Shown here piece after piece: positions 1 through 50,169 of a DNA stretch of 50,169 bases. The position numbers and the translations under genes were made by a program. The notes below the pieces were generated by a model. The model worked only from the letters and a program-made list of their open reading frames with translations, made no database searches and was not told the origin of the DNA. Numbering within the stretch: position 1 is the first letter of the stretch; each line of letters begins with the position of its first letter. This DNA comes from a virus, in IMG/VR virus record IMGVR_UViG_3300037311_000346; one strand, 5' to 3'.

Positions 1-127
1 CCTTGTCGGAGCCGGGCTGTATCCGAGGGAACGGAAAGCCGTCGAGCGTGATCGAGTGCGTCCGGAAGACCGAGTGCGAGGCGCCCTCGAGATCGATGTG
101 GAACGCGTAGCCCGGGTTCACGAACCA
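1..127. repeat. Terminal overlap, copy 1. It is identical to 50043-50169 and marks circular closure of the contig.
   Basis: Direct comparison: ccttgtcggagccgggctgtatccgagg...gtagcccgggttcacgaacca is present at both window ends, 127 nt with no mismatch seen. Confidence 0.95.
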
Positions 128-922
128 CGAGACCGCGTGGGGGAGCGCGTCCTCGCGCATTAGCGCGAAGCGGATCGCGAAGGCGGTCTGCCCTCGCCGC
201 GTGTGCGGGTCGACGTCCGGAGCGATCAGGTCGACGGAGCCGCGCCCGCGCGTCGGCGTCTGCGGCGTCCACCCGTGGATGTAGGAGCCCTCCGACCGCT
301 GGACGAGGACCCAGCCCTCCGGGATGTTGCGGAGCGTCAGGCGCCGGAAGAACGCCTCGGCGATCGGCGCGTCCGTCTGCGCCGTGTGCCAAAGGAGGTC
401 GAACTCGACCATCGGGAGCCCGGAGTAGGCCGTGACGTCGCCCTCGACCGCCCCGAAGTGCTCAAGGAGCGCCGAGCCCGACTCCGGGCGCAGGCGCGCG
501 CGGAACGAGTCGCGGAGCCGGACGGCGCCCTGCTCGTCGAGCTGCGAGAGGTCGGTGTCGACGCGCGCCGAATAGACCGCGTCGACGCCCTGGACCTCAA
601 GCCGCAGCGCCGCGGCCGCCGGGTAGAAACCTGCGAGTCCCTGCCAGTCGAACGAGCCCGGCGTCGAGCCGTCGACGACCATCGCGACGTCGCCGACGAG
701 CGCGACGCCCGGGACGACCGCGCAGACCTCGACCGTCCGGTGGAGGTCGACGTCGCCTCGCCGCACCCGAAGCGCGGGCGTGACCTGCGTCGGGTAGGCG
801 CGACCGCCGACGCGGATCGACAACGCCGGGAGCGCGTCGACGTCATCAGCCGGGACCGTCGCCCGGAGCGCAACGTAGGGCGGGACGTAGTCCTGCGGGA
901 TCGCCAGGAAGTTGCGGATCAT
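1..922 (-). CDS. N-terminal part of the same wrap-around gene. It is absent from the ORF track because it runs off the window.
   Basis: Hand translation of minus-strand codons (plus-strand triplets at positions 2 mod 3) found no stop from 922 to 1. ATG at 922-920 overlaps the upstream stop (ATGA). Peptide MIRNFLAIPQDYVPPYVALRATVPADD...HAVSWFVNPGYAFHIDLEG joins the 48769..50163 ORF. Confidence 0.75.
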   Translation of the reverse strand, partial: MIRNFLAIPQDYVPPYVALRATVPADDVDALPALSIRVGGRAYPTQVTPALRVRRGDVDLHRTVEVCAVVPGVALVGDVAMVVDGSTPGSFDWQGLAGFYPAAAALRLEVQGVDAVYSARVDTDLSQLDEQGAVRLRDSFRARLRPESGSALLEHFGAVEGDVTAYSGLPMVEFDLLWHTAQTDAPIAEAFFRRLTLRNIPEGWVLVQRSEGSYIHGWTPQTPTRGRGSVDLIAPDVDPHTRRGQTAFAIRFALMREDALPHAVSWFVNPGYAFHIDLEGASHSVFRTHSITLDGFPFPRIQPGSDK

Positions 923-1284
923 CGCGGCAGCGGGGGCACGGGAGAGGAGGAGACCAGGGCCCAGACCAGCAGCCGGCGGTTCGGCTCGTCGCGCTGCCAG
1001 GCCACGACCTGCGCCGCGCGCTCGTCGACGACGATCGCCGAGCCGAGCTGCGGATCTGGGCGGCGCAGGCTGAGCGACAGCCGAACGACGAGCCCTTCGT
1101 TCGCGTCCTCGGCCGGGACGATCCCCACCACGGGTCGGTCGGGGTTGCCGCCCCAGGGATCCTCGGAGTCCGCGGCGCGCACGAACTCCGAGACGACGGC
1201 GAGGACCTCGTCCGCGAGGGACTGGTCGCTCGCCGTCTCGAGGACGTGGCGCAGCGCGGTGCGGAGCGACTTCGCGTCGGTCAC
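919..1284 (-). CDS. Hypothetical protein (121 aa)
   Basis: The C-terminal part of track ORF 919..1371 has normal composition (VTDAKSLRTALRHVLETASDQ...). GTG at 1284 overlaps the upstream stop (GTGA). Confidence 0.6.
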   Translation of the reverse strand: MTDAKSLRTALRHVLETASDQSLADEVLAVVSEFVRAADSEDPWGGNPDRPVVGIVPAEDANEGLVVRLSLSLRRPDPQLGSAIVVDERAAQVVAWQRDEPNRRLLVWALVSSSPVPPLPR

Positions 1285-1805
1285 GGCCTCGCGAGAGCTC
1301 CTTCCCACGGAAGCGGGTGGTCGAGCTGGACGGTCTCGCCGGACGGGAGGCGCTGGGCGTTGCCGATCCACTTCTGCGCTTCGGCGCTCCAGCCGTAGAC
1401 GATGCCGCTTGCCGGGTCGACGAACTCCTGGGCGACCGCCGGGTCCGGAGGCGTCAACGCTGCGACGCTCTCGATCGACGCCGCGCTCTCCTTCGGTTCC
1501 TCGACCTCTTCGCCCGGGTCCGCGTCGACCACGATCTCGCCGCGCGCGACGAGCCCGTCGAAGGTTGCGCCGACGATCTCGTCGAGGTTCGGGCGCGCGT
1601 ACTCGCCTCCTCGCTCGGCTCGGACGTCGCGGTCCGCCAAGGCGAAGTCGGCGGCGAAAGCCTGCAGGCGGACGAGCTCCTCGGGCGCGAGGAGCTTCGA
1701 CGTCTGCGCGGTCGCGACGTAGCGGCGCACGAGGTTCTCGGCGAAGAGGTCTCCGGGCCTGAGCGTCAGGGTCAGCGCGGCTGCTCGGTCTTGCGCGGTT
1801 GTCAT
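1281..1805 (-). CDS. Hypothetical protein (174 aa)
   Basis: Track ORF 1281..1850 trimmed to ATG at 1805 (MTTAQDRAAALTLTL...). Acidic and balanced composition. Confidence 0.65.
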   Translation of the reverse strand: MTTAQDRAAALTLTLRPGDLFAENLVRRYVATAQTSKLLAPEELVRLQAFAADFALADRDVRAERGGEYARPNLDEIVGATFDGLVARGEIVVDADPGEEVEEPKESAASIESVAALTPPDPAVAQEFVDPASGIVYGWSAEAQKWIGNAQRLPSGETVQLDHPLPWEGALARP

Positions 1806-1851
1806 GGTCGTTCTCGGATGTGGCGGGTGACGTCGGATGGCGACGCCCATA

Positions 1852-2304
1852 CTACCTCGCTGCTCGTCGCGCGCGACGGGCTGCGGCTTGGCCCTCCTCG
1901 GTGACCTGCCATCGGATCGTTGCTTCGTTCACGACCTCAAGCCGGAGGAGCCAACCGCGGCGCTCCAACGCCCACAGCGACGGCCCTCCGAAGCGCGCTC
2001 CGGCGAGGCGGGTCCCGACGCGCACCTGCCCGCGGCCGACGAAAACCGAGAAGACCTCGGCCCCGTAGCGGACGACGCGCCTCATCAGGATGGACAGCCT
2101 CGGGTCGCGGCCGATGGACGAGGACGAGCCAGCCGGCTGCGGAATCGGCTCGACGCCTCCGACCTCCCCCGTGCGTCGCAGACGGAGGTAGTGCATGTGG
2201 CAGAGGTCGCGCGCACGCACCGGCCGTCCGCACCCCTCGACGGAGCAGACGCCGGTCGGGTGCTTCCAGTAGCGGCGGACTCGTTTCGGTGTCTCGGTGG
2301 TCAT
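1852..2304 (-). CDS. Putative zinc-finger / winged-helix DNA-binding protein
   Basis: CSVEGCGRPVRARDLCHMHYLRLRRTG resembles the Cys/His motif common at the N-termini of phage HNH-associated proteins. The C-terminal LWALERRGWLLRLEVVNEATIRWQVTEEG looks wHTH-like. Confidence 0.5.
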   Translation of the reverse strand: MTTETPKRVRRYWKHPTGVCSVEGCGRPVRARDLCHMHYLRLRRTGEVGGVEPIPQPAGSSSSIGRDPRLSILMRRVVRYGAEVFSVFVGRGQVRVGTRLAGARFGGPSLWALERRGWLLRLEVVNEATIRWQVTEEGQAAARRARRAAR

Positions 2305-2305
2305 G

Positions 2306-3610
2306 TCAGTAGGGCCAGAGCGGACCGAGGACGGCCGCCCGGAAGTTGAGGAGGTCCGCTGCGATCGGCGCGAGGCCGGGCGCGCTCGGGTTGAGCGCGA
2401 GCTGCTCCCAGGGATCGGTCGAGAGGTCGAAGAGCGCGAACGTCGCGCCCTCCGTGACCAGCTTCCAGCCGTCCTCGCGCACCACGGCCCAGTTGTCGAG
2501 CGTCAGCGTCGGCGCGGCGCCCCCGTTCGGGCTGAACCGAGAGACGAAGGCGAGCTGCCGGCGCGTCGCTCCGGCCGGCGTTCCGTCGAGCGTCGCGGCG
2601 AACGAGATCGCGTCGTCGAAGCCCACCGCCGGGGTGACGCCGCAGACGTCGAGGATCGTCGTCGAGAGGTCGAGGACCTGGACGAGGGTCGCATCCGCGC
2701 CGGGCGCAACGCCGGGCCCCCACCAGAGAAGCGGGACGCGGATGCCTCCCTCCCAGCAGGTCAGCTTGTAGCCGTTCGCCTGACCGCCCGGCGGCGGTAC
2801 CTGGTGGGCGGTTCCGTTGTCGCAGACAAGCACGACGTGAGTCGTCGAGAGATCGACGACCGGGAGCAGCGTCCCGAGGTAGCTGTCGAGCGCGACGAGG
2901 GCGGCCTCGAAGCGCGCGCGGTTCGTCCCGCCGACGACGTAGCCGGGCGGGAGCAGCGCAGCGGGCGGCGCCTCGAAAGGTTCGTGCGGAGCGAACGGCG
3001 CGACGACCGCCAGCTTCGGTCCCGGGGTCGCCGCCCACCAGTCCACCGCCGCGTCGATCACGGCGGTCGTCGAGTAGACCGTGGTGGTCCGCGTCGCGCC
3101 GTCGTCCGTCCTCGGCCAGGAGTAGTGCGAGGTCGTGATGTTCGACGGGTGACCGGCGCGCCAGACCTCGAATCCGTGGACGCGCCCCTGCTCGCTCGGG
3201 TTGGCGCCGGCAAGCCCGGAGACGTGCGCCTTCCCGAAGAGTCCGGTCGCGTAGCCGCTCGCCGCGAGCAGCTCCGGCAGGGTCTTCGTCGCGGCGCTGA
3301 GTCCGACGAGATCGGGGTCGGCCACGTTGAGCGCGCCTCCGATGAAGGCGCGGTGCGGGTACGTTCCGGTCAGAAGCCCGGCTCGAGACGGAGAGCAGAC
3401 CGGGCAGGTGTAGCAGCGACCGTACGAGCGCGCGAGCGGAGCGAACGCCTGGATGTTGCCAAGTGGGACCGCCGCGAGGTCCTCCCAGCCGACGTCGTCT
3501 ACCACGATCACGAGCACCGAAGGCGGCGCCGCCTGCGCTGCGAGCGGGCGGCTGAGAAAGGCGACGGCAAGCGCCGCGAGAAGGAGGCGGAAAGCGAGTG
3601 CAAGGCTCAT
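2306..3610 (-). CDS. Secreted Cys-type (formylglycine-dependent) sulfatase, 434 aa
   Basis: Motifs VLVIVVDDVGWEDL, PVCSPSRAGLLTG (C-x-P-x-R signature), LFGKAH, VLVCDNGT and YKLTCWEGGIRVPLLWWGPG. N-terminal signal peptide MSLALAFRLLLAALAVAFLSRPLAAQA. Track ORF 2306..3991 trimmed to ATG at 3610. Confidence 0.9.
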   Translation of the reverse strand: MSLALAFRLLLAALAVAFLSRPLAAQAAPPSVLVIVVDDVGWEDLAAVPLGNIQAFAPLARSYGRCYTCPVCSPSRAGLLTGTYPHRAFIGGALNVADPDLVGLSAATKTLPELLAASGYATGLFGKAHVSGLAGANPSEQGRVHGFEVWRAGHPSNITTSHYSWPRTDDGATRTTTVYSTTAVIDAAVDWWAATPGPKLAVVAPFAPHEPFEAPPAALLPPGYVVGGTNRARFEAALVALDSYLGTLLPVVDLSTTHVVLVCDNGTAHQVPPPGGQANGYKLTCWEGGIRVPLLWWGPGVAPGADATLVQVLDLSTTILDVCGVTPAVGFDDAISFAATLDGTPAGATRRQLAFVSRFSPNGGAAPTLTLDNWAVVREDGWKLVTEGATFALFDLSTDPWEQLALNPSAPGLAPIAADLLNFRAAVLGPLWPY

Positions 3611-4284
3611 GTCGTCGGCCCTCTTCGCGTGGCAGCGCGCACGATGTCGAGCGCAGGGTCCTGTTGCTTGCGCCGGCGCCACCGTTCGCGCGCGTCTGCG
3701 ACCTCCACCGACGCGGCGAGCGGCTGGCGCGCCTCGACGGGGGCGGAGGGTGAGGTGGAGATCCGCGCGTCGATGTCCGCAAGCAGCGACGCGGCGTCCG
3801 CGACCGACAGGCGCAGCGGCTTCGGCTCCGGGTGCTCCTCGACCTCGCGCCGGAGCACGTCGACCGTGAACGGCACCGGCTTGCCGTCGATCGACTGGAT
3901 CCGGTGGCGCTCGCCAGCGGGCGCAGCAAGGCCGGCGCGTAGCGCGTCGATGTAGTCGAGCATGTTTCGCTCCCACGGCGTGAGCGCGCAACGAGCGTGC
4001 TCGCGCAAGAGGCGGATCCCGAAGGGCTCCTCCACCGGCACGGCCGTTGGCCGCTCCGGCTTCTGCAGCCGCTCGATCGCCGCGACGGCATCCTCGACCT
4101 CGGGGTGGTTGAGGATGGCTCCGTCGTCGTCGCGCTGCAGCAGCCCAAGAGCGTCGCAGACGTAGCGCCAGAAGCGGAGGAGCGACTCGCGTTCGCGCGT
4201 GACGTCCTCAAGGCAGACCTTCAGAGTTTCGAGCGTCTGCGTTCGCGGGCCCGGGCGGGGGTTGGGTTCGGTTTGCGCGTTCAC
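3607..4284 (-). CDS. Hypothetical protein (225 aa)
   Basis: Track ORF with normal composition. GTG start at 4284 overlaps the upstream stop (GTGA). Its own stop overlaps the sulfatase ATG (ATGA). Confidence 0.65.
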   Translation of the reverse strand: MNAQTEPNPRPGPRTQTLETLKVCLEDVTRERESLLRFWRYVCDALGLLQRDDDGAILNHPEVEDAVAAIERLQKPERPTAVPVEEPFGIRLLREHARCALTPWERNMLDYIDALRAGLAAPAGERHRIQSIDGKPVPFTVDVLRREVEEHPEPKPLRLSVADAASLLADIDARISTSPSAPVEARQPLAASVEVADARERWRRRKQQDPALDIVRAATRRGPTT

Positions 4285-4808
4285 GATCGGGTTCCTCCGT
4301 GAGGAAGGTGGCTTTGTCGGATGAGCTCGTCGGCGAGGGCGAGCGCGGTCGCGACCATCTGCGTCGCGGCGTCGCCGCTCGTGCGGTCGGCCCCGTTTGC
4401 GAGCAGCCCGCCGAGGAGTTGCGTTGCAATTTGGAGCCTCTCCAGCCGTCGCGTTTCCGCGGACTCGAAGAGGTCGCGCCCGGACGCCGTGACCGCGCGC
4501 TCTCGCGGCTGCCCGTTCGACATCCCGCGCCCCGGAGAAAGCGCGACGGCCTCCTCGCTGACCGCGGGCGCGGGCTTCGGCTGCGCCGTCGGCCGACTTT
4601 CTGCCTCGAAGACGGCGGACTCCGGAACGCCGAGAGCGTCCGAGACCAAGCGGCGCGTCTCCGCCCTCTTCGGATACTGCCCGAGCGACTCCCAGCGAAC
4701 GACCTGGCCTCGGTGGACGCCGGCCGCAGCGGCGAGCGCCTCGACGGTCAGCCCTCGGGCGATCCTTGCGGCGGCGAGCGCCTCTCGCTTGCGGTTGGAG
4801 CGTGTCAC
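4281..4808 (-). CDS. XRE/Cro-CI-type helix-turn-helix regulator
   Basis: N-terminal ALAAARIARGLTVEALAAAAGVHRGQVVRWESLGQYPKRAETRRLVSDALGV fits an HTH_3-like pattern. GTGA coupling to the upstream gene. Confidence 0.7.
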   Translation of the reverse strand: MTRSNRKREALAAARIARGLTVEALAAAAGVHRGQVVRWESLGQYPKRAETRRLVSDALGVPESAVFEAESRPTAQPKPAPAVSEEAVALSPGRGMSNGQPRERAVTASGRDLFESAETRRLERLQIATQLLGGLLANGADRTSGDAATQMVATALALADELIRQSHLPHGGTRS

Positions 4809-6298
4809 GACGGTTCGCCCTCCCGACCTTCGTCGTCGTAGTCGCCGCTGGCGATGCGCTGCTCCGCCTCGTCCGCCTCGCTGCGCGTCGGCTCCGGCTC
4901 GCGCTGTCGGCGCGCGCGAGCCTTCTTCGGCGTGCCCTCGATCGCGCGAGCGACGCCGTCCTCGATGACGATACCGGGCCCGTGCTCGTCGGGCTGGTCG
5001 TCGACGAGGACCATCAGGAGCTGGAAGCCCTGCTCCTCGATCATCTGCCGGACGCGAGCCCGGTTGAAGCTGTCCAGGCGGTTGCCGTCGTCGACGCGCA
5101 GCAGGCGGAGCTGCGGTGCACTCGCCATCGCGACTCCGAGCCCGACCACGATCCGCTCCTCTCCCGATGCCGACGAGGGGAAGGGTCGCCCTTTGTAGGT
5201 GAGCCCGTCCTCGTCGAAGGCCAGTCCCTCGACCGGCATCCGCACCTCGGCCAGCGTCGTCGCGAGGAGCTGGTCGATCGCCGCCAGCGCGGCCGTGTGG
5301 CGCTCGACGACGGCCCTGGCCGCGTCGCGTTTCACTCGCTCGGCGCGGACGCCAGCGACGAGCTCGGCGTTCGCGGCGAGGTCTCGCATCGCCTCCGCGC
5401 GCTGGCGATGCTCCTCGGGGGAGCCTGCCGCGGCCGCTGCGAGGTCGGCGGCGTCCGCGCGTCGCGTCGCGTCTTCGAGCATGCGCTTCAGGTTCTCGAC
5501 GGTCTCGCGCGCCATCTTCGCGGCCGCCTGAGCGTCGCGCGCCCGCTCGTAGGCGGTCGTCGCGTTGCGCAGCTCCTCGCGCGTGATCGCCGGCGCGTCC
5601 GCGGCCCCGGTCGGGACGCGCTCCTCCAGGGCGCGCACGGTCGCGTCCGCGTCCGCGAGACGCCGGCCCGCGACCGTGCGCATCTCCGCCACGGCCTTCT
5701 TCGCCTTGCTGATCACGTCGAGGGCGTGCCCGCGCTCGTCGGCGGCAAGGTCGAGCGGCCCGAGGATGTCGCGCAGCTCCTCGCGCGGTACGCGCGGCGC
5801 GACCGCTTCGACCAGCGCGTCGCGCTGCTTGCGGCGGCCTTCGGCGCCGCGCTCTCCGAGCTCCACCCAGGCGAGCGGGTCGATCGCCACGCGCGAGAGT
5901 AGGCCGTCGAGCAGCTCCTGCGGCTTCGGGACGCGCTCGCCGGTCGCCCAGCGGACCGTGAGGCTCGTCGAAACGCCGCCGTCGTCGGTGCGGCGCCAGC
6001 GCCTCGTGACGATCAGCGCGCCGAGGTTCACCTCGGACTCGGCCTCGCGCTCGCCGGCGCGAATCGCGTCCGGGCGCGGCGCGCCCTGCAGCGTCTCCCA
6101 GATCGCGTCGAGGAGCGAAGTCTTGCCCTGCTCGTTCGCGCCGCGGACCTCGATCAGCCCGTTCGGGCCGAACTCCAGGTCGACGGCGGAGAGGCGGCGG
6201 TAGTTGCGGACCCGAAGGCCTCGCAGGAAGAGAGGGTCTCGGCGGTTGCTCGCGCCGTTGCGCGAAGCGCCGAAGAGGTCGGCGGCGGACTCGGTCAT
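4805..6298 (-). CDS. SMC/SbcC/RecF-like ABC-type ATPase with a central coiled coil
   Basis: LRGLRVRNYRRLSAVDLEFGPNGLIEVRGANEQGKTSLLDAI (Walker A). Long Ala/Glu/Arg-rich helical middle region. SSASGEERIVVGLGVAMA (signature-like). LLRVDDGNRLD (Walker B). Confidence 0.75.
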   Translation of the reverse strand: MTESAADLFGASRNGASNRRDPLFLRGLRVRNYRRLSAVDLEFGPNGLIEVRGANEQGKTSLLDAIWETLQGAPRPDAIRAGEREAESEVNLGALIVTRRWRRTDDGGVSTSLTVRWATGERVPKPQELLDGLLSRVAIDPLAWVELGERGAEGRRKQRDALVEAVAPRVPREELRDILGPLDLAADERGHALDVISKAKKAVAEMRTVAGRRLADADATVRALEERVPTGAADAPAITREELRNATTAYERARDAQAAAKMARETVENLKRMLEDATRRADAADLAAAAAGSPEEHRQRAEAMRDLAANAELVAGVRAERVKRDAARAVVERHTAALAAIDQLLATTLAEVRMPVEGLAFDEDGLTYKGRPFPSSASGEERIVVGLGVAMASAPQLRLLRVDDGNRLDSFNRARVRQMIEEQGFQLLMVLVDDQPDEHGPGIVIEDGVARAIEGTPKKARARRQREPEPTRSEADEAEQRIASGDYDDEGREGEPS

Positions 6299-6408
6299 GG
6301 TGGGACTCCAGGGCGGCGCCGAAGCCTATCTCCGGCGCGCGCTCCAGACCTTACGGCTCACGGCGCCGCATGACCGCAGGGAATCTGCGCTTTTCCCGAC
6401 GGCGAGAG

Positions 6409-6756
6409 CTAGTGCAGCCAGGAGCGCCAGTCGTGGCAAAGGTGACGGTGGATCGCGTCGTGGCAAGGCCGGCAAAGGGCGGCGCCGTTCTCCGGCTGGT
6501 CCTTGCCTCCGCGACCTCTCGGCCGAAGGTGGTGCGCGTCGAGCTCGGCCGCGCGGCGGGCCTTGAAGCCGCAGCGCTCGCACCGGCCGCCGGCGCGCTC
6601 GAGCACCGCGCGGCGGAACTCGGCCCGCGAGTCGCGTTTCGCCGAGGAGCCTCCGCGCTCGAGCCGGGCGGACCGCGTCCGGCGCGGCCCGGAGCCCGGC
6701 GCCAGCGCCGTTTTCCGCGCCAGCCCTTTGGACCGCCGAAGGCCTTTCCGCCTCAC
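6409..6756 (-). CDS. HNH endonuclease
   Basis: CERCGFKARRAAELDAHHLRPRGRGGKDQPENGAALCRPCHDAIH. Confidence 0.85.
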   Translation of the reverse strand: MRRKGLRRSKGLARKTALAPGSGPRRTRSARLERGGSSAKRDSRAEFRRAVLERAGGRCERCGFKARRAAELDAHHLRPRGRGGKDQPENGAALCRPCHDAIHRHLCHDWRSWLH

Positions 6757-7271
6757 GCCAGCCCCTCGAGGATCGAGACCGCCATCACGAGGCCCGGTCG
6801 GTCGCCGTACCGCTTCACCCGGTGCACGGCGACGACCACGCAGTCGTCCTCCCAGAGGATCGGCTCGGGCCGCAGCGGCGGAGCGTTGCGCCTTCGGGAA
6901 CGACGCGACGGCTGCCAGGCGCCGCAGGCGTCGAGCACGGCCTTTTCGAGGTTGTCGCCATCCGGCCTGTTGGCCATCCAGGTCGGCGCGGTCGCGCGAA
7001 GCGGCCGCGCTCGGTCGCGCGCCACGAAGTGTCCCAGCGGTCGCGCGAAGGTGAAGCCGAGCGAGACGAGCAGCGGCTGACCGGGGCCGAACGCTGGCAG
7101 CGGGAGGCCGGCGCGGAGCGCGGCGTTGCGAGCTGCAAGGCGGACCGCGGTCTTCCAGTCGTCGGCGCTGTCGTCCTGGTAGGTTCGCGGTCGGCGTGCG
7201 CGCGTGTTCGTTCGGTGCCGCGGCTCGGGCGCGGGATCGCCGGAGACCTGGAACTGCAAGACCTGGATCAC
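6753..7271 (-). CDS. rusA: RusA-family Holliday-junction resolvase
   Basis: RPDGDNLEKAVLDAC...LWEDDCVVVAVHRVKRYGDRPGLVMAVSIL. Track ORF 6753..7616 trimmed to GTG 7271 (GTGA overlap); the longer N-terminus is Arg/Ala junk. Confidence 0.8.
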   Translation of the reverse strand: MIQVLQFQVSGDPAPEPRHRTNTRARRPRTYQDDSADDWKTAVRLAARNAALRAGLPLPAFGPGQPLLVSLGFTFARPLGHFVARDRARPLRATAPTWMANRPDGDNLEKAVLDACGAWQPSRRSRRRNAPPLRPEPILWEDDCVVVAVHRVKRYGDRPGLVMAVSILEGLA

Positions 7272-7756
7272 GAGGCGCCTCCGGCGGCTTCGTCGTCCGG
7301 CTTCGCGCACGCGCGGAAAACCGGCCCGAGCTTGCCGCGAACGCTCTCGACGATCTGCAGGATGCGCGCGAAGTCCGCGTCGGCTGCTGCGAAGGTCTCG
7401 AGGATCCGCGCCCGCTCGTCGGCCCGCGCGCCGGCGAGGTCCCGGCTCTTCGCCCGCCGCACGCTCGCCTGCAGCGCCTGCCGCTGCTTGCGCAGCTCCT
7501 CGATGTCGCGGCGCACCAGCGCGGCCTCGGCCTCGTAGTGGCGCCAGGCCCGCTCCTTCGTCGCGTAGGCGCGCAGGATCGACCAGGGGTCCAAGACCTC
7601 GCCGCACTTCCGGCACTCGACCGATCGCGTCGCGTCGATCACGGCGAAGCTCGGATGCGAGCAGCGCGCGCGCGACTCGTCGAGCGCCGTCTCCGGCTCC
7701 GTCGCTGGCCGGGGGAACCGGATCAGATTCCCGGCCTCGTTCGGTTGGTCGCTCAC
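7268..7756 (-). CDS. Hypothetical zinc-ribbon / coiled-coil protein
   Basis: CSHPSF...ECRKCGEVLD followed by a heptad-like EAEAALVRRDIEELRKQRQALQASV. GTG 7756 overlaps the upstream stop. Confidence 0.55.
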   Translation of the reverse strand: MSDQPNEAGNLIRFPRPATEPETALDESRARCSHPSFAVIDATRSVECRKCGEVLDPWSILRAYATKERAWRHYEAEAALVRRDIEELRKQRQALQASVRRAKSRDLAGARADERARILETFAAADADFARILQIVESVRGKLGPVFRACAKPDDEAAGGAS

Positions 7757-8709
7757 GCCCGCGCCTCCTCGAGCCGCGCTCGAAGGCCAGGAAGCGCCGC
7801 GCGCCACGCCGCCACGCCGCCGTCGACGATCGAGCCCGGCACGAGATCCGGGGCCTTAACGACGAGGGCCTCGAAGCGCGCCAGGGCCGCGTCGACGGAG
7901 CCGAAGCGCCCGGTCATCTCGCGCCGCGCTGCGCCGCGCCGACGCGCGTCCGCGCCCAGCGCCCATGCGACGGCGCGCTCCAGGTCGTAGTCCCAGAGCC
8001 CGAGCCCGAGCGGCTCGAAAGGCATCCGCGCGCTCGGTCCGCTGGTGTCGGCCGGGCCTGGGGGCGCCGCCGCGCTCGTAGTCGCGGCGTCGAGGAAGCC
8101 GCCGCGCGCGGCCTCGACGAGCCATCCCGCCGGCGTGCGCGCCGCGCGAGCCCGCTCGCGCAGGCGCCCGGCCTCCGCCTCCGGGTCCTTCGCCTGCGCG
8201 AGGAAACTCGCGACCGCCTCGACCGTTTGCTGACGGCGCGGCGCGCCGACGCCGAGCTCCGCGACCAGCGCGATCGCCTCCTCCGCCGCTCGGAGGTGAG
8301 GTTCTTCTCTCCTTCCCTCTCCTTCTGTGGTCCGCAGCGGACCCGATGTGGGTCCGGAGCGGACCCGATCGGGCTCGAAGCGGACCCGGTTCACGTCGAC
8401 GATCGGGTCCGGAGCGGACCCGGTTCGTCGCCAGAAGACTACGGCGAAGCGGCGCCCGTCGATGTCGCGGCGTCGCCAGACTCCGGCCGCGACGAGCTCG
8501 CGGACGTAGCCCGAGACCTTCGACCGGCCGGCGTGCCAGAGCTCGCCGAGGTAGCCGTGGGATGCGAACGTCTCGCCGACCGAGTAGAAGCGCGCCTGCA
8601 CGAACGCCGCGAAGCGTGCGGCGTTGACGGAGACGCCGCGCGCGACGATCTCCTCGACCTCCAGGTAGCGCCAGGCGCCGCCGCCGGACTCCTCCGATTT
8701 GCCTCCCAT
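7753..8709 (-). CDS. Putative replication initiator / DNA-binding protein with an internal repeat array
   Basis: Track ORF 7753..9288 trimmed to ATG 8709, preceded by GGAGGAGG. HTH-like SHGYLGELWHAGRSKVSGYVRELVAAGVW. Iteron-like repeats lie inside the coding sequence at 8329-8426, as in lambda O/ori. Confidence 0.5.
   Translation of the reverse strand: MGGKSEESGGGAWRYLEVEEIVARGVSVNAARFAAFVQARFYSVGETFASHGYLGELWHAGRSKVSGYVRELVAAGVWRRRDIDGRRFAVVFWRRTGSAPDPIVDVNRVRFEPDRVRSGPTSGPLRTTEGEGRREEPHLRAAEEAIALVAELGVGAPRRQQTVEAVASFLAQAKDPEAEAGRLRERARAARTPAGWLVEAARGGFLDAATTSAAAPPGPADTSGPSARMPFEPLGLGLWDYDLERAVAWALGADARRRGAARREMTGRFGSVDAALARFEALVVKAPDLVPGSIVDGGVAAWRAALPGLRARLEEARA
8329..8426. repeat. Iteron-like array, a candidate replication origin
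   Basis: The 17-nt palindrome GGGTCCGGAGCGGACCC occurs at 8350-8366 and 8405-8421. A variant TGGTCCGCAGCGGACCC is at 8329-8345. AGCGGACCCG(A/G)T occurs four times in total. A polypyrimidine tract at 8301-8327 is adjacent. Confidence 0.7.
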
Positions 8710-8770
8710 GACCTCCTCCGGGTGCCGAACGCTGGCCCGACGGAACGCCCGCCGGGCCGTTGCGGATCTC

Positions 8771-10072
8771 TCAGCGTCGCGGGCGCACGTTCGCCGGCGG
8801 AGGGTAGTAGGTCTCGAGCGCGTCGACCTCCATCGCGACGACGAGCTTCGCGAGCTCGCGCTTCGGCAGCGCCGCCAGCTCGGCGACGCCGAGCTGGCGC
8901 TGCAGGGCCACGATGTATTCGCGCGTGTAGCCTCGCCGCATGACCGCCTCGCGGCCGTCCGCGACCAGCTCGTCGAGCTCGTTCTGGAGCTTGTCGGCGA
9001 GCTCCTCGGGGTAGTCGTGAGCAACGTCGCGCGGCCCCGCGGGCTCGTCGACCTCGCCGCTCGACTCAGGCTCCGGCTCCGGCTCCGGCGCGGGCGGCTC
9101 CTCGACGGGCTTCTCCGGCTCCGGCTTGGCGCGCCGGGAGCGCGCCTTCGGTTCCGCCGTCTCCTTCGCCTTCGCGATCGCCTTCGCGACGCTCTCCGCG
9201 TTCGGAAGCGAGCCGATCGCGACGGAGACGTCGAGGCTCTTCGCTGGCGCGGACTCCAAGGGCGCGGTGGCGGCGAGCAGCTCCGCAAGCTGGGCGTGGC
9301 CCTCCGACAGCGACGTCCAGAGCCGGAAGAGGCGACCGAGCGTCTCTTGGGTCCACGCCTCGTAGCGCGCGCCCGCGAGCCGCTCGACGTCCTCGACGGA
9401 GATGCCGCGGTCGGCGAACGACTTCAGCGCCTGGGTCTTGTTCGCCTCGAGCGTCGCCGCAGCCTTCTTCGCGTCCGGCGCCGCTTCCGCGCGGGCGCGC
9501 GCGTCGGCCGCGACCGCCAGCGCGATCTCGACGAGCGACGACGGCAGGACCTTGAGAAGCGCGTTCCGCTCGGCGCGCGCACCCCACGAGTTGATGACCT
9601 CGACCGCCTCCAGGTGCGACGCCCGCTGCGAGACGGAGAGCGTCGAGCCGTCCGGCTGCTTCTGCCGCCGCGAGACCTTGAGCTCGAACTCGGACTCGTG
9701 CTCGCTGGACGTGAGCGCGACGAGGTCGATCGCGAAGCCCGCGACGCGCGCGGTCCCGTTTCTCACGTGGACGATGCGCGTCCCGTAGTGGATCCGGCCG
9801 TGAAGTCGCGCGAGCTCCCGAGCGAGGCGGACGCTCGGGCCGGTGACGAGGTCTCCGCCGCGCGGGATCGCGTACTCGGCCTCCGCCGCGAGGCGCGGGT
9901 CGGAGAAGGCGGTTCGCGTCGCAAGCTCGACGGCGCGGTCGTCGCGGCCGTTGTAGGCGGCCGCCTCGAAGAGCATCCGGACGAGCGTCGTCTCGTGCGC
10001 GGCTGCGCGCGCGGTGTCGACGGAAAGAGAGCCGGGCAGGGTGCCCGAAGATGCCAGGGCGTGGTCGTTCAT
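8771..10072 (-). CDS. Putative single-strand annealing protein (RecT/Red-beta-like by position) with a PE-rich C-terminal tail
   Basis: Immediately downstream of the YqaJ exonuclease. AIPRGGDLVTGPSVRLARELARLHGRIHYG resembles SSAP core motifs. Track ORF trimmed to ATG 10072. (ggctcc)n tandem hexamers at about 9067-9090 encode PEPEPEPE. Confidence 0.55.
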   Translation of the reverse strand: MNDHALASSGTLPGSLSVDTARAAAHETTLVRMLFEAAAYNGRDDRAVELATRTAFSDPRLAAEAEYAIPRGGDLVTGPSVRLARELARLHGRIHYGTRIVHVRNGTARVAGFAIDLVALTSSEHESEFELKVSRRQKQPDGSTLSVSQRASHLEAVEVINSWGARAERNALLKVLPSSLVEIALAVAADARARAEAAPDAKKAAATLEANKTQALKSFADRGISVEDVERLAGARYEAWTQETLGRLFRLWTSLSEGHAQLAELLAATAPLESAPAKSLDVSVAIGSLPNAESVAKAIAKAKETAEPKARSRRAKPEPEKPVEEPPAPEPEPEPESSGEVDEPAGPRDVAHDYPEELADKLQNELDELVADGREAVMRRGYTREYIVALQRQLGVAELAALPKRELAKLVVAMEVDALETYYPPPANVRPRR

Positions 10073-10076
10073 GAGG

Positions 10077-11084
10077 TCAGGCTCCAGAGTCGCCGCCGCT
10101 GCCGCGGAAGTCGCGGTAGCTGGTCGGCGGGACGGTATAGCCAGCTCGGCGGACCGTTGTCCACCGCAGCCGGAGATCGGATCCGGCGATCGTCGCGGTC
10201 TTCGCCGCGCCCATCGCCGTTTTGAGCTCGCGCGCCAGCTCCCGTGCCTCGGCATCCGCAGCCTTCGCGCGCGCGAGCGCGTCGCGTCGGCGCCGCTCGA
10301 CGTCCGCGAAGCGCGCCGGGAGGACGATCGAGGAGCCGTCGTCGACGGGGTAGGTCGCGGCGATCCAGCGGTCGAGGTCGTCGCCAGAGCGCGTGACGTC
10401 GGGCGGGACGTCGCGCAAGACGTGGTCGTGCCAAAAGCGATCGACCGCCTCGCTCATCAGCCCGAAGAGCTCGGGACTCGCGGCGAAGTCGCGGACGAGG
10501 AGCGGCTCGAGCGTGCCGCGGAAGAGCGCAAGCGACCCCCAGCGGCACCCGGTCAGCCCGAGATACCACTCGACCTGCGCGCGCTCGTAGAGCGGGACGC
10601 CGGTCTCCCAGTCCGGGTGCGGGTGCGCGCTGGTCTTCGCGTCGAAGACGCCGGGGCCCTGCGCGACGTCGTCCGGCAGGGGCTCCTCGCCCGGAGCCGG
10701 GCCGAGGTACTGCTCGACGAAGTCGTCGGGCGTGCCGCAGCGATACCGGCGCTCGCGGTCCGTCAGGAAGAGCGCCAGCTCGCCGCTCGCGCGCGGGACC
10801 TGCTCGACGTCGACGCGCTCGCGCATCGCCGCAAGGTCGAGGCGGCCGCGGCCGTAGAGGCAGAGCCGCCGGCCGGTGTCCTCCTCGAACGCCGTACGGA
10901 TCGCCGGCTCCAGTCGCGTGCCCCAGCGCATCGGCGTCGTCTCTTCGAGCGGCTCGGCGCGGCCCTTCAGCCGCAGCCAGACGTCGAAGGCGTCGGCGTA
11001 GCGCGAGAGGCCAGCGATCGCCGCGGCGTCGGTGCCACCGACCACGCGGCCTCGGCGCGACTCCCAGCGGTTGGGAACGATCAC
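10077..11084 (-). CDS. YqaJ/lambda-exonuclease-like recombination exonuclease
   Basis: GGTDAAAIAGLSRYADAFDVWLRLKG...MRWGTRLEPAIRTAFEEDTG...VFDAKT...QVEWYLGLTG, a PD-(D/E)xK pattern. Confidence 0.8.
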   Translation of the reverse strand: MIVPNRWESRRGRVVGGTDAAAIAGLSRYADAFDVWLRLKGRAEPLEETTPMRWGTRLEPAIRTAFEEDTGRRLCLYGRGRLDLAAMRERVDVEQVPRASGELALFLTDRERRYRCGTPDDFVEQYLGPAPGEEPLPDDVAQGPGVFDAKTSAHPHPDWETGVPLYERAQVEWYLGLTGCRWGSLALFRGTLEPLLVRDFAASPELFGLMSEAVDRFWHDHVLRDVPPDVTRSGDDLDRWIAATYPVDDGSSIVLPARFADVERRRRDALARAKAADAEARELARELKTAMGAAKTATIAGSDLRLRWTTVRRAGYTVPPTSYRDFRGSGGDSGA

Positions 11085-11398
11085 GCGACGGCCGCCTCCA
11101 TGCGGCCGATCACGCGACTCGCGGCCGCTGCCAGCGCAGCGTCGCGCGAGAGGGTCCCGAGCAGAACCTCGGAGTCAAGGTCGCGGCGGATCGTGGTCCA
11201 GAGGTCGGGCAGCCCGCGGATCGCGTCGCGCGAGATCGCCCAGCGCACCTGGTGCGACTCGATCAGGGGCAGAAGCTCGCGCTCGACGTCGCGGCGGTGC
11301 ACTCCGAGCGCCTGCGCGACGGCGCTGATCGGAACGAAGCCCGGATGGTCGCGCAGCCACGCGACGAGTCGAGGCGCAAAGAGAGAGGCGTTGGTCAT
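11081..11398 (-). CDS. Small winged-helix-like DNA-binding protein
   Basis: FVPISAVAQALGVHRRDVERELLPLIESHQVRW. Strong SD (AGGAG) 6 nt upstream of ATG 11398. It is the first gene after the terminator region. Confidence 0.55.
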   Translation of the reverse strand: MTNASLFAPRLVAWLRDHPGFVPISAVAQALGVHRRDVERELLPLIESHQVRWAISRDAIRGLPDLWTTIRRDLDSEVLLGTLSRDAALAAAASRVIGRMEAAVA

Positions 11399-11480
11399 CG
11401 GTTGCTCCTGTGGGGGGCGCCATCATACGGACGCCGAGACGTAGCCGGTCCAGCCAAGTTGGCGCATCGTCGCGAGCTCG

Positions 11481-11520
11481 GGAAAAAAGAAGGGGCGGGA
11501 CGCCGAAGCGCCCGCCCCTT
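11481..11520 (-). terminator. Rho-independent terminator (minus strand)
   Basis: Stem GGGGCGGG(A)CGC / GCGCCCGCCCC with a CGAA loop at 11492-11518. On the minus strand it is followed by CTTCTTTTTTCC (plus-strand aaaaaa at 11483-11488). Confidence 0.65.
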
Positions 11521-11585
11521 CCTCTGGAGCCCGTCGGTGACCAAACCGCGGACGCCCGAAGGTAGCCGAGGCGCAGCGCGGGCTC

Positions 11586-11620
11586 AAGAGAAAGGGCGAG
11601 CCGAGGAGCTCGCGCCCTTC
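11586..11620 (-). terminator. Second candidate intrinsic terminator (minus strand)
   Basis: Stem AAGGGCGAGC / GCTCGCGCCCTT at 11592-11619 with one bulge. On the minus strand it is followed by TTTCTCTT. Confidence 0.5.
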
Positions 11621-11749
11621 GACTCGCCCACCTTGCCTGCCCGAGCGCCGCGATCCCCGAGCGTTCCTACCTCGCGAGGTCGGCGGCAAGGTCGGCGGCG
11701 AGCGCCGCGCCGTCAGGCTATCGCGAAGCGCGCCGTCGCGCCTGACGGT

Positions 11750-11854
11750 TCAGAGGACGAAGCAGGCCGCGACCAGCAGCGCGAAGAAGAGGCTGGAGAG
11801 GATCGCCTCGCCGACGGTGCGGCACGGGGTGCGGGGGTGGAGGGGGTCGGTCAT
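11750..11854 (-). CDS. 34-aa small membrane protein, below the ORF-track cutoff
   Basis: Hand translation gives MTDPLHPRTPCRTVGEAILSSLFFALLVAACFVL*. ATG 11854 overlaps the upstream stop (ATGA). Hydrophobic C-terminal helix. A 9-bp hairpin at 11710-11748 follows the stop directly. Confidence 0.45.
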   Translation of the reverse strand: MTDPLHPRTPCRTVGEAILSSLFFALLVAACFVL

Positions 11855-12246
11855 CGCGGGTCAGCCTCCAGGCAGAGCAGCGACAGGTCGGTCTGCGTGC
11901 GGACGCCGGAGTCCCAGGCGACGATCGCGTAGCCGTCCTCGATCGCGAGGATCCATCCGGCATCCGCGTCGTCGCCGTGCCCAGCCACGACGCGCGAGCC
12001 CTCGCGGATCCGCGGCTCGTCGCAAAGCGCCGCGAGGTGCGACCGCACCCGGGCGTGAACCGTCGAGCCCGGCAGCGCGCCGGTGATCTCCGTGACGCGC
12101 GCATCGAGCGCGGCGCGGCGGGTCGCGTAGCCGCGCTGCGAGTCCGCCCAGCGCCACAGACGGTCGATCGCGGAACGGATCAGAGCCGGTTGCCGTTCGG
12201 CGGCACGCTTGCCCTGCTGGATGCGAGATGCGGTGGAGGCGTTCAT
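11851..12246 (-). CDS. Hypothetical protein (131 aa)
   Basis: Track ORF with normal composition (MNASTASRIQQGKRAAERQPALIRSAIDRLWRW...). Confidence 0.65.
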   Translation of the reverse strand: MNASTASRIQQGKRAAERQPALIRSAIDRLWRWADSQRGYATRRAALDARVTEITGALPGSTVHARVRSHLAALCDEPRIREGSRVVAGHGDDADAGWILAIEDGYAIVAWDSGVRTQTDLSLLCLEADPR

Positions 12247-12515
12247 GCGAGTTCACCCTCGGGGTAGGTTTGACCGTCGACGCGGTAGGAGTCGAAGCGC
12301 GTTTGCGCGCCGTCCGCTCCGCACGAAACGCAGAAGATCGCGCGCGCGAGCTCGCGCGCGGCGCTCGCGGACCGGCAGGGCAGGTCGGCGATCTCCTCGC
12401 CGCAGTAGTCGCAGACGAAGCGCGCCTCGCCGGGCAGGTTTCCAGGGCAGTCGTCGCCGGGCGCTTCGCGCAGGTCGAAGGCGCGCTGGGACGGAAAGGG
12501 CGATGCGGCGCGCAT
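12243..12515 (-). CDS. Small zinc-ribbon protein (90 aa)
   Basis: CDYCGEE...CVSCG pairs. Track ORF 12243..12824 trimmed to ATG 12515, which shares 1 nt with the upstream stop (TGATG). Confidence 0.6.
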   Translation of the reverse strand: MRAASPFPSQRAFDLREAPGDDCPGNLPGEARFVCDYCGEEIADLPCRSASAARELARAIFCVSCGADGAQTRFDSYRVDGQTYPEGELA

Positions 12516-12778
12516 CAGCGGACCTCCGCGCGCTCGACGAGCCAGCGGCCGCGGGCGCGCGCGCCCTTGCGGCGACTCAGCGTCGCGACGTCGCCCGTGG
12601 CGAGCGTGACGACGACCTGAAAGAGCGGGCCGTCGTCCGAGCTGCTCGCTTTGCGCTCGACGCTCCAGCCGCTCAGCTCGCCGTCGTTGTCGATGGTCTC
12701 GGCCAGGCGCAGCCCCTGCTTTTCCAGACGCTGCTGGATGATGAGGACTGCGGCCGCGGTGGTCAGCTTCTTGGTCAT
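12515..12778 (-). CDS. Hypothetical protein (87 aa)
   Basis: MTKKLTTAAAVLIIQQRLEKQGLRLAETIDNDGELSGW... begins at ATG 12778, with GGAG 8-11 nt upstream. Confidence 0.6.
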   Translation of the reverse strand: MTKKLTTAAAVLIIQQRLEKQGLRLAETIDNDGELSGWSVERKASSSDDGPLFQVVVTLATGDVATLSRRKGARARGRWLVERAEVR

Positions 12779-12965
12779 GTGGGGCTCCGGTTGCGCCGAG
12801 CGACCTTTCGCTCGACGCGCCCATCTTCGGCTACTTCTCGCCGACGATCCAGCAATTTGCGCCGAATCCCGCCGGAGCGCCATAAGTCCGCGGTGCCAGG
12901 CGCTTTACAGCGTCGCCGCAAGTAGGTCTTTCGCCGCGACGAGCGCCGCATCGAGCGCCGTCTCC

Positions 12966-13298
12966 TGGGCGACGCCGACGGCCGGCGACGCGAAGGCGAG
13001 CGGCTCGAGGAACTCGCCGGGCAGCGAGGCGCACCTCGGCGTTTCGCTCACGGATCAGATCCGGACGGGGGACTCCTCTGGCCGCCGGGACCGGGCGACG
13101 TCGACGCCTGGAGCCGACTCCCGCCCGAGGCTCAACCCGCGATTCGTGGAGGCGCTGATGGGCCTTCCACCCGGCTGGACCGACTTCGAGCCCTTGGGAA
13201 CGGAGTGGTCCCGCTGGCGGGCGCGCTCGCGCTCCGCGCTCTCGCGGCTCGCTTCGACGCTCGTCTCCGGAGCTGACGGCGCGCCGCCGACCGCCTAG
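12966..13298 (+). pseudogene. Orphan plus-strand fragment resembling the C-terminal part of phage DNA methyltransferase-like proteins. The start is unresolved.
   Basis: WATPTAGDAKASGSRN...LGVSLTDQI...RLNPRFVEALMGLPPGWTDF. High GC3 only from about 12966. The only canonical in-frame start is ATG 12777, which overlaps the divergent ATG 12778. No catalytic N-terminal half is present. Confidence 0.5.
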
Positions 13299-13561
13299 GG
13301 CAGCAGCGCCTCGACGGCGTTCTTGTGCCGCCGGAGCAGCTCGGCCTTCGTTTCGCCTTCGAGCCGCGACGTGCAAACGGCCTCCGGGTCGTTGTCGATC
13401 GCGGTGCAGACGCGCGACACGGCGCCCGGCGAGTCAAGCGCGACCTCCAGGATCCAGCGGAGGAGGAAGTCCTCCTCCGTCTCGTCGACTCCCTGCGAGT
13501 AGGTGATCGGGTCGGCCGGCGGCGTCGGCGGAGCCCACGAGGTGTGCAGCGAGATGGTCAC
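13295..13561 (-). CDS. Hypothetical protein (88 aa)
   Basis: Track ORF. GTG 13561 overlaps the upstream stop. Its stop overlaps the stop of the plus-strand fragment (CTAG at 13295-13298). Confidence 0.6.
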   Translation of the reverse strand: MTISLHTSWAPPTPPADPITYSQGVDETEEDFLLRWILEVALDSPGAVSRVCTAIDNDPEAVCTSRLEGETKAELLRRHKNAVEALLP

Positions 13562-14247
13562 GGGTTGCGTTTCAGCTCCGAGAGCGCCCGGGAAAGAAGG
13601 TCGGCCTGCGCCGCCGCGTCCGCGATGCGCTGGGCCTGGGCGCTGAGCTCGCGCTCCGCGTCCGCAACGCGGCTCTCGAGATCCTCGTGGCGACCGGCAA
13701 GGACGACGCCGGAGCGGTCGGTCTCGACCGCGCGCACGCGGTCGGAGAGCTCCGCGAGCAGCGGGTGGAGGAACGTCTGGAAGTCGCCGACGCCGAACGT
13801 CTCTCCCGGGATCGCGTCGACGTCCTCGCCGAGCGCCTCAAGGTCGCTCCGGAGCTGCGTCACCTGCGACTGAAGCCCGGCGTCCAGATCGCGCATCTCC
13901 CGCTGGAGGGTCTGGTCGAACCGGACGATCGCGTCGGCCATCGACCGCTCGAACTGGTCGGCACGGCGATCGCGCGCGACTCCGGCCTGCTCGTCGTAGC
14001 GGGCGTTTGCGTCGATCTCGCGCTGAAGCACGGTGACCGCCAGACCGCCGATCGTGAGGGCGAGCGCGACGCCCGAGATGATGATCGGCCAGGGCTTCGA
14101 GCTTCGCTCGTCGAGCCGCATGGCGATGCGCCCGATGTCGGTCCGCAGGGCCTGGACGCCGGCCGCAAGCCCTGCGACGTCGCGCTCGACGGCGCCGAGG
14201 CGCGTGAGGATGCCGCCGCCGCTGCTCCCGTTCTCGCCGTCCGTCAT
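13558..14247 (-). CDS. Membrane-anchored coiled-coil protein, possibly i-spanin-like
   Basis: Single TM segment PWPIIISGVALALTIGGLAVTVL followed by a long heptad-rich region. Lies in the cluster of membrane proteins after the tail fibres. Confidence 0.55.
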   Translation of the reverse strand: MTDGENGSSGGGILTRLGAVERDVAGLAAGVQALRTDIGRIAMRLDERSSKPWPIIISGVALALTIGGLAVTVLQREIDANARYDEQAGVARDRRADQFERSMADAIVRFDQTLQREMRDLDAGLQSQVTQLRSDLEALGEDVDAIPGETFGVGDFQTFLHPLLAELSDRVRAVETDRSGVVLAGRHEDLESRVADAERELSAQAQRIADAAAQADLLSRALSELKRNP

Positions 14248-14651
14248 GACCGGCTCCCCCTCTCCAGCGCGTCCGCGCGCTCCTCGAGCGCGGCGACCTG
14301 CACGGCAAGCGCCTGCGCGTCGGGATCGCCGGTTCGGTCGAGTCGCTTCGCCGCAAGCCGCAGGAACTGAGCCGGCGACTCGGTGGAGTGGACGGTGCCC
14401 CAGAAGCGCGCGAACGCGAGGGCGGCGTTCACGAGGTGGCGCGGCTGTCGCGTCGCGACGAACGCGGCGAGCGCCGCTACGACCGCCCCGAGGTGCTGGC
14501 GCGACCGGCGCGCGACGAGCTTCGCTCCCAGCCCGAACGCGAGCGCCGCAGCGGCCGCGACGGCGAAGCCGAGGCCCGCCGGGCCAAACTGGGCGTAGAC
14601 GGCCGTCGCGAGCGCAGCGAGGGCCTCCTCGAGCGAGGGCAAGGGGCGCAT
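14244..14651 (-). CDS. Multi-TM small membrane protein (holin-like)
   Basis: Hydrophobic segments GLGFAVAAAAALAFGLGAKLV, LGAVVAALAAFVAT and LVNAALAFARFWGTV, followed by a charged C-terminus. Confidence 0.5.
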   Translation of the reverse strand: MRPLPSLEEALAALATAVYAQFGPAGLGFAVAAAAALAFGLGAKLVARRSRQHLGAVVAALAAFVATRQPRHLVNAALAFARFWGTVHSTESPAQFLRLAAKRLDRTGDPDAQALAVQVAALEERADALERGSRS

Positions 14652-14660
14652 CGCGAGATC

Positions 14661-15047
14661 CTACTCGCGCGCGTCGGGCCCCGGAGGCGTCTTGTTGCCC
14701 AGCGCCTCGGCCGCCGTCCCGATCGCGTCCGCGACCCGCAGGAAGCCGCCGCTGACCAGTCCGCCAGCGACTGCCGCGGCGCCTCCCAGGGCGGCCCGAA
14801 GCAAGTCCTGCTGCGCCCCCGTGAGCCTCACTCGGTGGCGCTCAAGGACCAGGCGGACGTTCGCGCGCGCCTCCGCCGCGAGGTCCGCGCGCCCGGCCGC
14901 GAGGGCGCGGAGCTGCTGGTCGGCAAGCTCGCGGACGACGCCGCGGAGGTCGCCCTCGATGTCGCGCAGCGCCGCCTCGGTTGCGGAGGCGACCGCGCTC
15001 ACGACCTGGTCGGTAAGGGATGCGAAGGAGACGGGAGCGTCGGGCAC
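14661..15047 (-). CDS. Hypothetical protein with a Gly/Ala-rich hydrophobic C-terminal segment
   Basis: Track ORF. AALGGAAAVAGGLVSGGFLRVADAIG. GTG start at 15047. Confidence 0.5.
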   Translation of the reverse strand: MPDAPVSFASLTDQVVSAVASATEAALRDIEGDLRGVVRELADQQLRALAAGRADLAAEARANVRLVLERHRVRLTGAQQDLLRAALGGAAAVAGGLVSGGFLRVADAIGTAAEALGNKTPPGPDARE

Positions 15048-15050
15048 GGG

Positions 15051-15326
15051 TCAGTCCTCGGCAGGGGTTGCGGCTGCGCCGGAGGCGGCGAGCGCCGCCT
15101 CGACCGTCAGGACGAGCTCGCGCGAGGTCGTCAGCCAGACCTCCGCTTCGAGCGGGTCGATCGGGGTGCCGTCGGGCCGCGCGCCCGCGGCCACCCAGGC
15201 GTCGTGGCGCTCGACAACCGCGCGCAGCGGCTCGGCGATCTCGCGCGGGTCGAGGTTGGCGCGCCGCGGCTCGAAGAGCGCGCAGGACGAGAGGACGAGC
15301 GGAAGCAGAAGGGCGAGACGTTGCAT
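15051..15326 (-). CDS. Lipoprotein, either an o-spanin-like or a superinfection-exclusion candidate
   Basis: MQRLALLLPLVLSSC has a lipobox (L-S-S-C). GGAG lies upstream of ATG 15326. The gene follows the putative receptor-binding fibre gene directly. Confidence 0.75.
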   Translation of the reverse strand: MQRLALLLPLVLSSCALFEPRRANLDPREIAEPLRAVVERHDAWVAAGARPDGTPIDPLEAEVWLTTSRELVLTVEAALAASGAAATPAED

Positions 15327-15339
15327 GGAGGTTCTCCGA

Positions 15340-16287
15340 TCAGATCTCGACCCACTCGGTGCCGGTCGAGAGGAGGCGCTTCTTCGCGTACTGGGACGCG
15401 AGGCTCGCGGTCGCCGCGCCGTTGATGGTTTCGGCGCTCGCGCCGTCGAGCGTCACGGCGTTGCCCGAGGCGTCGGTCTTCACGAAGACGATCTCGCGGC
15501 CGCGCGCGGAAGCGGCCGACGGCAGCGTGACCGTGAACGCGCCAGCCGTCGCGTCGCAGAGCACGCGCTCGTCGAACATCCGCGCCGTGTAGGTCGCGGT
15601 CACCGCGACGGTCGGATGCCCGAAGATGCGCCCGACCTGCCAAACCGGCGAGCCGCCGTTCGAGACGAACTCGATCGAGTCTCCCGGGTTGAGCGTGACG
15701 CCCGACGCTCCGAAGCCCTGGATGATGCCCGACGTCGGGACGACCGAGACGAGGTAGCCGCTGGTGTCGAAGACCGACCGCGAGACGACGACGCGCCCGA
15801 ACTCGCGATCCTCCGCAGCCGGAAGCGTGAGCGTTCGATTGCCGGTGGTGAACGCGAAGTGGACGTGCTGGGCGTTGGACGCGGATTCGTCGCCGCCGAC
15901 CGTCAGCGTCGCCATGTCGTAGTCGTTCGACACCTCCTGATAGGACCCGTTGAACGGGGCCGCGGCGCCGTCGAGTGGCCAGAGCCAGCGCCAGCCGGAG
16001 TCGTCGGCGTTGCGCTGCTTCGCCATGTTCTGCCCGACGAAGTCGGTGTCGACCCAGAACATGAACGCGACGGTCGACGACGGCTCCGTCGAGCCGCTGC
16101 TCAGCGAGAGCGAGGCCTCGATGGCGGAGTTGAGCAGCGCCATTGCCTCGGCGCCGGTCGCGCCGGGCGTGAGCGGGTTCTTCGCGGTCTGCGGCATCGG
16201 AGAGGTGGTCGGCGGGAGGTTGGCGGCGGTCAGACCAAGTAGGAGGCCTGCGGCGAGCGCGTCCCGAGCGTAGCGGCGAGCGGTCAT
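15340..16287 (-). CDS. Tail fibre / receptor-binding protein candidate
   Basis: Track ORF 15340..16467 trimmed to ATG 16287. The C-terminal ...AVTLDGASAETINGAATASLASQYAKKRLLSTGTEWVEI resembles fibre-tip motifs. It lies last in the tail module. Confidence 0.6.
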   Translation of the reverse strand: MTARRYARDALAAGLLLGLTAANLPPTTSPMPQTAKNPLTPGATGAEAMALLNSAIEASLSLSSGSTEPSSTVAFMFWVDTDFVGQNMAKQRNADDSGWRWLWPLDGAAAPFNGSYQEVSNDYDMATLTVGGDESASNAQHVHFAFTTGNRTLTLPAAEDREFGRVVVSRSVFDTSGYLVSVVPTSGIIQGFGASGVTLNPGDSIEFVSNGGSPVWQVGRIFGHPTVAVTATYTARMFDERVLCDATAGAFTVTLPSAASARGREIVFVKTDASGNAVTLDGASAETINGAATASLASQYAKKRLLSTGTEWVEI

Positions 16288-16322
16288 CTCGCGCGAGAAT
16301 AGCGCGGCTCCGCTCGTGGCGC

Positions 16323-17003
16323 TCAGGCAACGCGCATCGCCACCAGCGCAGGGCTGCCGCTGCCCGCGCGCACGGCCGCGACAATCGGGTTCGGGAACGC
16401 GCCGTAGGTGACGAGGGCCTCCAGGCCGGTCGGAACCAGTAGCTGGCCAGCGGGCTGCGGCAGCCACGTCGAGATGCCGTTTGCCGACGCGACGCCGCGG
16501 AAGAAGGTCATGTGGCTGCTTTTCGCGAAGGCCGAGAAGTACCAGCCCGCCCGGAGCGTGATCGCGACGGAGGCGGAGACCATGCCGGTCGCCGCGCAGG
16601 AGAGCGCGCCGGAGTCGATGAGCAGCGCTCCGGGCGTTCCGCTCGCAGCGGCGTAGATGCCGACCCGCGCCGTGCCGGCGGCGATCGCGGTCGTGACCTC
16701 GAACGAGAGCTCGTCGATCGCGACCGGACGCGGGACGAAGAAGGGCGAGAGGAAGATCGTTCCGGTGCCCGGGTTCAGCGCCGAGGCCGCGCCCGTGACC
16801 TGCTGCATGAGGTAGCGGGAGCCCGTGACGTAGCCGGGGTGCATGTGCTCGGCCCCGACGAGCTTCCCGCCGGCCGTCGCGCCGTCGCCGAGGTAGAGCC
16901 GCGTCTCGTCGGTCGCCACGAGCAGCTCGCCGACGTCGGGCGTCTGCGCAAGGCGGTTCGCCTCAAGCCCGCGAAGGAGCTGGATCTTGGTCGTGTCCGC
17001 CAC
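16323..17003 (-). CDS. Tail fibre protein with an Mtd-N / hyaluronidase-N-like N-terminal motif
   Basis: TKIQLLRGLEANRLAQTPDVGELLVATDETRLYLGDGATAGGK. GTG 17003 abuts the stop of the J-like gene. Confidence 0.65.
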   Translation of the reverse strand: MADTTKIQLLRGLEANRLAQTPDVGELLVATDETRLYLGDGATAGGKLVGAEHMHPGYVTGSRYLMQQVTGAASALNPGTGTIFLSPFFVPRPVAIDELSFEVTTAIAAGTARVGIYAAASGTPGALLIDSGALSCAATGMVSASVAITLRAGWYFSAFAKSSHMTFFRGVASANGISTWLPQPAGQLLVPTGLEALVTYGAFPNPIVAAVRAGSGSPALVAMRVA

Positions 17004-20000
17004 CTAGAACGTCCCTCCGTCGATCGCGCTCGGCGCGTTCACTTCCGCGGCGTCGTTGGCCTGCACGGCGAAGCGATGCACGCGCACGTTCCACTCGTTG
17101 CCCCCGAGCGCCTCGCCTCGCGTGAACGTCACCCGAAGCTGGAACGACCGGCATCGTAGGAGCCCGGGCCGGAACCGCTGCCACGTTCCGGTGCTCGGGT
17201 CGGCCGAGGTGGAGAACCGGATCTCCACGACCTTCTCGATGCGCCCGTAGAGCGGGTCGGCAGGATCGGTCGGCCCTTCGATCAGGTCCCAGTGAGTCCC
17301 GCGTCGCGTGGCCACGAGCTCCGGCCACAGCTCCATCGGAAGCGGGAAGAGCTGGCGCGCCTCGACGATCGCCGAGACGTGCAGCACCTTGGCGCGCCCG
17401 GCGTCGAAGTAGCGGGTCGCGTAGGACGCCGAGCCGGGCCCCGCAGCCATCGCCGGGTCGAGCTCCAGGACCGACTCGCCTTCGTAGGTCGTCGCCACGA
17501 CGTCGTCGAGCACCGCGGCGCCCGTCGCCCACCCCTCGTCTTCGATCGACACGGCGACAACCGTCGCGCCGAGCTGAAGCTGCGCCGAGTAGTCCGCAGC
17601 CGTGCTTACAGGCCGCGAGACCATCCCACGCCCGAAGACGTAGCGCGCGACGACGTCGGGCAGCTTGCGGCCCGCGCCGTTCGCCGGGAGGGCGACGAAG
17701 TCGCGCGTCGGCCCGTGCGCCTCCTGATCGCCGCTCAGCGTCACGATCGGGTCGGCGAGCGTCCAGCCAAGGCCGCGCCGGAGCTCGACTCGTGAGGCTC
17801 TGCGCGCGCCGTCGACGTGGTACGAGACCTGGTCTCGCAGCGCGCGAACCGCAACGCCGCTCGGCGCGTCCGGCTGCGCAATCTGACCCGCGACGAGCAC
17901 CGCCTGGCGCTTCGCGACCGCGAGCGGCTCTTTTTGCCCAGCGCGCCCGACCGCGCGCGCCAGAATCTCGTACCGCTCGAACGGGCGCAGGAAGGCCGAC
18001 CGGACGAGAAGCCGCCCGGCGTCCGCCGGGCCGGTCGCCAGCAGGACCGGCGCCACGGCCTGCGAGTCGCCCAGCCTGCGCGCGAACACCTCAACAGACG
18101 CGGCGAGGTACGCCGCCGCTCGATCGAGCTGCCACTGCACGGCCAGCCCGGTCTCGAGCGCGCCGCTTTGGTCGGAGATCGACGATGCGTCGGCGACGGA
18201 GAGCTGCGCCAGGAGCGGCGGCGCGTCAGGGTCGGGCGGCGCGACCAGTTCGCTCCCGGAGTCCTCGAGCGGCTCCGGGAAGCCGTCCTCGTCGACCACG
18301 GCCGCGTTCCACTCCAGACCGACGAGGTCGCGCTCGAGCGTCGTCGGGTTCGTCGAGATCGAGAGCAGCTCGACCTCGCGGACCACGGTCTCGAGGCGCC
18401 CGATCGCCCAGAGGTCGTTTTGCGCCGGCGTGTAGGCGTTGCCCAGCTCGTCGACGAGATCGCCCGCCAGCTCGATGACTGCGGCGCGCGAGTAGCTCCC
18501 GGCCGGACTCGCGACCTCCGCCGTGTAGAGCTGGTCCGTCAGGGTCGACATGACGGCCGCGCGGTAGGTCGTCGAAGCCGCGAGCACGACGGGCTTGTCG
18601 ATCCGAAACGCGTCCGCCGTCGGCGAGCTGGACATCACGAGGCCCGCGAAGCCGAAGACCGGCATCGGGTGCGAAACGAGCACGAGATCGCCGATCTCCG
18701 CGCCGATCGCGTCGAAGTGCGAACGCCAGCGGAAGACCAGGCGCCGCAGCGCTGACTCGTTGACGAGCACCGTCAGATCGCGGCGCGCCTGCGAGGCGCG
18801 GGTCACGCCGCGCAGCTCGAGCGACTTCGCGACGACCGAGACGACTCCTTCGGGGCCCTCGATGCTCGGGTGGTCGACCTGCACGGGCCGCCGAGCGAAG
18901 CCGCGCCGTCGATCGAGGATCTCGCCGCTCACGCGATTGAACCGCCCGGCCGGCGGGACGCGCGAGAGCTGGAACGACCCGGCGACGATCGAGTCCGGAC
19001 CGAAGAGCTGCGTCGGCGGGCGATCCGCCGAGAACTTGACGCGCAGCTTGCTCCCGACCTTGACCGGCATGGCCCGCGCCGTCTGGAGGATCGCGACGAG
19101 GTGATCCCACGCGCGCACTCCGCGGCCGTCGGCCACGATGTCGCATTGAAAGCGCGGCTCCATGCCCTCGACGGTGTTCGAGCCGCTTGCCGCGACGAAG
19201 TCGTAGGCGCCGTCGGTCACCAGGTTCGCGTAGGCGCTGGAGGAGATGAGATCGCTGGCAAGGACGTGGCACTCCCAGAGTCCCGAGAGTTGCTCGGACG
19301 GCGCGTCCAGCAACAGGACGCCTTGAACGATTTGCCGGAGCGAGGAGACGACGAGCCCTTGGGAGATCGTGACGCCCGGGGCGACGGCGGCCGTCATCGA
19401 GATCGCGACGCCAGCCACCCAGTGGGTTGGAGGGCGTATCGCGAACGAGAGCTTGACCGTGTTCGTTCCGCCAAGCGTCGACGCCTCGAAGCGCGCGACC
19501 GAAGCCGTCGCGATCCGGTCGAGCACGCGAAAGTCCGCCCGCTCCGCGAGGTCGAGGAAGCTGTCAGCGTCCAGATCGCCGATGCCGAAGAACCGCCCTA
19601 GGCCCTCGCGCTTGTCGGTCGCGAAGCTCGCGGCGATCCACGCCGGGTTCTGTGTCCAGGCTTCGACCCAGAACCCAGACGTCTTGTCGTAGAGGAGTCC
19701 GCGCCGCGCGCGCGTGTCGGTCACGACGTTGGGCTGCTGGCCCGCGAGCTGCTCCGACGACTCGATGATCAGTCCGAGCAGCGCGCGGTTCCGATACGCG
19801 ATCTCGTCGAAGGTGATGGCGACGACGTTCTCCCAGCGAATCTCGTCCTGCGCCGTCGGCTCCGAGGTCGGGGTCGAGCGCCGCTGCACCTGGATCTCGT
19901 AGCGCGCGAGGTTGCCGATCGTCGGGTCGCTCGCGCCTCCGGAGACCTTTCCGTTGACGTAGGTCGTCGAGCCGCTCGTGTCGAGCGTCTGCACGAACGG

Positions 20001-21761
20001 GCCGGCGTCGTTCAGATTGTTCTCGAAGCGCCAGAGGCCGGAAAGGCCCGGGAGCGTCAGGGAGACCTCGCGGCCCTGCCCGTTGAGCCAGATGCCCGCG
20101 ACCTCGGCCGGCGTGATCTCCCGGTCGAGGTAGAAGACGTCGTCGAACGTGAACGGCTCCCAGTTCGGGTTGGGGATGAAGTCGTCGACGATGCTCAGCC
20201 GGAGCCGCGTTCCGGTGCCGGTCGGGATCTGGAGCCCGATGCTGGTCGCGCGCTCGTCGACGACCTGGCCGTTGACGTACAGCCGATGTCGATGCACTCC
20301 CGGCGCGATGCCGTCGCGCTTGAAGCTCACCGCAACGTGCGCCCAGGCGCTCGGCGCGACCTGCCCGAAGGCCGGGTTGACCGGGAACGCGCCAAGCTGC
20401 ACGTTGCCGCCGAGCGCGTCGGACGTCCCGTCTCCCATCAGCCCGTAGACGCGCACGTCTCCCGGCGCGAGCTGTCGGAGCTGGATCGCGAACCCGCGGT
20501 GAGTCGTCCCGGGCGCGAAGTTGTACAGGTGCTGCGACGCCGTGAGAACCGAGCCCGAGTACCAGCCGCCGAACCAGTTTCGCGAGCCGACGAGGCTCGC
20601 GTCGAGGAGTACCCATCCTCCAAAGGTCAGCTCGCCCACCTGGAAGCCGTGCGTCCAGAAGCCGCCGCCAGCGCGCGTGAGCGAAAGGGAGTTCCGGAAG
20701 AGATAGCCTCCTCCTCCCTTCGCGACGCCCTTGCCAAGCGTCCCGGGCGCGAAGCCACCGGGCGTCTCGAACGTGATCGGAACCTGGTGCCGGAACGTCC
20801 CTTGGAGATCGCTGGCGACGACGTGCGGGTTGCCAGCGTCCTCGAGCCACGCGGACGTCGGCGCCCCGAGAGCGTCGACGGTCCGGTAGCGGACGTCGAG
20901 CTCGACTGAGCGCGTCTGAAGGTTGCCGTTGCCGTCGACCGCGTAGAGCCCGAACGGCAGCGCGAAGGTGAGCAGCGCGGCCTGCGCCTCCTCGGCGAGC
21001 GTGTAGGCCGTCGCCTGCGTCCAGTCGGTTGCCGGCGGGTCGACGTTCTCCACCGGCAGATCGACCGGGAACGTGACCTCAATTGCGTTGAAGCCCGGGA
21101 TCGGCTCCTGGCTCGGAGTGCCGAGCCGGACGAAGCCCGTGACGCCCGGGAGGTTCGGCGCCGGGTTGCCGTTGATCTCGACGCCGCGGAGCTCGCTTGC
21201 CGGGATGAAGTCGCGGTCGGACGAGAACCCAGCGATCTCCTCGAACGGCCCGAGGCCCAGCTCGAGGAGGAGGTAGAGGATGGACCGCGGCTTTCCGCCG
21301 CTCTGGATCACGCGCACCGACCGCTGCGCGACGATGCCTCCGAGGCGCGGCGCTCCGTAGGCGAGCGGCACCGCCAGCCCCTTCGCGTCGTAGGCGGTCT
21401 GGATGCCGCTCCAGTCGTAGGTCTGCGAGTCGCGGTTCTCGCGCGGCACCGGCGGCTCGAACGTCAGCGCCTTGTAGAGCTGGGTGCCGCCAAGGCTCAG
21501 GAAGACCTGCGTCGCCGCGCTGAAGAGGCCGACGGCTGCGCCGGCGGCGGGCGCGAGCGCGAGCGTGACGTGATCGCCTTCGCTGACGACCGCGTCGAGG
21601 TCCGCGCGCGCTCCGTTCCGCCACGCCGCCAGATCCTCGCCGCCCGCGTCGTCCACCAGGTCGGCGATGCGTAGCCCGGGCCGCCACGGCTGCACGCGGT
21701 GCTCGCGCGAGCCGAACGGGTCCCACCAGTCCCGGATGCGGTGAACGTGGACGAGGCTCAT
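17004..21761 (-). CDS. Lambda J-like central tail fibre / host-specificity protein (1585 aa) with a gpI-like N-terminus and a LamG-like insertion
   Basis: Positioned after the L- and K-like genes. Track ORF trimmed to ATG 21761 (ATGA overlap). The N-terminal ~95 aa ends in hydrophobic AAGAAVGLFSAATQVFLSLGG. WAHVAVSFKRDG...HRLYVNGQVV at about 20070-20730 is LamG-like. Confidence 0.8.
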   Translation of the reverse strand: MSLVHVHRIRDWWDPFGSREHRVQPWRPGLRIADLVDDAGGEDLAAWRNGARADLDAVVSEGDHVTLALAPAAGAAVGLFSAATQVFLSLGGTQLYKALTFEPPVPRENRDSQTYDWSGIQTAYDAKGLAVPLAYGAPRLGGIVAQRSVRVIQSGGKPRSILYLLLELGLGPFEEIAGFSSDRDFIPASELRGVEINGNPAPNLPGVTGFVRLGTPSQEPIPGFNAIEVTFPVDLPVENVDPPATDWTQATAYTLAEEAQAALLTFALPFGLYAVDGNGNLQTRSVELDVRYRTVDALGAPTSAWLEDAGNPHVVASDLQGTFRHQVPITFETPGGFAPGTLGKGVAKGGGGYLFRNSLSLTRAGGGFWTHGFQVGELTFGGWVLLDASLVGSRNWFGGWYSGSVLTASQHLYNFAPGTTHRGFAIQLRQLAPGDVRVYGLMGDGTSDALGGNVQLGAFPVNPAFGQVAPSAWAHVAVSFKRDGIAPGVHRHRLYVNGQVVDERATSIGLQIPTGTGTRLRLSIVDDFIPNPNWEPFTFDDVFYLDREITPAEVAGIWLNGQGREVSLTLPGLSGLWRFENNLNDAGPFVQTLDTSGSTTYVNGKVSGGASDPTIGNLARYEIQVQRRSTPTSEPTAQDEIRWENVVAITFDEIAYRNRALLGLIIESSEQLAGQQPNVVTDTRARRGLLYDKTSGFWVEAWTQNPAWIAASFATDKREGLGRFFGIGDLDADSFLDLAERADFRVLDRIATASVARFEASTLGGTNTVKLSFAIRPPTHWVAGVAISMTAAVAPGVTISQGLVVSSLRQIVQGVLLLDAPSEQLSGLWECHVLASDLISSSAYANLVTDGAYDFVAASGSNTVEGMEPRFQCDIVADGRGVRAWDHLVAILQTARAMPVKVGSKLRVKFSADRPPTQLFGPDSIVAGSFQLSRVPPAGRFNRVSGEILDRRRGFARRPVQVDHPSIEGPEGVVSVVAKSLELRGVTRASQARRDLTVLVNESALRRLVFRWRSHFDAIGAEIGDLVLVSHPMPVFGFAGLVMSSSPTADAFRIDKPVVLAASTTYRAAVMSTLTDQLYTAEVASPAGSYSRAAVIELAGDLVDELGNAYTPAQNDLWAIGRLETVVREVELLSISTNPTTLERDLVGLEWNAAVVDEDGFPEPLEDSGSELVAPPDPDAPPLLAQLSVADASSISDQSGALETGLAVQWQLDRAAAYLAASVEVFARRLGDSQAVAPVLLATGPADAGRLLVRSAFLRPFERYEILARAVGRAGQKEPLAVAKRQAVLVAGQIAQPDAPSGVAVRALRDQVSYHVDGARRASRVELRRGLGWTLADPIVTLSGDQEAHGPTRDFVALPANGAGRKLPDVVARYVFGRGMVSRPVSTAADYSAQLQLGATVVAVSIEDEGWATGAAVLDDVVATTYEGESVLELDPAMAAGPGSASYATRYFDAGRAKVLHVSAIVEARQLFPLPMELWPELVATRRGTHWDLIEGPTDPADPLYGRIEKVVEIRFSTSADPSTGTWQRFRPGLLRCRSFQLRVTFTRGEALGGNEWNVRVHRFAVQANDAAEVNAPSAIDGGTF

Positions 21762-22171
21762 CGCTGGCGAGCGTAGCGGAAGAGGCGCCGAACGCGTGTC
21801 AGGCGTCGGGCCGGCACGATGACGGCGCCGGTCGAGCGCGCGGTCGTCAGGAAGAGGCCGCCGCCGATCGAGACCGAGAGGTGATCGAGTCCCTCGCTCG
21901 TCGGGCCCTGATGCGCCACCCAGCCGGCCGGCGCACGTTCGAGGAGCGCGACCGGCTCTTCCGCCCACTCGTCGCCGTGCCGCGCGAGAAACGCCTCGGC
22001 CTCGGCCTGCGTGGCGCCGAGGTCGTCGAGCGTCCAGAACGCGTCAGCCTCGAGCGCGAGTCCGAGGACCTCGACAAGGTAGAACCGGACAAGTGTCCGG
22101 CAGTCGAAGCCCTCCGAAAGCGACCGGCCTCCGCGGGCGAACGGCGCGCCGACAAGGTCTGCGGCGTTCAC
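21758..22171 (-). CDS. NlpC/P60-family tail protein (lambda K-like)
   Basis: GFDCRTLVRFYL (catalytic Cys context) and DHLSVSIGGGLFLTT (His). GTGA/ATGA coupling on both sides. Confidence 0.75.
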   Translation of the reverse strand: MNAADLVGAPFARGGRSLSEGFDCRTLVRFYLVEVLGLALEADAFWTLDDLGATQAEAEAFLARHGDEWAEEPVALLERAPAGWVAHQGPTSEGLDHLSVSIGGGLFLTTARSTGAVIVPARRLTRVRRLFRYARQR

Positions 22172-22857
22172 GAGTTGGCGACTCCCGGCTCGGCCGCGAA
22201 GTTAAGCGGCCAGAGCACCGGCGAGTGCCCTTCGGCGATCGCGAGGTTGCGCCGCAGACGGCAGTCGGCCAGCCGCTTGCGGCAGTCGCCGAGGATGCTC
22301 CGGTCGGGGTCGAGGAGTTCGATCGGGAACTCGCATCCCGCGCCGCCGTAGACGTTGCCGCAGGCGTCGTCCTGGACGCGCGTCGAAGGGGTCTCCAGCT
22401 CGAAGAGCGGGTCCGCGGAGATCTGAAACGAGATCGCAAGCTCGGTCACGCGGACGTCGCCAATGGTGCCGTCGAGCCTCACGTGCGCGCGTGGGTCGTC
22501 GAGCTCCGCGGTGTTCACGAGGATGAGCGCCGCCCGCTGCCCCTCGAGGAAGTCGCGCTCAAGGAGCTTTTCGACGAGGTCGTCGCGGACGTTTGCGAGC
22601 GTGACCGAGATCGCCGGGATCGAACCGTCGCTCTCCTCCTCGATTTGCCCGACCGAGAACGGCGCCGGCTTCCACGTCACGGGCACTCCGAGTGACGTCG
22701 TCGACCAGGTCAGGTCTCGACCGGCGGACGTGAAGCGAAACGCCTCGAGCGCGCCCGTCGTCGGGTTGCGGCTCTCGAGGAAGAGGAGCCACGCCCAGTG
22801 CCCGGACGTCACCAGCCTGTTCTTGATCGCACGAAGCCCGCCGAGATCACGAGCCAT
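22168..22857 (-). CDS. Minor tail protein L-like, with a C-terminal Cys cluster
   Basis: C-terminal CGNVYGGAGCEF...DCRKRLADCRLRRN...LWPLNFAAEPGV parallels the lambda gpL 4-Cys region. It lies between the giant protein and the K-like gene. Confidence 0.7.
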   Translation of the reverse strand: MARDLGGLRAIKNRLVTSGHWAWLLFLESRNPTTGALEAFRFTSAGRDLTWSTTSLGVPVTWKPAPFSVGQIEEESDGSIPAISVTLANVRDDLVEKLLERDFLEGQRAALILVNTAELDDPRAHVRLDGTIGDVRVTELAISFQISADPLFELETPSTRVQDDACGNVYGGAGCEFPIELLDPDRSILGDCRKRLADCRLRRNLAIAEGHSPVLWPLNFAAEPGVANS

Positions 22858-25800
22858 TGAGCACCTCCTGGACAGCCATCTCCACGCGATAGACCTGGGA
22901 GCCGCTCTGCGACGCGACGCGCTCGGCGCGGATCGACGGCGACGCGAAGACGTACTTGCGGGCAGAGAGGAACTCGAGCGCGTCGCCCGCGTCGAGGTTG
23001 AACGGCGTTTCCGATCCGAGCCGGTCGAACTGCGCCTGAAGCGCGGCGAGCTCGGCTCCCGAGACGAAGCCGGTGAGCGTCCACCCGTCGCGCACGCGCG
23101 TCTGCATCGAGCCGCGCCGGTAGCGCCCGGAGACCATCGACGACTGCGCGCCGCGCGACGTCGCGATCCGCACGGCCTCCCAGGACGGCGAGAGCGCGAC
23201 CGTCTCGACCGGCCCGTCGTTTTCGGCCGGCCAGGGCAGAGAAGGCACGTCCTCGATCGGAATCACGTCCTCGGTCACCAGGTCGAGCTGCACCCACGCG
23301 CGGCAGCGCACGGTCCCGCCCGGTTCCAAGACGATGCCCTCGCGTCCGGCGACGATGCGCTGCGCCGACCGATCGACGACGCGCGCCGCGGTTCCGAGCG
23401 TGGTCACGCCCTCGACCGGCTGCACGTCGAACGCGATCGGCGTCGAGTTCAGCTTCCCCTCGATCACGACCGGCCCGTCGGAGCCGTCGAAGAGCTGGTC
23501 GTAGACCGTCATCTCGAGGTCCACGGGCGTCTCGATCGCAACCCCGGCGGCCGAGAAAGTCGCGAGCCGGACGTCGACGAGGTCGGCGCCGAGACGCCAG
23601 AGCTCGCCGGAGAAGACGCCCGCGGCGAGTTTCAGCTCGAGCCGGTAGCCGACGAACGTCCCGGGCGATCCGGAGAGGTACACGCCGCGCGCGATGAGCC
23701 CCGCGACGCCCGTCGTAGCGCCGGTCGAGAAGACGAAGGTGCCGACCCGCCGCTGGCTCTTGAGGCTGTCGGCGGGTCGTTGGTAGAGCTCGCGCCCCGG
23801 AGTGTTTGCCGAGGCGACCGCGATCGCCTCGTCGGCGGCGTCATACGCGAGGCCGTAGCCCGGAACGAGCTGCAGGCCGTAGCCGCCCGCGTCGCCCGGG
23901 AAGGCCGACGAGAAGTCCCTCCAGAAGACGCCGAGGACGGACCGCACGCGGCAGAGGCTGCCGACCCGGCCGGTCCAGTCGTCGGCCCACAGGAGGTCCT
24001 CCGAGTCGCCGTCGAGCACGCGGAAGCTCGAGCACAGCGCGCCGTAGGCCGCCGTGTTTCCGTTGACGAGCTGAAGCAGGTCGCCGACGACCGCGACGGC
24101 GTCCACGCCGCTCGGGTACTGCCCGCCGGTCAGGTCCGCCTCGAAGACGGTCGTCCACTCCTCGGCCTCGACGACCTGGTAGCCGGGCGTTGGGTTCAGC
24201 GCGACCGGCGTCGGGCCACGCGGCGCCGCGCCGTCGCCGGCAACGATCGAAGCGCCGGCGGCCTGCACAAGGCCAGCCGCCGCCTTGGCCGTGCTCGTCG
24301 ACTCGCCGACGTAGCGCCGCGCCCCGCGCACGCCGCCAGCGACCGAGCCGATCTGGTGCGACGTCTCGTAGACCGCGAGCCCGCCGTCGCTCGCGGCGAC
24401 CCAATCGGCGAAGAGCGCCACGACGAGAGCCTCCATGTCCGCGTGCCCCATCGCTCCGAGCGCGTTCGCGAGCTCCGTCGAATCGGCGGGCGTCAGGCGC
24501 GGCCCGAGAGCGTAGGCGGCGAGTCCGAGCCCGTACGAGGCCTGGAGGAGCGCGCGCTGCGCCGCGACGTGCCCGGCGGTCGTCGCGCGCTCGGCGTCGA
24601 GTGCCGCGACGATGTCCTCGGGGGTGTCGGTCAGGTCGACCATCGCCTCGTCAAAGTCCGGGACCTGGCAGGCGAGCGCAACGATCTGCGCGCTCGGCGC
24701 CGTCCCGAGAACCGCCTCGGTGACGTCGGTCTCGCTCGCGCGCGTCGAGACCACAAAACGCAGCCGCCCGAGCTGCGCGTCGACGTCGAAGGTCTCGCGG
24801 GCGATCGCGAAGACCTCCTCCGCGAGCTGCCCAGCGCCCATCCACTGCGCGACCTCCGGGTCGGCGTCGAGCGGCGTCCCGATTACCTGCCCGTCGGTGA
24901 CGGAGCCGTGCGGCGTCGCGTCGTTGCCGCGCTTCCAGGCCTCGAGCGCCGAGAGCCCGGCGCCGGCGACCGGCACCCAGACGCCCGGGTTCGTCGGCAG
25001 GTCCTCCTGGTAGGCGGCGCGCCACGGCTCGTGCCCGCGCTCGACGTAGACGAGGAGGCTCGGGTCGAGCTCGTCGCGGACGCGCGCGAAGACGCTCTCG
25101 AGCGCCGCGTCGGTGAGTCGCTCGGGGACCGCGAGCCAAAGGTCACGGGCGAAGAAGCTGGAGAACGCGAGGACCTGCCCGAGCGGCACGCCCGCCGCGC
25201 CGGTCCAGAAGAGGGAACCGTCGGGCGCGAGGTCCGCGAAGTCCTCGGCCTCGCTCGTCTCGACTCGCAGCGCGCCTGCCCACCGGAGCACCCGGTTGTG
25301 GATGCCGAGCTCCTCCGCCGCGGCGATGTCCCAGATGCTCGAGTCGATCGCGCCTTCGTCGTCCTCGTGGTAGCAGCGAAGCCCGGTCGGCGGATCGGAG
25401 GGCGTGAGCGCGACGATCGCGAGGTGCACGCCGTCGGCCGATGGCGTCGCGACCTCGAAGGAGATCCGCCCGGAAGCGAGCTGAACGAGCGACGCGCCGT
25501 CGTTCGCGACTTCCCAGGTCACGGGCCCGCCCGTCCACTCAACGAAGTAGGTTCCTGCGCGGTAGGACGGGAGCGGCGACGAGTCGACGCCGGCGGCGAG
25601 GTGGCCGCGGAAGAGCGCCGTCGCGATCCGCTGCCCGCTGGCGACCGCCGTCGGCATCCCGTTTGCGTCCTGCGCGACCGGCGTCCCGTTGTCGACCAGG
25701 TTCTTGGCGCCCGCTGCGGTCTCGGAGACCCAGGGCAGCGCCCCGTGGAAGGCATTCCGCGACAGCCGCACGAGCGCGCTGCCGGCGTCGATCGGCCCGA

Positions 25801-26494
25801 CGTTGTAGCCGATCGCGGAGGCTCCCGGAGCGGCCTGCGCTCCGACGGTCTGAGCGACCGGCTCCTGCCAGACGGTGTCGCGGACCTGCGCGAGGACGTG
25901 CGCCGTCGAGAGATCGTCGGAGTCGACGAGCAGCCGGAAGGTCACCGGCTGGAACATGCTGCCCTCGTACTCGAGGAGCGCGGCGGTCTCCGCGAGCACC
26001 GTCTCGGCGTTCGTCGTCCCGTTGTACCGCGTCAGCTTGAAGCGGAACTGCCCCGGCGTGCCGAGGCCCTGCGCGTAGAACAGGAGCGCGCTCTGGCAGT
26101 CGGCGAACGCCGCGTAGCCGTTCGTCGAGCTCGACGTCGGGCCTCCGCACGCGACCCGGGCTGCGACGCCCATCTTGCGGACGTTCGCCGTCGTGATCGT
26201 CCCGAGCGCCGTCGCCCACTGGAGCGAAGCCTGGACGTCGACAAGCCGGCCGAGGTTCTCGATCCAGGGGACGATCGCGCCGTTGAGAGGCGTGAGGAAG
26301 CTCGGGTTCGGGTTGGCGAAGAGCACGCCGCCGAAGCCCAGCACGTCGAGGCCGGAGATCGGGACCGCCTCGACCCAGCCGTTGGCGGTGCCGACGTCCA
26401 TCCGCAGCCCGAAGTAGAGCGCCGGTAGCGTCGGCATCCCGGAGGAGGCCGTGAAGTCAGACCACGAGAGATCGCGCGGCAGGCCGGAAGCCAT
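22847..26494 (-). CDS. Giant tail protein (1215 aa) occupying the gpM/distal-tail position
   Basis: Track ORF 22847..27298 trimmed to ATG 26494, which shares 1 nt with the TMP stop. Normal composition throughout. Internal LRWAG / LWLAVP / LLVYVERGHEPW pattern. The last ~86 aa resemble the 32063..32413 product. Confidence 0.7.
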   Translation of the reverse strand: MASGLPRDLSWSDFTASSGMPTLPALYFGLRMDVGTANGWVEAVPISGLDVLGFGGVLFANPNPSFLTPLNGAIVPWIENLGRLVDVQASLQWATALGTITTANVRKMGVAARVACGGPTSSSTNGYAAFADCQSALLFYAQGLGTPGQFRFKLTRYNGTTNAETVLAETAALLEYEGSMFQPVTFRLLVDSDDLSTAHVLAQVRDTVWQEPVAQTVGAQAAPGASAIGYNVGPIDAGSALVRLSRNAFHGALPWVSETAAGAKNLVDNGTPVAQDANGMPTAVASGQRIATALFRGHLAAGVDSSPLPSYRAGTYFVEWTGGPVTWEVANDGASLVQLASGRISFEVATPSADGVHLAIVALTPSDPPTGLRCYHEDDEGAIDSSIWDIAAAEELGIHNRVLRWAGALRVETSEAEDFADLAPDGSLFWTGAAGVPLGQVLAFSSFFARDLWLAVPERLTDAALESVFARVRDELDPSLLVYVERGHEPWRAAYQEDLPTNPGVWVPVAGAGLSALEAWKRGNDATPHGSVTDGQVIGTPLDADPEVAQWMGAGQLAEEVFAIARETFDVDAQLGRLRFVVSTRASETDVTEAVLGTAPSAQIVALACQVPDFDEAMVDLTDTPEDIVAALDAERATTAGHVAAQRALLQASYGLGLAAYALGPRLTPADSTELANALGAMGHADMEALVVALFADWVAASDGGLAVYETSHQIGSVAGGVRGARRYVGESTSTAKAAAGLVQAAGASIVAGDGAAPRGPTPVALNPTPGYQVVEAEEWTTVFEADLTGGQYPSGVDAVAVVGDLLQLVNGNTAAYGALCSSFRVLDGDSEDLLWADDWTGRVGSLCRVRSVLGVFWRDFSSAFPGDAGGYGLQLVPGYGLAYDAADEAIAVASANTPGRELYQRPADSLKSQRRVGTFVFSTGATTGVAGLIARGVYLSGSPGTFVGYRLELKLAAGVFSGELWRLGADLVDVRLATFSAAGVAIETPVDLEMTVYDQLFDGSDGPVVIEGKLNSTPIAFDVQPVEGVTTLGTAARVVDRSAQRIVAGREGIVLEPGGTVRCRAWVQLDLVTEDVIPIEDVPSLPWPAENDGPVETVALSPSWEAVRIATSRGAQSSMVSGRYRRGSMQTRVRDGWTLTGFVSGAELAALQAQFDRLGSETPFNLDAGDALEFLSARKYVFASPSIRAERVASQSGSQVYRVEMAVQEVLNGS

Positions 26495-29175
26495 CAGACC
26501 CTCCCGATCGCGCGCCGGAAGCTCGCGTCCGTCGTGAGGCGAGCGGCGATCGTGCGGACGAGGCCGCCGGCGTTGCGCTCGAAGACGCGCGTCGCGTCTG
26601 CGCCGTCGAGCGCCTGGACCGTGACGTTCATCTGGAGAACGATCGGCGTCCCGCGGCCGCCGCCCTTGAACTCGACCGGCACGGCGCCGTTGGGCATCGG
26701 CACGATGGCCTCCTCGTGCTGGCCCTCGCCGGCGACGAAGAGCTGCGGCGACGAGACGACGCCGCCGCCGGCGTAGGCGTGGAACGGCAGCCCCTGAGCA
26801 GCGGCGAGCGCGGGACCGTTGGCGAGCGCCGAGAGTCCCTGCCCCACGGGCTCGACGGGCCCCGAGGCGACGCCGCCACCCGCGAAGCCGAAGACGCCGA
26901 AGAGGCCGTTCAGGCTCCCGCCCGTCAGGCCGCCGATGACGGCCGCCTGGATCGCCGCGCGGATCAGGTCCGCGAGGATCGCCTGCGCCAGGTCGCGCAC
27001 GTTGATCGCGGCGAGGTCGGCCGAGAGCGCCGCCTCGGCGAGCGCGTCGGCGAAGCCCCCAACGGCTCGATCGCCGACTCCGGCCAGGGCGCGGCCGAAC
27101 TCGCCGGTGGTCGCGGTGCTCCGCGCCTTCGCCTCCTCCTCGCGCTCGACGCGGTCGACGAGCAGCAGGAGCCGGTCCGCCTGCTCGGCCGTCAGCCGGT
27201 TTTCGGCCGCGAGCAGCTCGAGCCGCGAGCGTTCGGTCGCCGCCCACTGCTCGATCGCCGCGATCTGCTCGTCGACGGTCGGCGTGACCCGCCCCCACAG
27301 CTCCTGGTACTCCGCGGCGAAGAGCGCCGACTGCGCCGCGGCCTCCTGCTGCGCCGCCGCGGCGCGCGCGAGGACGCGCTCCGTGACGTCGGCCAGGACC
27401 TCCAGCGGCGAACGCGCTACCTCCAGGCCGGCCGCCACGCCCTCGCCGACCGCCTGTCCGATCGCCTCGCCGCCCTCGCGAGCTGCCGCGCGCTGCCTTT
27501 CGAGGCCCTCGAGGATCGCGTCGGTGTCGCCAAACGCCGAGAACGCGCCCGCCAGGGCGTCGAAGCCGAACCCCGAGACCAGCTCCTCCCGGAGCCGGGC
27601 CAGCTCAAGGGTCCTCGGGAGGATCGCCGCGCCGACGCCATCCCGCGTCGCCGCCGCGCTCCGAGCCGCCGCGTCGGCTGCCTCCTCGGCGCGATCGGCG
27701 AAGCCGAGCAGCTCGTCCTCGAAGCCGCGGATCTGCTCGCGCAGCCCGTCGGAGAAGTTGGACGGCGGCGAAGCTCCCAGGGCGCGTCGGGTTTCCTCGA
27801 TCAGGCCGACCGCCCGGCGCACGTTCTCCGCCAGCTCGTCCCGACCGAGAAGCTCGGCGGCGGCGCCGGCCGCCCGCAGAGCGTCCACCTGGAGCTCGCG
27901 GTACTGCTCGAAGACTCGCGGGACCTCGCCGGCGAGAATATCGACGAGCGACTCGAGGCCCGCGACGAACACTCCGACCCCAGCCGCGCTGAGCGCCATG
28001 GCACGCGCGAACGTCGCCACGCGCTCCCTTGCGCCGGACTCGAGCAGCCTGAAGAACGCCTCGAGGTAGCCCGAGAGCGCCTCGGCCGCAATCTCGAGCT
28101 GCAGGAAGACGGTCCGGCCGAAGAGCCCGAACCCTCGGAGCGCGAACTGCGCGACCTCCGCCGCGCCAGCGATCCGCACCATGACGACCTCGATGCCGCC
28201 GGCCTCTTCGATCCACGCCGCAGCAACGCGCGCGGCCTCGCCGAAGCCGACGATCACGGTCTCCGCGCCGCGCGTGACAGCGTAGAGGCCGACCTCGATC
28301 AGCTCGAGGACCTGGTCAAGGCCTCCGAGATCGCCAACGGCCGACTGCAGCGCGAGCACGAGCTCGCGCCCGAGCTTGGCGGTGAGGTCGTCGACCGCCG
28401 CTTCTCCGGCCTTCAGCATCTCCTCGAACTCGTCTCCCGATCGCAGCGTCTCGCCCTGCGCGTCGGCCGTTTGCCGGAGGATCACGGACAGGCGCGCCAG
28501 GACCTTCTCCTGCTCCGTCGCCGCGTCGACGCCTCCGGCGATGCCGCGCGCAAGAAGCTCCGCCTCCAGCGCCTGCGGCTTGATCACGGCTCCGTAGCGC
28601 CGAAGCGCCTCGGCCGACCCCTGCAGCGCCGCGCGGAGGGCCTCGTACGCCTCGGCGTCCGTCGCGTCGTTGAGACTCGCGATGTCGATCGCGAGCTGCG
28701 TCGCGACGAGCGACAGCTCCGCCGCCTCGTCTCGGGCAAAGCCAAGGGGCACAAACGCGTTCCCGAAGTCGCCGAGGGCGAGCTGGATCTCGCGGAACGA
28801 CCGCTGGTAGGTCGACGCCAGCGCCCGCGCGCGCTCCTCCTGCTCGTCGGCGAACTCGCCGAACACCACGTTGAACTTCGACGTCGCACCCTCGGCGTCG
28901 AGGGCCGCCTTGACGAAGCCGCGGCCGTAGGCGATCGAGGCCGCAGCGCCAACGGTCGTAACGGCGGTCGCGGCGATCGCGGCCGTCCGCGCGATGGACA
29001 CGAGCTCCGTCGTTGCTACGCGCGCGAAGGTTACGAACGACAGCGCAGACCGATCGCCGGCGCGCGCGATCGTCTGCGCTGCGCCCGTCGCCGTTTGCCC
29101 GAGGCTCTGCAGCGCCTTCTCGGCGTTGCCCGTCGCGCGCAGCTCGATCAGGAAGGTCTCGGTGGCCTGAACCAT
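26494..29175 (-). CDS. Tail tape measure protein (893 aa)
   Basis: Ala/Leu/Glu-rich helical protein with hydrophobic AIAATAVTTVGAAASIA. Positioned after the chaperone pair. Gly-rich C-terminus. Confidence 0.85.
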   Translation of the reverse strand: MVQATETFLIELRATGNAEKALQSLGQTATGAAQTIARAGDRSALSFVTFARVATTELVSIARTAAIAATAVTTVGAAASIAYGRGFVKAALDAEGATSKFNVVFGEFADEQEERARALASTYQRSFREIQLALGDFGNAFVPLGFARDEAAELSLVATQLAIDIASLNDATDAEAYEALRAALQGSAEALRRYGAVIKPQALEAELLARGIAGGVDAATEQEKVLARLSVILRQTADAQGETLRSGDEFEEMLKAGEAAVDDLTAKLGRELVLALQSAVGDLGGLDQVLELIEVGLYAVTRGAETVIVGFGEAARVAAAWIEEAGGIEVVMVRIAGAAEVAQFALRGFGLFGRTVFLQLEIAAEALSGYLEAFFRLLESGARERVATFARAMALSAAGVGVFVAGLESLVDILAGEVPRVFEQYRELQVDALRAAGAAAELLGRDELAENVRRAVGLIEETRRALGASPPSNFSDGLREQIRGFEDELLGFADRAEEAADAAARSAAATRDGVGAAILPRTLELARLREELVSGFGFDALAGAFSAFGDTDAILEGLERQRAAAREGGEAIGQAVGEGVAAGLEVARSPLEVLADVTERVLARAAAAQQEAAAQSALFAAEYQELWGRVTPTVDEQIAAIEQWAATERSRLELLAAENRLTAEQADRLLLLVDRVEREEEAKARSTATTGEFGRALAGVGDRAVGGFADALAEAALSADLAAINVRDLAQAILADLIRAAIQAAVIGGLTGGSLNGLFGVFGFAGGGVASGPVEPVGQGLSALANGPALAAAQGLPFHAYAGGGVVSSPQLFVAGEGQHEEAIVPMPNGAVPVEFKGGGRGTPIVLQMNVTVQALDGADATRVFERNAGGLVRTIAARLTTDASFRRAIGRV

Positions 29176-29178
29176 GGG

Positions 29179-29625
29179 CTACTGGGGAGGCTGGAGCCTC
29201 TGCCGCTTCTCCGCGAGGATGCGGCCGCGCTCGAACTCGAAGGCGCGCAGCCCTTCGAGCCAGGCCGGGTCCTGGTCGCGAAGGCCTCCGGCTCTCGGGA
29301 GGATCGCCGACTCGACGGCAAGGCGCCACTCGCGAGCGAGCTCGTGCACCACGCGCGAGACCGCCATGGTCGGGCAGCGGTGATAGACCACCTCGCCCGA
29401 CGGCGCGCCGTTGGTCGAGCACCGCCCGCAGGCGACGCCGACGTCGACGAAGCGGGAGCCGTAGCACCGCGGGCAGGTTGTCGCGAAGACCTCCTGCCCC
29501 TCGGGCGTCGGAGCGTCGCAGCCCCAGGACCGTCGGCGCGCCGCGAACGCCGGATCGCGGCACGTCCCGCACGACGGACTCAGCTCGTCGTTGTACGCGA
29601 GATGGGCTGCGACGAAGGCTCCCCC
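29179..29625 (-). CDS. -1 frame extension of the tail assembly chaperone (gpT-like part of a G-T fusion)
   Basis: The frame is open and GC3-rich from above 29583 down to TAG 29179. There is no ATG/GTG/TTG between 29583 and GTG 29391. It is the -1 frame relative to 29580..30041. Cys-rich: CGTC...CPRC...CGRC...HRC. Confidence 0.6.
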   Translation of the reverse strand, partial: GGAFVAAHLAYNDELSPSCGTCRDPAFAARRRSWGCDAPTPEGQEVFATTCPRCYGSRFVDVGVACGRCSTNGAPSGEVVYHRCPTMAVSRVVHELAREWRLAVESAILPRAGGLRDQDPAWLEGLRAFEFERGRILAEKRQRLQPPQ

Positions 29626-30041
29626 GTTTCGGCCTCCCGCTCGGACTCCTCCGCTCGGATGGCGCGGACGAGCCAGGTCAGGACGTCGAGGTCGAGCATG
29701 CGCTCCAGCGCCTCGCGGGCGACGCGCGGCGCGCCGACGTCGGGATGGACTGCCGTGGGGACGGCGATCGGACGACCCGCGTCGTCCAGCAGGTTGCGGA
29801 TCTCGACCAACGCCGCGGCCGCGGTCTCGACCACGAGCCGGTTGACGGAAGTCTTGATGGCGCGCGAGCGCACGGTCCGATCGTCGCCGATGTCGTGGAC
29901 GAGCTCGGTGCAGCGGTCGTTGAGCAGCGCGACGACCGTCGGCGGGATGCGCTCGACGACGAAGACGGTCTGCTGCTCGGGCGGGAGCGCCGCGTCGTCC
30001 GGGTGGACGAGCTCGCGGCGTTTAGAGGTGGCGGCCCTCAT
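29580..30041 (-). CDS. Tail assembly chaperone (gpG-like, 153 aa)
   Basis: Lies between the major tail protein and the tape measure. Track ORF trimmed to ATG 30041, preceded by GAGGAA. Acidic C-terminus. Confidence 0.7.
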   Translation of the reverse strand: MRAATSKRRELVHPDDAALPPEQQTVFVVERIPPTVVALLNDRCTELVHDIGDDRTVRSRAIKTSVNRLVVETAAAALVEIRNLLDDAGRPIAVPTAVHPDVGAPRVAREALERMLDLDVLTWLVRAIRAEESEREAETGEPSSQPISRTTTS

Positions 30042-30066
30042 CGGTTCCTCGGGGTAGAAGTAGGGA

Positions 30067-30117
30067 GCCCCGAGAGCGCGTGCCTCGGGGCCCCCCATCG
30101 TAGCCGCCGCCGGCTAC
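30067..30117 (-). terminator. Two GC-rich hairpins downstream of the major tail gene, a candidate attenuator or terminator
   Basis: GCCCCGAG/CTCGGGGC at 30067-30091 and GTAGCCG/CGGCTAC at 30100-30117. There is no clean T-tract, only pyrimidine-rich TCCCTACTTCTACC on the minus strand. Confidence 0.35.
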
Positions 30118-30141
30118 GAGTTCACAGCGCGGCGACGCGAC

Positions 30142-31572
30142 TCAGACCGCGAGCAGCGCGATCGCGTCGTTGCGGTCGTACTCGTAGGCCTCGAGGTCGA
30201 GCGTCTCGGTCTGCTTCCCGCCGCGGTCGCCGGTGTTCGCCTGGCGGATGACGACGCGGTCCATCTGGAGGATGAAGGCGTTGCCGGTGCCCGGGGTGCC
30301 CCAGCGCGCGTAGAGCGGGAAGTCGGTTGAGGCGGACGCCTTCGCGTAGAGCGCGAAGACCTCCTCGGGGGCCGACTCCGGGTCCGCCGAGCCGGTGATC
30401 GCGCGGCGGCCGGCAATGGCTTCGGTGATCCCCTCCGAGCTCCGCGCGTCCTCGCGCATCGCCAGGCCCTGCCCCATCGTGATCGAGAGCTCCGCGAGCA
30501 CCGGCTGGAACTCCGCGTTCGCGCCCGCCCACAGCGAGGCGCTGACGAAGCGCGGGGGGACCGCGCCCGAGGTGATCGCGACGTCGTAGGGGCCGGCGTC
30601 GGAGATCGAGTGCACGACGCCCTGGAAGGTGAAGCGCGCGCGCGCCGCCTGTCCCGCGCGCGCCACGATGACGCACTCGCCGCGGCAGCCGCGGAGCACC
30701 TTCTGGAGCCCGTCCTCGATGAGACCGATCGTCAGCGAGAGCCCTCCGACGGGCACCTGCGCCGCGGCGGTGGCCGTTCCGGACAGGCTCTGCGTGCGGT
30801 TGTGGATCGTCTCCGAAGCGGAGAAGCCGTCGCCGTAGAGCAGCTCGTACTGGATCACGGCGCTTGTCGCGAGCACCGTCTCGTAAAGACGCGCCACGGT
30901 CCCGGAGGTTGCGCCTTCGAGGATCGAGCCGCCCGTCCACCCCGACCCGCCGACGACGGACGAGAGGGTCATCTGGTAGACGCCGCGATTGACGTCGTGC
31001 CAGGCGTGGCCCGCGTCGCTCGGCGTCTGCGCGGTGATGCCAAGGATGTTGCCCGCGTATTCGCCCCCGGTGTCGGTCAGGAGGAGCTCCTCGTCGGAGG
31101 ACGTGATCGCGAGCAGCTTCGGCTCGTAGTAGAGCAGCGTCTGGGCTGCCCAGCCGTCGAAGACCGACGCCGCGACGCGGCCGACCGCGCCCGAGACGTC
31201 CGCCTGGAAAAGCTTGCCCTGCTTGAAGACCGTGCCGCTGCTCAGGCCGCCGTGCGTGACCTTCTTCAGGGAGAGGCGGATCTTGCCGCAGGCGCGCAGC
31301 AGGTCGTTGAACGGCGGGAGGTCGGTCACCACGCCCGACTTCGGGCCGGAGAGCTCGACCTCGAACGTGATGGTGCCCTGGCGGATCCCCTGGCGGACGG
31401 GGCGCGCGCCGATCGACGGACTCGCGGCCTCGTCCTCGATCTTGCCAAGGTCGAGCGAGATCGACGGGTTGATGACCCGGATGTTCTGCGCCGAGGCATT
31501 GATCGTGCCCGCGGTCCCGGGCTTCGACTCGGTCACGAAGAGGAGCTGCTTGTTGCGGTTGAGGAGTACCAT
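30142..31572 (-). CDS. Major tail (tube) protein with a large central insertion (476 aa)
   Basis: Positioned immediately before the chaperone/TMP genes. No sheath or baseplate genes are present. Normal composition. Confidence 0.7.
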   Translation of the reverse strand: MVLLNRNKQLLFVTESKPGTAGTINASAQNIRVINPSISLDLGKIEDEAASPSIGARPVRQGIRQGTITFEVELSGPKSGVVTDLPPFNDLLRACGKIRLSLKKVTHGGLSSGTVFKQGKLFQADVSGAVGRVAASVFDGWAAQTLLYYEPKLLAITSSDEELLLTDTGGEYAGNILGITAQTPSDAGHAWHDVNRGVYQMTLSSVVGGSGWTGGSILEGATSGTVARLYETVLATSAVIQYELLYGDGFSASETIHNRTQSLSGTATAAAQVPVGGLSLTIGLIEDGLQKVLRGCRGECVIVARAGQAARARFTFQGVVHSISDAGPYDVAITSGAVPPRFVSASLWAGANAEFQPVLAELSITMGQGLAMREDARSSEGITEAIAGRRAITGSADPESAPEEVFALYAKASASTDFPLYARWGTPGTGNAFILQMDRVVIRQANTGDRGGKQTETLDLEAYEYDRNDAIALLAV

Positions 31573-31584
31573 CGGCGTGCCCGG

Positions 31585-32061
31585 TCAGTTGCAGTTGACG
31601 ATCGCGAACGGGTCGGATCGGTTGAGGTGGGTGTGGAGGTCGACCGTCATCACGGCGCCCGCGCGCGGCGCGTCGCCGCCTCGCAGGAAGCGGTCCACGC
31701 GCCGCCACCGCAGATCGAATAGCAGCGTACCGTCGCCGAAGCTCTCGATCGGCTGCAGCCGTTTCTGCACGTCGGCGACGAAGGCGTTGACGAGACTCTC
31801 GCGCCGCGCGGTCTCGTAGTTGACGAGCGTCAGCTCCAGCGCGACTGAGATGACCGCGAGCACCTGGTTGTAAGAGTCCTGGTGGTCGTACGTCGTCGAC
31901 CCCTGGACCACGACGATCGAGACCGGCTGCGAGAGGTAGTCGTTCGCTTCGTCGTAGCGGACCACCTCGGCGACCGTCGTCACGAAGCCGTTGCTCGCCG
32001 TGATGCCCTGCAGGCGCGCGACGAGCGCGGCCATGATCTGCTCCTCGCCGGAGTCTGCCAC
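31585..32061 (-). CDS. Tail terminator / tail completion protein candidate
   Basis: 158 aa, directly upstream of the major tail gene. The assignment is positional only. Confidence 0.45.
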   Translation of the reverse strand: MADSGEEQIMAALVARLQGITASNGFVTTVAEVVRYDEANDYLSQPVSIVVVQGSTTYDHQDSYNQVLAVISVALELTLVNYETARRESLVNAFVADVQKRLQPIESFGDGTLLFDLRWRRVDRFLRGGDAPRAGAVMTVDLHTHLNRSDPFAIVNCN

Positions 32062-32062
32062 G

Positions 32063-32413
32063 TCAGGCGACCTCCTGCTCGAGCTCGACGACCGCCGAAG
32101 CGCCCTCGCGCCCGTAGGTGATCCGCAGCGCCGGCTCGGCGAAGGCGACTCGCATCGGCGTCGCGCGCGCTCCGGTCAGCGTGAAGTAGCTGCGGACGCC
32201 GGCCGTCCCCTCGAACATCGAGTGGAGGATCTCGGCTTGCGGCTGGCTCATCCGCTCGAGCCGGACGCGCCACCGCGAGCGCGGGAACTGCTGGCGCCGC
32301 TTGCCGAAGACGGCCGAACTCGTCGCGTCGCCGACGACGCCGTCGAGCTCCCGGACCTCGACGACCGGGAAGGCGATGGCGCCGGCGCGCAGCGTCGCAG
32401 AGCGGAAGATCAC
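32063..32413 (-). CDS. Neck/tail-associated protein (116 aa) sharing a domain with the C-terminus of the 1215-aa giant protein
   Basis: RSRWRVRLERMSQPQAEILHSMFEGTAGVRSYFTLTG...VAFAEPALRI...VVELEQEVA compared with RDGWTLTGFVSGAELAALQAQFDRLGSETPFNLDAG...YVFASPSIRA...RVEMAVQEVL. Confidence 0.5.
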   Translation of the reverse strand: MIFRSATLRAGAIAFPVVEVRELDGVVGDATSSAVFGKRRQQFPRSRWRVRLERMSQPQAEILHSMFEGTAGVRSYFTLTGARATPMRVAFAEPALRITYGREGASAVVELEQEVA

Positions 32414-33048
32414 GAGCGCGGCCTCGCGGTTGCTCGCCGGATCGCGGCGATCGTTTCCTGGCCTCGGATGCGCCCCATCTCAGCCGAGCTCCAGTCCCGC
32501 CGCAGCCCCCAGCGTGCGGGCATCTCGACGCGGTCGACGAAGACGAAGAGGAAGACGAGCTCGCCCGGCTGGCTCGGGTCCTTGCGGACGATGAAGCCGC
32601 GCCCGGTGTGGTCGTTGTAGACGAACGTCTCGCCGGTCGCGCGCCACTCGCGCGGCGAGAGGATCTGCAGGCCCGACGGATCGAGGTTGGCCGCCAGCGG
32701 GATCGTCAGCGCGCGCGCCGCGACCGGGCGAATCTCGCCGCCGAACTCGTGGAGTGCGCCGTAGCCGCGCGTGATGAAGATCCGCAGCGAAAGGTCGGCG
32801 AGCTTCGAGCCGCGCTGCACGACGTGCCGCGTGCCGTCGCGCGCAAGCGCCCCGGAGCGGCTCTGCAGGTGATCGGCGGCGCTCGGCCGCGACGGCGAGT
32901 AGGCGCCCCGGATCAAGTCCTGGGCCCGTCCGTCGAACTCGATGCCGATCTGCGCGAACGCGAACGCGAGGTCCGGCTCGAGGCCGTCGCCGAGCTTCTC
33001 GATGGCGCGCCGGAAGGCCGCCTCGTTGAGTACGACGAACTCGGTCAC
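32410..33048 (-). CDS. Head-tail joining / virion morphogenesis protein candidate (212 aa)
   Basis: The real part of track ORF 32410..34260 starts at GTG 33048 (GTGA overlap): VTEFVVLNEAAFRRAIEKLGDGLEPDL... The assignment is positional. Confidence 0.5.
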   Translation of the reverse strand: MTEFVVLNEAAFRRAIEKLGDGLEPDLAFAFAQIGIEFDGRAQDLIRGAYSPSRPSAADHLQSRSGALARDGTRHVVQRGSKLADLSLRIFITRGYGALHEFGGEIRPVAARALTIPLAANLDPSGLQILSPREWRATGETFVYNDHTGRGFIVRKDPSQPGELVFLFVFVDRVEMPARWGLRRDWSSAEMGRIRGQETIAAIRRATARPRS

Positions 33049-33665
33049 CCGGTGATCCTCCGAGAACGGATCGGATCGAGCGCCAGCTTCACGATCTCGA
33101 GGAGCCCGGCGGGCCCGCTCCACGCCGAGCGGCCGCGCCCGGTGTTCTGCGCCACCGACCCGAGGCTCTCGCGCCGGGCGAGCATGTACTGGGTCTGCTG
33201 CGCGACCGCGTTCGCGACGAAGCCGTAGGGACTCGTCAGCTCGCCACCAGAGGTCGCGAGAAGCGTGTTGCGGTCGGGCACGAGACCAGCGGAGTAGACG
33301 ACGCGAAGCGCGTCCTTCCCCTCGATCAGCGGGTAGTCGAACGCCACGCGCCCGATCTCCGACCGCAGCGAGTAGTCGGAGGCGGGCACGAGCGCGGACG
33401 TGACCCAGCTCTGGGCCGGGTCGTTGTGGATCGAGGCGATCGCCGTCACCGGGTATGCGCGGAGGAGCACGGACGCTTGGAGGTCGGCGACGTCGTAGAG
33501 CTCCGTGCGCTGCGAGACGATCACCGGCCGACCGAGGTAGTCCTCGACGAGTCGCGAGGCCGTGGCGATCGCGAGCTCGACGTGCGACTTCGGCTCGGCC
33601 GTCGACGAGAGCCGCGTCTCGCCGACGTAGGCGCGGAAGAAGTCCCAGGTGATCAGGTTCGCCAC
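33045..33665 (-). CDS. Head-tail connector (gp6-like adaptor) candidate
   Basis: HVELAIATASRLVEDYLGRPVI fits the common head-tail connector N-terminal pattern. Lies in the neck gene block. Confidence 0.55.
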   Translation of the reverse strand: MANLITWDFFRAYVGETRLSSTAEPKSHVELAIATASRLVEDYLGRPVIVSQRTELYDVADLQASVLLRAYPVTAIASIHNDPAQSWVTSALVPASDYSLRSEIGRVAFDYPLIEGKDALRVVYSAGLVPDRNTLLATSGGELTSPYGFVANAVAQQTQYMLARRESLGSVAQNTGRGRSAWSGPAGLLEIVKLALDPIRSRRITG

Positions 33666-33674
33666 GAGTCGCGG

Positions 33675-34139
33675 TCACTCCTCCGGAGCGGGCTCGATCG
33701 CGCTCAGGTCGAGGTCGTCGAGGGCCGGCGGGATGACGTCGGCGTCGTCTCCGGTCGCGAGCAGCGCGTCGGCGCTGCGCTCTCGCTTCGAGCGCGTGTC
33801 GGGCCGCGCGCGACCCATGCGCTCCTCGTAGACCGCCTGCCAGCGGCGCGGCCAGGAGGCGCGATCGACGGGAACGACGCCCTCCGGCGCCGGCTCCAGG
33901 TTGTGGAGGTAGCGCGCGATGAACGGGTCGTCGGCGCGCACCGCATAGGCGGGGACGTCGCGCTTGACCGGCCGCTTGTTCGCGTCGTAGCGGACGATCT
34001 CGCGGTGCGGCCCGCGCCCGCGGAGCGTCCCGTCCGGCCAGGCGATCGAACGGTCGGGGCGCACCTGGAGGATTTGCACGTCGGCGGCCTTGGAGGACGC
34101 CGGGCGCGCGGTCTTGCGCGGTTGAGCTTTGGCAGCCAT
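33675..34139 (-). CDS. Hypothetical protein (154 aa)
   Basis: Track ORF with a basic N-terminus and an acidic C-terminus. Confidence 0.6.
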   Translation of the reverse strand: MAAKAQPRKTARPASSKAADVQILQVRPDRSIAWPDGTLRGRGPHREIVRYDANKRPVKRDVPAYAVRADDPFIARYLHNLEPAPEGVVPVDRASWPRRWQAVYEERMGRARPDTRSKRERSADALLATGDDADVIPPALDDLDLSAIEPAPEE

Positions 34140-34156
34140 CGGAGAGCGGGTAGGGA

Positions 34157-34567
34157 TCAGGCCTCGGGAATGCGGACGAGCGCGTCGAACGTGGCAGCGG
34201 AGAGCACGGGCCCCTTCTGACCGACGCGGATCGCCGTCGCCACGATACCAGTGACGCCACTGAGCGACGTGATCGCGAGGAAGATCCAGGGGTGCGGCAG
34301 CGCGCGCGCCTCGAGCAGGATCCGCTTCCGCGTCCCGGTCACGGCGACGCCGGAGAACGGAACGGCGGCGGCGTCGAGGAAGCTCGAGGTCGGTCCGGCC
34401 AAGATCGCGATGTCGCCTCCGACCGCGCCCAGGAACTGGAGGTCGACCAGGACGCCGTCCCAGCCCGCGATGTTCACGCCGGGGCCGACACCAGCGCCCG
34501 TGTAGGTGCCGAGCGGGAGGAGCACCTGGGCGTCTGCGAGCAGGGCGAGATTGGAGGCGGACACCAT
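34157..34567 (-). CDS. Hypothetical structural protein (136 aa), a possible head accessory protein
   Basis: Track ORF, Gly/Ala/Val-rich and beta-like. GGAG lies upstream of ATG 34567. Confidence 0.55.
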   Translation of the reverse strand: MVSASNLALLADAQVLLPLGTYTGAGVGPGVNIAGWDGVLVDLQFLGAVGGDIAILAGPTSSFLDAAAVPFSGVAVTGTRKRILLEARALPHPWIFLAITSLSGVTGIVATAIRVGQKGPVLSAATFDALVRIPEA

Positions 34568-34660
34568 GTGAAAGGCTCCGAAGGCGAGAGGGAAGGACGA
34601 CGGGCCGGCGCCGACCGAGAGATCGACGTCGGCCCGTCAGGAGACGCTGCCGGGATCGGC

Positions 34661-35119
34661 TCAGCCCGGGTTGCCGGCGTACCGCTGGACGTTGCCGGCG
34701 GCGAAGACGCCCGCCGCCGAGATCGCGTTCAGGGAGTCGCCGGGGCTGAAGCCGGCCTGCGCCGCGGCGACCGCGACGGTGCCACCGGCGCCTGCCGTGA
34801 ACGTGAAGCGCCCGTAGCGCGCGAGCTGCGTCGACTCCTTGACGTTGACGACCAGCAGATACTGCCGGTTGTCGTTGCCGTCCGGGATGGCGAACGAGAT
34901 CGCGGGCGAGGCCGCGGCGTAGCCCGAGCCCGACGTCGCCGAGCTCTGCAGCGCGACGGTCAGCGCGTCGTTCATGGTGCCGAGGATCAGCGTGAGGACG
35001 ACGTAGTCGGCCTTCGAGAGGTCGATCTCGGCGCCGTTCGAGGTCGCGCCGGCGGAGATGGTCGTCTGCGCGAGCGCCGGAGCCTGCGTCGGCACGAGGA
35101 GGGTAGCGGGATCTTGCAT
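34661..35119 (-). CDS. Hypothetical structural protein (152 aa), a possible decoration protein
   Basis: Track ORF directly downstream of the capsid gene. Ala/Ser/Thr/Gly-rich and beta-like. Confidence 0.55.
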   Translation of the reverse strand: MQDPATLLVPTQAPALAQTTISAGATSNGAEIDLSKADYVVLTLILGTMNDALTVALQSSATSGSGYAAASPAISFAIPDGNDNRQYLLVVNVKESTQLARYGRFTFTAGAGGTVAVAAAQAGFSPGDSLNAISAAGVFAAGNVQRYAGNPG

Positions 35120-35162
35120 GGCGGTCGGAGGGTCGAGGAGGTCGATGGGATGGACAACGTCG

Positions 35163-35191
35163 CGGGCCGCGCGTTGCGAGCGCGCGGCCCG
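35163..35191 (-). terminator. Perfect 11-bp GC hairpin just after the major capsid gene
   Basis: CGGGCCGCGCG ttgcgag CGCGCGGCCCG. It begins 11 nt from the capsid stop (35202). There is no T-tract. Confidence 0.4.
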
Positions 35192-35201
35192 GACCGCCAG
35201 A

Positions 35202-36548
35202 TCACGTCACGGTCGTGTTGAAGGAGTTCGCGACGCAGATCGCCTCGGGGTGCATGATGCCGACGTCGGCCTCGGTGTACGCCTTGAGGTAGGTCTGGTT
35301 CTTGCGGAAGGCGTCGCCGGCCTCGCGGCTCGCCTCGATGACGATCGTCTGGAAGAAGCCGATCATCACGGTCTCCCAGTTCGCGAGGATCAGGTCGCCG
35401 GCGGTGCCGCCCGCGAGCTGCGTCGAGGTCGCGTACGGGAAGCCGTAGAACTCGCCGCGGAGCGGACCGCGGCCGATGCCGCCGCCCGCCTCGGGCGTTC
35501 CGGCGCCGCGCACGCGCGAGTTGAAGAAGACCGGGTAGCCGTCGGTGCCCTTCGCGCGGAGTAGCGCGCGACGAACGGCCGGCGACATCGCCCAGCCGAT
35601 GCGACCCTCGAAGGCGTTCGCGTCCTCAAGGTCCCCGATCATGTTCTCGAGGAGCGTCGTGACGTTCTGCAGGTTCGACGGGTCGCCCGGCTCGAACCCG
35701 GACCACGACTCGGAGCCGATCCCGCCGGTGTTCGTCATGCCGACCGGCGAGCCGCCAGCGCCGGTCCCCTTGAGGACGGCGAGGTCGAGCTTGCGCGAGA
35801 GCGAGCGCACCATCATCCCCTGGATCGGGTTGCGCAGGTTCGGCGCCATCCGGAGGAGGCGGTTCGAGAGCGGGATCAGGGAGACGAGCCCGTGCGGCGT
35901 CATCCGCACGTTGCCCATGTTGAACGACTGGTCGTCCGCGCTCTCGATCTCGCCGACCCACTGCGCGTCGGGCGTCGAGTCGAAGCGGGGGATGTCGACC
36001 GGCGAGCCGGCGAAGCCGTCCTCGGTGGTCGCCCCGAGGAGCGACGCGATCGACTGCGCCTCGAGCGCCGGGATGATCGCGTTCGAGAGGTGGACGCTGG
36101 GGACGGCGAAGCCGCCGGCCGTGTCGACCTCGGCCTGCTGCGCCTTCTCCGTCGCCATCGACGTGAGGAGGAACTCGCCCGGCCACTGACGCTGCAGGTG
36201 CTTCGGCCACCGCTTCAGGTGCCCGACGATCGCCTTCGACAGGTCGAACTTCTCGCCGTAGTCGGCGAGCTTCTGCTCCGTGACGCCGCCCACGCCGTAC
36301 TCCTCGCCGATCGCGTCCGCGATGGAGCCCGCGCGCTTCTCGAGCTGCTCGCCGAAGGCCTTCACGGTCGGGTCGCGACGAAGCGCGGCGTCGAGGTCGT
36401 CGAACCGCTTCGCGAGCTGAGCGACCGTCGCGCCGGTGTCGGCGACGGCGCTCGCCACCAGCGACTTGAGCTTCGTTTCGGTCGCGGCGTCGCGAGCCGA
36501 GAGCGTGTCGCGGATCCAGGTTTCGAGGGTTTCGAGCGTCAGTTCCAT
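35202..36548 (-). CDS. HK97-fold major capsid protein (448 aa)
   Basis: Lies after the protease/scaffold gene. DTAGGFAVPSVHLSNAIIPALEAQSIASLLGA...VDIPRF...AQWVGEIE...GNVRMTPHGLVSLIPLSNRLL matches the HK97-family pattern. Confidence 0.85.
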   Translation of the reverse strand: MELTLETLETWIRDTLSARDAATETKLKSLVASAVADTGATVAQLAKRFDDLDAALRRDPTVKAFGEQLEKRAGSIADAIGEEYGVGGVTEQKLADYGEKFDLSKAIVGHLKRWPKHLQRQWPGEFLLTSMATEKAQQAEVDTAGGFAVPSVHLSNAIIPALEAQSIASLLGATTEDGFAGSPVDIPRFDSTPDAQWVGEIESADDQSFNMGNVRMTPHGLVSLIPLSNRLLRMAPNLRNPIQGMMVRSLSRKLDLAVLKGTGAGGSPVGMTNTGGIGSESWSGFEPGDPSNLQNVTTLLENMIGDLEDANAFEGRIGWAMSPAVRRALLRAKGTDGYPVFFNSRVRGAGTPEAGGGIGRGPLRGEFYGFPYATSTQLAGGTAGDLILANWETVMIGFFQTIVIEASREAGDAFRKNQTYLKAYTEADVGIMHPEAICVANSFNTTVT

Positions 36549-36578
36549 TGGGAGCGTCCGAGGGGCGGACGGCGCCGT

Positions 36579-37997
36579 TCAGGCGTGCACGTCCGAGAGG
36601 AGTGGCCCGAGTCGATCCATCGCTTCCTTCGCGGAGATCGTCCTCGGTTGGGAAGGGGTCCTCTCCGTGGGCACTCGACCGGCTGGGGCGCTCGAGGCGC
36701 GGGTCGTGCTGGAGGTTGGCGCGGCGCGAGTCACGCTCGCGCGGAGCTCGGCCATCTCGGCCGTCGCTTCGTCGAGCCTCGCCAGCGCCTTTGACATGAT
36801 GACCGCCGGGTCCGAGGTCGCACAAGAGGCCGCCCGCTCCTCGATACGGCCGAGCGTCTCGCCGAGGAGACCGACCAGCGCCCGCGCCTGCTCGTGGAGC
36901 GTGCGGAAGGCGGCGATCTCCGCCTTCGTGAGAGCCGCACCGATCTCGACGCTCTTCGGCGCCGCCGCCTCAGCCGCCGCGTCGGGAGCCGCGACCACGT
37001 CGTCGGCGACCGCCGCCTGCGACTCGACGTCCAGCTCCTCGTCGGCAGCATCGGCGTCGCGCTCGATTCCGTCGGCCTCGTCGAGCTCCGCCTCCTCGCG
37101 GCTTGCCCGCTCCGCCTCGTCGGCCTCCTTCGCGTTCTTCGCGCGCGGGTCCCAGACCCACTCGCCGACGTCGTGGAAGCTCTTCACGCGCGCGCGGGCG
37201 AGCTCCAGCCGGTGGTCGGGAGTCAGGCCGTAGGTAGAGCGGAAGAGCGCCGCCGTGCTGCTCTTGACGAGGCCGGCGCCGACGAGGTGCGCGAGCGCCT
37301 CGGCGACGCGACGGCGCGCGGCCCGCTCGTCCACCGCCTTCACCGCGAGCGACTTTTCGGCCGCCACGGGCAGCGCGTACGGGTTTGCCGGGACCGGCGC
37401 CTGCGAGAGCTCGAGCTGCTCCTGCCGCTCGAAGATCAGGCCGAAGCCGGGCATGCTAAGCTGCTTCTGCTCGTCCTCCGACGGGCGGCGCGACGAACGG
37501 CCGATGAAGCCGACCGAGACGCCCTTCGCGACCGGCTTCCCGCCCGGCATCCCGTCGCCGCTCGCCATCCGGTAGGCGAGCTCTCCCAGCTCGGAGACCT
37601 CGGCGCCGAGGTAGTGAACGTCCTGGATCAGCGCCGGCGCCTTGACGCCGCGGCCGATCGTCGTCGCGCCGATCTCGCTCGTCCGGACCGCGCCGACCGG
37701 CGGTTCCCACGACTGGTGGGCCCAGAAGAAGGGCCCGCCCGCCTTTATGAACTGCTTGACGTCCCACCCGGCCTGGACGATCAGGTCGCCCATCCGGTCG
37801 ACGACCTCGACCGACGCCGCGTAGCGGATCGAGCGAGCCTGCTTGTCGACGCCGACCGCCTTCAGCTCGAGGCCGAGGAATCGGACGGAGCCGACGGCCT
37901 TTGCCTCGAGGACCTCGATCTCCGGGAGTGCGGCGAGAGCGGAGCGGTCGGCGAGCCCGTAGGCGATCGCCTCCTTCAGGTTGAGGATGCGGGTCAT
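36579..37997 (-). CDS. Prohead protease (HK97/S78-like) fused to a scaffold-like acidic/helical C-terminal region
   Basis: FFWAHQSWEPPVGAV...GVSVGF...LELSQAPVPANPYA, then EADEAERASREEAELDEADGIERDADAADEELD. Confidence 0.8.
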   Translation of the reverse strand: MTRILNLKEAIAYGLADRSALAALPEIEVLEAKAVGSVRFLGLELKAVGVDKQARSIRYAASVEVVDRMGDLIVQAGWDVKQFIKAGGPFFWAHQSWEPPVGAVRTSEIGATTIGRGVKAPALIQDVHYLGAEVSELGELAYRMASGDGMPGGKPVAKGVSVGFIGRSSRRPSEDEQKQLSMPGFGLIFERQEQLELSQAPVPANPYALPVAAEKSLAVKAVDERAARRRVAEALAHLVGAGLVKSSTAALFRSTYGLTPDHRLELARARVKSFHDVGEWVWDPRAKNAKEADEAERASREEAELDEADGIERDADAADEELDVESQAAVADDVVAAPDAAAEAAAPKSVEIGAALTKAEIAAFRTLHEQARALVGLLGETLGRIEERAASCATSDPAVIMSKALARLDEATAEMAELRASVTRAAPTSSTTRASSAPAGRVPTERTPSQPRTISAKEAMDRLGPLLSDVHA

Positions 37998-38008
37998 GGC
38001 TGGGTAGG

Positions 38009-40714
38009 TCAGGCGCCGGTCAGCGCGTCGAACTCGTCCTGGGTGATCACGCCCTCATCGAGGTCGCGAGCGAGGCGCCGCGGCTTCAGGCCGCAGCGGC
38101 AGTTGATGAACTCGCCCGGGACGTCCGACGACTTGTCGCCCGGGTAGAAGAGGAGCGCGCCTGAGACGGGCGAGGTCCAGGGCTCGCCGACGCGCACCTT
38201 CGTCGCGTGGAGCTGAGCGTGGCTGGCTCGCGTGCGGCCGGCAGGCTCCGCCGGCTCGCGCGCGACCCATTCGTGCGAGATGAGCTTCCCCTCCTCGTAC
38301 CACGCGACGTGCTGCTCGTAGGTCGCGTTGCCGTCGACGAAGACCGTCTCGGTCCTCGCGATCGTGAGGGCGCGCCGGTCGGCCTTGTTGAACTGGTCGC
38401 GCGTCGCGTCCTCGAGCGGGCCGAGGACCGCGCGCACGCGCTCCCGAATCGACCCCGTGGCCTCCGGGTGCTCGGCGAGCGTGCGGATCAGCGCGGAGCG
38501 GACGCGCCTCGAGAGCGTCCCCTGGACGTCGTTGGCGAGCTTGACGCCCTGCGACTTGAGAGCTGCCAGCTTCGCCGGCGAGACCGTCGCGATCGTGGCA
38601 AGGCCCGTCTCCTTCGCGAGCGCCTGAAGCGTGTCCTCGAACACCTCGAGGTAGACGGCGCCGAGCTTCTCCGCCATCTCCTCGGCGTACTTCTTGGCCT
38701 GGAGCACGAGGAGCTGGTCGATCTCCGCCTCGGTCAGGTCGAGCGCGCGGAGCAGGACAAGGTCCTGGAGGCGCTGCAGGCCGCCGAGCTCCTCGACGTC
38801 CGCGTCGCCGAGCGCAGCCTTTCGCGCGTCGACGATCTCGCGCTCGACGCGGAAGAGCTGCTCGCCCGTGCAGGAGCGGACGACCGACCACAGGCGCGGG
38901 TCGTCAGCGTCGGCCGCCCGGACGGCCTCGCGCGTCGCGCGGTCCTCGTCCCAGGCGCGCGCAAGTCGGTCGAGGAGAGCGTCGTCCGGGTGCCCTCGGG
39001 TCTCGTAGAGCGCCGTCGCGCGAGGCTGCGGCGCGCTTTCGGCCTCTCCGGCGAGCTTCGCGAGGTGGGCGAGCTGGTCGCGGCGCGCCTCGCGCCAGAC
39101 GCGGCGGACGGCGCGCGCGATCGCCACGTCGCCAGCCTGGCGTCGCTTCTCGCTCGCCTCGTACCAGTCGCGCAGCTCGCGCGCGCTCGAGTCGGTCGGA
39201 GTCGCGGCGCGGAGAGCCTTCTCGGCGGCCGGCGCGTCCTCCTCGCCATCGTCGTCGGCCTCCTCTCCGTCGGTCGCTTCCTCGCCGGACGCCGGCGGCG
39301 CCTCGTCGCCTTGGGCCTCGTCCTCGCTGCCCGGGCTGGTCTCCTCCGACTGCTCGTCGTCGAGCCCGGCGCCCGCCGCACCGCCGGCGACGACGTCTTC
39401 AAGGCGCTGCAGCCCCACCCGGATGAGCGGGACATCCGAGCCCGGGATCTCCTTCGCGTCGAGGCCCTTCAGGCCCGAGACCTCGATGGCCTTCGCGAGC
39501 GGGATCCCGATGCCCTGGAAGAGCTGGATCGACTGCGCAACGGTCGCGAGGTCCTCGCGCAGCGCGCGGACGCCCGAGACGTCGTAGTAGGGCCAGCAAT
39601 TGCGCAGGCGCGTGTCGCGGAGCCGCTCGATCCACTCGCGGATCGTCTGCGCGATCAGCTCCTGGGTCGGCAGGATCGTCGTCTCCCAGAACCGGCGACG
39701 CTCGCCGTGGAAGGTCGCGTAGTTCGACGCGCCCTCGCCGAGCAGCGCGTCCGCCACACCGAAGACCGCCGAGATGTCCTTCTTCGACAGCCCGAGCAGT
39801 TGCGGGTACGCGAGGTCGCGCGCCGCCGCCCCTGTCGGAACGTACTTCGCGCCGTTGGTTAGGATGCGAGTCCGGCCGCGCTCCTTGGCCCGGTCCCACC
39901 CCTCCGCGATCTGCTCCTGGACACGCTCGAACTCGTCGGCGCCGATCTGCTCGCCGATCTCGACGTAGCCCTCCTTCTCGCCGCCTCGCTCCGCGATCTT
40001 CACGTTGACCAGGTTCGCGAGGTACATCGCCTCTGCCGCGCCCCAGGCCGCGCGCATCGGGCCGACGCCGCGGAACGGTCGGTCGGGGTCGTCCTCGCGC
40101 ACGAGCGCCGTTGCGGCGACCGGGAGCTCGCGGAACCCGCTGCCGGTGAGGATGCGCCACGTCGCCGGCGTGCCGTTCTCCCGGTCGAGCTCGAGGCGCT
40201 CCTCGCCACCGCGGAAGACGAAGAGGCGCTCCGGCAGCTCAAGTAGCGCGTCGGGGCCGACGCCGTAGGTGCGCGCCGGACGGCCGCTGGCGTCAAGGCC
40301 GACGATCAGCGCCTCGCCGTCGAGGTTCAGGTACTGCGCGAAGGCGTTCGAGAGGTTGCGCGGGTTCACGCCCGGGTACGGGCGCGCGAAGAGCTGAGCG
40401 ACCGGATGCGAGTCCGGGACGTTCGGCGAGTCGGGGTCCTGATCGACTCGGAACCGCAGGACACCCATGCGGAGCGCGCGCGTGATCTCGCGGATGCACG
40501 CGTAGACCCATCCGACCTGGCGGAACGGGTGTTCGAGGGTCTGCGAGGTGAACGGCGACCCGCCGTGCATCACCGACGGCCGCTCTTTCGCCCACGCCTG
40601 GAAGGAGCGGATCGTGACGGGGCCGCCGAAGCGGTCGCCGACGAACCGACGGTCGGGCTCGGTCTTCGCGGCGCGCGCCTTGGACGGTTTCGGTTTCGCG
40701 CGCGGCTTGGTCAT
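38009..40714 (-). CDS. Portal protein fused to a Mu F / SPP1 gp7-like head-morphogenesis domain (901 aa)
   Basis: The N-terminal ~480 aa are portal-like, downstream of TerL. An acidic linker lies at about 39225-39370. The C-terminal ALTIARTETV...RTRASHAQLHATKV...PGEFINCRCGLKP is Mu F-like. Confidence 0.8.
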   Translation of the reverse strand: MTKPRAKPKPSKARAAKTEPDRRFVGDRFGGPVTIRSFQAWAKERPSVMHGGSPFTSQTLEHPFRQVGWVYACIREITRALRMGVLRFRVDQDPDSPNVPDSHPVAQLFARPYPGVNPRNLSNAFAQYLNLDGEALIVGLDASGRPARTYGVGPDALLELPERLFVFRGGEERLELDRENGTPATWRILTGSGFRELPVAATALVREDDPDRPFRGVGPMRAAWGAAEAMYLANLVNVKIAERGGEKEGYVEIGEQIGADEFERVQEQIAEGWDRAKERGRTRILTNGAKYVPTGAAARDLAYPQLLGLSKKDISAVFGVADALLGEGASNYATFHGERRRFWETTILPTQELIAQTIREWIERLRDTRLRNCWPYYDVSGVRALREDLATVAQSIQLFQGIGIPLAKAIEVSGLKGLDAKEIPGSDVPLIRVGLQRLEDVVAGGAAGAGLDDEQSEETSPGSEDEAQGDEAPPASGEEATDGEEADDDGEEDAPAAEKALRAATPTDSSARELRDWYEASEKRRQAGDVAIARAVRRVWREARRDQLAHLAKLAGEAESAPQPRATALYETRGHPDDALLDRLARAWDEDRATREAVRAADADDPRLWSVVRSCTGEQLFRVEREIVDARKAALGDADVEELGGLQRLQDLVLLRALDLTEAEIDQLLVLQAKKYAEEMAEKLGAVYLEVFEDTLQALAKETGLATIATVSPAKLAALKSQGVKLANDVQGTLSRRVRSALIRTLAEHPEATGSIRERVRAVLGPLEDATRDQFNKADRRALTIARTETVFVDGNATYEQHVAWYEEGKLISHEWVAREPAEPAGRTRASHAQLHATKVRVGEPWTSPVSGALLFYPGDKSSDVPGEFINCRCGLKPRRLARDLDEGVITQDEFDALTGA

Positions 40715-40716
40715 GG

Positions 40717-42201
40717 TCAGGTGGCGGAGGCGAACACGCGGTGATGGACGGGCGCGGCGATCGCGCAGGCGAGAGCGTCCGCGAGGTCGGGCGAGTGACC
40801 GAGGGCGGCGACGATCTCCTCCTTCGGCGTGATGACCATCTTCTCGAGCCGATCGTACTCGTACCCGAACTGCTGGAGCTCGGTCCAGAGGTCGGCCCAG
40901 CGGTCGGAGACGGACAGCCTCCCGCGCTCGAGCATGATACGCAGCGCCCAGAAGAGCTCCGCGCGCCGGTTCTTGAACTTGGCCTCCTCGCCGACGAGGT
41001 CGGCAAACTCGCCGGTCGGCCCGGAGCCGAAGTCCACCGCGGTCACGCGGTGCCCGAGCTCGCGGAGACGGTCGATGACGCCCGCCCCCATCCCGATGTC
41101 GATCGCGATGGCGTGCGACGGGACGCCCCAGCTCTTCGCCGCGCGAAGGACCCGGCGCGCGCTCTCCATCAGATCCTTGCCGCGCCAGACCGCGATCTGC
41201 GCCACGCGGCCGTTCCGGAGGAGCACGGCTACGGAGCGGTCAGAGCCCTTGCGCGCGATGTCGACGCCCATCCGGACCTCGTTGGTCTCGGGCGTCCAGA
41301 ACCGCGCGCGGTCGAGGATCCAGAGCGGGAAGAGCGAATCGTCTCCCTCGACCGGGTAGACGCCGCGGACGTAGGCCGCCCAGCGCGGATCCTGCTCCTC
41401 GTTGGGCCCGTACTTGCGCCGCTGCTTCTCGATCCACTCCCGGGACACCAGGCGCTCGGGCGCGTCGAACGCCGAGACCTGGAAGTGCGCGAAGTCGGCC
41501 GAGCGGTGCGCCTCGTACGCGCGCCCGCGCCTCCGCGTCGGGTTCGTGATGTAGACCAGCTTCGAGTCGCGCCCGGTCAGGAAGCCGTCGAGCGCGTCCA
41601 TGATCTCGTCGCCCACGCCCGACGCCTCGTCGACGAGAACTAGGATGCCTCCCTCGTGCTCGTTCTCCTGGAAGACGTCGGCCATCGAGTGGAAGCCGCG
41701 GACGTTGTCGGGCTTGTCGGACGAGAAGCCGTAGCCGTACCACGCCGGCCCGAGCTCGACCTTGGTTGTCAGGCACCGCCCGAGCAGAGGGCGCTTCGCG
41801 AGCGCGTACCGCTGTCGGACGTTGCGCCAGAGGACCTGCTCCACCTGGTTGAAGGTCGACGACGTCGAGACCACGACGCCGTTCTCGCGGCTCTCGAGCC
41901 ACCACGGGACGACGATCGAGGCGGCGAAGGTCTTGCCGACACCTCGGCTCGCGATCGCCTCCGTCTGGGCGTTCGCGGCGATCTTCCGCAGCAGCCCGAC
42001 CTGGCCTTCGTGTCCGGTCGGCGAGTCCTCTGGGCCCCAGACGTAGCAGCCGAGGACATCGCGCGCGAAGCCGACCGGGTCGTCGCGGTACTCCGGGTAG
42101 AGCGCCTTGCTACGGGCTCCGAGCTTCCGGTCGAGTCCCTGCGAGACCGCCGCCCAGGAGCTCGCGATCAATCCGCCCGCATACGGCGAGAGCCAGCTCA
42201 C
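40717..42201 (-). CDS. terL: Terminase large subunit
   Basis: ASRGVGKTFAA (Walker A), ILVLVDEASG (Walker B), GVDIARKGSDRSV and DLADAL (nuclease-domain acidic residues). Confidence 0.9.
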   Translation of the reverse strand: MSWLSPYAGGLIASSWAAVSQGLDRKLGARSKALYPEYRDDPVGFARDVLGCYVWGPEDSPTGHEGQVGLLRKIAANAQTEAIASRGVGKTFAASIVVPWWLESRENGVVVSTSSTFNQVEQVLWRNVRQRYALAKRPLLGRCLTTKVELGPAWYGYGFSSDKPDNVRGFHSMADVFQENEHEGGILVLVDEASGVGDEIMDALDGFLTGRDSKLVYITNPTRRRGRAYEAHRSADFAHFQVSAFDAPERLVSREWIEKQRRKYGPNEEQDPRWAAYVRGVYPVEGDDSLFPLWILDRARFWTPETNEVRMGVDIARKGSDRSVAVLLRNGRVAQIAVWRGKDLMESARRVLRAAKSWGVPSHAIAIDIGMGAGVIDRLRELGHRVTAVDFGSGPTGEFADLVGEEAKFKNRRAELFWALRIMLERGRLSVSDRWADLWTELQQFGYEYDRLEKMVITPKEEIVAALGHSPDLADALACAIAAPVHHRVFASAT

Positions 42202-42793
42202 GCGGCGCCTCCTCGGTCACGATCGACGCGAACCGCGCGAGGATCGCGACGAGGTCCCGCGCAGAGATCGCCGTCGCGCCCTTCATCCGCAGGTCCCAGA
42301 CCTTCTCCTGCCGGCGCGCCATCTCCTCGACCTGGTAGCCGAAGTCCCGGAGCGCCGCGTCCTCGGACGCCCCGCGCTTCAGATGCGCTCCGAGGGCCGA
42401 GAGCGACGCGGCGAGCTCCTGGGGCGAGCCGGCGCTGCGGCACGTCTCGAAGAGCTGTACGGCCGTGTCGCGGAAGCCGGGCGTGTCGAGCTCCTCGACG
42501 CGTTGCGCCGAGCGCCGGAGCAGCGTCTCGCGCAAGGCGAGCGTCTCCGAAAGGTTGGCGAGCTCGCCGACGTCCTCGAGCGCCTCGGCGTAGAACTGCC
42601 CGAGGATCCTCGGGAGCCGCGTCGAGTACCGGCCGTGAACGATCGGCCGGCCGTTCGAGGTGCCTCCGTGGTAGCGGCAGGTCTCGCGCCCGGCCACCTT
42701 CGGCCGACCGCAGCGCTGCCCGGTGGTCTTCGACTTCGCTCGGCATCGCCTCGGCTCGTCTCCGTCCTCGTAGGTGGGTCCCTTCTTTCCCAT
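42110..42793 (-). CDS. Putative small terminase / HGGxSTG-like zinc-binding protein
   Basis: CRAKSKTTGQRCGRPKVAGRETCRYHGGTSNG. Lies immediately upstream of TerL. GAGGAG SD. The 3' end overlaps the annotated TerL start by 92 nt, and there the TerL frame has the higher GC3. Confidence 0.5.
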   Translation of the reverse strand: MGKKGPTYEDGDEPRRCRAKSKTTGQRCGRPKVAGRETCRYHGGTSNGRPIVHGRYSTRLPRILGQFYAEALEDVGELANLSETLALRETLLRRSAQRVEELDTPGFRDTAVQLFETCRSAGSPQELAASLSALGAHLKRGASEDAALRDFGYQVEEMARRQEKVWDLRMKGATAISARDLVAILARFASIVTEEAPRELALAVCGRIDRELLGGGLAGTRPEARSP

Positions 42794-42858
42794 CGGGTTC
42801 CGCTCCTCGCTCCGGGATCCTACGACTCGCCGTCGGCCCGCGCGAGCAAGGCCGCGCG

Positions 42859-43119
42859 CTAGTTCAGGCTCGCGTCGATCCGCGCGAGCATCGCCTCCGC
42901 CGCGCCTCGCTCGATCGCGTCGACGACCATCGCCGCGTCCTCGAACATCACCGCGACCGCCACGTCCAGGTACCAGCCGAGCTTCTCGCCGTGCAGGCCC
43001 TTCGGCAGGTAGTAGAACCGCAGCGCCGCCGCGTCGAATGCCCAGCCCGCACGGCCCGCGACGAGCTCCCGGAGAAGCTCGAGCCGGTAGGCGGCGACGT
43101 TGCTCGGGACGTAGCTCAC
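42859..43119 (-). CDS. Hypothetical protein (86 aa)
   Basis: The real part of track ORF 42859..43242 starts at GTG 43119 (GTGA overlap): VSYVPSNVAAYRLELLRELVAGRAGW... Confidence 0.55.
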   Translation of the reverse strand: MSYVPSNVAAYRLELLRELVAGRAGWAFDAAALRFYYLPKGLHGEKLGWYLDVAVAVMFEDAAMVVDAIERGAAEAMLARIDASLN

Positions 43120-43349
43120 CGCGCCGGGCTCCGGTCGACGATGTCCAGCGCGGCGCGGTGCTCGTCCAGGAGCGTCCAGGCCCTTGCGAGTCGGTCCAGA
43201 TCGTCGCACGCGGCGAGGCCCGGCTCGACGTCTGGGTTCCACGACTCGTGGGCGTTGACGCGACGGACCGCGTCCCAGAGGCGCTCGCGGAGGGCGCGGC
43301 GACGCGCGGCGAACTCGAAGTCGCCGACGGGGCGGAGAGCCGGCTTCAC
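43116..43349 (-). CDS. Hypothetical protein (77 aa)
   Basis: The real part of track ORF 43116..43538 starts at GTG 43349 (GTGA overlap): VKPALRPVGDFEFAARRRALRERLWDAV... Confidence 0.55.
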   Translation of the reverse strand: MKPALRPVGDFEFAARRRALRERLWDAVRRVNAHESWNPDVEPGLAACDDLDRLARAWTLLDEHRAALDIVDRSPAR

Positions 43350-43615
43350 GGCTCGACCTCTCCCTCCCGGTACATCTCGCCGCCGTGCTCGTCGCGCACG
43401 ATGAGCCCCCGGATCGTGCCGTCGAAGCACTCCGGGCGCACGTCGATCAGCTCGACGTTGCCAGCTTCGTCCGCCGCGATGACCGCGCCGATGGCCGCGG
43501 ACCTCGCGTCGGGGCACGTCGCGCGATCGTGCTCCCATGCGACGCGGACGCGGATCCGCTGGGTGAACCTTCGGACGACGATGGCTTCGACGGTCCCTCT
43601 CGCGTTGACGGCCAC
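43346..43615 (-). CDS. Hypothetical protein (89 aa)
   Basis: GTG 43615 shares 1 nt with the upstream TAG. AVNARGTVEAIVVRRFTQRIRVRVAWEHD... Confidence 0.5.
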   Translation of the reverse strand: MAVNARGTVEAIVVRRFTQRIRVRVAWEHDRATCPDARSAAIGAVIAADEAGNVELIDVRPECFDGTIRGLIVRDEHGGEMYREGEVEP

Positions 43616-43854
43616 TACCTGACCCTCCCTGTCGGCTTTGCGACGACTGACCCTGAGTTGAACGGCTCGCCCGGCTGCCAGTAGACGGGCTGCTTCGGCT
43701 CCTCGCCGACGACGGTCCCTTCGGCCGCTTCGAGCGCGGGCCGGGCGCGAGCGTCGGCCTCGCCCAGCCTTCGCAGCTTCACGACGACGGCGCCGAGCAG
43801 CCCGAGGAAGGCGACGAAGAGGAGGCCCCACGCTACGAAGTCCCGCAGCCTCAT
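43615..43854 (-). CDS. Small membrane protein (79 aa)
   Basis: MRLRDFVAWGLLFVAFLGLLGAVVVKLRRL has an N-terminal TM segment. ATG 43854 overlaps the upstream stop (ATGA). Confidence 0.6.
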   Translation of the reverse strand: MRLRDFVAWGLLFVAFLGLLGAVVVKLRRLGEADARARPALEAAEGTVVGEEPKQPVYWQPGEPFNSGSVVAKPTGRVR

Positions 43855-44609
43855 CGCCCAGCCTCCGCGCCGAGACGCCGGAACTCGACGACCCAGACCC
43901 ACGGGTTCGCCGCCCACGGCGCGCGCTTCCCGTTGATCGCGTCCCAGACCCGCACCCACTGCGAGCGAGGCGTCGGCCCGACGGCGGGCTCGCCTCCCGA
44001 GGCTGCGAGGAAGTGCTCGCGCGCGTCGTGGTAGGCGTCGTCGAGCACGCCCTCGGCCTCGATGTCGGCCGTCGTGATCGACTGGAGCCGCTCGACGCGG
44101 ACGGCGGTCACCAGCAGATTCAGGCGCGACGCCCAGCGAGGCATGTGGATCGCCGGCCGCCAACGGTCCGGCGCGGCAAGGCCGTTCGCGCGAAAGACGA
44201 TGCTGGTGTCGCGGTCGAGGTGCCAGAAATCGCCGCGCATCTCCGCCGGCGAGCAGGTGATCTCGTCGCTCTCGCCCGACCAGTACTCCGGGGCCGTGAA
44301 GGCGGCCCAGGTCTCTCGGACCCAGAGCCGATCTCCCGGCGCGCCGTACGGGCAGCGAGTGGGGAGCGGGAACGTGGTCACGAACTGGCGCTCGACCGCC
44401 TCGTCCGAGGCGCGAGGCCGGAACGCGCCTCGGTCCTCGTCCCAGCGCTCGATGCGGTCGCGGTGCGGATCCAGTCCGGCGCACTTCACGACGCGCCTCG
44501 TCTGCGTCTTCCGGCCGTCGAGGATCGCTCGGACCATCGGACCGGAGAAGAGGATCGGGCGCTCTTTCGGCGCCGTCGCGAGGCTCTCGAGGCGGCTGCG
44601 GTCGGTCAT
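43851..44609 (-). CDS. ASCH/PUA-like domain protein candidate (252 aa)
   Basis: PILFSGPMVRAILDGRKTQTRRVV...GDRLWVRETW...PAIHMPRWASRLNLLVTAVRVERLQ. Trimmed to ATG 44609 (ATGA overlap). Confidence 0.5.
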   Translation of the reverse strand: MTDRSRLESLATAPKERPILFSGPMVRAILDGRKTQTRRVVKCAGLDPHRDRIERWDEDRGAFRPRASDEAVERQFVTTFPLPTRCPYGAPGDRLWVRETWAAFTAPEYWSGESDEITCSPAEMRGDFWHLDRDTSIVFRANGLAAPDRWRPAIHMPRWASRLNLLVTAVRVERLQSITTADIEAEGVLDDAYHDAREHFLAASGGEPAVGPTPRSQWVRVWDAINGKRAPWAANPWVWVVEFRRLGAEAGR

Positions 44610-45691
44610 CGGGCGCCTCCAACGCGGAGCGCGCTCGCCGCCGGGAACTCGCGCACGCGCAGGTCCTCGGGCCACTCGGACGGGTCGCCGCCCTTCGGGC
44701 TTCGCAGGCGGTAGGTCTCGCGCGCTGGCGCCGGACGTCCGAGGACACACTCGACGTGCGGCGCCCAGCCGTGGGGCCAGGTCGACTCGTCCTGGTCGTC
44801 GAACGGGACCGCGCCGAGCTGCTTCACGAAGACCGGGACGCGCGCCGTCCGGCACTGACCGACCAGCGCGCGAATCCAGGCGACCTTGCAAGGCCGCGCG
44901 CCGGGCCCGGACTCGCCGCCGACGATCACCCAGTCGAGTGCGGTCGCGTGTTCGCGTGGCGTGATTCCCTCGCGGCGCAGCGCGTCACGAACAGCGACCG
45001 AGGGCAGCCCGGGAATCGGAATGGCCCGAAGGTTGACCGGCCCGAGCAGCGGCTCCGCGCTCACGAACCGCACCGCTGCCGGAGTCTCCAGGAGGTGCGG
45101 GATGCGATCGTCCGCGCTTGCCTGGTCCTCGACTGACGTCCCGACCCAGAGGTTCGGGAGCGGCAGCGCGTCGCACGAGCCGCGCGCGAGCGACTCGATG
45201 ACGTCCTGCGTGCGGCTCGTCTGATAGCCCGAGAACTCGCGGGCGATCGCGACGGCGAGCTTCTTGGCGCCGGGCTTCTCGGAGCGGCTCGAGAGATAGG
45301 TTCGCGCGCGCTCCGGGCGCTTCGTGAGGACCTGGAAGGTGTGCTGCGGGCAGCGCGCGACGACCGCGAGGACGCGGTCGAGCGCCTCGTCGGGGAGCGC
45401 CTCGTGGAAGAGGTCGCTCATCGAGTTGACGAAGACGCGGCGCGGCCGGCCCCACGCGAGGGGCTCCGCGAGCTTCTCCTCGATCAGCTCGACGCGGCCG
45501 GTCCAAGTGGGCTGCCAGCCGCGACCCGTCTGGAACTTGGTGCCGACGAAGCCGTGCCACGGTTGCCCCTCACGTCCGAACCTCGCCGCCTGCCGCTCTG
45601 CGTAGCACCGCTCACAGCCGCGGCTGATACGGCTACACCCACGAACCGGGTTCCACACGTCGTCGGTCCACTCGATCGTCGACCTGCTCAC
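44606..45691 (-). CDS. Phage Gp37/Gp68-family (DUF5131) protein with a three-Cys motif
   Basis: STIEWTDDVWNPVRGCSRISRGCERCYAE (C-x6-C-x2-C)...VFVNSMSDLF...WVGTSVEDQ...VSAEPLLGP...WVIVGGESG. Confidence 0.8.
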   Translation of the reverse strand: MSRSTIEWTDDVWNPVRGCSRISRGCERCYAERQAARFGREGQPWHGFVGTKFQTGRGWQPTWTGRVELIEEKLAEPLAWGRPRRVFVNSMSDLFHEALPDEALDRVLAVVARCPQHTFQVLTKRPERARTYLSSRSEKPGAKKLAVAIAREFSGYQTSRTQDVIESLARGSCDALPLPNLWVGTSVEDQASADDRIPHLLETPAAVRFVSAEPLLGPVNLRAIPIPGLPSVAVRDALRREGITPREHATALDWVIVGGESGPGARPCKVAWIRALVGQCRTARVPVFVKQLGAVPFDDQDESTWPHGWAPHVECVLGRPAPARETYRLRSPKGGDPSEWPEDLRVREFPAASALRVGGAR

Positions 45692-46089
45692 GGCGCCTCC
45701 GTCGTCGGGGGAGCGGGGAGGGGCTGGAAGTGGGTGGGCGCGGCCACGTCTTCGAAGTCGCTGCGATGCGAGTACGTCAACCAGCACGCGGGGAGTTGGC
45801 CCCAGACCGGCGCGCCCCACCATGCAAGTTGCGGCGCGCCGTCATGCGCGGCGTCGATCACGAGCACGCGCGTCCCGTCCTTCGGCGCCTCGCTGATCGG
45901 CCTCCACCGCGCCCCGTTCGGCACGATGCCGGCGGCGCGCAGGGCGGAGCGGAGCGCGTCTCGCAGGTGCCGTAGCAGCGCCGCATCACCATCGTCCCGC
46001 AGATACTCCGATGTGTCTTCGTAGTGCATCCGCAACACGGCGTGCCGCAGCGCGTCGATCTGCTCATCGCTCCACTCCGTTGCGGTCAT
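45688..46089 (-). CDS. DUF551-like protein
   Basis: ARWRPISEAPKDGTRVLVIDAAHDGAPQLAWW. Confidence 0.55.
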   Translation of the reverse strand: MTATEWSDEQIDALRHAVLRMHYEDTSEYLRDDGDAALLRHLRDALRSALRAAGIVPNGARWRPISEAPKDGTRVLVIDAAHDGAPQLAWWGAPVWGQLPACWLTYSHRSDFEDVAAPTHFQPLPAPPTTEAP

Positions 46090-46283
46090 TGGCTCGTCTC
46101 CGTGCGCTTCGCGAGCGCGGCTTCGAGTTCGCGGATGCGGGCGAGCATATACGGCACGGCGTCGAGTAGCCGCGAACGGCAGTCCCGAAGCTGACCGTAC
46201 CCCTCTGGGTTCGTGATCGCGTCAAGGTCGCGCTCCAACGCCTCCAGGTCGAGCGGCTCGCGCGGGGTGGTGGGGGTGGTCAT
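46086..46283 (-). CDS. Hypothetical protein (65 aa)
   Basis: ATG 46283 overlaps the upstream stop: MTTPTTPREPLDLEALERDLDAITNPEGYGQL... Confidence 0.5.
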   Translation of the reverse strand: MTTPTTPREPLDLEALERDLDAITNPEGYGQLRDCRSRLLDAVPYMLARIRELEAALAKRTETSQ

Positions 46284-46648
46284 CGCTTCGGTTCCTCCAG
46301 CGCGGCTCGGGCGCGAATCATCGCCATGATTTCCTTCACGACCGTCCACGAAATGAGGTGAGGATCATGCCCTTCGAGTCGGTGGTCGCACTTGTGCTCA
46401 CCGATGTATGCGGCCTTCGTCGCGCCGCTCGGTGTGAGCGCCTCCTCCAGCCTCTCGCACCGCGCCTGGGCGGCGGAGAGCGCGGACGGGTTCGCATCGA
46501 CGGACTCTGCGCACTCGACGAGCCGCTTGTCGTAGCAGTCCTCACAGAACGGCCCGACGGCGTTGATGTAGAGCGAGTCGTCGGCGCGGCCAGCCTTGCC
46601 GGTCTCTGCGTCGCACTCGCGACAGTGTTCGCGCTTCACGTCACCCAC
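46280..46648 (-). CDS. Small Cys-rich (zinc-ribbon) protein
   Basis: HCRECDAE...FCEDCYDKRLVEC. The start is GTG 46648 or GTG 46639. Confidence 0.55.
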   Translation of the reverse strand: MGDVKREHCRECDAETGKAGRADDSLYINAVGPFCEDCYDKRLVECAESVDANPSALSAAQARCERLEEALTPSGATKAAYIGEHKCDHRLEGHDPHLISWTVVKEIMAMIRARAALEEPKR

Positions 46649-46826
46649 GGCCCGAGCCTCCCTTCGCGCTGCGCTCGGACACGAGCGGCTCGCCTGTGAA
46701 CACGCGCCCCTCGGCAGCGTACGCGTCCAGCGCAACCTGCACGGCGATGGTGAGGATCCGATCGCGTTCGACGGCATCGGCCTCGGCGTCGTCGGCGTCG
46801 TCGGCGGCGGCGGTCGGGTTGGTCAT
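46641..46826 (-). CDS. Hypothetical acidic protein (61 aa)
   Basis: MTNPTAAADDADDAEADAVERDRILTIAVQVALDAYAAEG... GGAG lies upstream of ATG 46826. Confidence 0.5.
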   Translation of the reverse strand: MTNPTAAADDADDAEADAVERDRILTIAVQVALDAYAAEGRVFTGEPLVSERSAKGGSGRG

Positions 46827-46908
46827 GGTCGAGAGGCTCCTGCGCCTTGGTCGCGGCGCTACTTCTTGACGATATCGCCCGGGCGGCCGCTCGGGAAGAG
46901 CCAGCCGC

Positions 46909-47862
46909 CTACTTCTCGCAAACTTCTTCCCGTTTGCGGCGTCGATCCGGTGCGGCGACGGTCGGCTTAATCTTCTCGACTCGCGGCTCATCCTCGGGTC
47001 TCGGCTTTCGCAGCGAAGGCGACACGATCTTCGGGACGGCCTTGTTCCATTCGACGCGGTGGTGCAGACGGACGTCCGTCCGACCCATCGGTGCGATGTG
47101 AACGCAGGACGGCGCGAACATGACGGTGTAGAAGCTCTTCACGTACGTTCCGGCGGCGAGGTAGAGCTCCGTCGAGCCGCCTGCGTTGCTCTGGGTCTTG
47201 AACTGGTTGAGCTGCAGCGGCATATAGGTGAAGAACAGCGTGCCGAGCCCTCCGAGGCGGACGTAGGTGTTCACGTCCTCGTTCATCCGCCCGACGAACG
47301 AGAAGGGTTTCTCGACGTCGCAAACGAAGGAGTTCATCGCCTTTCGCTTGAGGCGGATATCGGTGTTCCCCTCGGCTCCGCCCATGTGCTCGCCGCCCTG
47401 CGAGATCGCGATGGTCGCGGTCGGCGTCGCCTCGAGGAACTCCACGAGCGCCTCGAACAGGCCGTCTAAGCCGCGGATCGCCCAGCCGTGGTAGCTGGGC
47501 TCGGCGCCCGGCTCGCGCCGACCGACGCGGCGGTAGAGCAGGTCCTGGTAGTCGTCGTCGAGCTGGACGAAGTAGCGGCAGCCAACCGACCGCACGATCG
47601 CGAAGCTTGCGTTCCGCGCGTACACGATCGACCGGCGGTCCTTGAAGTTGTCGCCCTGATCGAACGTCGCGGCGATCTGCTCCTTCGAGAACTGAAGGAC
47701 CGAAGCGCCGAACCGTCGGCGGTACTCGTCGGCGGTCGCGTCCTCGTCGTCGATCACGACGAAGACCTTCCCCGTGTAGCCCGATCGACGGAGGGTTTCG
47801 ATCGTCACGACCCGGTCCGCGCGGCCGTGCGAAAGGATCAGGACGCAGAAGTCGTCACGCAT
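46909..47862 (-). CDS. GT-A-like glycosyltransferase candidate (317 aa)
   Basis: CVLILSHGRADRVVT (first beta strand), VFVVIDDED, YARN, YFVQLDDDY (DxD), GRMNEDVNTY, SNAGGSTELY. Locally lower G+C than the rest of the genome. Confidence 0.6.
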   Translation of the reverse strand: MRDDFCVLILSHGRADRVVTIETLRRSGYTGKVFVVIDDEDATADEYRRRFGASVLQFSKEQIAATFDQGDNFKDRRSIVYARNASFAIVRSVGCRYFVQLDDDYQDLLYRRVGRREPGAEPSYHGWAIRGLDGLFEALVEFLEATPTATIAISQGGEHMGGAEGNTDIRLKRKAMNSFVCDVEKPFSFVGRMNEDVNTYVRLGGLGTLFFTYMPLQLNQFKTQSNAGGSTELYLAAGTYVKSFYTVMFAPSCVHIAPMGRTDVRLHHRVEWNKAVPKIVSPSLRKPRPEDEPRVEKIKPTVAAPDRRRKREEVCEK

Positions 47863-48655
47863 CGGGGTAGTCCTTTCCGAACTGCTCGTCGACGCGAGCG
47901 TTCAACCGCACGAACCCGGAGGCGATCGCGTCGTCGAAGTCGACGATGACGAGCGCCGACCGCTCCATCAGGCGCTGCAGGTCCGGCCCCGCGTGAGCGT
48001 AGAAGTTGGCGATCCGGTCGTAGCGAAAGACGACGTGACGGCGCGCCGCCTCAAGAAGGAACGCCCGGACGTCGTCGGGAAGGTCCGCCTCGCCGATCTC
48101 GCGTGCGAGTTCGTCCGCGCGAGTCCGGTCGAACATCTCGCCGACCGCCGGCGCCGGGCCCGACGGCTCGTAGACCGGCCGCTCGACCTTCTGGGTATAG
48201 GCGCCCTCGCCCGTTCCCTTCGAGCCGCCTTCGAGGCCCTCGAGAATCTCCCGGACGTCGGCGTCCGAGAAGCCGGTCGCCGCCAGCACCTCCGGGCTCT
48301 CGTCGCCAATCGCCGACAGGGTCGCCGCGAGAACGTCCTCGTCCCACTCCGCGAGCTCGGCCGTCCGGTTGTCGGCGATGGCGAAGCCGCGCGCTTCGAC
48401 GCCGTCGAGGTCCGCCGGGACCGTCGCGATGTCGGTCCAGCCGAGCGCCTTCGCGGCGCGCAGCGTCCCGTTGCCGGCGAGGACGACGCCCGACTCCGTG
48501 ACGACGATCGGCTTCCGCTGACCGTAGGCGCGCAGGCTCGCCTTGATCGCCTCGAGGTTGGTCGGGCCGTGCTTCCGGGCGTTCGCCGGGTCCTCCGAGA
48601 GGTCGGCGATCTTGCGGACGCGGATCTCGGAGACGAGGAGCGGTCGGTCGGTCAT
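47855..48655 (-). CDS. ParB-like nuclease (ParB/Srx) domain protein without a recognisable methylase domain
   Basis: VRKIADLSEDPANARKHGPTNLEAIKASLRAYGQRKPIVVTESGVVLAGNGTLRAAKALGW. Track ORF 47855..49375 trimmed to ATG 48655. Confidence 0.75.
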   Translation of the reverse strand: MTDRPLLVSEIRVRKIADLSEDPANARKHGPTNLEAIKASLRAYGQRKPIVVTESGVVLAGNGTLRAAKALGWTDIATVPADLDGVEARGFAIADNRTAELAEWDEDVLAATLSAIGDESPEVLAATGFSDADVREILEGLEGGSKGTGEGAYTQKVERPVYEPSGPAPAVGEMFDRTRADELAREIGEADLPDDVRAFLLEAARRHVVFRYDRIANFYAHAGPDLQRLMERSALVIVDFDDAIASGFVRLNARVDEQFGKDYPDA

Positions 48656-48768
48656 GGCGGCGAAGTGGGGCCCGGCGGTCGAAAGAGACGGCCGTCGGGC
48701 CCCGGGATTCCGCCGCGGCTGCTGTCGCCGCGGTCCATGACGGGACTCCCTTCGGACGTCGAGTCGTT

Positions 48769-50169
48769 CTAACTGGAGAGCGCCCGGGCGATTCCGAGCA
48801 GCGCCTCGCGGTTGCGGAGGAGGTGCGGCGTCTTCTCCGCGGTTTCGATCGCGGCGCCGAGCGAGAGCAGCGGGCCGCCGCCCGAGAGGTGCTGCCGGAT
48901 CCGACGGACGACGAGCTCGTCCGAGGCGCCGGCGAGCGCGAGGCGTATCGCGAGCGTGTAGCCGACGTGGTAGGACGAGCCCTCCGGCGAGACCCAGGGC
49001 AGCTCGTCCCAGCTTGAGAACGGCGCGCCGTGGTGCCTTGCGACCGCGAACAGGTACGGAGGCGAGGCGCGGTCGGGCGCCCAGTGGACCTCGAGCGCCG
49101 CCCGCGTCGACCGCTCGATCGCGTCGCGGAGGTCCAGGCCCTCGACGCCGGTCGCGCAGCCGATCTGCAGCAGGGCGAACGCCCCCGCGTCGACGATCGT
49201 CGACTGGTAGGACTGCGCGGCGTCGACCGGCTCGTCCGCGCCCTCGCTCGCGCGCGCCACCTCCTTGTTCCTTTGGTTGTCCCAGCGCAGCACGCTCCCG
49301 TGCGGAAACTGCCCGAGCGCGTAGGTCCCGGCGAAGTCCTCGCCCCAGGCGAACGCGCGCGCCGTTCCGTTGCACGCGAAGTCGTGGGCCTGGGCGAACG
49401 CGATCCAGCCCTCGGAGCGGGTGAAACGGACGCCGTCTTTCGGCCCGTAGAGCGCGCCCGCTGGCTGCTCGTAGTCCGTCCGGTAGGCGGAGCCGAACCA
49501 GCGGAGGATCCGCTGCGCCAGCGGGTCGTTCCAGAACGTGACGAGCGCGACAGCCTTCCCGAAGGCGCGGATCCCGTGCGCCGCGTCCGGAGAGCCGGTC
49601 AGCTCCTGCTCCGCCTCGTCGAGGCCGCCGAGTCCCTCCGGCCCGTTGCGCGCGCCGTGGCGGAAGCGGAACGGGTCGCCGCTCTCCGAGGGCCAGCAGT
49701 CCGAGACCGCCTCGCCCGCCGGCGCGGGGCCGATGACCATGTTCAGCGAGCGCGAGGCGTTGCCCTGCGCGCGCCAGAGCCCGATCTCGAAGGGCGAGTC
49801 GTCCTCGGCGGCGATGAAGCCGCGCGACCGCACAAGATAGGCGCGCTCGACCTCGTCGAGGAAGCGGAACGTCCGCGAGCTCCGCGTCAGGTACTCGAGG
49901 ACGCCCGGCGAGTGCTCGATCGCGTCGCCGCCCGTCCTTCCGCCCCAGCGGGAGTCCGCCGAGTGGTACCAGCCGAGCAGGCCGTGGACCTGGTCTGGGT
50001 GCTTCGCGCCCGTGCGCGCGCGGTAGAGGAACTCGCCCATCTCCTTGTCGGAGCCGGGCTGTATCCGAGGGAACGGAAAGCCGTCGAGCGTGATCGAGTG
50101 CGTCCGGAAGACCGAGTGCGAGGCGCCCTCGAGATCGATGTGGAACGCGTAGCCCGGGTTCACGAACCA
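48769..50169 (-). CDS. Large hypothetical protein, C-terminal part. The gene wraps the window junction and is 731 aa in total when joined to 1..922.
   Basis: ORF track 48769..50163. The frame is open to 50169 and continues in phase at 128..922 after removing the 127-nt duplicate. Normal amino-acid composition, rich in W/F/Y/H. Stop TAG at 48769-48771. Confidence 0.8.
   Translation of the reverse strand, partial: WFVNPGYAFHIDLEGASHSVFRTHSITLDGFPFPRIQPGSDKEMGEFLYRARTGAKHPDQVHGLLGWYHSADSRWGGRTGGDAIEHSPGVLEYLTRSSRTFRFLDEVERAYLVRSRGFIAAEDDSPFEIGLWRAQGNASRSLNMVIGPAPAGEAVSDCWPSESGDPFRFRHGARNGPEGLGGLDEAEQELTGSPDAAHGIRAFGKAVALVTFWNDPLAQRILRWFGSAYRTDYEQPAGALYGPKDGVRFTRSEGWIAFAQAHDFACNGTARAFAWGEDFAGTYALGQFPHGSVLRWDNQRNKEVARASEGADEPVDAAQSYQSTIVDAGAFALLQIGCATGVEGLDLRDAIERSTRAALEVHWAPDRASPPYLFAVARHHGAPFSSWDELPWVSPEGSSYHVGYTLAIRLALAGASDELVVRRIRQHLSGGGPLLSLGAAIETAEKTPHLLRNREALLGIARALSS
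50043..50169. repeat. Terminal overlap, copy 2. It is identical to 1-127.
   Basis: Same 127-nt string as at the window start. It lies inside an open reading frame. Confidence 0.95.

Follow-up and report, generated by a model that had tools for sequence, protein, structure and literature searches.

A tailed-phage genome was found to carry a gene whose product is, as judged from its sequence and modelled fold, an intact sulfatase of family S1 with a predicted N-terminal Sec-type export signal. By its phylogeny, this sulfatase belongs to a recurrent phage-borne clade and is not a one-off, a point that goes beyond the earlier sequence-only reading of the same DNA. The window, i.e., the whole stretch of 50,169 nucleotides that was analyzed (IMG/VR virus record IMGVR_UViG_3300037311_000346), is a complete siphovirus-like tailed-phage genome of about 50 kb. 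After the 127-bp terminal overlap is allowed for, the circular assembly measures 50,042 bp, and a contig closed in this way has no flanking host DNA. All the phage genes lie on a single strand, and tape measure, RusA, RecE-like exonuclease and HNH proteins are encoded along with the following features:

1-127 and 50043-50169: terminal direct repeat of 127 bp, identical copies; the contig is self-closing
1852-2304, minus strand: gene downstream of the sulfatase, 150 aa, Cys/His zinc-ribbon, similar to an HNH endonuclease N-terminus (phrog_5351, E=6e-7; phrog_1271, E=1e-5)
2306-3610, minus strand: sulfatase CDS, ATG start, 434 aa, predicted Cys-type family S1 (formylglycine-dependent)
3607-4284, minus strand: gene upstream of the sulfatase, 225 aa, no Pfam, PHROG, PADLOC or PDB match
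4281-4808, minus strand: HTH_3 (Xre-type) regulator (PF01381, E=2.6e-7; PHROG transcriptional repressor/regulator families), in the co-directional string
17004-21761, minus strand: J-like central tail fibre/host specificity protein (phrog_31, E=1.5e-57)
35202-36548, minus strand: HK97-type major capsid protein (phrog_10, E=1e-37; PF05065 precomputed for P0121)
38009-40714, minus strand: portal fused to a MuF-like head morphogenesis domain (phrog_2662, E=3e-46; phrog_2468)
40717-42201, minus strand: terminase large subunit (phrog_2, E=5e-36)

The sulfatase gene is tightly packed between its neighbors. Its start codon and the stop codon of the gene upstream overlap as ATGA, and a single base separates its own stop, TGA at 2306-2308, from the ATG of the downstream gene. 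The G+C content of the gene is 71.7%, against 71.6% for the genome, with a GC3 of 0.89, and in closeness of codon usage to the genome pool it comes fifth among the 19 genes that have 250 codons or more. The ORF, motifs and coordinates given in the sequence-only reading were all recovered, the ORF being on the minus strand, and so were the embedding in the gene string and the G+C content like that of the neighbors. As to location, the candidate AMG sits in a self-closing viral genome with co-directional genes of the phage string on both sides. No promoter or terminator of its own was detected in positions 1-7000 by a scan for sigma-70-type and intrinsic-terminator consensus sites, and the classic moron layout was set aside on this ground.

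The surrounding genes were also considered as functional partners, and this was rejected: the 225-aa, 150-aa and 731-aa proteins gave no PDB, Pfam or PADLOC match, and AF2 modelling of the 731-aa one from its sequence alone gave an unusable result (pLDDT 34). No homologue of the 225-aa protein was present in the related phage loci, and the zinc-ribbon protein has one, 37% identical, in phage L008, where it is encoded two genes ahead of the sulfatase on the upstream side. A defense or anti-defense role of the sulfatase was dropped, there being no PADLOC match, and a link to a diversity-generating retroelement, prompted by an Mtd_N domain and by the occurrence of FGE-like folds in cassettes of this kind, was dropped when no template/variable repeat pair was found. 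No integrase turned up among the genes scanned, which comprised all ORFs of 150 aa or longer plus some shorter ones, and the phage genes scanned contained no glycan-degrading genes, glycoside hydrolases or transporters. The closest relative phage contig, L036, has no more than 2 kb of sequence upstream of the terminase gene and is thus uninformative as to a sulfatase in that phage. The capsid protein has just two relatives among 5.8 billion proteins, and the relatives of the terminase, which include Chloroflexi-bin proteins with 31-33% identity, are uninformative, so that neither protein indicated a host. For a phage lineage that has hardly been sampled, the genome can serve as a complete reference.

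Next, we analyzed the sulfatase itself, where the following features were located:

3530-3610, minus strand: predicted Sec-type signal peptide MSLALAFRLLLAALAVAFLSRPLAA/QA/A, codons 1-27, from hydropathy, cleavage motif and AF2 model
3494-3499, minus strand: putative metal ligands D38 and D39, codons 38-39, within VLVIVVDDVGWEDL, from sequence and alignments
3383-3397, minus strand: putative formylglycine maturation motif C-S-P-S-R, codons 72-76, within PVCSPSRAGLLTG; C72 is the residue predicted to be converted
2816-2821, minus strand: putative metal ligands D264 and N265, codons 264-265, in VLVCDNGT, aligned with the DN pair of GALNS

The PF00884 profile search that had been proposed as a check gave a full-length match far above the cut-off (E=3.3e-27; 96 bits against 25; profile positions 1-301 of 301, residues 30-325). 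In the PDB, 63 sulfatase sequences were retrieved at E≤1e-3, the best match being human GALNS (4fdi, E=1.5e-21). All ten catalytic and metal residues are present, i.e., D38, D39, C72, R76, K127, H129, H209, D264, N265 and K282, with K127 and H129 forming the Lys/His pair in GKAH, H209 in APHEPF and K282 in GYK; the WEGGIRVPLL motif is also found. In an alignment of 60 homologues, the ten of them were conserved in at least 90% of the sequences, and each residue from C72 to R76 (C72, S73, P74, S75, R76) was either invariant or conserved to at least the same degree. D39, D264 and N265 were invariant in the homologue alignments, and C72 aligned with the residue that becomes formylglycine in GALNS and in the putative E. 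coli arylsulfatase 3ed4. The stretch P-V-C72-S-P-S-R76-A-G-L-L-T-G reads as sulfatase signature 1 (C/S-x-P-x-R followed by xxxLTG). PROSITE signature 2 was matched only in part: two positions of the pattern are occupied by F and A, and GKAH stands in place of GKWH.

In agreement, the AF2 model (pLDDT 94.2, pTM 0.91) had a two-subdomain fold like that of alkaline phosphatase, with a small C-terminal subdomain, and the best 50 Foldseek matches were all S1 sulfatases, with TM scores of 0.75-0.79 over 436-470 columns. The top matches, with a TM of about 0.78, were S1_19 and S1_16 sulfatases, ARSA and ARSB. The claim of an intact Cys-type sulfatase with correctly aligned catalytic residues was therefore borne out by profile, PDB, alignment and structural searches. 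SGSH_C matched residues 285-403 weakly, and in NCBIfam no equivalog was reached, the best match being choline-sulfatase, whose 59 bits fall short of the cut-off of 433. Identity to any solved or characterized sulfatase is only 21-24%, so the substrate class is not readable from the sequence; the structural neighbors, i.e., carrageenan S1_19, S1_16 and GalNAc-4/6-sulfatases, hint weakly at a carbohydrate substrate.

The predicted signal peptide is the sole hydrophobic segment of the protein. The Kyte-Doolittle profile peaks at 3.0 over residues 9-19 and is followed by the small-x-small cleavage motif PLAA/QA/A, and in the AF2 model a helix spans residues 2-19, with a linker at 20-30 and the first core strand at 31, placing the peptide outside the core. 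An equivalent N-terminus ending in A/Q was observed in all the phage-clade homologues. The enzyme had been called secreted; of this, a predicted Sec-type export signal stands, and the final location may be the periplasm or beyond.

Regarding maturation, no PF03781 or Radical_SAM match was obtained for any ORF of at least 150 aa in the window, and a formylglycine-generating enzyme (FGE) or CxxxCxxC motif was absent from its real coding frames, as the sequence-only reading had stated for FGE and anSME. The related phage loci likewise lacked a Pfam FGE or radical-SAM match and any maturation motif in a real frame, and a phage-encoded maturation enzyme was dismissed. Since the phage has neither an FGE nor an anSME, the host must supply one.

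We then looked at the relatives of the sulfatase. Its closest homologues, with 57-66% identity, are encoded on four other phage contigs: L014, which carries TerL and a phrog_145 portal (E=3e-100); L005, with a GpA terminase and Phage_portal_2; and L008 and L009, which share further genes with this phage. The five contigs form a phage sulfatase clade with a bootstrap of 100%; their packaging modules differ (GpA/portal_2 in L005, the phrog_145 portal in L014 and portal-MuF here). Across the phage copies, dN/dS was 0.17-0.45, a range that indicates that they are kept under purifying selection, and the signal peptide and catalytic motifs were retained in all the members of the clade. With selected copies in at least four other phage contigs, the gene looks like a working accessory gene rather than contamination, dN/dS being indirect evidence of function.

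The next relatives, on sister and outer branches, are from Planctomycetota genome bins, and the phage clade nests within these sulfatases, in line with a cellular origin of the AMG; the enzyme class is metabolic, neither structural nor replicative. Among the GTDB species genomes, all four matches were Planctomycetota bins with a G+C content of 68-72%, in keeping with the high-G+C host that had been hinted at. The sulfatase phylogeny and the G+C content suggest that the phage probably infects a member of the Planctomycetota with a high G+C content. In the explanation that we prefer, a sulfatase lineage of the Planctomycetota type is the source from which the gene was taken up, and a group of phages has kept it since. 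A word-indexed search gave an apparent drop in identity from 46% to 33% around a 14-member clade. However, an exhaustive HMMER search returned 715 cluster representatives at E≤1e-30, many of them at 35-50% identity, and this continuum ruled out a tiny isolated family.

In 50,697 GenBank phage records, tblastn found no genuine homologue. The 13 partial matches, with at most 37% identity, were mostly mislabelled bacterial or unannotated gut contigs, and for that reason they provide no evidence for related phage sulfatases. An IMG/VR scan with a single protein query gave no match, whereas the alignment-based scan did. The statement that sulfatases are uncommon in phages agrees with these GenBank records and with the BFVD, where the fold was present in giant viruses only.

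Several readings of the gene had to be weighed, and the possibility that positions 1852-4284 are bacterial DNA misjoined into a phage contig is the most easily addressed. Its only ground is that sulfatases are unusual in phages; no evidence for it was found. The Logan assembly of SRR13020431, an independent one, is 100% identical over 306-5610 and spans both sulfatase junctions, and these junctions are overlaps or 1-nt gaps with phage genes of the same strand. Moreover, G+C content and codon usage are those of the genome, the contig is self-closing, and homologues lie in a similar context in other phages. A chimera or host contamination is thus largely refuted and extremely improbable, as the earlier reading had held; the 127-bp terminal overlap, the hallmark genes, the identical independent assembly and the native codon usage all speak for this. 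Could the gene instead be a neutral passenger, recently captured from a host and with no role in the phage? It adjoins an HNH-like gene in a region of variable content among related phages, which is typical of cargo hot spots. Nevertheless, the codon usage is fully adapted to the phage genome, and the gene is common to five phage contigs at 57-66% protein identity with differing packaging modules. In addition, the dN/dS values lie far under 1, and neither the signal peptide nor any catalytic residue has been lost, so that a passenger seems very improbable. We give equally little credence to an enzyme other than a sulfatase, i.e., a phosphoethanolamine transferase, a lipoteichoic-acid-synthase-like enzyme or a formylglycine-dependent phosphonate monoester hydrolase. 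PF00884 also takes in these members of the alkaline-phosphatase superfamily, S1 enzymes are catalytically promiscuous, PehA, a phosphoric/sulfuric ester hydrolase, gave a weak NCBIfam match (E=0.0055), and the PAS structures among the Foldseek matches are phosphonate complexes. Against this, C-x-P-x-R, K127/H129, H209 and K282 make up the sulfatase set, the best 50 structural matches and 60 of the 60 PDB sequence matches listed are S1 sulfatases, and there is no N-terminal multi-pass membrane domain. Such a domain, and a Thr/Ser nucleophile without C-x-P-x-R, mark the branch of the phosphoethanolamine transferases and lipoteichoic-acid synthases; here, C-S-P-S-R is present, and none of the best 50 structural matches was of that type.

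For the role of the enzyme, we favor with moderate confidence an exported Cys-type S1 sulfatase that is carried as a phage accessory gene and desulfates glycans, to the nutritional benefit of the infection, in what is probably a Planctomycetota host; most likely, it would act as a host-derived auxiliary enzyme in the periplasm of the infected cell. The gene would be transcribed within the single-strand phage gene string and translationally coupled to the preceding gene, because of the ATGA overlap and since no promoter- or terminator-like sites were found nearby. The precursor would be made in the infected cell, where a host FGE or anSME would turn C72 into formylglycine, which we infer from the C-S-P-S-R motif and from the lack of such an enzyme in the phage. 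Export through Sec and removal of the predicted signal peptide of about 25-27 residues would then place the enzyme in the periplasm or beyond, and there it may hydrolyze sulfate esters at a metal site formed by D38, D39, D264 and N265, with R76, K127, H129, H209 and K282 taking part, as expected from the family chemistry. The earlier reading had put forward glycans of the host envelope or of the environment as possible targets. The substrates would most likely be sulfated sugars or glycans, and desulfation is assumed to make more carbon and sulfur usable for the infected cell during phage replication. The exported sulfatase might instead strip sulfate from surface or extracellular glycans of the infected cell, blocking superinfection or keeping progeny virions from sticking to debris or slime, by analogy with O-antigen-modifying conversion genes and receptor-destroying enzymes. 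In favor of this, none of the phage copies has lost the export signal, the gene lies among regulatory and early genes and not in a metabolic cluster, and the phage has no partner glycoside hydrolases or transporters. That several phages have long retained the gene under purifying selection would also suit a direct part in the phage life cycle. Still, we know of no sulfated surface glycan that is a phage receptor in the Planctomycetota, the sulfatase is not joined to a tail protein, and the genes scanned include no integrase and hence lend no support to a lysogenic-conversion setting; remodelling of the envelope or receptor is, to us, possible but rather unlikely. A bolder form of it, in which a phage-specific clade of exported sulfatases, kept by selection in Planctomycetota phages, acts as a receptor-destroying surface remodeller that uses the formylglycine maturation of the host, is speculative and unlikely. 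Here, sulfate would be taken off envelope or slime glycans of the host, and adsorption, superinfection or virion release would be controlled in this way. If true, phages and their hosts would interact at the surface in a manner that forms a class of its own, not nutrient scavenging.

In waters and sediments, sulfated polysaccharides form a large pool of carbon and sulfur that is made accessible by desulfation. The Planctomycetota, with dozens of sulfatases per genome, are specialists (cf. PMC7416419). If, as the preferred reading of a nutritional accessory enzyme would have it, phages of this group keep working sulfatases, infection could directly raise, or redirect, the turnover of sulfated glycans. 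The enzyme would be useless before the host converts its Cys to formylglycine, and it thus makes a clear case of a phage gene that depends on post-translational maturation by the host. It also offers a compact sulfatase of 434 aa from an uncharacterized branch, open to expression and assay.

Among viral genes, the known sulfur and glycan AMGs of phages include the PAPS reductase cysH, 'formylglycine-generating enzyme' domains and viral sulfotransferases (PMC10232697, PMC13477221). The phage sulfatase resembles these in being a host-derived metabolic gene between phage genes, of a kind thought to redirect host metabolism (PMC10232697, PMC13477221); unlike it, they either add sulfate or serve its assimilation. 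In phages, many of the 'FGE-sulfatase' annotations adjoin a reverse transcriptase and Avd, i.e., they belong to diversity-generating retroelement cassettes (PMC11318856). An exact-phrase search within a limited literature collection returned neither a phage-encoded S1 sulfatase nor an arylsulfatase as a viral AMG, and the BFVD held no tailed-phage protein with a sulfatase fold at E≤1e-3. The sulfatase-fold proteins of Yasminevirus, Satyrvirus and Tetraselmis virus 1 are also virus-encoded, but these giant viruses infect eukaryotes, and their proteins are 12-16% identical and superpose poorly (rmsd 7-9 Å). The family phrog_19870, which has no assigned function, matches the N-terminal region only (E=4e-13).

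Closer to hand, the Planctomycetota-bin sulfatases P0006/L035, P0009, P0012 and P0014 and the tandem paralogues of L001 fall in the same clade at 46-59% identity and share the length, the C-terminal WPY end and the signal peptide, in loci with a G+C content of 68-78%. They lie in chromosomal contexts, next to genes for GST, YaeQ, a glycosyltransferase, arylsulfotransferases and a molybdopterin oxidoreductase. The paralogues P0011 and P0014 have Ser for Cys and lack the Lys/His pair (FGGWQ), changes that occur in no phage copy.

With respect to solved enzymes, the phage gene adds, on the evidence of alignments and model, a member to the already known S1 family. Comparison was made with the Pseudoalteromonas S1_19 carrageenan sulfatases (6b0j, 6psm), 3ed4, the S1_16 enzyme 9fo1, GALNS (4fdi), ARSB (1fsu) and ARSA (1auk). 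The fold (TM 0.75-0.79), C-x-P-x-R, the DD...DN site, the Lys/His pair and the additional His and Lys are shared with these enzymes, and the predicted N-terminal export signal is as in most bacterial carbohydrate sulfatases. Unlike the solved S1 sulfatases, this enzyme is phage-encoded and compact, has GKAH for the usual GKWH, and finishes in an invariant C-terminal LGxxWPY, the mark of its own clade.

The sulfatase ORF (2306-3610, minus strand, ATG start, 434 codons) shows the codon-position G+C of genuine genes in 72% G+C sequence (GC3 0.89, GC2 0.55). When the sequence was read directly, every motif quoted in the sequence-only reading was found, along with H209 and K282, which that reading had not quoted.

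Motifs of the phage sulfatase
D38-D39, within VLVIVVDDVGWEDL, motif of the metal ligands
C72-S-P-S-R76, within PVCSPSRAGLLTG, maturation motif
K127 and H129, in GKAH
H209, in APHEPF
D264-N265, in VLVCDNGT
K282, in GYK
WEGGIRVPLL, motif present

The profile search proposed earlier gave a significant, full-length match, with positions 1-301 of 301 of Pfam PF00884 covered (96 bits vs a cut-off of 25; E=3.3e-27). A sequence search of the PDB matched 63 sulfatases, human GALNS being the top one (E=1.5e-21), and the alignments placed D38/D39, C72, R76, K127/H129, D264/N265, and K282 on the matching active-site residues, indicating that the catalytic residues are not misaligned. In a 60-sequence alignment, the active-site positions were invariant or at least 90% conserved. 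The AlphaFold2 model computed from this alignment was confident (pLDDT 94.2, pTM 0.91), and the top 50 Foldseek matches in the PDB were exclusively S1 sulfatases (TM 0.75-0.79, identity 21-24%); the neighbours included S1_19 carrageenan sulfatases, E. coli 3ed4, S1_16, ARSB, and ARSA. No equivalog threshold was attained in the NCBIfam search, so the protein is a divergent family member with no assigned specificity. The phosphoethanolamine-transferase/LTA-synthase branch of PF00884 was excluded, because the protein has C-x-P-x-R and no membrane domain beyond the N-terminus. Collectively, the profile match, the retained residues, and the modeled fold indicate that the gene is, as first proposed, an intact Cys-type S1 sulfatase with a predicted export signal.

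This signal (residues 1-25/27, MSLALAFRLLLAALAVAFLSRPLAA/QA/A) has one basic residue, a hydrophobic core of 11 residues (hydropathy 3.0), and a small-x-small cleavage motif, with neither a lipobox Cys nor a twin-arginine motif. In the model, helix 2-19 and linker 20-30 lie outside the fold, which starts at strand 31-37. A comparable N-terminus occurs in all full-length homologues of the clade, with a Gln after the cleavage site in those borne by phages. The Sec-type signal peptide claimed earlier is therefore supported as a prediction, and "secreted" here stands for export that is predicted to run through Sec and to end in the periplasm or further out.

The first 127 bases of the window (1-127) recur exactly as its last 127 (50043-50169). 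This terminal direct repeat is the assembly overlap (k=127) of a molecule that is circular or circularly permuted and has a unit of 50,042 bp. The window represents an entire phage genome, and since it closes on itself, there is no flanking host DNA as a source of the sulfatase. The minus strand bears all credible genes; PHROG and Pfam scans identified those listed here.

Phage genes identified in the window
40717-42201, minus, terminase large subunit
38009-40714, minus, portal fused to a MuF domain
35202-36548, minus, HK97-type capsid
26494-29175, minus, tape measure
17004-21761, minus, J-like tail protein
minus, baseplate hub-like protein
10077-11084, minus, RecE/YqaJ exonuclease
6753-7271, minus, RusA
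6409-6756, minus, HNH endonuclease
4805-6298, minus, SbcC-like ATPase
4281-4808, minus, Xre-type regulator

The RecE/YqaJ-like exonuclease, RusA, and the SbcC-like ATPase are recombination genes. No tRNA was found in the window, and neither an integrase nor a reverse transcriptase was found among the scanned genes (all ORFs of at least 150 aa and some smaller). A 731-codon ORF spans the contig junction (128-922 plus 48769-50169, minus strand), and the gene call in Logan, an independent assembly resource, agrees on its length. Its product had no Pfam, PHROG, PADLOC, or PDB match, and the single-sequence AF2 model reached only pLDDT 34; phage locus L005 encodes homologues (33-35% identity) within a few genes of its sulfatase, on the downstream side, and L008 has a weak one. 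The capsid had only two relatives among 5.8 billion proteins, indicating a very poorly sampled phage lineage.

Two other regions were observed. The segment 44606-48655 (minus; ORFs 46909-47862, 47855-48655, and 44606-45691) probably forms a module for DNA hypermodification. One of its products is a TET-associated glycosyltransferase (TAGT; PF20691, E=2e-33), encoded in the sole lower-G+C patch of the genome (65-67%). The adjacent gene encodes a ParB_N-like protein that a PADLOC type II methyltransferase model also hits at the N-terminus, and a DUF5131 protein (E=6e-80) matches PADLOC candidates PDC-M41B and M30B. In L009 the sulfatase is likewise found with ParB_N and TAGT homologues, and in L010/L014 with a QueD/PTPS gene. 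The 16323-17003 product (minus) matches, at its N-terminus, the domain Mtd_N (PF18454, E=2e-6) known from the major tropism determinant of Bordetella phage BPP-1. A search for a template/variable repeat pair came up empty, and this is probably a receptor-binding protein with no active diversity-generating retroelement.

Both junctions of the sulfatase gene agreed with the sequence-only reading: the sulfatase ATG shares an A with the TGA that ends the upstream gene (3607-4284), and one base only separates the sulfatase stop from the ATG of the downstream gene (1852-2304). These junctions, and the absence of sigma-70-like promoters and intrinsic-terminator-like sites in window 1-7000, are consistent with co-transcription of the sulfatase and its neighbours. 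The Logan assembly of run SRR13020431 built the same genome independently as a 48,488-bp contig, of which a 5,305-base stretch containing the sulfatase agreed with window 306-5610 at every base (100% identity), both junctions included. The gene equals the genome in G+C (71.7% vs 71.6%), in line with the match to its neighbours claimed earlier, and few large genes come closer to the pooled genome in synonymous codon usage (rank 5/19). These data argue against host contamination or a chimera.

A word-indexed protein search returned 13 proteins with 46-66% identity to the sulfatase.

Relatives of the phage sulfatase
P0008/P0128, 66%, L005, GpA-type terminase and lambda-type portal downstream
P0002, 62%, L010 and L014, IMG/VR contig with terminase, portal (phrog_145, E=3e-100), and QueD/PTPS gene
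P0003, 58%, L008, small ORFs in unidirectional strings
P0004, 57%, L009, small ORFs in unidirectional strings
P0006, 59%, L035, chromosomal; GST, YaeQ, glycosyltransferase, and two arylsulfotransferases nearby
P0009, 52%, chromosomal
P0012, 46%, chromosomal
P0014, 46%, chromosomal; three tandem paralogues

L008/L009 and the window phage have in common a 150-aa zinc-ribbon protein, the ~730-aa protein, and the ParB_N and TAGT genes. In 185,579 GTDB species genomes, four matches were found, all in Planctomycetota or Planctomycetaceae bins. A neighbour-joining tree (300 bootstrap replicates) grouped the six sequences of five phage contexts in one clade (100% support), joined to the P0005/P0006/P0007/L035 group (100% support). 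Judged from sequence, the phage-borne clade derives from Planctomycetota-type sulfatases. We rejected the idea that it is an isolated family: an exhaustive HMMER search revealed a large, continuous wider family (715 cluster representatives at E<=1e-30), so the apparent isolation reflected the limited sensitivity of the word-indexed search.

Distant sulfatases (35-45% identity) adjoin terminase genes on other IMG/VR contigs (L015, L016, L019). In L019 (UViG 3300037264_000545, 656-3786), whose terminase is 36% identical to that of the window phage, a 35%-identical sulfatase with C-G-P-A-R and a signal peptide lies upstream of the terminase with one small gene between them; in L015, L014, and L005, the terminase is 2-8 genes downstream. 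These arrangements point to a cargo position that recurs.

Pairwise Nei-Gojobori dN/dS among phage copies was 0.17-0.45, and 0.165 for the least saturated pair, L008/L009 (78% protein identity), values overestimated if anything because strong GC3 bias compresses dS. Every phage copy retained CSPSR, DD, GK[ACS]H, DNG, and the signal peptide. The sequence comparisons thus indicate purifying selection on the clade. Beyond the sequence-only reading, which proved correct, the sulfatase is a conserved trait of a small phage group, not an accident. The cellular paralogues P0011 and P0014 have S-S-P-S-R for C-S-P-S-R and FGGWQ for FGKxH, and may be Ser-type enzymes or inactivated paralogues; P0014 is the first of three tandem paralogues in a Planctomycetota bin (GCA_046766275.1, L001, 10001-13859).

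S1 sulfatase activation by FGE or anSME is established biochemistry. The absence of both from the window, noted earlier, was upheld: the FGE domain (PF03781) and Radical_SAM had zero matches among ORFs of at least 150 aa, and a six-frame motif scan gave no FGE motif pair and no CxxxCxxC in a real coding frame. The motif pair was present in none of the related phage fragments. With no maturation enzyme found in the phage, that biochemistry implies that the sulfatase would have to rely on host FGE or anSME.

We propose that the sulfatase would be expressed during infection, that host machinery would convert Cys72 to formylglycine, and that the enzyme, exported by Sec, would hydrolyse sulfate esters outside the cytoplasm. 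The substrate is probably a sulfated carbohydrate, as tentatively suggested by the nearest structures, carbohydrate sulfatases at 21-24% identity, and by the Planctomycetota-type donor lineage, which is specialised in sulfated glycans. The closest cellular homologue (59% identity; L035, 7396-10540, a Planctomycetota bin with record name Lake Mendota 2014) lies ~3 kb from a family 2 glycosyltransferase and a pair of arylsulfotransferase (ASST) genes, which may hint at a sulfate-ester exchange setting for the clade. For the purpose, we give nearly even chances to extra desulfation capacity feeding the infected cell. A second reading, in which the enzyme would remodel the sulfated surface or slime of the cell itself and so control adsorption or release, is rather unlikely. 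Non-sulfatase chemistry, set against the exclusively S1 fold neighbours, a neutral passenger, set against the purifying selection, and a chimera, set against the independent assembly, are each very improbable.

Sulfatases had been called uncommon in phages, and the searches agree: GenBank phages held no credible homologue, BFVD, a viral structure database, had the fold in giant viruses only, and PHROGs had one unannotated family with a partial match. No account of a phage-encoded S1 sulfatase turned up in text searches of the literature, and the phage "FGE-sulfatase" annotations in the literature refer to a different protein. The sulfatase family, its chemistry, and the phage auxiliary gene concept are established; what is unusual is the combination of an S1 sulfatase and a phage genome.

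Follow-up and report, generated by a model that had tools for sequence, protein, structure and literature searches.

The window analyzed here, 50,169 nucleotides of viral DNA (IMG/VR record IMGVR_UViG_3300037311_000346), raises the question of why a siphophage tail gene cluster should encode a 1215-aa protein where lambda encodes gpM, and what so large an extension might do. A first-pass annotation made from the nucleotide sequence had proposed a small gpM-type module preceded by a possible TIM-barrel glycosidase core. Our computational follow-up leads us to favor, as the probable explanation, a distal tail protein, belonging to a siphophage tail tip of the lambda/RcGTA type, that has been enlarged approximately tenfold and carries a glycan-binding pseudo-enzyme barrel. 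The protein is labeled P0002 in the comparisons with its homologs, and its features are collected in Table 1.

Table 1. Positions in the window of the giant tail gene, its predicted domains and key residues, and the adjoining genes
Feature	Coordinates	Strand	Basis or remark
Complete gene, 1215-aa protein, distal-tail (gpM) position, stop codon included	22847..26494	-	Translation
N-terminal β-rich domain, residues 1-225	25820..26494	-	AlphaFold pLDDT mostly <50, only 3 informative alignment rows
Clan GH-A type (β/α)8 barrel, residues 226-750	24245..25819	-	Family profile, AlphaFold, Foldseek
β-Sandwich subdomain between barrel strands β-1 and β-2, residues 271-385	25340..25684	-	Seven strands, pLDDT ~90
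His488-Glu489, at the family's invariant Asn-Glu (predicted acid/base) motif after β-4, Asn replaced by His	25028..25033	-	Family alignment and model
Phage-lineage-specific insertion after β-4, ~48 residues, 498-545	24860..25003	-	~13% occupancy in cellular members
Ala662, at the family's invariant AYEGGQH Glu (predicted nucleophile, β-7)	24509..24511	-	hmmsearch alignment, column audit
Middle region, residues 751-910	23765..24244	-	pLDDT ~30; conserved in P0003, P0004, P0005 and P0006
Concanavalin A-like (lectin/glucanase fold) β-sandwich, ~residues 911-1080	23255..23764	-	Model pLDDT 41-85, <50 in some loops
gpM-like C-terminal module, ~residues 1095-1215	22850..23212	-	hhalign, PHROG, predicted pattern
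Upstream tape measure gene, 893 aa	26494..29175	-	phrog_1292 and phrog_1535 tape measure matches; weak Tape_meas_lam_C
Downstream gpL-position gene, 229 aa	22168..22857	-	Phage_phiJL001_Gp84_N E 1.6e-8; DUF1833 E 0.003; tail PHROGs 778, 396
NlpC/P60 gene, gpK position, 137 aa	21758..22171	-	NLPC_P60 E 0.0018, under curated cut-off

The distal tail slot and the gpM-like C terminus

The gene reads without an internal stop from an ATG at 26494 to a stop codon at 22847; the start codon shares bases with the tape measure gene's TGA stop (TGATG) and is preceded at close range by a GGGAGG Shine-Dalgarno sequence. PHROG and Pfam matches agree with the neighbors that the first-pass annotation had named, the tape measure, gpL-like and gpK-like genes and, further along, a J-like protein (phrog_31, E 2e-57) with a Laminin_G_3 (LamG) match, which is followed by an Mtd_N protein. 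Two full-length collinear homologs occupy the same slot in other phages, P0003 (1218 aa, 50% identity) and P0004 (1240 aa, 31% identity). In the P0004 phage contigs (~51.5 kb) the order is the same as here: tape measure, giant protein, a 228-229 aa protein, a 137-aa NlpC/P60 protein at the gpK position, J with LamG, and Mtd_N. The partial P0003 contig holds the tape measure, the giant protein and a 229-aa gene, and then ends. In all three phages the genes overlap, and the giant gene is the only one separating the tape measure gene from the gpL-type hub gene, which is the slot that characterizes a gpM-type distal tail protein.

A gpM-like module had been supposed in the last ~86 residues; it is indeed C-terminal, although it corresponds more nearly to the last 100 to 120 residues. 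The hhalign comparison aligned residues 1116-1171 to residues 21-77 of lambda gpM with a score of 25.9 and a P of 7e-4, a weak match by its probability of 21-27%, whereas 300 shuffles of gpM scored 11.1 ± 2.1 with a maximum of 17.5 and none reached the observed value. The N-terminal and middle regions scored 14.3 and 11.6 against gpM, which is within noise. In the complete genome of the P0004 phage there is a single match to phrog_14, the gpM family, and it falls at the 3' end of the giant gene (E 0.0026); the C terminus of P0004 gave sub-threshold hmmscan matches to the two PHROGs that rank highest for gpM itself (phrog_14, E 0.12), and P0002 itself matched no PHROG. These comparisons suggest that the C-terminal ~120 residues resemble lambda gpM weakly but specifically, and the module is presumed to be the ring-forming distal tail domain.

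It is possible, but unlikely, that the protein is instead a peripheral accessory of the tail tip or baseplate, and that the ring comes from the N-terminal domain or from the product of a different gene, the C-terminal resemblance to gpM being incidental. Classical Dits have their ring domain at the N terminus (PMC7291167), and such an arrangement would be consistent with the conservation of the N-terminal domain in all five homologs, with the low hhalign probability, and with the results for Pfam PF05939 (Phage_min_tail) and DUF2460, which find nothing in the related phage genome (P0002 likewise had no PF05939 match). However, the interval between the tape measure and gpL-like genes holds no other gene in any of the three phages, the hhalign signal rises above the shuffles at the C terminus and not in the N-terminal or middle regions, and the sole phrog_14 match in the complete related genome points to the same end of the protein.

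The structure prediction for the C-terminal module is β-α-β-α-β-β-β with a pLDDT of 64-82, within a model of the C-terminal part that was built from a three-row alignment and has a mean pLDDT of 51; the top 50 Foldseek matches listed for that model include no solved Dit. By eye, the YRVE...E..N ending of P0002 is like the LRVEF...EQVVN of gpM, a pairing that is not in any tool's alignment.

A divergent glycosidase-type barrel

The barrel belongs to a large, unnamed and unannotated family in which there is no characterized member and no solved structure. A phmmer search of a library of 1.8 billion proteins with the 1215-aa protein reached a best E of 1e-14 against single members, and a family profile built from 39 sequences matched P0002 with 149.2 bits at residues 216-497 and 39.2 bits at residues 539-743 (hmmsearch), so that profile homology extends across the whole barrel including its inserted sandwich. 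The family comprises 377 cluster representatives, nearly all of which align to residues 226-497, and at least 585 bacterial loci in the Planctomycetota, Verrucomicrobiota, Armatimonadota, Cyanobacteria, Rhizobiales and others. Its cellular members are proteins of ~510-650 aa, most of the 20 N termini inspected resemble signal peptides, and the motifs RFMDW, EYSNEVWN and AYEGGQHL are in the style of clan GH-A. By these alignments, the phage barrel is a divergent member of an exported bacterial protein family that carries canonical retaining-glycosidase motifs.

The fold prediction bears out the TIM-barrel guess of the first-pass annotation. AlphaFold modeled residues 228-750 as eight β-α units with pLDDT mostly >90, and the three GH-A-like motifs that had been quoted, at residues 400, 449 and 480, fall on strands β-2, β-3 and β-4 of the model. 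The Foldseek matches to the PDB at E <1e-3 are GH-A enzymes without exception, in contrast to the outcome of β-sandwich or Ig-like domains only that the annotation had named as speaking against it. The top families are GH51, GH5, GH53, GH79, GH10 and GH1, with GH51 arabinofuranosidase 1pz3, GH5 mannosidase 4nrr, GH53 galactanase 6gpa and GH79 heparanase 7pr9 as the nearest folds, and the barrel is ~10% identical to every solved structure. The β-sandwich subdomain is common to the whole family, and its family profile weakly matches the cohesin-type scaffoldin modules 5m2o and 5aoz (E 0.001-0.003).

A shorter homolog, P0005 (677 aa), possesses the N-terminal and C-terminal regions and lacks the barrel; the barrel is therefore an insertion, which, on this comparison, entered a shorter ancestral tail protein. 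The same barrel recurs in P0007, where it is joined to a Mu gp48-type baseplate wedge. Between P0002 and P0003 the barrel segments are 49-71% identical and the other domains 40-50%. The upper value is that of the insertion after β-4, which has a low model pLDDT and is 71% identical where most other regions are 40-57%. Judged by these identities, the barrel is conserved at least as strongly as the rest of the protein.

For the family's two glutamates, catalytic roles are predicted from the likeness to clan GH-A, with which the phage barrel shares the (β/α)8 architecture, the β-2 arginine (Arg404) and a glutamate after β-4 in the pattern E-x-x-(N/H)-E-x-W. At β-4, P0002 has ERGHEPWR in place of the family consensus EYSNEVWN, directly after model strand 482-486. 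A resemblance to the NEP acid/base motif with H for N had been noted earlier: the glutamate of that motif, Glu489, is retained, but the asparagine, invariant in 77 cellular rows, is replaced by His488. The predicted nucleophile is a glutamate in 77/77 family rows and in P0004, whereas it is an alanine in P0002 and P0003; Ala662 lies within model strand 657-667, and neither protein has an acidic residue near it (AAYALGPRL and ACHALGVRL). Besides N488H, the substitutions in P0002 relative to the family include Y610Q (β-6), W723R (β-8), N412E and N446S, and position 458, the β-3 histidine of clan GH-A, is a glutamate. P0002 keeps 27/64 near-invariant family columns, among them the invariant Glu485, Glu489 and Arg404, and does so embedded in a tail protein, in contrast to the cellular proteins, which keep 54-64 (median 63). 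P0004 keeps 40/64, including both glutamates, the Asn of the NE motif and the β-6 Tyr.

The predicted nucleophile and several predicted subsite residues have thus been lost in P0002 and P0003, yet the barrel is conserved, and we therefore infer a glycan-binding pseudo-enzyme rather than a depolymerase: most likely a lectin-like barrel that binds host surface polysaccharide without cleaving it. The suggestion of a glycan-degrading or glycan-binding machine consequently divides, with Ala662, His488, Gln610 and Arg723 arguing against degradation; binding remains plausible, and the ConA-like sandwich fits such a role. The retention of Glu489, Glu485 and Arg404 leaves some room for residual or altered chemistry. 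Depolymerases are common in phage tails, and one could envisage an active virion-borne enzyme in which Glu489 works with a non-canonical partner, through an inverting or substrate-assisted mechanism or with residues contributed by loop 498-545. The invariance in the family of the three retained residues, the constraint on the barrel, the 48-residue insertion beside β-4 as the segment most conserved between P0002 and P0003, and the full glutamate pair of the related P0004 would all be compatible with such activity, but we consider it improbable, because P0002 and P0003 both have an alanine for the β-7 glutamate and lack an acidic residue close by, and because the 37/64 positions lost, including the NE Asn, β-6 Tyr and β-8 Trp, form the pattern of a pseudo-enzyme and not that of a mechanistic switch.

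The ConA-like domain, modeled with moderate confidence, would fit the preferred role of the barrel in binding. Its Foldseek matches in the PDB are CBM66 4b1m (E 6e-5, TM 0.60), LNS/LamG domains, galectins, GH16 and PL14, and in BFVD they are ConA-like phage minor tail proteins. Residues 1-225 had no match in Pfam or PHROG searches and are conserved in P0003, P0004, P0005 and P0006.

Proposed model and relation to known systems

In the model that we propose, the last ~120 residues would assemble into a ring with the terminal ring of the tail tube on one side and the gpL-like hub on the other, and the ~1090 residues before them would be suspended from its rim as a host-adhesion device composed of the N-terminal β domain, the inserted barrel with its own β-sandwich subdomain, the middle region and the ConA-like sandwich. 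The barrel would have descended from the widespread exported bacterial family and been inserted into the shorter ancestral tail protein, and in P0002 and P0003 it would bind host surface polysaccharide without cleavage. With several copies per virion, adsorption would be multivalent and reversible ahead of receptor engagement by the J-like protein.

Lambda gpM (PF05939, phrog_14) is a ring-only distal tail protein of 109 aa encoded in the same slot, flanked by the tape measure gene on one side and by genes of the gpL, NlpC/P60 and J types on the other. The likeness is confined to the last ~120 residues of the 1215-aa protein and is far under Pfam thresholds; gpM has no extension, whereas ~1090 extra residues precede the gpM-like module here. 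Evolved Dits, which bind host saccharides and contain carbohydrate-binding modules, offer a precedent (PMC7291167, PMC10688798), and those of the siphophages of lactic acid bacteria are likewise distal tail proteins enlarged by carbohydrate-recognition modules for binding host glycans or EPS (PMC7291167, PMC10688798). A galectin/ConA-type sandwich adjoining the ring module is common to both systems. In evolved Dits, however, the ring domain comes first and BppA-type CBMs are inserted into loops in the galectin domain at the periphery, whereas here the order is reversed, relative to evolved and classical Dits alike, with the ConA-like sandwich followed by the gpM-like module in last place. Instead of a CBM, the principal insert here is a glycosidase-type barrel of 525 residues, and the tail, with its gpL-like and J-like genes, belongs to the lambda/RcGTA type. 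The two systems may work analogously, but their architectures differ.

As regards the barrel, glycosidase-fold lectins that are catalytically inactive exist among the GH18 chitinase-like lectins. There too the barrel has been kept, the catalytic carboxylate lost and a switch from cleavage to binding inferred, although those lectins differ in fold family and in biological setting; for the phage barrel, binding would be the predicted role.

Integrity of the reading frame

Long spurious open reading frames are frequent in high-GC DNA, and a 1321-aa open reading frame covers the same region on the opposite strand, but an artefactual origin of the giant gene (a chimeric assembly, fused genes or a spurious frame in 72% GC DNA) is effectively refuted by a GC3 phase that is constant throughout the gene and fits only the minus-strand frame, by the collinear 1218- and 1240-aa proteins of two independent metagenomic phages, and by the occurrence of the P0004 protein on eight contigs from several sources (JGI, ENA and Logan). 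Between 22.9 and 26.5 kb, GC3 is 0.83-0.98 in a single phase, which changes at both borders of the gene; a frameshift splitting it into several genes, which the first-pass annotation had raised, is therefore not visible. The extension was also described there as normal and non-repetitive, and the protein is indeed of ordinary composition, with no tandem repeats found.

The giant gene and its setting in the tail region

At the 72% GC content of the window long spurious open reading frames are common, and the coding frame of the giant gene was settled by codon-position GC. Third-position GC is 0.83-0.98 over ~22.9-26.5 kb, is compatible with no frame but the minus-strand one that ends at 22847, and shifts phase at both borders. 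The ATG start codon at 26494 shares bases with the stop codon TGA of the 893-aa gene upstream (TGATG) and is preceded by GGGAGG; the product of the giant gene, P0002, is translated as 1215 residues without a stop. The composition of P0002 is ordinary, and a search for tandem repeats within it found none. With the lambda gene order H-M-L-K-I-J, read from the lambda record, as comparison, the gene set around the giant gene is that of a lambda/RcGTA-type tail tip.

Features of the tail region and of related loci
Feature	Location	Strand	Matches or remarks
Tape measure gene	upstream of giant gene	-	tape measure PHROGs, weak Tape_meas_lam_C
Giant gene (P0002)	window 26494..22847	-	gpM position
gpL-position gene, 229 aa	after giant gene		Phage_phiJL001_Gp84_N/DUF1833
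gpK-position gene, 137 aa	after gpL-position gene		NlpC/P60
J-like gene	after gpK-position gene		phrog_31 (E 2e-57), with Laminin_G_3
Mtd_N gene	after J-like gene		
Insertion after beta-4	window 24860-25003	-	P0002 residues 498-545
Neck-region protein, 116 aa	window 32063-32413	-	
Giant gene of a fourth phage contig	L087 7679-10246		856 aa, open at contig end
Tandem barrel-family genes	L037 3496-5343 and 5557-7386		
Tandem barrel-family genes	L006 3367-4932 and 5611-7167		

Whole P0002 has no match in Pfam, PHROGs, NCBIfam or PDB sequences, nor by tblastn against 50,697 phage records. Large protein collections yielded two full-length, collinear homologs, P0003 (1218 aa, 50% identity to P0002) and P0004 (1240 aa, 31% identity). 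The gene for each lies directly behind a tape measure gene and ahead of a 228-229-aa gene, and the P0004 contigs further carry genes for a 137-aa protein, a J-like protein of 1596 aa with LamG, and an Mtd_N protein. The P0004 phage contigs are ~51.5 kb, and IMG/VR gives its record a completeness of 100%. Because the homologs are collinear and lie in the same gene order, the giant gene is one conserved gene, and a fusion or frameshift artifact is ruled out. The first-pass annotation had placed a 1215-aa protein at the gpM position, and this is confirmed by the single GC3 phase, the lack of a stop, the collinear homologs and the tail-tip synteny.

An IMG/VR scan with the P0002/P0003 alignment gave no further relatives, and viral and metagenome scans with a C-terminal alignment turned up, besides the P0004 phage contigs, just one truncated contig. 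A fourth phage contig, a 33-kb IMG/VR entry, encodes a homologous giant gene directly following an 817-aa tape measure ORF.

A possibly gpM-like C-terminus

Since the viral and metagenome scans returned few relatives, the AlphaFold model of residues 746-1215 was built from only three alignment rows and is consequently poor overall (mean pLDDT 51), with moderate confidence at residues 915-1045 and 1135-1215. In Foldseek searches with this model, residues 915-1045 match the concanavalin A-like lectin/glucanase fold, the hits being CBM66 (E 6e-5, TM 0.60), LNS/LamG, galectins, GH16 and PL14 and, in BFVD, phage minor tail proteins of ConA-like fold. No fold was obtained for residues 1-225 and 751-910. 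The idea that the N-terminal and ConA-like domains arose by duplication finds no support (hhalign P 0.038).

With a C-terminal profile of five sequences, hhalign pairs residues 1116-1171 with residues 21-77 of lambda gpM at a score of 25.9 (P 7e-4, probability 21-27%). When gpM is shuffled 300 times with its composition preserved, the score is 11.1 +/- 2.1 and at most 17.5, and the scores of the N-terminal region (14.3) and the middle region (11.6) with gpM do not rise above noise. The C-terminus of P0004 has sub-threshold matches to phrog_14 (E 0.12) and phrog_21806 (E 0.22), the two best PHROGs of gpM itself, and a search of the complete genome of the P0004 phage with phrog_14 hits once, where the giant gene has its 3' end (E 0.0026). 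A search for relatives of lambda gpM returned only 100% identical copies. PF05939 and DUF2460 match neither the C-terminus of the giant protein nor the related P0004 phage genome, searching PDB profiles with the C-terminal alignment yielded nothing beyond YqbN (E 0.59, not meaningful), and no solved distal tail protein (Dit) structure was seen among the 50 best Foldseek matches listed.

The empty Pfam searches and the low hhalign probability are what a peripheral accessory protein, outside the ring, one of the two main rival readings, would have in its favor; the gpM resemblance and the position of the gene stand against such a protein, which we regard as unlikely. The last ~120 residues of the giant protein are the likeliest, if weakly indicated, ring-forming, gpM-like module, given that resemblance, the gene slot, and the fact that nothing else is encoded between the tape measure and gpL-like genes.

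The 116-aa neck-region protein resembles the giant C-terminus in a way that is suggestive at best (hhalign P 0.0057, probability 6.5%), and BLASTP gave no match between the two; the neck-region profile scores P 0.019 against lambda gpM by hhalign.

A glycosidase-type barrel and its bacterial family

HMMER comparison of P0002 with 1.84 billion representative proteins gave 377 matches at E <=1e-3, each a cluster at 50% identity. Nearly all cover residues 226-497, with a subset extending to ~740, and their alignment has the conserved motifs GxNL, LRFMDW..TN, GVPxE, DPWFCxPH, VYVEYSNEVWN and AYEGGQHL. A 39-sequence profile of this barrel family scores P0002 at 149 bits over residues 216-497 and 39 bits over residues 539-743. 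The family has no Pfam model, NCBIfam model or PDB sequence match, and its members are all named "hypothetical" or "uncharacterized" in their sources. A scan of species-representative genomes with a 7-row subset of the 39-row alignment confirmed at least 585 loci, mostly in Planctomycetota, Verrucomicrobiota, Armatimonadota, Cyanobacteria, Bacteroidota and Rhizobiales. The cellular proteins are ~510-650 aa, and most of the 20 members inspected have N-termini resembling Sec or Tat signal peptides. The gene neighborhoods of three cellular members, searched for a clue to the substrate, offered none; they are heterogeneous, one member adjoining a weak Wzy_C match and another a beta-helix protein. 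Tandem pairs of barrel-family genes occur in an Ideonella sp. and a Phycisphaerales MAG.

An AlphaFold model of the barrel, built with an 80-row alignment from confirmed bacterial loci, has eight beta-alpha units and mostly pLDDT >90 over residues 228-750. A beta-sandwich subdomain (residues 288-376), in which the family profile weakly matches cohesin-type modules, is inserted behind the first beta-alpha unit. All 34 Foldseek matches in the PDB at E <=1e-3 belong to clan GH-A (GH51 arabinofuranosidases, a GH5 mannosidase and a GH53 galactanase), at ~10% identity, and GH79 heparanase, GH10 and GH1 come just below the cut-off. The proposal in the first-pass annotation of a TIM barrel of clan GH-A is therefore correct, being borne out by the family profile, the confident model and the exclusively GH-A matches; the three motifs on which it drew fall in the model on beta-2 (Arg404), beta-3 (Trp453, Pro457) and beta-4 (Glu485, Glu489).

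The barrel is, on the sequence evidence, both an insertion in the giant protein and a mobile module. P0005, a metagenomic protein of 677 aa, has no barrel; its similarity to P0002 is weak over the N-terminal domain (residues 74-188) and strong over the whole C-terminal region (771-1210). P0006, another metagenomic protein (1337 aa), shares both flanks of P0002 and carries a different ~670-aa insert at another site; the scaffold thus accepts different cargo modules. In two further metagenomic proteins the barrel family is joined to other tail proteins: in P0007 (779 aa) it follows a Mu gp48-type baseplate wedge subunit (PF10076, E 7e-29; phrog_203, E 2e-55), and in P0014 (1252 aa) it precedes a C-terminal stretch matching a tail-terminator PHROG (phrog_179, E 3e-10). 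Together with the giant protein, these fusions indicate that phage tail proteins have recruited the barrel more than once.

Active-site losses and comparison with evolved Dits

In clan GH-A an Asn-Glu pair behind beta-4 supplies the acid/base glutamate, and beta-7 ends with the nucleophile glutamate, as in GH5 and related families. The barrel family has matching EYSNEVWN and AYEGGQH motifs, together with Arg on beta-2, His after beta-3, Tyr on beta-6 and Trp after beta-8, and may represent an undescribed glycoside hydrolase family with catalytic motifs in the GH-A style.

Conserved barrel-family residues and their counterparts in P0002
Position	Family	P0002
beta-7 nucleophile (predicted)	Glu	Ala662
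NE motif	Asn	His488
beta-6	Tyr	Gln610
after beta-8	Trp	Arg723
after beta-3	His	Glu458
412	Asn	Glu
446	Asn	Ser
439	Glu	Gly
489, 485, 404	Glu, Glu, Arg	kept

Over 64 columns at least 90% conserved among 77 cellular members, P0002 and P0003 each keep 27 and P0004 keeps 40, compared with 54-64 (median 63) in the cellular members. P0003 has the same losses as P0002 (ERGHEPW, ACHALGVRL); P0004 retains both glutamates, the NE asparagine and the beta-6 tyrosine (ERGNEQW, AYEWGQQL). In a comparison of P0002 with P0003, identity is 49-71% in segments of the barrel and 40-50% in the other domains, so that the barrel, with identity no lower than elsewhere, is by this measure not decaying. A barrel that retains non-canonical or altered catalytic activity, the main rival reading for the barrel, would accord with the kept residues; it would have to work without the predicted nucleophile, and we consider it improbable. 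The simplest reading of the P0002 barrel is a pseudo-enzyme kept for binding. Of the glycan-degrading or glycan-binding machine first suggested, binding is plausible; cleavage is unlikely in this phage, where the predicted nucleophile glutamate is replaced by Ala662.

In Dits the ring domain is normally N-terminal and a galectin or OB domain lies peripherally at the C-terminus; lambda gpM is the ring alone (PMC7291167). The "evolved Dits" of lactic-acid-bacteria phages have CBMs inserted in the galectin domain that bind host saccharides, and CBM-decorated Dits are documented in that review for phages of Gram-positive bacteria only (PMC7291167). An evolved Dit helps adsorption to EPS-producing lactococci (PMC10688798). 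The giant protein may, by analogy, be a functional counterpart of evolved Dits, from which it differs in that its ring-like module is last rather than N-terminal, its main insert is a 525-residue glycosidase-type barrel rather than CBMs, and its tail is of the lambda/RcGTA type.

We favor, as the probable reading, an evolved Dit in which the pseudo-glycosidase serves as an adhesin: in one sub-lineage the barrel would have become a multivalent glycan adhesin, a pseudo-enzyme that binds the receptor from its place on the Dit ring. More tentatively, we propose the combined scenario that a lambda/RcGTA-type siphophage lineage built a reversed-order distal tail protein by inserting a secreted bacterial glycosidase barrel, now catalytically dead and glycan-binding in that sub-lineage, and that the donor family is large, glycoside-hydrolase-like, with intact GH-A catalytic motifs, and perhaps an undescribed GH family. 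If true, this would carry the idea of CBM-decorated Dits over to a lambda/RcGTA-type tail in a phage of 72% GC, where the module derives from an enzyme and the domain order is reversed. The phages line up in a natural series in which P0005 lacks the barrel, P0004 has one with both glutamates intact, and P0002 and P0003 have one without the predicted nucleophile; on this series a change from depolymerase to adhesin could be tested directly. The large exported bacterial GH-A-like family, concentrated in Planctomycetota, Verrucomicrobiota and Cyanobacteria and annotated in none of the libraries searched, merits biochemical characterization and could point to the host glycan.

A 48-residue phage-lineage insertion after beta-4, absent from cellular members and modeled with low confidence, is the most conserved segment between P0002 and P0003, at 71% identity (GNDA.P.G.VTDGQVIGTPLDADP).

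Follow-up and report, generated by a model that had tools for sequence, protein, structure and literature searches.

The 50,169-nucleotide stretch of viral DNA analysed here (IMG/VR record IMGVR_UViG_3300037311_000346, hereafter the window) very probably encodes a tail assembly chaperone pair of the siphovirus type that is expressed by −1 programmed ribosomal frameshifting. The shorter product, G, is encoded by an ordinary gene, while the longer one, GT, would be made by ribosomes that slip back one base near the end of that gene and continue into a cysteine-rich extension, T, encoded in the −1 frame. An initial annotation, made from the letters of the window and their open reading frames, had proposed such a shift and had drawn attention to the unusual composition of T. 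The arrangement of the two frames, their homology to other phage sequences, a slippery heptamer whose codon register is conserved among relatives, and a set of invariant cysteines together carry this reading, and are set out below with the alternatives that they bear upon.

The GC content of the window is 70–74%, with a sole exception, a 66% stretch at positions 46001–48000. All of the features described here lie on the minus strand, where a siphovirus-type tail module is laid out in the order terminator-like gene (31585–32061), tube, G, cysteine-rich frame and tape measure. The gene for the major tail (tube) protein (30142..31572; 476 aa) stands immediately 5' of G and matches PHROG 290, a tail family, with an E-value of 8.9e-13. 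The gene for the tape measure protein (26494..29175; 893 aa) matches PHROG 1292 and PHROG 1535 and, weakly, the Pfam family Tape_meas_lam_C, and its ATG lies 3 nt past the stop codon of T. The structural genes around G and T are all intact. The same order of tube, G, T and tape measure is found in several of the relatives described below (L001, L010, L016, L019 and L020), with the tube gene in the same place in L001 and a gene of the Pfam family Phage_tube_2 at that place in L010 and L016.

The G-like ORF (29580..30041; 153 aa) is preceded by a Shine–Dalgarno sequence, GAGGAA, at 30050–30045 and terminates at a TGA at 29582–29580. Its product ends in ...EAETGEPSSQPISRTTTS, and both the coordinates (30041..29580) and the C-terminal sequence given by the initial annotation were confirmed. 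The N-terminal sequence MRAATSK is common to the window and to its counterpart on L001, a 22-kb metagenome contig. An ATG at 30098 was also considered as the start of G and was rejected, being absent from L001. Searches with G against Pfam, PHROG and NCBIfam, the chaperone families included, gave no match. The AlphaFold2 model of G has a pLDDT of 81.6, with residues 140–151 below 50, and the part of the protein that follows the proposed slip site is predicted to be disordered. Foldseek comparison of this model with the PDB returned nothing significant. The top matches to the model in BFVD are named tail assembly chaperone, with modest scores (E 9e-4, probability 1.00, TM 0.53), and several actinophage chaperones appear further down the same list.

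Between flanking stop codons the −1 frame stays open across 30021..29179, ending with a TAG at 29181–29179, which bears out the earlier description of a frame that is open across the 3' end of G and continues to this stop. Because the GC content is 72%, an open −1 frame is weak evidence when taken alone; support beyond chance comes from the GC content of third codon positions (GC3), from homology and from the comparative register of the slip site. GC3 in the G frame is 0.87–1.0 down to approximately position 29630 and 0.6–0.7 thereafter. In the −1 frame it is 0.4–0.5 before position 29620 or so and 0.83–1.0 after it, remaining high through 29179, in line with the very high GC3 that had been noted for this frame. 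It had also been noted that no ATG, GTG or TTG occurs between 29583 and 29391, and the start-free stretch proves to be even longer, extending from 30021 to a GTG at 29391. The only near-cognate candidate start in the −1 frame is a CTG at 29583. High GC3 within a stretch that is free of starts implies some 145 real codons that are read without canonical initiation. We define the T extension as 29179..29619, comprising 146 codons (29619–29182) and the TAG, with a predicted GT fusion of 287 aa. Two other initiation codons in this region were examined and discarded: use of GTG 29391 as the start of T would delete seven of the eight invariant cysteines described below, and a third-frame ORF of 418 aa that starts at GTG 29572 was dismissed, given its low GC3, as an artefact of the high GC content.

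The proposed slippery heptamer is G GGG GAG (29619..29625), in which the zero-frame codons GGG and GAG specify Gly140 and Glu141; the zero-frame context is GAA ACG GGG GAG. It includes the run of five G residues (29625–29621) that the initial annotation had singled out as a candidate slip site. As was recognised then, this is not a canonical X XXY YYZ heptamer, YYZ being GAG and not GGN; the site is noncanonical but less odd than it had appeared, since it lies a single base away from G GGG GAA. In an alignment of the −1-frame products, the GGG GGA of the window falls exactly on the GGG AAA or AAA AAA codons of relatives. The pattern GGGGGAG is not rare in the window (six occurrences against 11.9 expected), so the significance of this copy comes from its position and homology and not from its frequency. 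The heptamer is contained within 14 nt, CGAAACGGGGGAGC, that are identical between the window and L001, and nucleotide identity between the two reaches a peak of 87–90% over 29636–29592, compared with 40–70% in most of G. Among the relatives, G GGG GAG is shared with the window only by L001, the closest of them. An exact-pattern scan of viral contigs for the slip region of the window gave no match, and a literature search for GGGGGAG as a frameshift site returned nothing relevant.

Upstream of the heptamer, at a distance of 7 nt, there is a Shine–Dalgarno-like sequence, GGGAGG (29633..29638), which may act as a 5' stimulator. L001 contains AGGTGG at equal spacing despite encoding different G residues there (REA versus KVV). 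Motifs that resemble Shine–Dalgarno sequences arise easily from acidic codons. Predicted folding of the RNA downstream of the heptamer is no better in the window than in shuffled sequences (z-scores of +0.35 and +0.56), and we therefore claim no 3' stimulator. The corresponding z-scores for L001 are −0.9 and −1.9, and in L010 and L012 a strong hairpin is located 7 nt past the heptamer (z −2.1 and −1.2, respectively).

Relatives were gathered by a word-indexed protein search, profile-guided metagenome scans, a viral-contig scan and tblastn. They form twelve sequence groups of 35–71% GC, drawn from metagenomes and from the Rhizobium phage L338C. The word-indexed protein search identified the homologue on L001 (P0003, 63% identity), and the T sequences of the window and L001 are 63–68% identical. 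Scanning of viral contigs with alignment A2 identified eight loci, several of them on contigs already present in the metagenome scan; the same type of scan with alignment A1, and scans of genome contigs with the single protein and with alignment A2, gave no match. A third word-indexed protein search (alignment A3) contributed only three extra proteins.

In each of the twelve groups the cysteine-rich ORF follows a G homologue and is shifted by −1 relative to it (G alignment A5), and ten of them have a classical zero-frame heptamer that aligns with the G5 run of the window. The sequence of this heptamer is G GGA AAG in L002–L005, L006, L007–L009 and L014, A AAA AAC in L010, L012, L016, L017, L019 and L020, and G GGA AAC in Rhizobium phage L338C; no recognisable slip motif was found in L018. 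Comparison of slip sites in related phages had been proposed as a check on the frameshift, and the finding of classical heptamers in the same register in ten groups indicates that the initial annotation had chosen the slip site correctly in naming the G5 run. The −1 frame of L002 and of L019 becomes open just 1–2 codons ahead of the heptamer, which pins the site of the shift. As in the window, L006, L007–L009, L017 and L018 have no canonical start ahead of the first cysteine, and in L001 the only start there is a TTG that overlaps the G stop. The initial annotation had counted independent starts in relatives as evidence against a shift. Several relatives do possess an ATG or GTG 2–9 codons past the heptamer, but it is the heptamer that is conserved, and not this start codon.

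The 3' end of G and the 5' end of T form a dual-coding overlap (29583..29618), in which the G frame encodes an unconserved tail, PSSQPISRTTTS, and the −1 frame encodes a conserved linker, AFVAAHLAYNDEL. Comparison of the window with L001 across this overlap reveals three codon changes in the G frame and one in the −1 frame. The window, L001, L010 and L012 have a linker motif in common, (V/L)AAHLA. In the window it is encoded at 29613–29596, upstream of CTG 29583, and hence could be translated only after a shift at or before position 29619. Beyond the slip site the tail of G varies between 0 and 25 residues among the relatives, and in most lineages, including the window, a fixed 16 residues separate the heptamer from the first cysteine.

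These observations bear directly on a different way of expressing T, in which termination-coupled re-initiation at CTG 29583 (TTG in L001) would yield T on its own and no fusion would be formed. The candidate start codons overlap the G stop, giving CTGA in the window and, in L001, where TTG is a legitimate start, TTGA. Many relatives have an ATG or GTG 2–9 codons past the heptamer, and T is called alone by gene callers. However, CTG is a very poor bacterial start and there is no Shine–Dalgarno sequence ahead of the one at 29583. Moreover, the −1-frame peptide AFVAAHLAYNDE, which is encoded 5' of this CTG, is conserved in distant relatives, and its rate of change is lower than that of the overlapping tail of G. 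The position of the T start varies across the family while the in-frame heptamer does not, and in L006, L007–9 and L017 the first cysteine is preceded neither by a start nor by an overlap of stop and start codons. We consider it very unlikely that re-initiation accounts for T in place of a fusion, but given the CTG/TTG overlap and the ATG or GTG codons of the relatives, some independent synthesis of T may occur as an additional route.

A fusion protein could also be produced if RNA polymerase were to slip on the G5 run, adding a base to some transcripts from which GT would then be made by standard translation. This would fit with the homopolymeric nature of the slip site and with the A6–A7 runs of relatives, transcriptional slippage on such runs being known from other systems. 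It fits poorly with the length of the G5 run, which is shorter than runs known to support productive transcriptional slippage, and with relatives that have G GGA AAG and thus lack a long homopolymer. In addition, the heptamers keep the zero-frame X XXY YYZ register, which matters for the re-pairing of tRNAs and not for slippage of the polymerase, and we regard a transcriptional origin as highly improbable. Finally, the break in frame might be a homopolymer sequencing error within a fused G-T gene, or the mark of a pseudogene in a dead element. Some sequencing chemistries are prone to errors in G runs, and the source of the window is an uncultured contig. Yet the G5 run and the two-frame layout are identical in L001, which is an independent assembly from another sample and differs from the window at 30–60% of the neighbouring positions. 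The −1 layout is moreover common to all twelve relative groups, GC3 is high in both ORFs and the neighbouring structural genes are intact, all of which makes an error or a pseudogene barely credible as an explanation.

In the preferred reading, namely −1 ribosomal frameshifting, most ribosomes would translate the G gene to the TGA at 29582–29580 and release the 153-aa G protein, while a minority would slip one base back on G GGG GAG (29625–29619). During this slip tRNA-Gly would re-pair perfectly, GGG to GGG, and tRNA-Glu(UUC) would re-pair from GAG to GGA, with a G:U pair allowed at the middle position. Alternatively, the P-site tRNA-Gly alone may slip. Where GAG is read by tRNA-Glu(CUC), re-pairing to GGA is expected to be poor. 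Ribosomes that have slipped would continue in the −1 frame to the TAG at 29181–29179 and so produce the 287-aa GT fusion. Tandem slippage would create the junction ETGE/AFVAAH (peptide EAETGEAFVAAHLAYNDELSPSCGTCR), and P-site-only slippage the junction ETGG/AFVAAH (peptide EAETGGAFVAAH...); the predicted G–T junction peptides of the fusion are EAETGEAFVAAH... or EAETGGAFVAAH.... The T portion of such a fusion would be made up of a 16-residue linker, an eight-cysteine module and a helical tail bearing the motif LPxxGGxxDQ. By analogy with phage lambda, the tape measure protein would be the binding partner of the G part, and T would serve to recruit the major tail protein.

The eight-cysteine module occupies 29374..29571, with cysteine codons that start at 29571, 29562, 29520, 29475, 29466, 29430, 29421 and 29376. 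When numbered from the GGG at 29625, the residues are C19, C22, C36, C51, C54, C66, C69 and C84, and they are arranged as CxxC at three places together with two single cysteines. A WGCD motif (29526–29515) is situated inside the module. T had been described at the outset as containing three CxxC pairs with extra cysteine and histidine residues, and that description was confirmed. All eight cysteines are invariant in 31 diverse sequences; the histidine is not conserved. The C-terminal helical part of T (29182..29355) contains the conserved motif ILPxxGGxxDQ, whose proline codon is at 29298; residues P110, G113 and Q118 vary little or not at all. The model of T has a pLDDT of 86–94 in the helical tail (helices 91–106 and 120–144) and of 55–68 in the putative zinc-module part. 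Foldseek comparison of the T model, whose cysteine region is of low confidence, with the PDB produced no significant fold match.

When 1.84 billion cluster representatives were scanned in full with HMMER, T matched 1232 clusters (50% identity) at E ≤0.001, with 368 at E ≤1e-10. The best 150 of the 1232 clusters are 86–168 aa in length; 121 of these 150 contain all eight cysteines, and 22 more have had their N-terminus cut by gene calling. T is not covered by any model in Pfam, PHROG or NCBIfam, and tblastn searches of 50,697 deposited phage genomes with six eight-cysteine T domains and the tube protein gave no match. A search of the literature for a zinc-binding or CxxC-containing tail chaperone extension returned nothing relevant, and a Rhodobacter phage paper makes no mention of cysteine motifs.

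In L016, L018 and L338C the inner CxxC...CxxC is missing as a block, and the outer four cysteines and the helical tail are kept. These four-cysteine variants are still homologous to the eight-cysteine form (hhalign probability 96.8%, E 2.3e-10). The absence of the inner four cysteines as a unit argues for two nested Cys4 sites, the inner one being an insertion. Judged from the sequences, the module most likely comprises two nested Zn(Cys)4 sites, with C19, C22, C36 and C84 forming the outer site and C51, C54, C66 and C69 the inner one. The inner site would be a ribbon of the DnaJ/anti-TRAP type (CxxCxG...CxxCxGxG) inserted into the Cys4 core. A more extended and decidedly tentative proposal is that T represents a large unnamed family (at least 1232 clusters) of zinc-dependent chaperone extensions in uncultured siphophages, in which a ribbon is inserted into a Cys4 core and the metal module, rather than a fold like that of lambda gpT, docks the major tail protein onto the complex of tape measure and G. 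In the window, under the same proposal, the fusion would form on the degenerate heptamer G GGG GAG, probably through P-site-only slippage that leaves a Gly-Gly junction.

A G/GT frameshift is not in itself news, being among the most conserved recoding events of phages. What is new here is the nested eight-cysteine form of T and how large its family is, the comparative support for the register of the slip, and the link to Rhizobium phages. The replacement of G GGA AAG or A AAA AAC by G GGG GAG at the same codon register provides natural evidence on which near-cognate heptamers are tolerated. Current gene callers truncate the T domains of this family, often so that the predicted protein begins inside the first CxxC. 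If the zinc binding proposed here is true, the family would represent a distinct structural solution for the half of a tail chaperone that recruits the tube protein, and would offer an annotation handle for thousands of metagenomic phage genomes.

The best-known system of this kind is that of phage lambda, in which gpG and gpGT are produced by a −1 frameshift at G GGA AAG, an arrangement reportedly conserved among long-tailed phages. The window resembles lambda in its order of tube, G, T and tape measure, in having a T without a start codon in the −1 frame, and in the location of the slip site near the G stop. Relatives within the family use the lambda heptamer itself, and the G model resembles proteins that are named as chaperones. 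In contrast to this similarity of layout, the G and T of the window have no detectable similarity to the chaperone families of Pfam and PHROG, the heptamer is G GGG GAG, and the T domain has eight cysteines. The T part of lambda, gpT, is said to recruit the tube protein and is not known to bind metal.

A closer parallel for the slip site itself is found in actinophages. Roughly a thousand chaperone frameshifts annotated in actinophages have the site GGGGGAA, where tRNA-Glu is argued to re-pair with GGA via a G:U pair, and this site corresponds to the 'fivetwo' motif of PRFect in the chaperones of SEA-PHAGES genomes (PMC10885494). The window shares with these phages a G5 run followed by a Glu codon, the proposed G:U re-pairing and a high-GC background. 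It differs in the last base of the heptamer, which is G and not A, so that a tRNA-Glu(CUC) specific for GAG would, once shifted, mispair at the wobble position. The proteins are unrelated, the six eight-cysteine T domains having matched nothing in the 50,697 deposited phage genomes.

The inner CxxCxG...CxxCxGxG that is present in many members of the T family is weakly similar to the zinc-binding sequences of DnaJ (PF00684, PDB: 1exk) and anti-TRAP (RtpA, PDB: 3lcz), and the nested pair of Cys4 sites recalls the zinc centres of DnaJ. This similarity is at the level of the motif only: the family profile matches PDB 1exk with an E-value of 0.005 and PF00684 matches one of 31 members (E 8e-4), while the T protein of the window gave no match to PF00684. 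Unlike DnaJ, T has two CxxC repeats of this type, not four, and no J domain.

Among cultured phages, relatives were found in Rhizobium phage vB_RleS_L338C (L338C_031/032; KF614509.1), and also in P11VFA and RHph_I4, as a weak tblastn match that was confirmed by profile comparison. The L338C locus resembles the window in its CxxC, GC, RCP and ILPxxGGxxxQ motifs, in their −1-frame location downstream of a G-like gene whose product ends in TEDEGNA, and in the presence of an in-frame G GGA AAC. It differs in being a Cys4 variant that lacks the inner ribbon, and in having an extra small gene before the tape measure gene. Both L338C_031 and L338C_032 are annotated as 'hypothetical protein', with no frameshift annotation, and the comparison with the window indicates a probable unannotated frameshift in these cultured Rhizobium phages.

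In the window, an SD-like GGGAGG (29633-29638), a possible 5' stimulator, lies 7 nt upstream of the proposed slippery site, G GGG GAG (29619-29625, minus strand), within the tail assembly chaperone ORF (G), and in the closest relative, a 22-kb metagenome contig (L001), an SD-like AGGTGG (5928-5933) occupies the same position. The motif is kept despite the different G residues encoded (REA in the window versus KVV in L001), and wherever the two copies differ, the base is the last of a codon in the -1 frame, which is untranslated there. Two further relatives carry a strong GC-rich hairpin 3' of A AAA AAC (L010, 1506-1548, z -2.1; L012, 1503-1540, z -1.2), which in both begins 7 nt past the heptamer, the classical heptamer-to-stimulator spacing for frameshifting. 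No equivalent hairpin was detectable in the window. GGGGGAG occurs six times on both strands of the whole window, against 11.9 expected from shuffles, and 97 of 100 shuffles contained at least six copies; the motif is mildly depleted. The 50-kb window contains no tRNA genes.

The relative L018 encodes a Cys4 form of T, the Cys-rich extension of G, in the -1 frame (745-900), which opens just six codons ahead of the G stop. No slippery motif is recognisable in the stretch GAC GAA ACG GAC CAG GAC TGA, and no canonical start precedes the first Cys in the T frame; CGAAACGG is common to L018 and the window. This layout may reflect an assembly error.

The T homologue of L001 was called from a GTG (6001) inside the first CxxC motif, so that the called protein loses one invariant cysteine. 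Similar N-terminal truncation affects T-family database entries, being found in 22 of the best 150 representatives from 1232 profile-matching clusters.

The window's phage seems to belong to a lineage without cultured relatives: its 476-aa tube protein (30142-31572) had no tblastn match among 50,697 deposited phage genomes, and PHROG 290 was its sole profile match.

In the cultured Rhizobium phage vB_RleS_L338C (KF614509.1), a probable -1 chaperone frameshift at 2451-2842 is absent from the annotation, which calls the T part solely as a truncated 'hypothetical protein', L338C_032. The last codons of L338C_031, GAC GAG GGA AAC GCG TAA, hold a G GGA AAC heptamer in frame, downstream of which the -1 frame runs on into the Cys4 variant of the T family.

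Follow-up and report, generated by a model that had tools for sequence, protein, structure and literature searches.

A probable two-gene cassette of a TAGT/GREB1-related glycosyltransferase and a YnaK-like partner heading the packaging operon of a phage genome

DNA bases are glycosylated by GT-A enzymes of the TAGT family (PMC13216743; bioRxiv 10.1101/2023.12.21.572611), and ParB homologues activate phage enzymes that modify DNA bases, namely dioxygenases acting on double-stranded DNA (PMC13229309). Hypermodification clusters combine a ParB homologue, a 5mYOX, and a glycosyltransferase (GT); among the surveyed 5mYOX contigs, 31% carried a GT, 27% a ParB, and 19% a terminase (PMC13229309; PMC8256090; bioRxiv 10.1101/2023.12.21.572611). 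In published structure comparisons, the phage GT-A DNA glycosyltransferases group with JGT, the trypanosome base-J glucosyltransferase (bioRxiv 10.1101/2023.12.21.572611). This work examines a viral DNA stretch of 50,169 nucleotides (IMG/VR record IMGVR_UViG_3300037311_000346; referred to here as the window), in which an initial annotation made from the sequence had proposed an eight-gene DNA-modification island.

The window ends in a 127-bp terminal repeat; the contig is therefore circular and complete and represents a phage genome of ∼50,042 bp. The proposed island (43851 to 48655) had been described as eight consecutive, mostly overlapping genes. The ORFs, their coordinates, and their overlaps were confirmed: all lie on the minus strand with a coding-type GC3 of 0.82 to 0.92, and overlaps join the ParB-like and GT ORFs (8 nt, ATGCGTGA), the 65-aa and DUF551-like ORFs (ATGA), the DUF551-like and DUF5131 genes (GTGA), and the DUF5131 and ASCH-like genes (ATGA). 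However, nine ORFs rather than eight were called by GC3, and the tight coupling runs on past the stretch through four further small genes, up to the terminase. Gene overlap is thus not specific to these eight genes but reflects general operon packing. The stretch probably comprises accessory genes heading the packaging operon of a siphovirus-type genome of ∼50 kb, rather than one pathway.

The GT (46909..47862, minus strand; 317 aa) is a GT-A enzyme related to TAGT and GREB1, and the DxD motif and 8-nt overlap reported for it were both found. It matches PF20691 (TAGT) over the full profile (2e-33; 116 bits versus a cutoff of 27.5) as well as phrog_842 (9e-72), and it contains LDDDY and NEDVNTY motifs. 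More than 7,000 homologues were retrieved, the nearest at 64 to 66% identity. Residues R14, D38, D41, D102-D103-D104-Y105, N194, D196, and Y200 are among those invariant across 21 diverse relatives, while the C-terminal tail beyond approximately residue 287 is basic and poorly conserved. The GC content of the gene is 64.4%, compared to 71.6% for the genome.

Immediately upstream lies the partner gene (47855..48655, minus strand), which had been annotated as a ParB/Srx-fold protein. This assignment holds: the protein matches phrog_620 (3e-44), and its AlphaFold model (pLDDT, 86) matches the N-terminal CTPase domains of Noc, ParB, and KorB (E = 1e-6), even though the PF02195-type Pfam ParB_N match is below threshold (21.5 bits versus 26.3). 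The ParB/Srx-fold domain and an adjoining helical segment span residues 1 to 145 (48221..48655, minus strand). In an alignment to Noc, the GERRWRA box is replaced by GNGTLRA. The nearest HMMs to the ParB_N domain are the N termini of phage DNA methyltransferases (phrog_498, 1e-31; PADLOC MTase_II, 2e-17), and the partition ParB model TIGR00180 scores below cutoff (25.8 versus 58.45). Residues 146 to 266 (47858..48220, minus strand) form a C-terminal domain (CTD) region, in which a conserved motif, Y-T-x-K-[IV]-x-x-P-[IV]-Y-E-P, lies in a disordered linker and is followed by a helical domain with the signature FLxxAAxRH..YAH..Q.L.E.SALVIIDF. AlphaFold assigns the CTD a pLDDT of 82 to 98 and the preceding linker (residues 144 to 158) a pLDDT of <50. 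No Pfam family matches the CTD, even at E ≤ 10. Grouped at 50% identity, the CTD family yields 1,147 clusters; among the best 150 matches listed, the domain sits at or near the C terminus.

To place these genes in context, 82 loci encoding GT relatives and, separately, 80 DUF5131 loci were surveyed. In 80 to 81 of the 82 loci, the partner gene immediately precedes the GT, and no other neighbor is conserved. Divergence of the ParB-like protein is correlated with that of the GT (Mantel r = 0.73, a value reached by 0 of 2,000 permutations). An HMM built for the CTD places this domain in the gene just ahead of the GT in 80 of 82 loci. ParB_N is fused to the partner in only ∼25 of these 80 (∼30%) and is found nowhere in 50 of them; Vibrio phage pv27, for instance, encodes a 139-aa, CTD-only partner (E = 2e-49). 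Judged from these sequences, the invariant companion of the GT is the helical CTD of ∼115 aa and not ParB_N, the ParB/Srx module being optional in the wider family. The initial annotation had missed that the conserved element of the partner is its CTD.

Phages of Lactobacillus, Nocardia, and Vibrio carry the pair, and 889 of 5,426 complete Escherichia coli genomes (∼16%) hold an intact copy in Rac-like prophages. The terminase is the next most common neighbor and usually follows shortly downstream of the pair (a 24-locus cluster whose representative matches Terminase_6N/6C, the neighbor Pfam screen covering the best 25 of 75 families). The pair directly precedes TerS/TerL in the E. coli Rac-like phages and in Lactobacillus gasseri phage phi jlb1, stands three small ORFs ahead of TerL in two contigs (L001 and L002), and lies ∼3 kb upstream of TerL in the haloarchaeal virus HHTV-2. 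In a T4-like Vibrio phage, it is located between primase/exonuclease and helicase genes. In some relatives, the partner gene is followed by two TAGT genes in tandem, an arrangement resembling the sequential-GT pathways of DNA glycans (bioRxiv 10.1101/2023.12.21.572611). The sole robust functional unit of the stretch is therefore likely to be a two-gene cassette of the YnaK-like partner and the translationally coupled TAGT/GREB1-related enzyme, with the GT as its probable catalytic half. This pair is widespread, yet the CTD family of the partner is uncharacterized, as is the function of the E. coli ynaK cassette.

The same survey bears on the proposal that all eight genes form one novel DNA-modification pathway, in which DUF5131 would make the acceptor, the GT would glycosylate it, and the ASCH-like protein would read or edit the product. 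The genes are contiguous, codirectional, and overlapping, every domain type has been linked to nucleic acid modification, and DUF5131 adjoins DNA methyltransferases in RcapNL and in Gordonia phage Jambalaya. The co-occurrence data contradict this scheme: of the 82 GT loci, one has DUF5131 nearby and none has the ASCH-like, DUF551-like, or small proteins; and neither the GT nor the ParB-like protein is near DUF5131 in any of the 80 DUF5131 loci. The cassette also stands alone in related genomes, as the annotations of phi jlb1 and the Rac-like E. coli phage, read across the whole genome, and of the 19 kb surrounding the HHTV-2 pair list neither DUF5131 nor ASCH. With the overlap pattern extending to the terminase, we regard a single eight-gene pathway as highly improbable. 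Six of the eight genes thus fail the co-occurrence test for an island, and the initial proposal is supported only in part, by the TAGT membership of the GT and its pairing with the ParB-like gene. For those six, the competing suggestion of a loose collection of unrelated genes comes closer to the truth, aside from a facultative pairing of the DUF5131 and ASCH-like genes.

The DUF5131 (Gp37/Gp68) protein (44606..45691, minus strand) belongs to the radical-SAM superfamily, whose subgroups include DUF5131 (PMC9477430). As initially annotated, it is a three-Cys protein: it matches PF07505 at 6e-80, and its C19-x6-C26-x2-C29 motif is invariant in 78 to 79 of 79 relatives. The downstream gene (43851..44609, minus strand) had been called ASCH/PUA-like and coupled by ATGA. 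The coupling, the PUA-like fold, and the name of a 42%-identical homologue ("ASCH domain-containing protein" at NCBI) agree with that call, whereas no Pfam family, ASCH included, matches even at E ≤ 10. The protein matches phrog_874 (7e-67) and carries large insertions. Its top 13 Foldseek PDB matches are all ASCH proteins, including YqfB (probability, 0.93 to 1.0; E, ∼8e-3; model pLDDT, 66). Its invariant residues are G32, K34, T37, R38, E99, and E186-G187, which may include counterparts of the ASCH/YqfB catalytic triad. Of the 80 DUF5131 loci, 12 have an ASCH-like gene no more than 6 kb away; these genes form the most common codirectional neighbor cluster (10 loci), occupying the next ORF in 6. 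The DUF5131 and ASCH-like genes probably constitute a further pair, facultative and unconnected with the GT cassette.

The remaining genes appear in neither set of loci. The DUF551-like protein (45688..46089, minus strand; 133 aa) matches PF04448 below threshold (17.1 bits versus a cutoff of 22; E = 0.01; profile positions 10 to 68 of 68), so the DUF551 label holds only at that level, and it occurs in none of the 82 GT loci or 80 DUF5131 loci. Three small minus-strand ORFs (46086..46826), identified from GC3-based gene calls and translations, match no family and are likewise absent from all 82 and 80 related loci. They had been described as small Zn proteins; the 119-aa ORF (46280-46639) does contain one CxxC..CxxC ribbon, but the 61-aa (46641-46826) and 65-aa (46086-46283) ORFs have no Cys pattern. 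Together with the DUF551-like gene, these ORFs are most plausibly lineage-specific filler, conserved with neither module.

A different target for the GT would be a host cell-envelope glycan, remodeled for superinfection exclusion much as the prophage GT TarP acts on wall teichoic acid, with the ParB-like neighbor unrelated. TarP is the best PDB structural match of phage GT-A DNA glycosyltransferases (bioRxiv 10.1101/2023.12.21.572611), and the pair is common in prophages. The initial annotation had named a best match to envelope glycosyltransferases as refuting; instead, TAGT is the sole Pfam family matched, with no match to Glycos_transf_2 or other envelope-GT families. The GT is also obligately coupled to its partner gene, the cassette sits in a late/packaging operon and not beside an integrase or attachment site, and it occurs in a large T4-like Vibrio phage and an archaeal virus. 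An envelope role is accordingly quite improbable.

We tentatively propose that the pair carries out late, postreplicative glycosylation of phage DNA, with the partner as a ParB-type targeting or activating factor. The two proteins would be produced late, shortly ahead of packaging. The CTD and linker motif would bind the GT, activating it or lending it specificity, and ParB_N, where present, would load or target the complex onto double-stranded phage DNA. The GT would then move a sugar from a nucleotide-sugar onto the replicated DNA, which would shield that DNA from host nucleases. The targeting step has parallels in phage DNA methyltransferases that carry a fused ParB_N and in the activation of phage thymine dioxygenases by ParB homologues. 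Since ParB_N is missing from most partners, ParB DNA loading cannot be the general mechanism, and the degenerate nucleotide-binding box (GNGT for GERR) also counts against a DNA role. Furthermore, canonical DNA offers no acceptor hydroxyl, and the phage-GT survey deems GT contigs without 5mYOX or ThyS less obviously DNA directed (bioRxiv 10.1101/2023.12.21.572611).

By Pfam, no methyltransferase, TET/JBP dioxygenase, thymidylate-synthase-like enzyme, kinase, or hydroxymethylase was detected in the whole complete genome, extending what had been reported for the stretch, and the first three are missing from the complete genomes of phi jlb1 and the Rac-like phage as well. With 5mYOX and ThyS absent genome-wide and no enzyme making 5hmC or 5hmU encoded, the acceptor cannot be a classical hydroxymethyl-pyrimidine. 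A very divergent dioxygenase may exist among three suitably sized window proteins lacking annotation (7753-8709, 318 aa; 3607-4284, 225 aa; and a 731-aa junction gene).

Phage GTs also glycosylate virions, as in mycobacteriophages. By analogy with this, or with the O-GlcNAcylation of ER-alpha by GREB1, the cassette could glycosylate protein rather than DNA, the target being either the Y-T-x-K-x-x-P-x-Y-E-P motif in the partner's own linker or a protein of packaging or of the virion encoded by the adjacent genes. GREB1 shares its superfamily with the GT and transfers O-GlcNAc to protein (PMC7968844), and the E. coli orthologue is named "GREB1-related protein" by PGAP. Consistent with a protein target, no enzyme generating a DNA acceptor is encoded, a disordered linker with a conserved motif rich in Tyr/Thr leads into the invariant CTD, and the cassette adjoins terminase and head genes. 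On the other hand, DNA-modifying members define the Pfam family (PMC13216743), the ParB_N carried by ∼30% of partners most resembles the N termini of DNA methyltransferases from phages, and in Vibrio phages the pair is embedded in the replication module, distant from head genes. We consider a protein target unlikely on balance, though a serious alternative to DNA glycosylation.

Compared with known systems, the pair shares a GT-A TAGT-type transferase and frequent nearness to terminase with the hypermodification clusters; 5mYOX, C5-methyltransferase, and ThyS are absent here and in the other complete genomes with the pair. Like the dioxygenase-activating ParBs (PMC13229309), the partner is predicted by AlphaFold to consist of a nucleotide-binding domain, helices, a disordered linker, and a CTD, with no HTH. 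The published ParBs, however, largely retain the NTP-binding residues that GNGT replaces here, and ParB176 requires both its nucleotide-binding domain and CTD, whereas here the CTD alone is universal (the CTDs being compared by description). The founding TAGT enzyme, the T2/T6 beta-glucosyl-HMC-alpha-glucosyltransferase, shares PF20691, phrog_842, the GT-A fold, and DxD-type motifs with the GT. This similarity is at the profile level only, no T-even phage being among the 34 tblastn matches. The T6 enzyme extends glucosyl-5hmC supplied by a dCMP hydroxymethylase and alpha-GT pathway that is absent here, and no ParB/CTD partner is described for the T2/T6 enzyme. JGT requires 5hmU made by JBP, and GREB1 acts on protein (PMC7968844); by description, neither has a CTD partner.

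For the second pair, the nearest counterparts are systems in which DUF5131/Gp37-Gp68 goes with a three-Cys-motif partner (TcmP), along with the PADLOC candidates PDC-M41/M30. Shared features are the strong PF07505 match, the C-x6-C-x2-C motif, and matches to PDC-M41B and PDC-M30B; TIGR04471 scores far below cutoff, and in place of a TcmP or methyltransferase-like partner, the neighbor here is ASCH-like, as in 12 of 80 relatives. E. coli YqfB, an ac4C amidohydrolase, corresponds to the ASCH-like protein in fold, and a GRKTxTRR motif and invariant Glu are present. The ASCH-like protein is twice the size of YqfB-type proteins, with large insertions, and matches neither Pfam ASCH nor any PDB chain at the sequence level.

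Phage ParB_N-DNA methyltransferase fusions (phrog_498; PF02195 plus PF01555) contain the ParB_N subtype closest to that of the partner and likewise join ParB_N to a DNA-modifying activity, which is putative here; in our pair, the enzyme, a glycosyltransferase, is encoded as a polypeptide of its own, with a dedicated CTD between. Lastly, ynaK and the "GREB1-related protein" gene of the E. coli Rac prophage form a homologous cassette. Among the titles of 21 papers mentioning ynaK, none deals with its function. E. coli K-12 keeps only a remnant of this cassette. The Rac cassette differs from ours in host and phage backbone, but its GT is 54 to 55% identical over 91% of the query, its partner likewise consists of ParB_N plus CTD, and the next genes downstream of the cassette are a small ORF and TerS/TerL.

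The eight consecutive genes at 43851-48655 of the window had been read in the initial annotation as one candidate DNA-modification island. Their ORFs, their overlaps and most of the domain calls are borne out here, and the stretch contains a conserved, coupled two-gene unit that is independent of the other six genes: a YnaK-like, ParB-like protein (the partner; 47858-48655, minus strand), comprising a ParB_N half and a C-terminal domain (CTD), and a GT-A glycosyltransferase of the TAGT family (GT; 46909-47862, minus strand). The 4-nt overlaps run on past the stretch, through four further small genes towards the small and large terminase genes (TerS and TerL), and the overlap is thus general operon packing rather than an island hallmark. 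Scanning 42000-50169 for promoters and terminators yielded no coding-strand candidate and did not exceed the expectation from shuffled sequence.

Co-occurrence was surveyed in 82 loci (80 from viral contigs and 2 from metagenomes) encoding GT relatives of 40 to 66% identity, a set biased to the closest relatives reachable by peptide-pattern search. By tblastn, the gene immediately 5' of the GT encodes a relative of the ParB-like protein in 81 of the 82 loci, the exception being a GT at a contig edge. DUF5131 (the Gp37/Gp68 gene of the stretch, 44606-45691, minus strand) is near the GT in a single locus, 9 kb off, and relatives of the ASCH-like protein (43851-44609, minus strand), the DUF551-like protein and the small proteins were found in none. 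When co-directional ORFs within four ORFs of the GT were clustered, only the −1 gene was universal; the next commonest cluster (24 loci) is the large terminase, its representative matching Terminase_6N/6C. A TerL tblastn panel, some of whose queries are unverified, was positive in at least 26 of 59 loci, and terminase proximity is accordingly based on the 24-locus cluster and on annotated phages. For 111 representatives of neighbour clusters (≥150 aa, same strand, within four ORFs of the GT), no TET/JBP, thymidylate-synthase-like or methyltransferase family appeared among the best 25 of 75 families matched. The reciprocal survey, 80 loci around DUF5131 relatives, retrieved neither GT nor ParB. 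The ASCH-like protein lies within 6 kb of DUF5131 in 12 of these 80 loci versus 0 of the 82 GT loci (Fisher p = 1e-4, with host taxonomy confounding the comparison); it is the most frequent co-directional neighbour cluster of DUF5131, and in 6 loci its ORF follows DUF5131 directly downstream, the order seen in the window. The stretch can thus be divided into partner and GT, which are an obligate pair, DUF5131 with the ASCH-like protein, which are a facultative one, and unconserved filler. That all eight genes serve one pathway, as their contiguity in the window had suggested, is hardly credible when only the partner stays with the GT across the 82 loci.

DUF5131 is clear-cut (PF07505, 268.7 bits against a cut-off of 28.9; 6e-80), and the C-x6-C-x2-C motif noted earlier is invariant in its relatives, with C19, C26 and C29 conserved in 78 to 79 of 79. 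The family is a listed subgroup of the radical-SAM superfamily (PMC9477430). TIGR04471 (radical SAM mobile pair protein A) scores 36.5 bits against a cut-off of 355, and a TcmP-type partner is absent next to DUF5131: the adjacent genes encode the DUF551-like and ASCH-like proteins, neither of which matches TcmP or a PADLOC partner model. The ASCH call fails at the sequence level, as the protein has no Pfam match to PF04266 at E ≤ 10, no PDB match with a single sequence or a 41-sequence profile, and no BLASTP alignment to a YqfB sequence, so that a Lys-Thr-Glu triad is putative. At the fold level it gains tentative support: the 13 best Foldseek PDB matches of a model of moderate confidence (pLDDT 66) are all ASCH proteins (YqfB, PH0355, ZmASCH and EF3133), with probabilities of 0.93 to 1.0 and a target-normalised TM of up to 0.74 at an E of only ~8e-3, and one homologue is named "ASCH domain-containing" by NCBI. 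The DUF551 assignment is sub-threshold, with PF04448 at 17.1 bits (cut-off 22; E = 0.01) although the match spans positions 10-68 of the 68-position profile, and the description of small Zn proteins applies to one small ORF with a zinc-ribbon Cys pattern and not to the others. In two cultured phages, RcapNL (L173, 3513-7199) and Gordonia phage Jambalaya (L174, 2999-4578), genes annotated as DNA methyltransferases adjoin DUF5131 or are close to it, which hints at a nucleic-acid-modification role of its own. Given these neighbours, and given the ac4C amidohydrolase that ranks first among fold matches of the ASCH-like protein, both proteins probably act on nucleic acid too; nothing ties either of them to the cassette.

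Within the partner, the CTD is the element that accompanies the GT. Short partners (130 to 160 aa), the majority, align only to residues ~150 to 266 of the window protein and not to ParB_N, and ParB_N was rejected as the conserved partner element for this reason. With separate HMMs for the two halves, the CTD was located immediately before the GT in 80 of 82 loci; ~25 loci have a partner with ParB_N fused to it, and in 50 no part of the locus encodes ParB_N. The CTD matches no Pfam family even at E ≤ 10. Its family comprises 1147 clusters at 50% identity and, among the 150 best matches listed, it sits at or near the C-terminus of proteins of 134 to 433 aa. AlphaFold predicts a confident helical domain with an unpaired hydrophobic segment (SALVIIDF), preceded by a disordered linker that bears a conserved motif, Y-T-x-K-[IV]-x-x-P-[IV]-Y-E-P, in alignment and model. 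Divergence of the partner is correlated with that of the GT (Mantel r = 0.73, a figure to which shared phage ancestry contributes).

The ParB/Srx fold assigned earlier to the window protein is upheld by PHROG matches, by phmmer to Noc (3e-5) and by the AlphaFold model (pLDDT 86), which Foldseek matches to the N-domains of Noc, ParB and KorB (E = 1e-6, probability 1.0); Pfam ParB_N reaches 21.5 bits, just under its cut-off of 26.3. The partner is not a partition ParB, since GNGTLRA aligns to Noc GERRWRA at box II (the CTP-binding/hydrolysis motif GERRxRA), TIGR00180 (partition ParB) scores 25.8 versus a cut-off of 58.45, and no HTH family is matched in Pfam. By HMM, its ParB_N is nearest to the N-termini of phage DNA methyltransferases (phrog_498, 1e-31; PADLOC MTase_II, 2e-17).

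The GT-A call can be sharpened to full-length membership of PF20691 (TAGT, TET-associated glycosyltransferase; 116.3 bits, cut-off 27.5, profile positions 3-205 of 205) and of phrog_842 (9e-72). Its motifs are R14, D102-D103-D104-Y105 and N194-E195-D196-V197, and these residues, E195 excepted, are at least 95% conserved among 21 relatives. Phage DNA GT-A enzymes have been defined by R ... DDD ... ED[Y/F] (bioRxiv 10.1101/2023.12.21.572611); the third motif here is EDV, not EDY/F. The family is unusually conserved (57 to 66% identity among the best 120 database matches), and the GT gene has the lowest GC in the genome (64.4% versus 71.6%). As read from composition and identity, this combination suggests either strong constraint or recent horizontal acquisition. 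A PDB sequence search with the GT or DUF5131 gave nothing usable, and a GT search of genome contigs for host assignment and prophage spread matched only 5 MAG contigs, too few to be informative.

Window bases 1-127 are an exact direct repeat of 50043-50169; the assembly is therefore circular and the genome complete at 50,042 bp. That the window might be a fragment hiding an off-window methyltransferase or TET was rejected, as it is a closed circle, and this makes it meaningful that methyltransferase, TET and ThyS genes are missing. PF12851, thymidylate-synthase-like and methyltransferase models gave zero matches in the ~58 proteins of the complete genome. In Pfam and PHROG searches of the whole genome, no protein matched an integrase, a DNA polymerase, a methyltransferase, TET/JBP, a thymidylate-synthase-like enzyme or a kinase, extending genome-wide the earlier remark that no methyltransferase, TET, hydroxymethylase or kinase was seen. 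The dioxygenase result depends on PF12851, a model that does not detect every phage 5mYOX enzyme (PMC13229309), and three unannotated window proteins are large enough for a cryptic dioxygenase: those at 7753-8709 and 3607-4284 and the product of the 731-aa junction gene. By these searches, the genome of the GT is without a hydroxymethyl-pyrimidine source, be it a TET/JBP 5mYOX or a dNMP hydroxymethylase with a primary GT.

The genome has a GC content of 72%, with all credible genes on the minus strand in a GC3-based gene call. Pfam and PHROG searches of all called proteins identified siphovirus-type structural genes (capsid, portal, Mu-F and GpJ-like tip), as well as a YqaJ exonuclease, RusA, HNH, an HTH protein, an SMC-like ATPase and a sulfatase. 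Directly upstream of the ParB-like gene, a 731-aa ORF crosses the assembly junction (48769-50042 joined to 1-922, minus strand), and neither half matches Pfam or PHROG. The large terminase (40717-42171) has zero Pfam matches; the presumed small terminase (42110-42793, minus strand) matches the HGGxSTG motif domain NF041373 below cut-off and PHROG weakly. The sulfatase (PF00884, 1e-26; 2306-3517, minus strand) adjoins an HNH-like ORF (1852-2304) and is unusual phage cargo, possibly an auxiliary or host-surface-directed enzyme. At 4281-6298 (minus strand), a 497-aa SMC/AAA-like ATPase comes after an HTH protein; PADLOC matches the ATPase to mad3 over most of its length and to GajA/PtuA/AriA N-termini, and its role may lie in defence, anti-defence or recombination. 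The protein at 16323-17003 (minus strand) has an Mtd_N (major tropism determinant N-terminal) domain, as does a relative with the GT cassette (L001, 10312-10638); no reverse transcriptase was seen.

The cassette extends well beyond this genome. It occurs in Rac-like E. coli phages, a Salmonella phage, L. gasseri phi jlb1, L. delbrueckii phages, Nocardia phage NTR1, 191-kb T4-like Vibrio phages and the haloarchaeal virus HHTV-2, usually among DNA-transaction genes of packaging or replication. The order in the annotated Rac-like phage is lysis genes, trkG, partner, GT, small ORF, TerS and TerL, and that in phi jlb1 is partner, GT, TerS and TerL; in HHTV-2, TerL follows ~3 kb downstream of the pair. 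Vibrio phage pv27 (OR413349.1; L175, 6459-7888) encodes a 139-aa CTD-only partner (E = 2e-49) with its GT inside the replication module, between primase/exonuclease and helicase. This phage also encodes thymidylate synthase and DHFR, and the reading for hydroxymethylase genes covered 50 of its 191 kb. For the Rac-like phage and phi jlb1, the full annotation lists neither a dioxygenase nor a hydroxymethylase nor a methyltransferase; the cassette is thus present in complete genomes without any known 5hmC/5hmU source. The E. coli partner is ynaK in PGAP, described there as a "ParB/Srx family N-terminal domain-containing protein," and recent PGAP annotation names the GT "GREB1-related protein" (e.g., NZ_CP023820.1, 1563269-1564985; L083, 7217-8933). 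An intact pair was found in 889 of 5426 complete E. coli genomes, in Rac-like prophages, and K-12 derivatives retain only a 254-nt ynaK remnant adjoining ydaY.

Taken together, the "solitary" TAGTs include a large and highly conserved subfamily that always has company: a small helical CTD accompanies it, ParB_N is sometimes fused, and the usual site is the entrance of the packaging operon. In the mechanism we propose, the CTD would be an obligatory GT-binding adaptor or activator, ParB_N, where fused, would add DNA targeting, and phage DNA would be the substrate, modified late, after replication. DNA may well be the target of the GT, a reading that we hold tentatively. Among the members of PF20691 is the T2/T6 enzyme, which extends glucosyl-5hmC by a second glucose (PMC13216743; PMC13390438), and phage GT-A enzymes with R..DDD..EDY/F glycosylate 5hmC and resemble the base-J glucosyltransferase (bioRxiv 10.1101/2023.12.21.572611). 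It is unlikely that the cassette alone glycosylates canonical DNA (at a base heteroatom, DNA end or backbone) with no prior hydroxymethylation. If true, this would be a new post-replicative chemistry spread over bacterial and archaeal viruses, unnoticed in Rac-like prophages of about one-sixth of complete E. coli genomes.

A protein target is a less likely alternative, though a serious one: GREB1, the namesake of the E. coli GT annotation, is a protein O-GlcNAc transferase (PMC7968844), and on the other side stand the DNA-modifying members of PF20691 and the replication-module setting in Vibrio phages. Envelope remodelling is a very improbable role for a full-length TAGT coupled to this partner. 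A DNA target would add both to what is known of phage DNA-modification chemistry and to the known roles of ParB-fold proteins; with a protein target, a family automatically annotated as DNA glucosyltransferase would be misnamed on a large scale. Either way, the cassette is a concrete two-component system for testing, and the ynaK/GREB1-related pair of Rac-like E. coli prophages, being homologous, offers a tractable model.

Function is undefined for the "solitary" TAGT of 288 of 753 TAGT-encoding phages (PMC13216743; PMC13390438), and ~65% of GT-A contigs have no 5mYOX or ThyS nearby (bioRxiv 10.1101/2023.12.21.572611). A survey of the ParB-CTPase fold describes phage fusions to methyltransferases and PUA-like domains, and "glycosyl" occurs nowhere in its text (bioRxiv 10.1101/2025.10.10.680097); our literature search found no paper on the CTD-GT pairing. 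In a work cited in a passage of PMC8256090, ParB proteins are suggested to direct modification enzymes to DNA during packaging. Among the closest known counterparts is the ParB-dependent 5mYOX system, in which one subclass of phage thymine dioxygenases must be activated on dsDNA by ParB homologues that have a nucleotide-binding domain, a linker and a CTD and lack an HTH; phage 5mYOX genes most often have GT, ParB and terminase genes as neighbours (PMC13229309). The AlphaFold model of the partner predicts such a layout (nucleotide-binding domain, short helices, unstructured linker, CTD and no DNA-binding domain), a likeness of layout only. In that system, however, the cognate Fe/2OG dioxygenase lies beside ParB, whereas here the neighbours are the 731-aa protein and the GT, with no PF12851. 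In some relatives the partner gene is followed by two TAGT genes in tandem (L177, 9220-11705; L179, 8370-10840), an arrangement that recalls the sequential-GT pathways building disaccharides on DNA bases.
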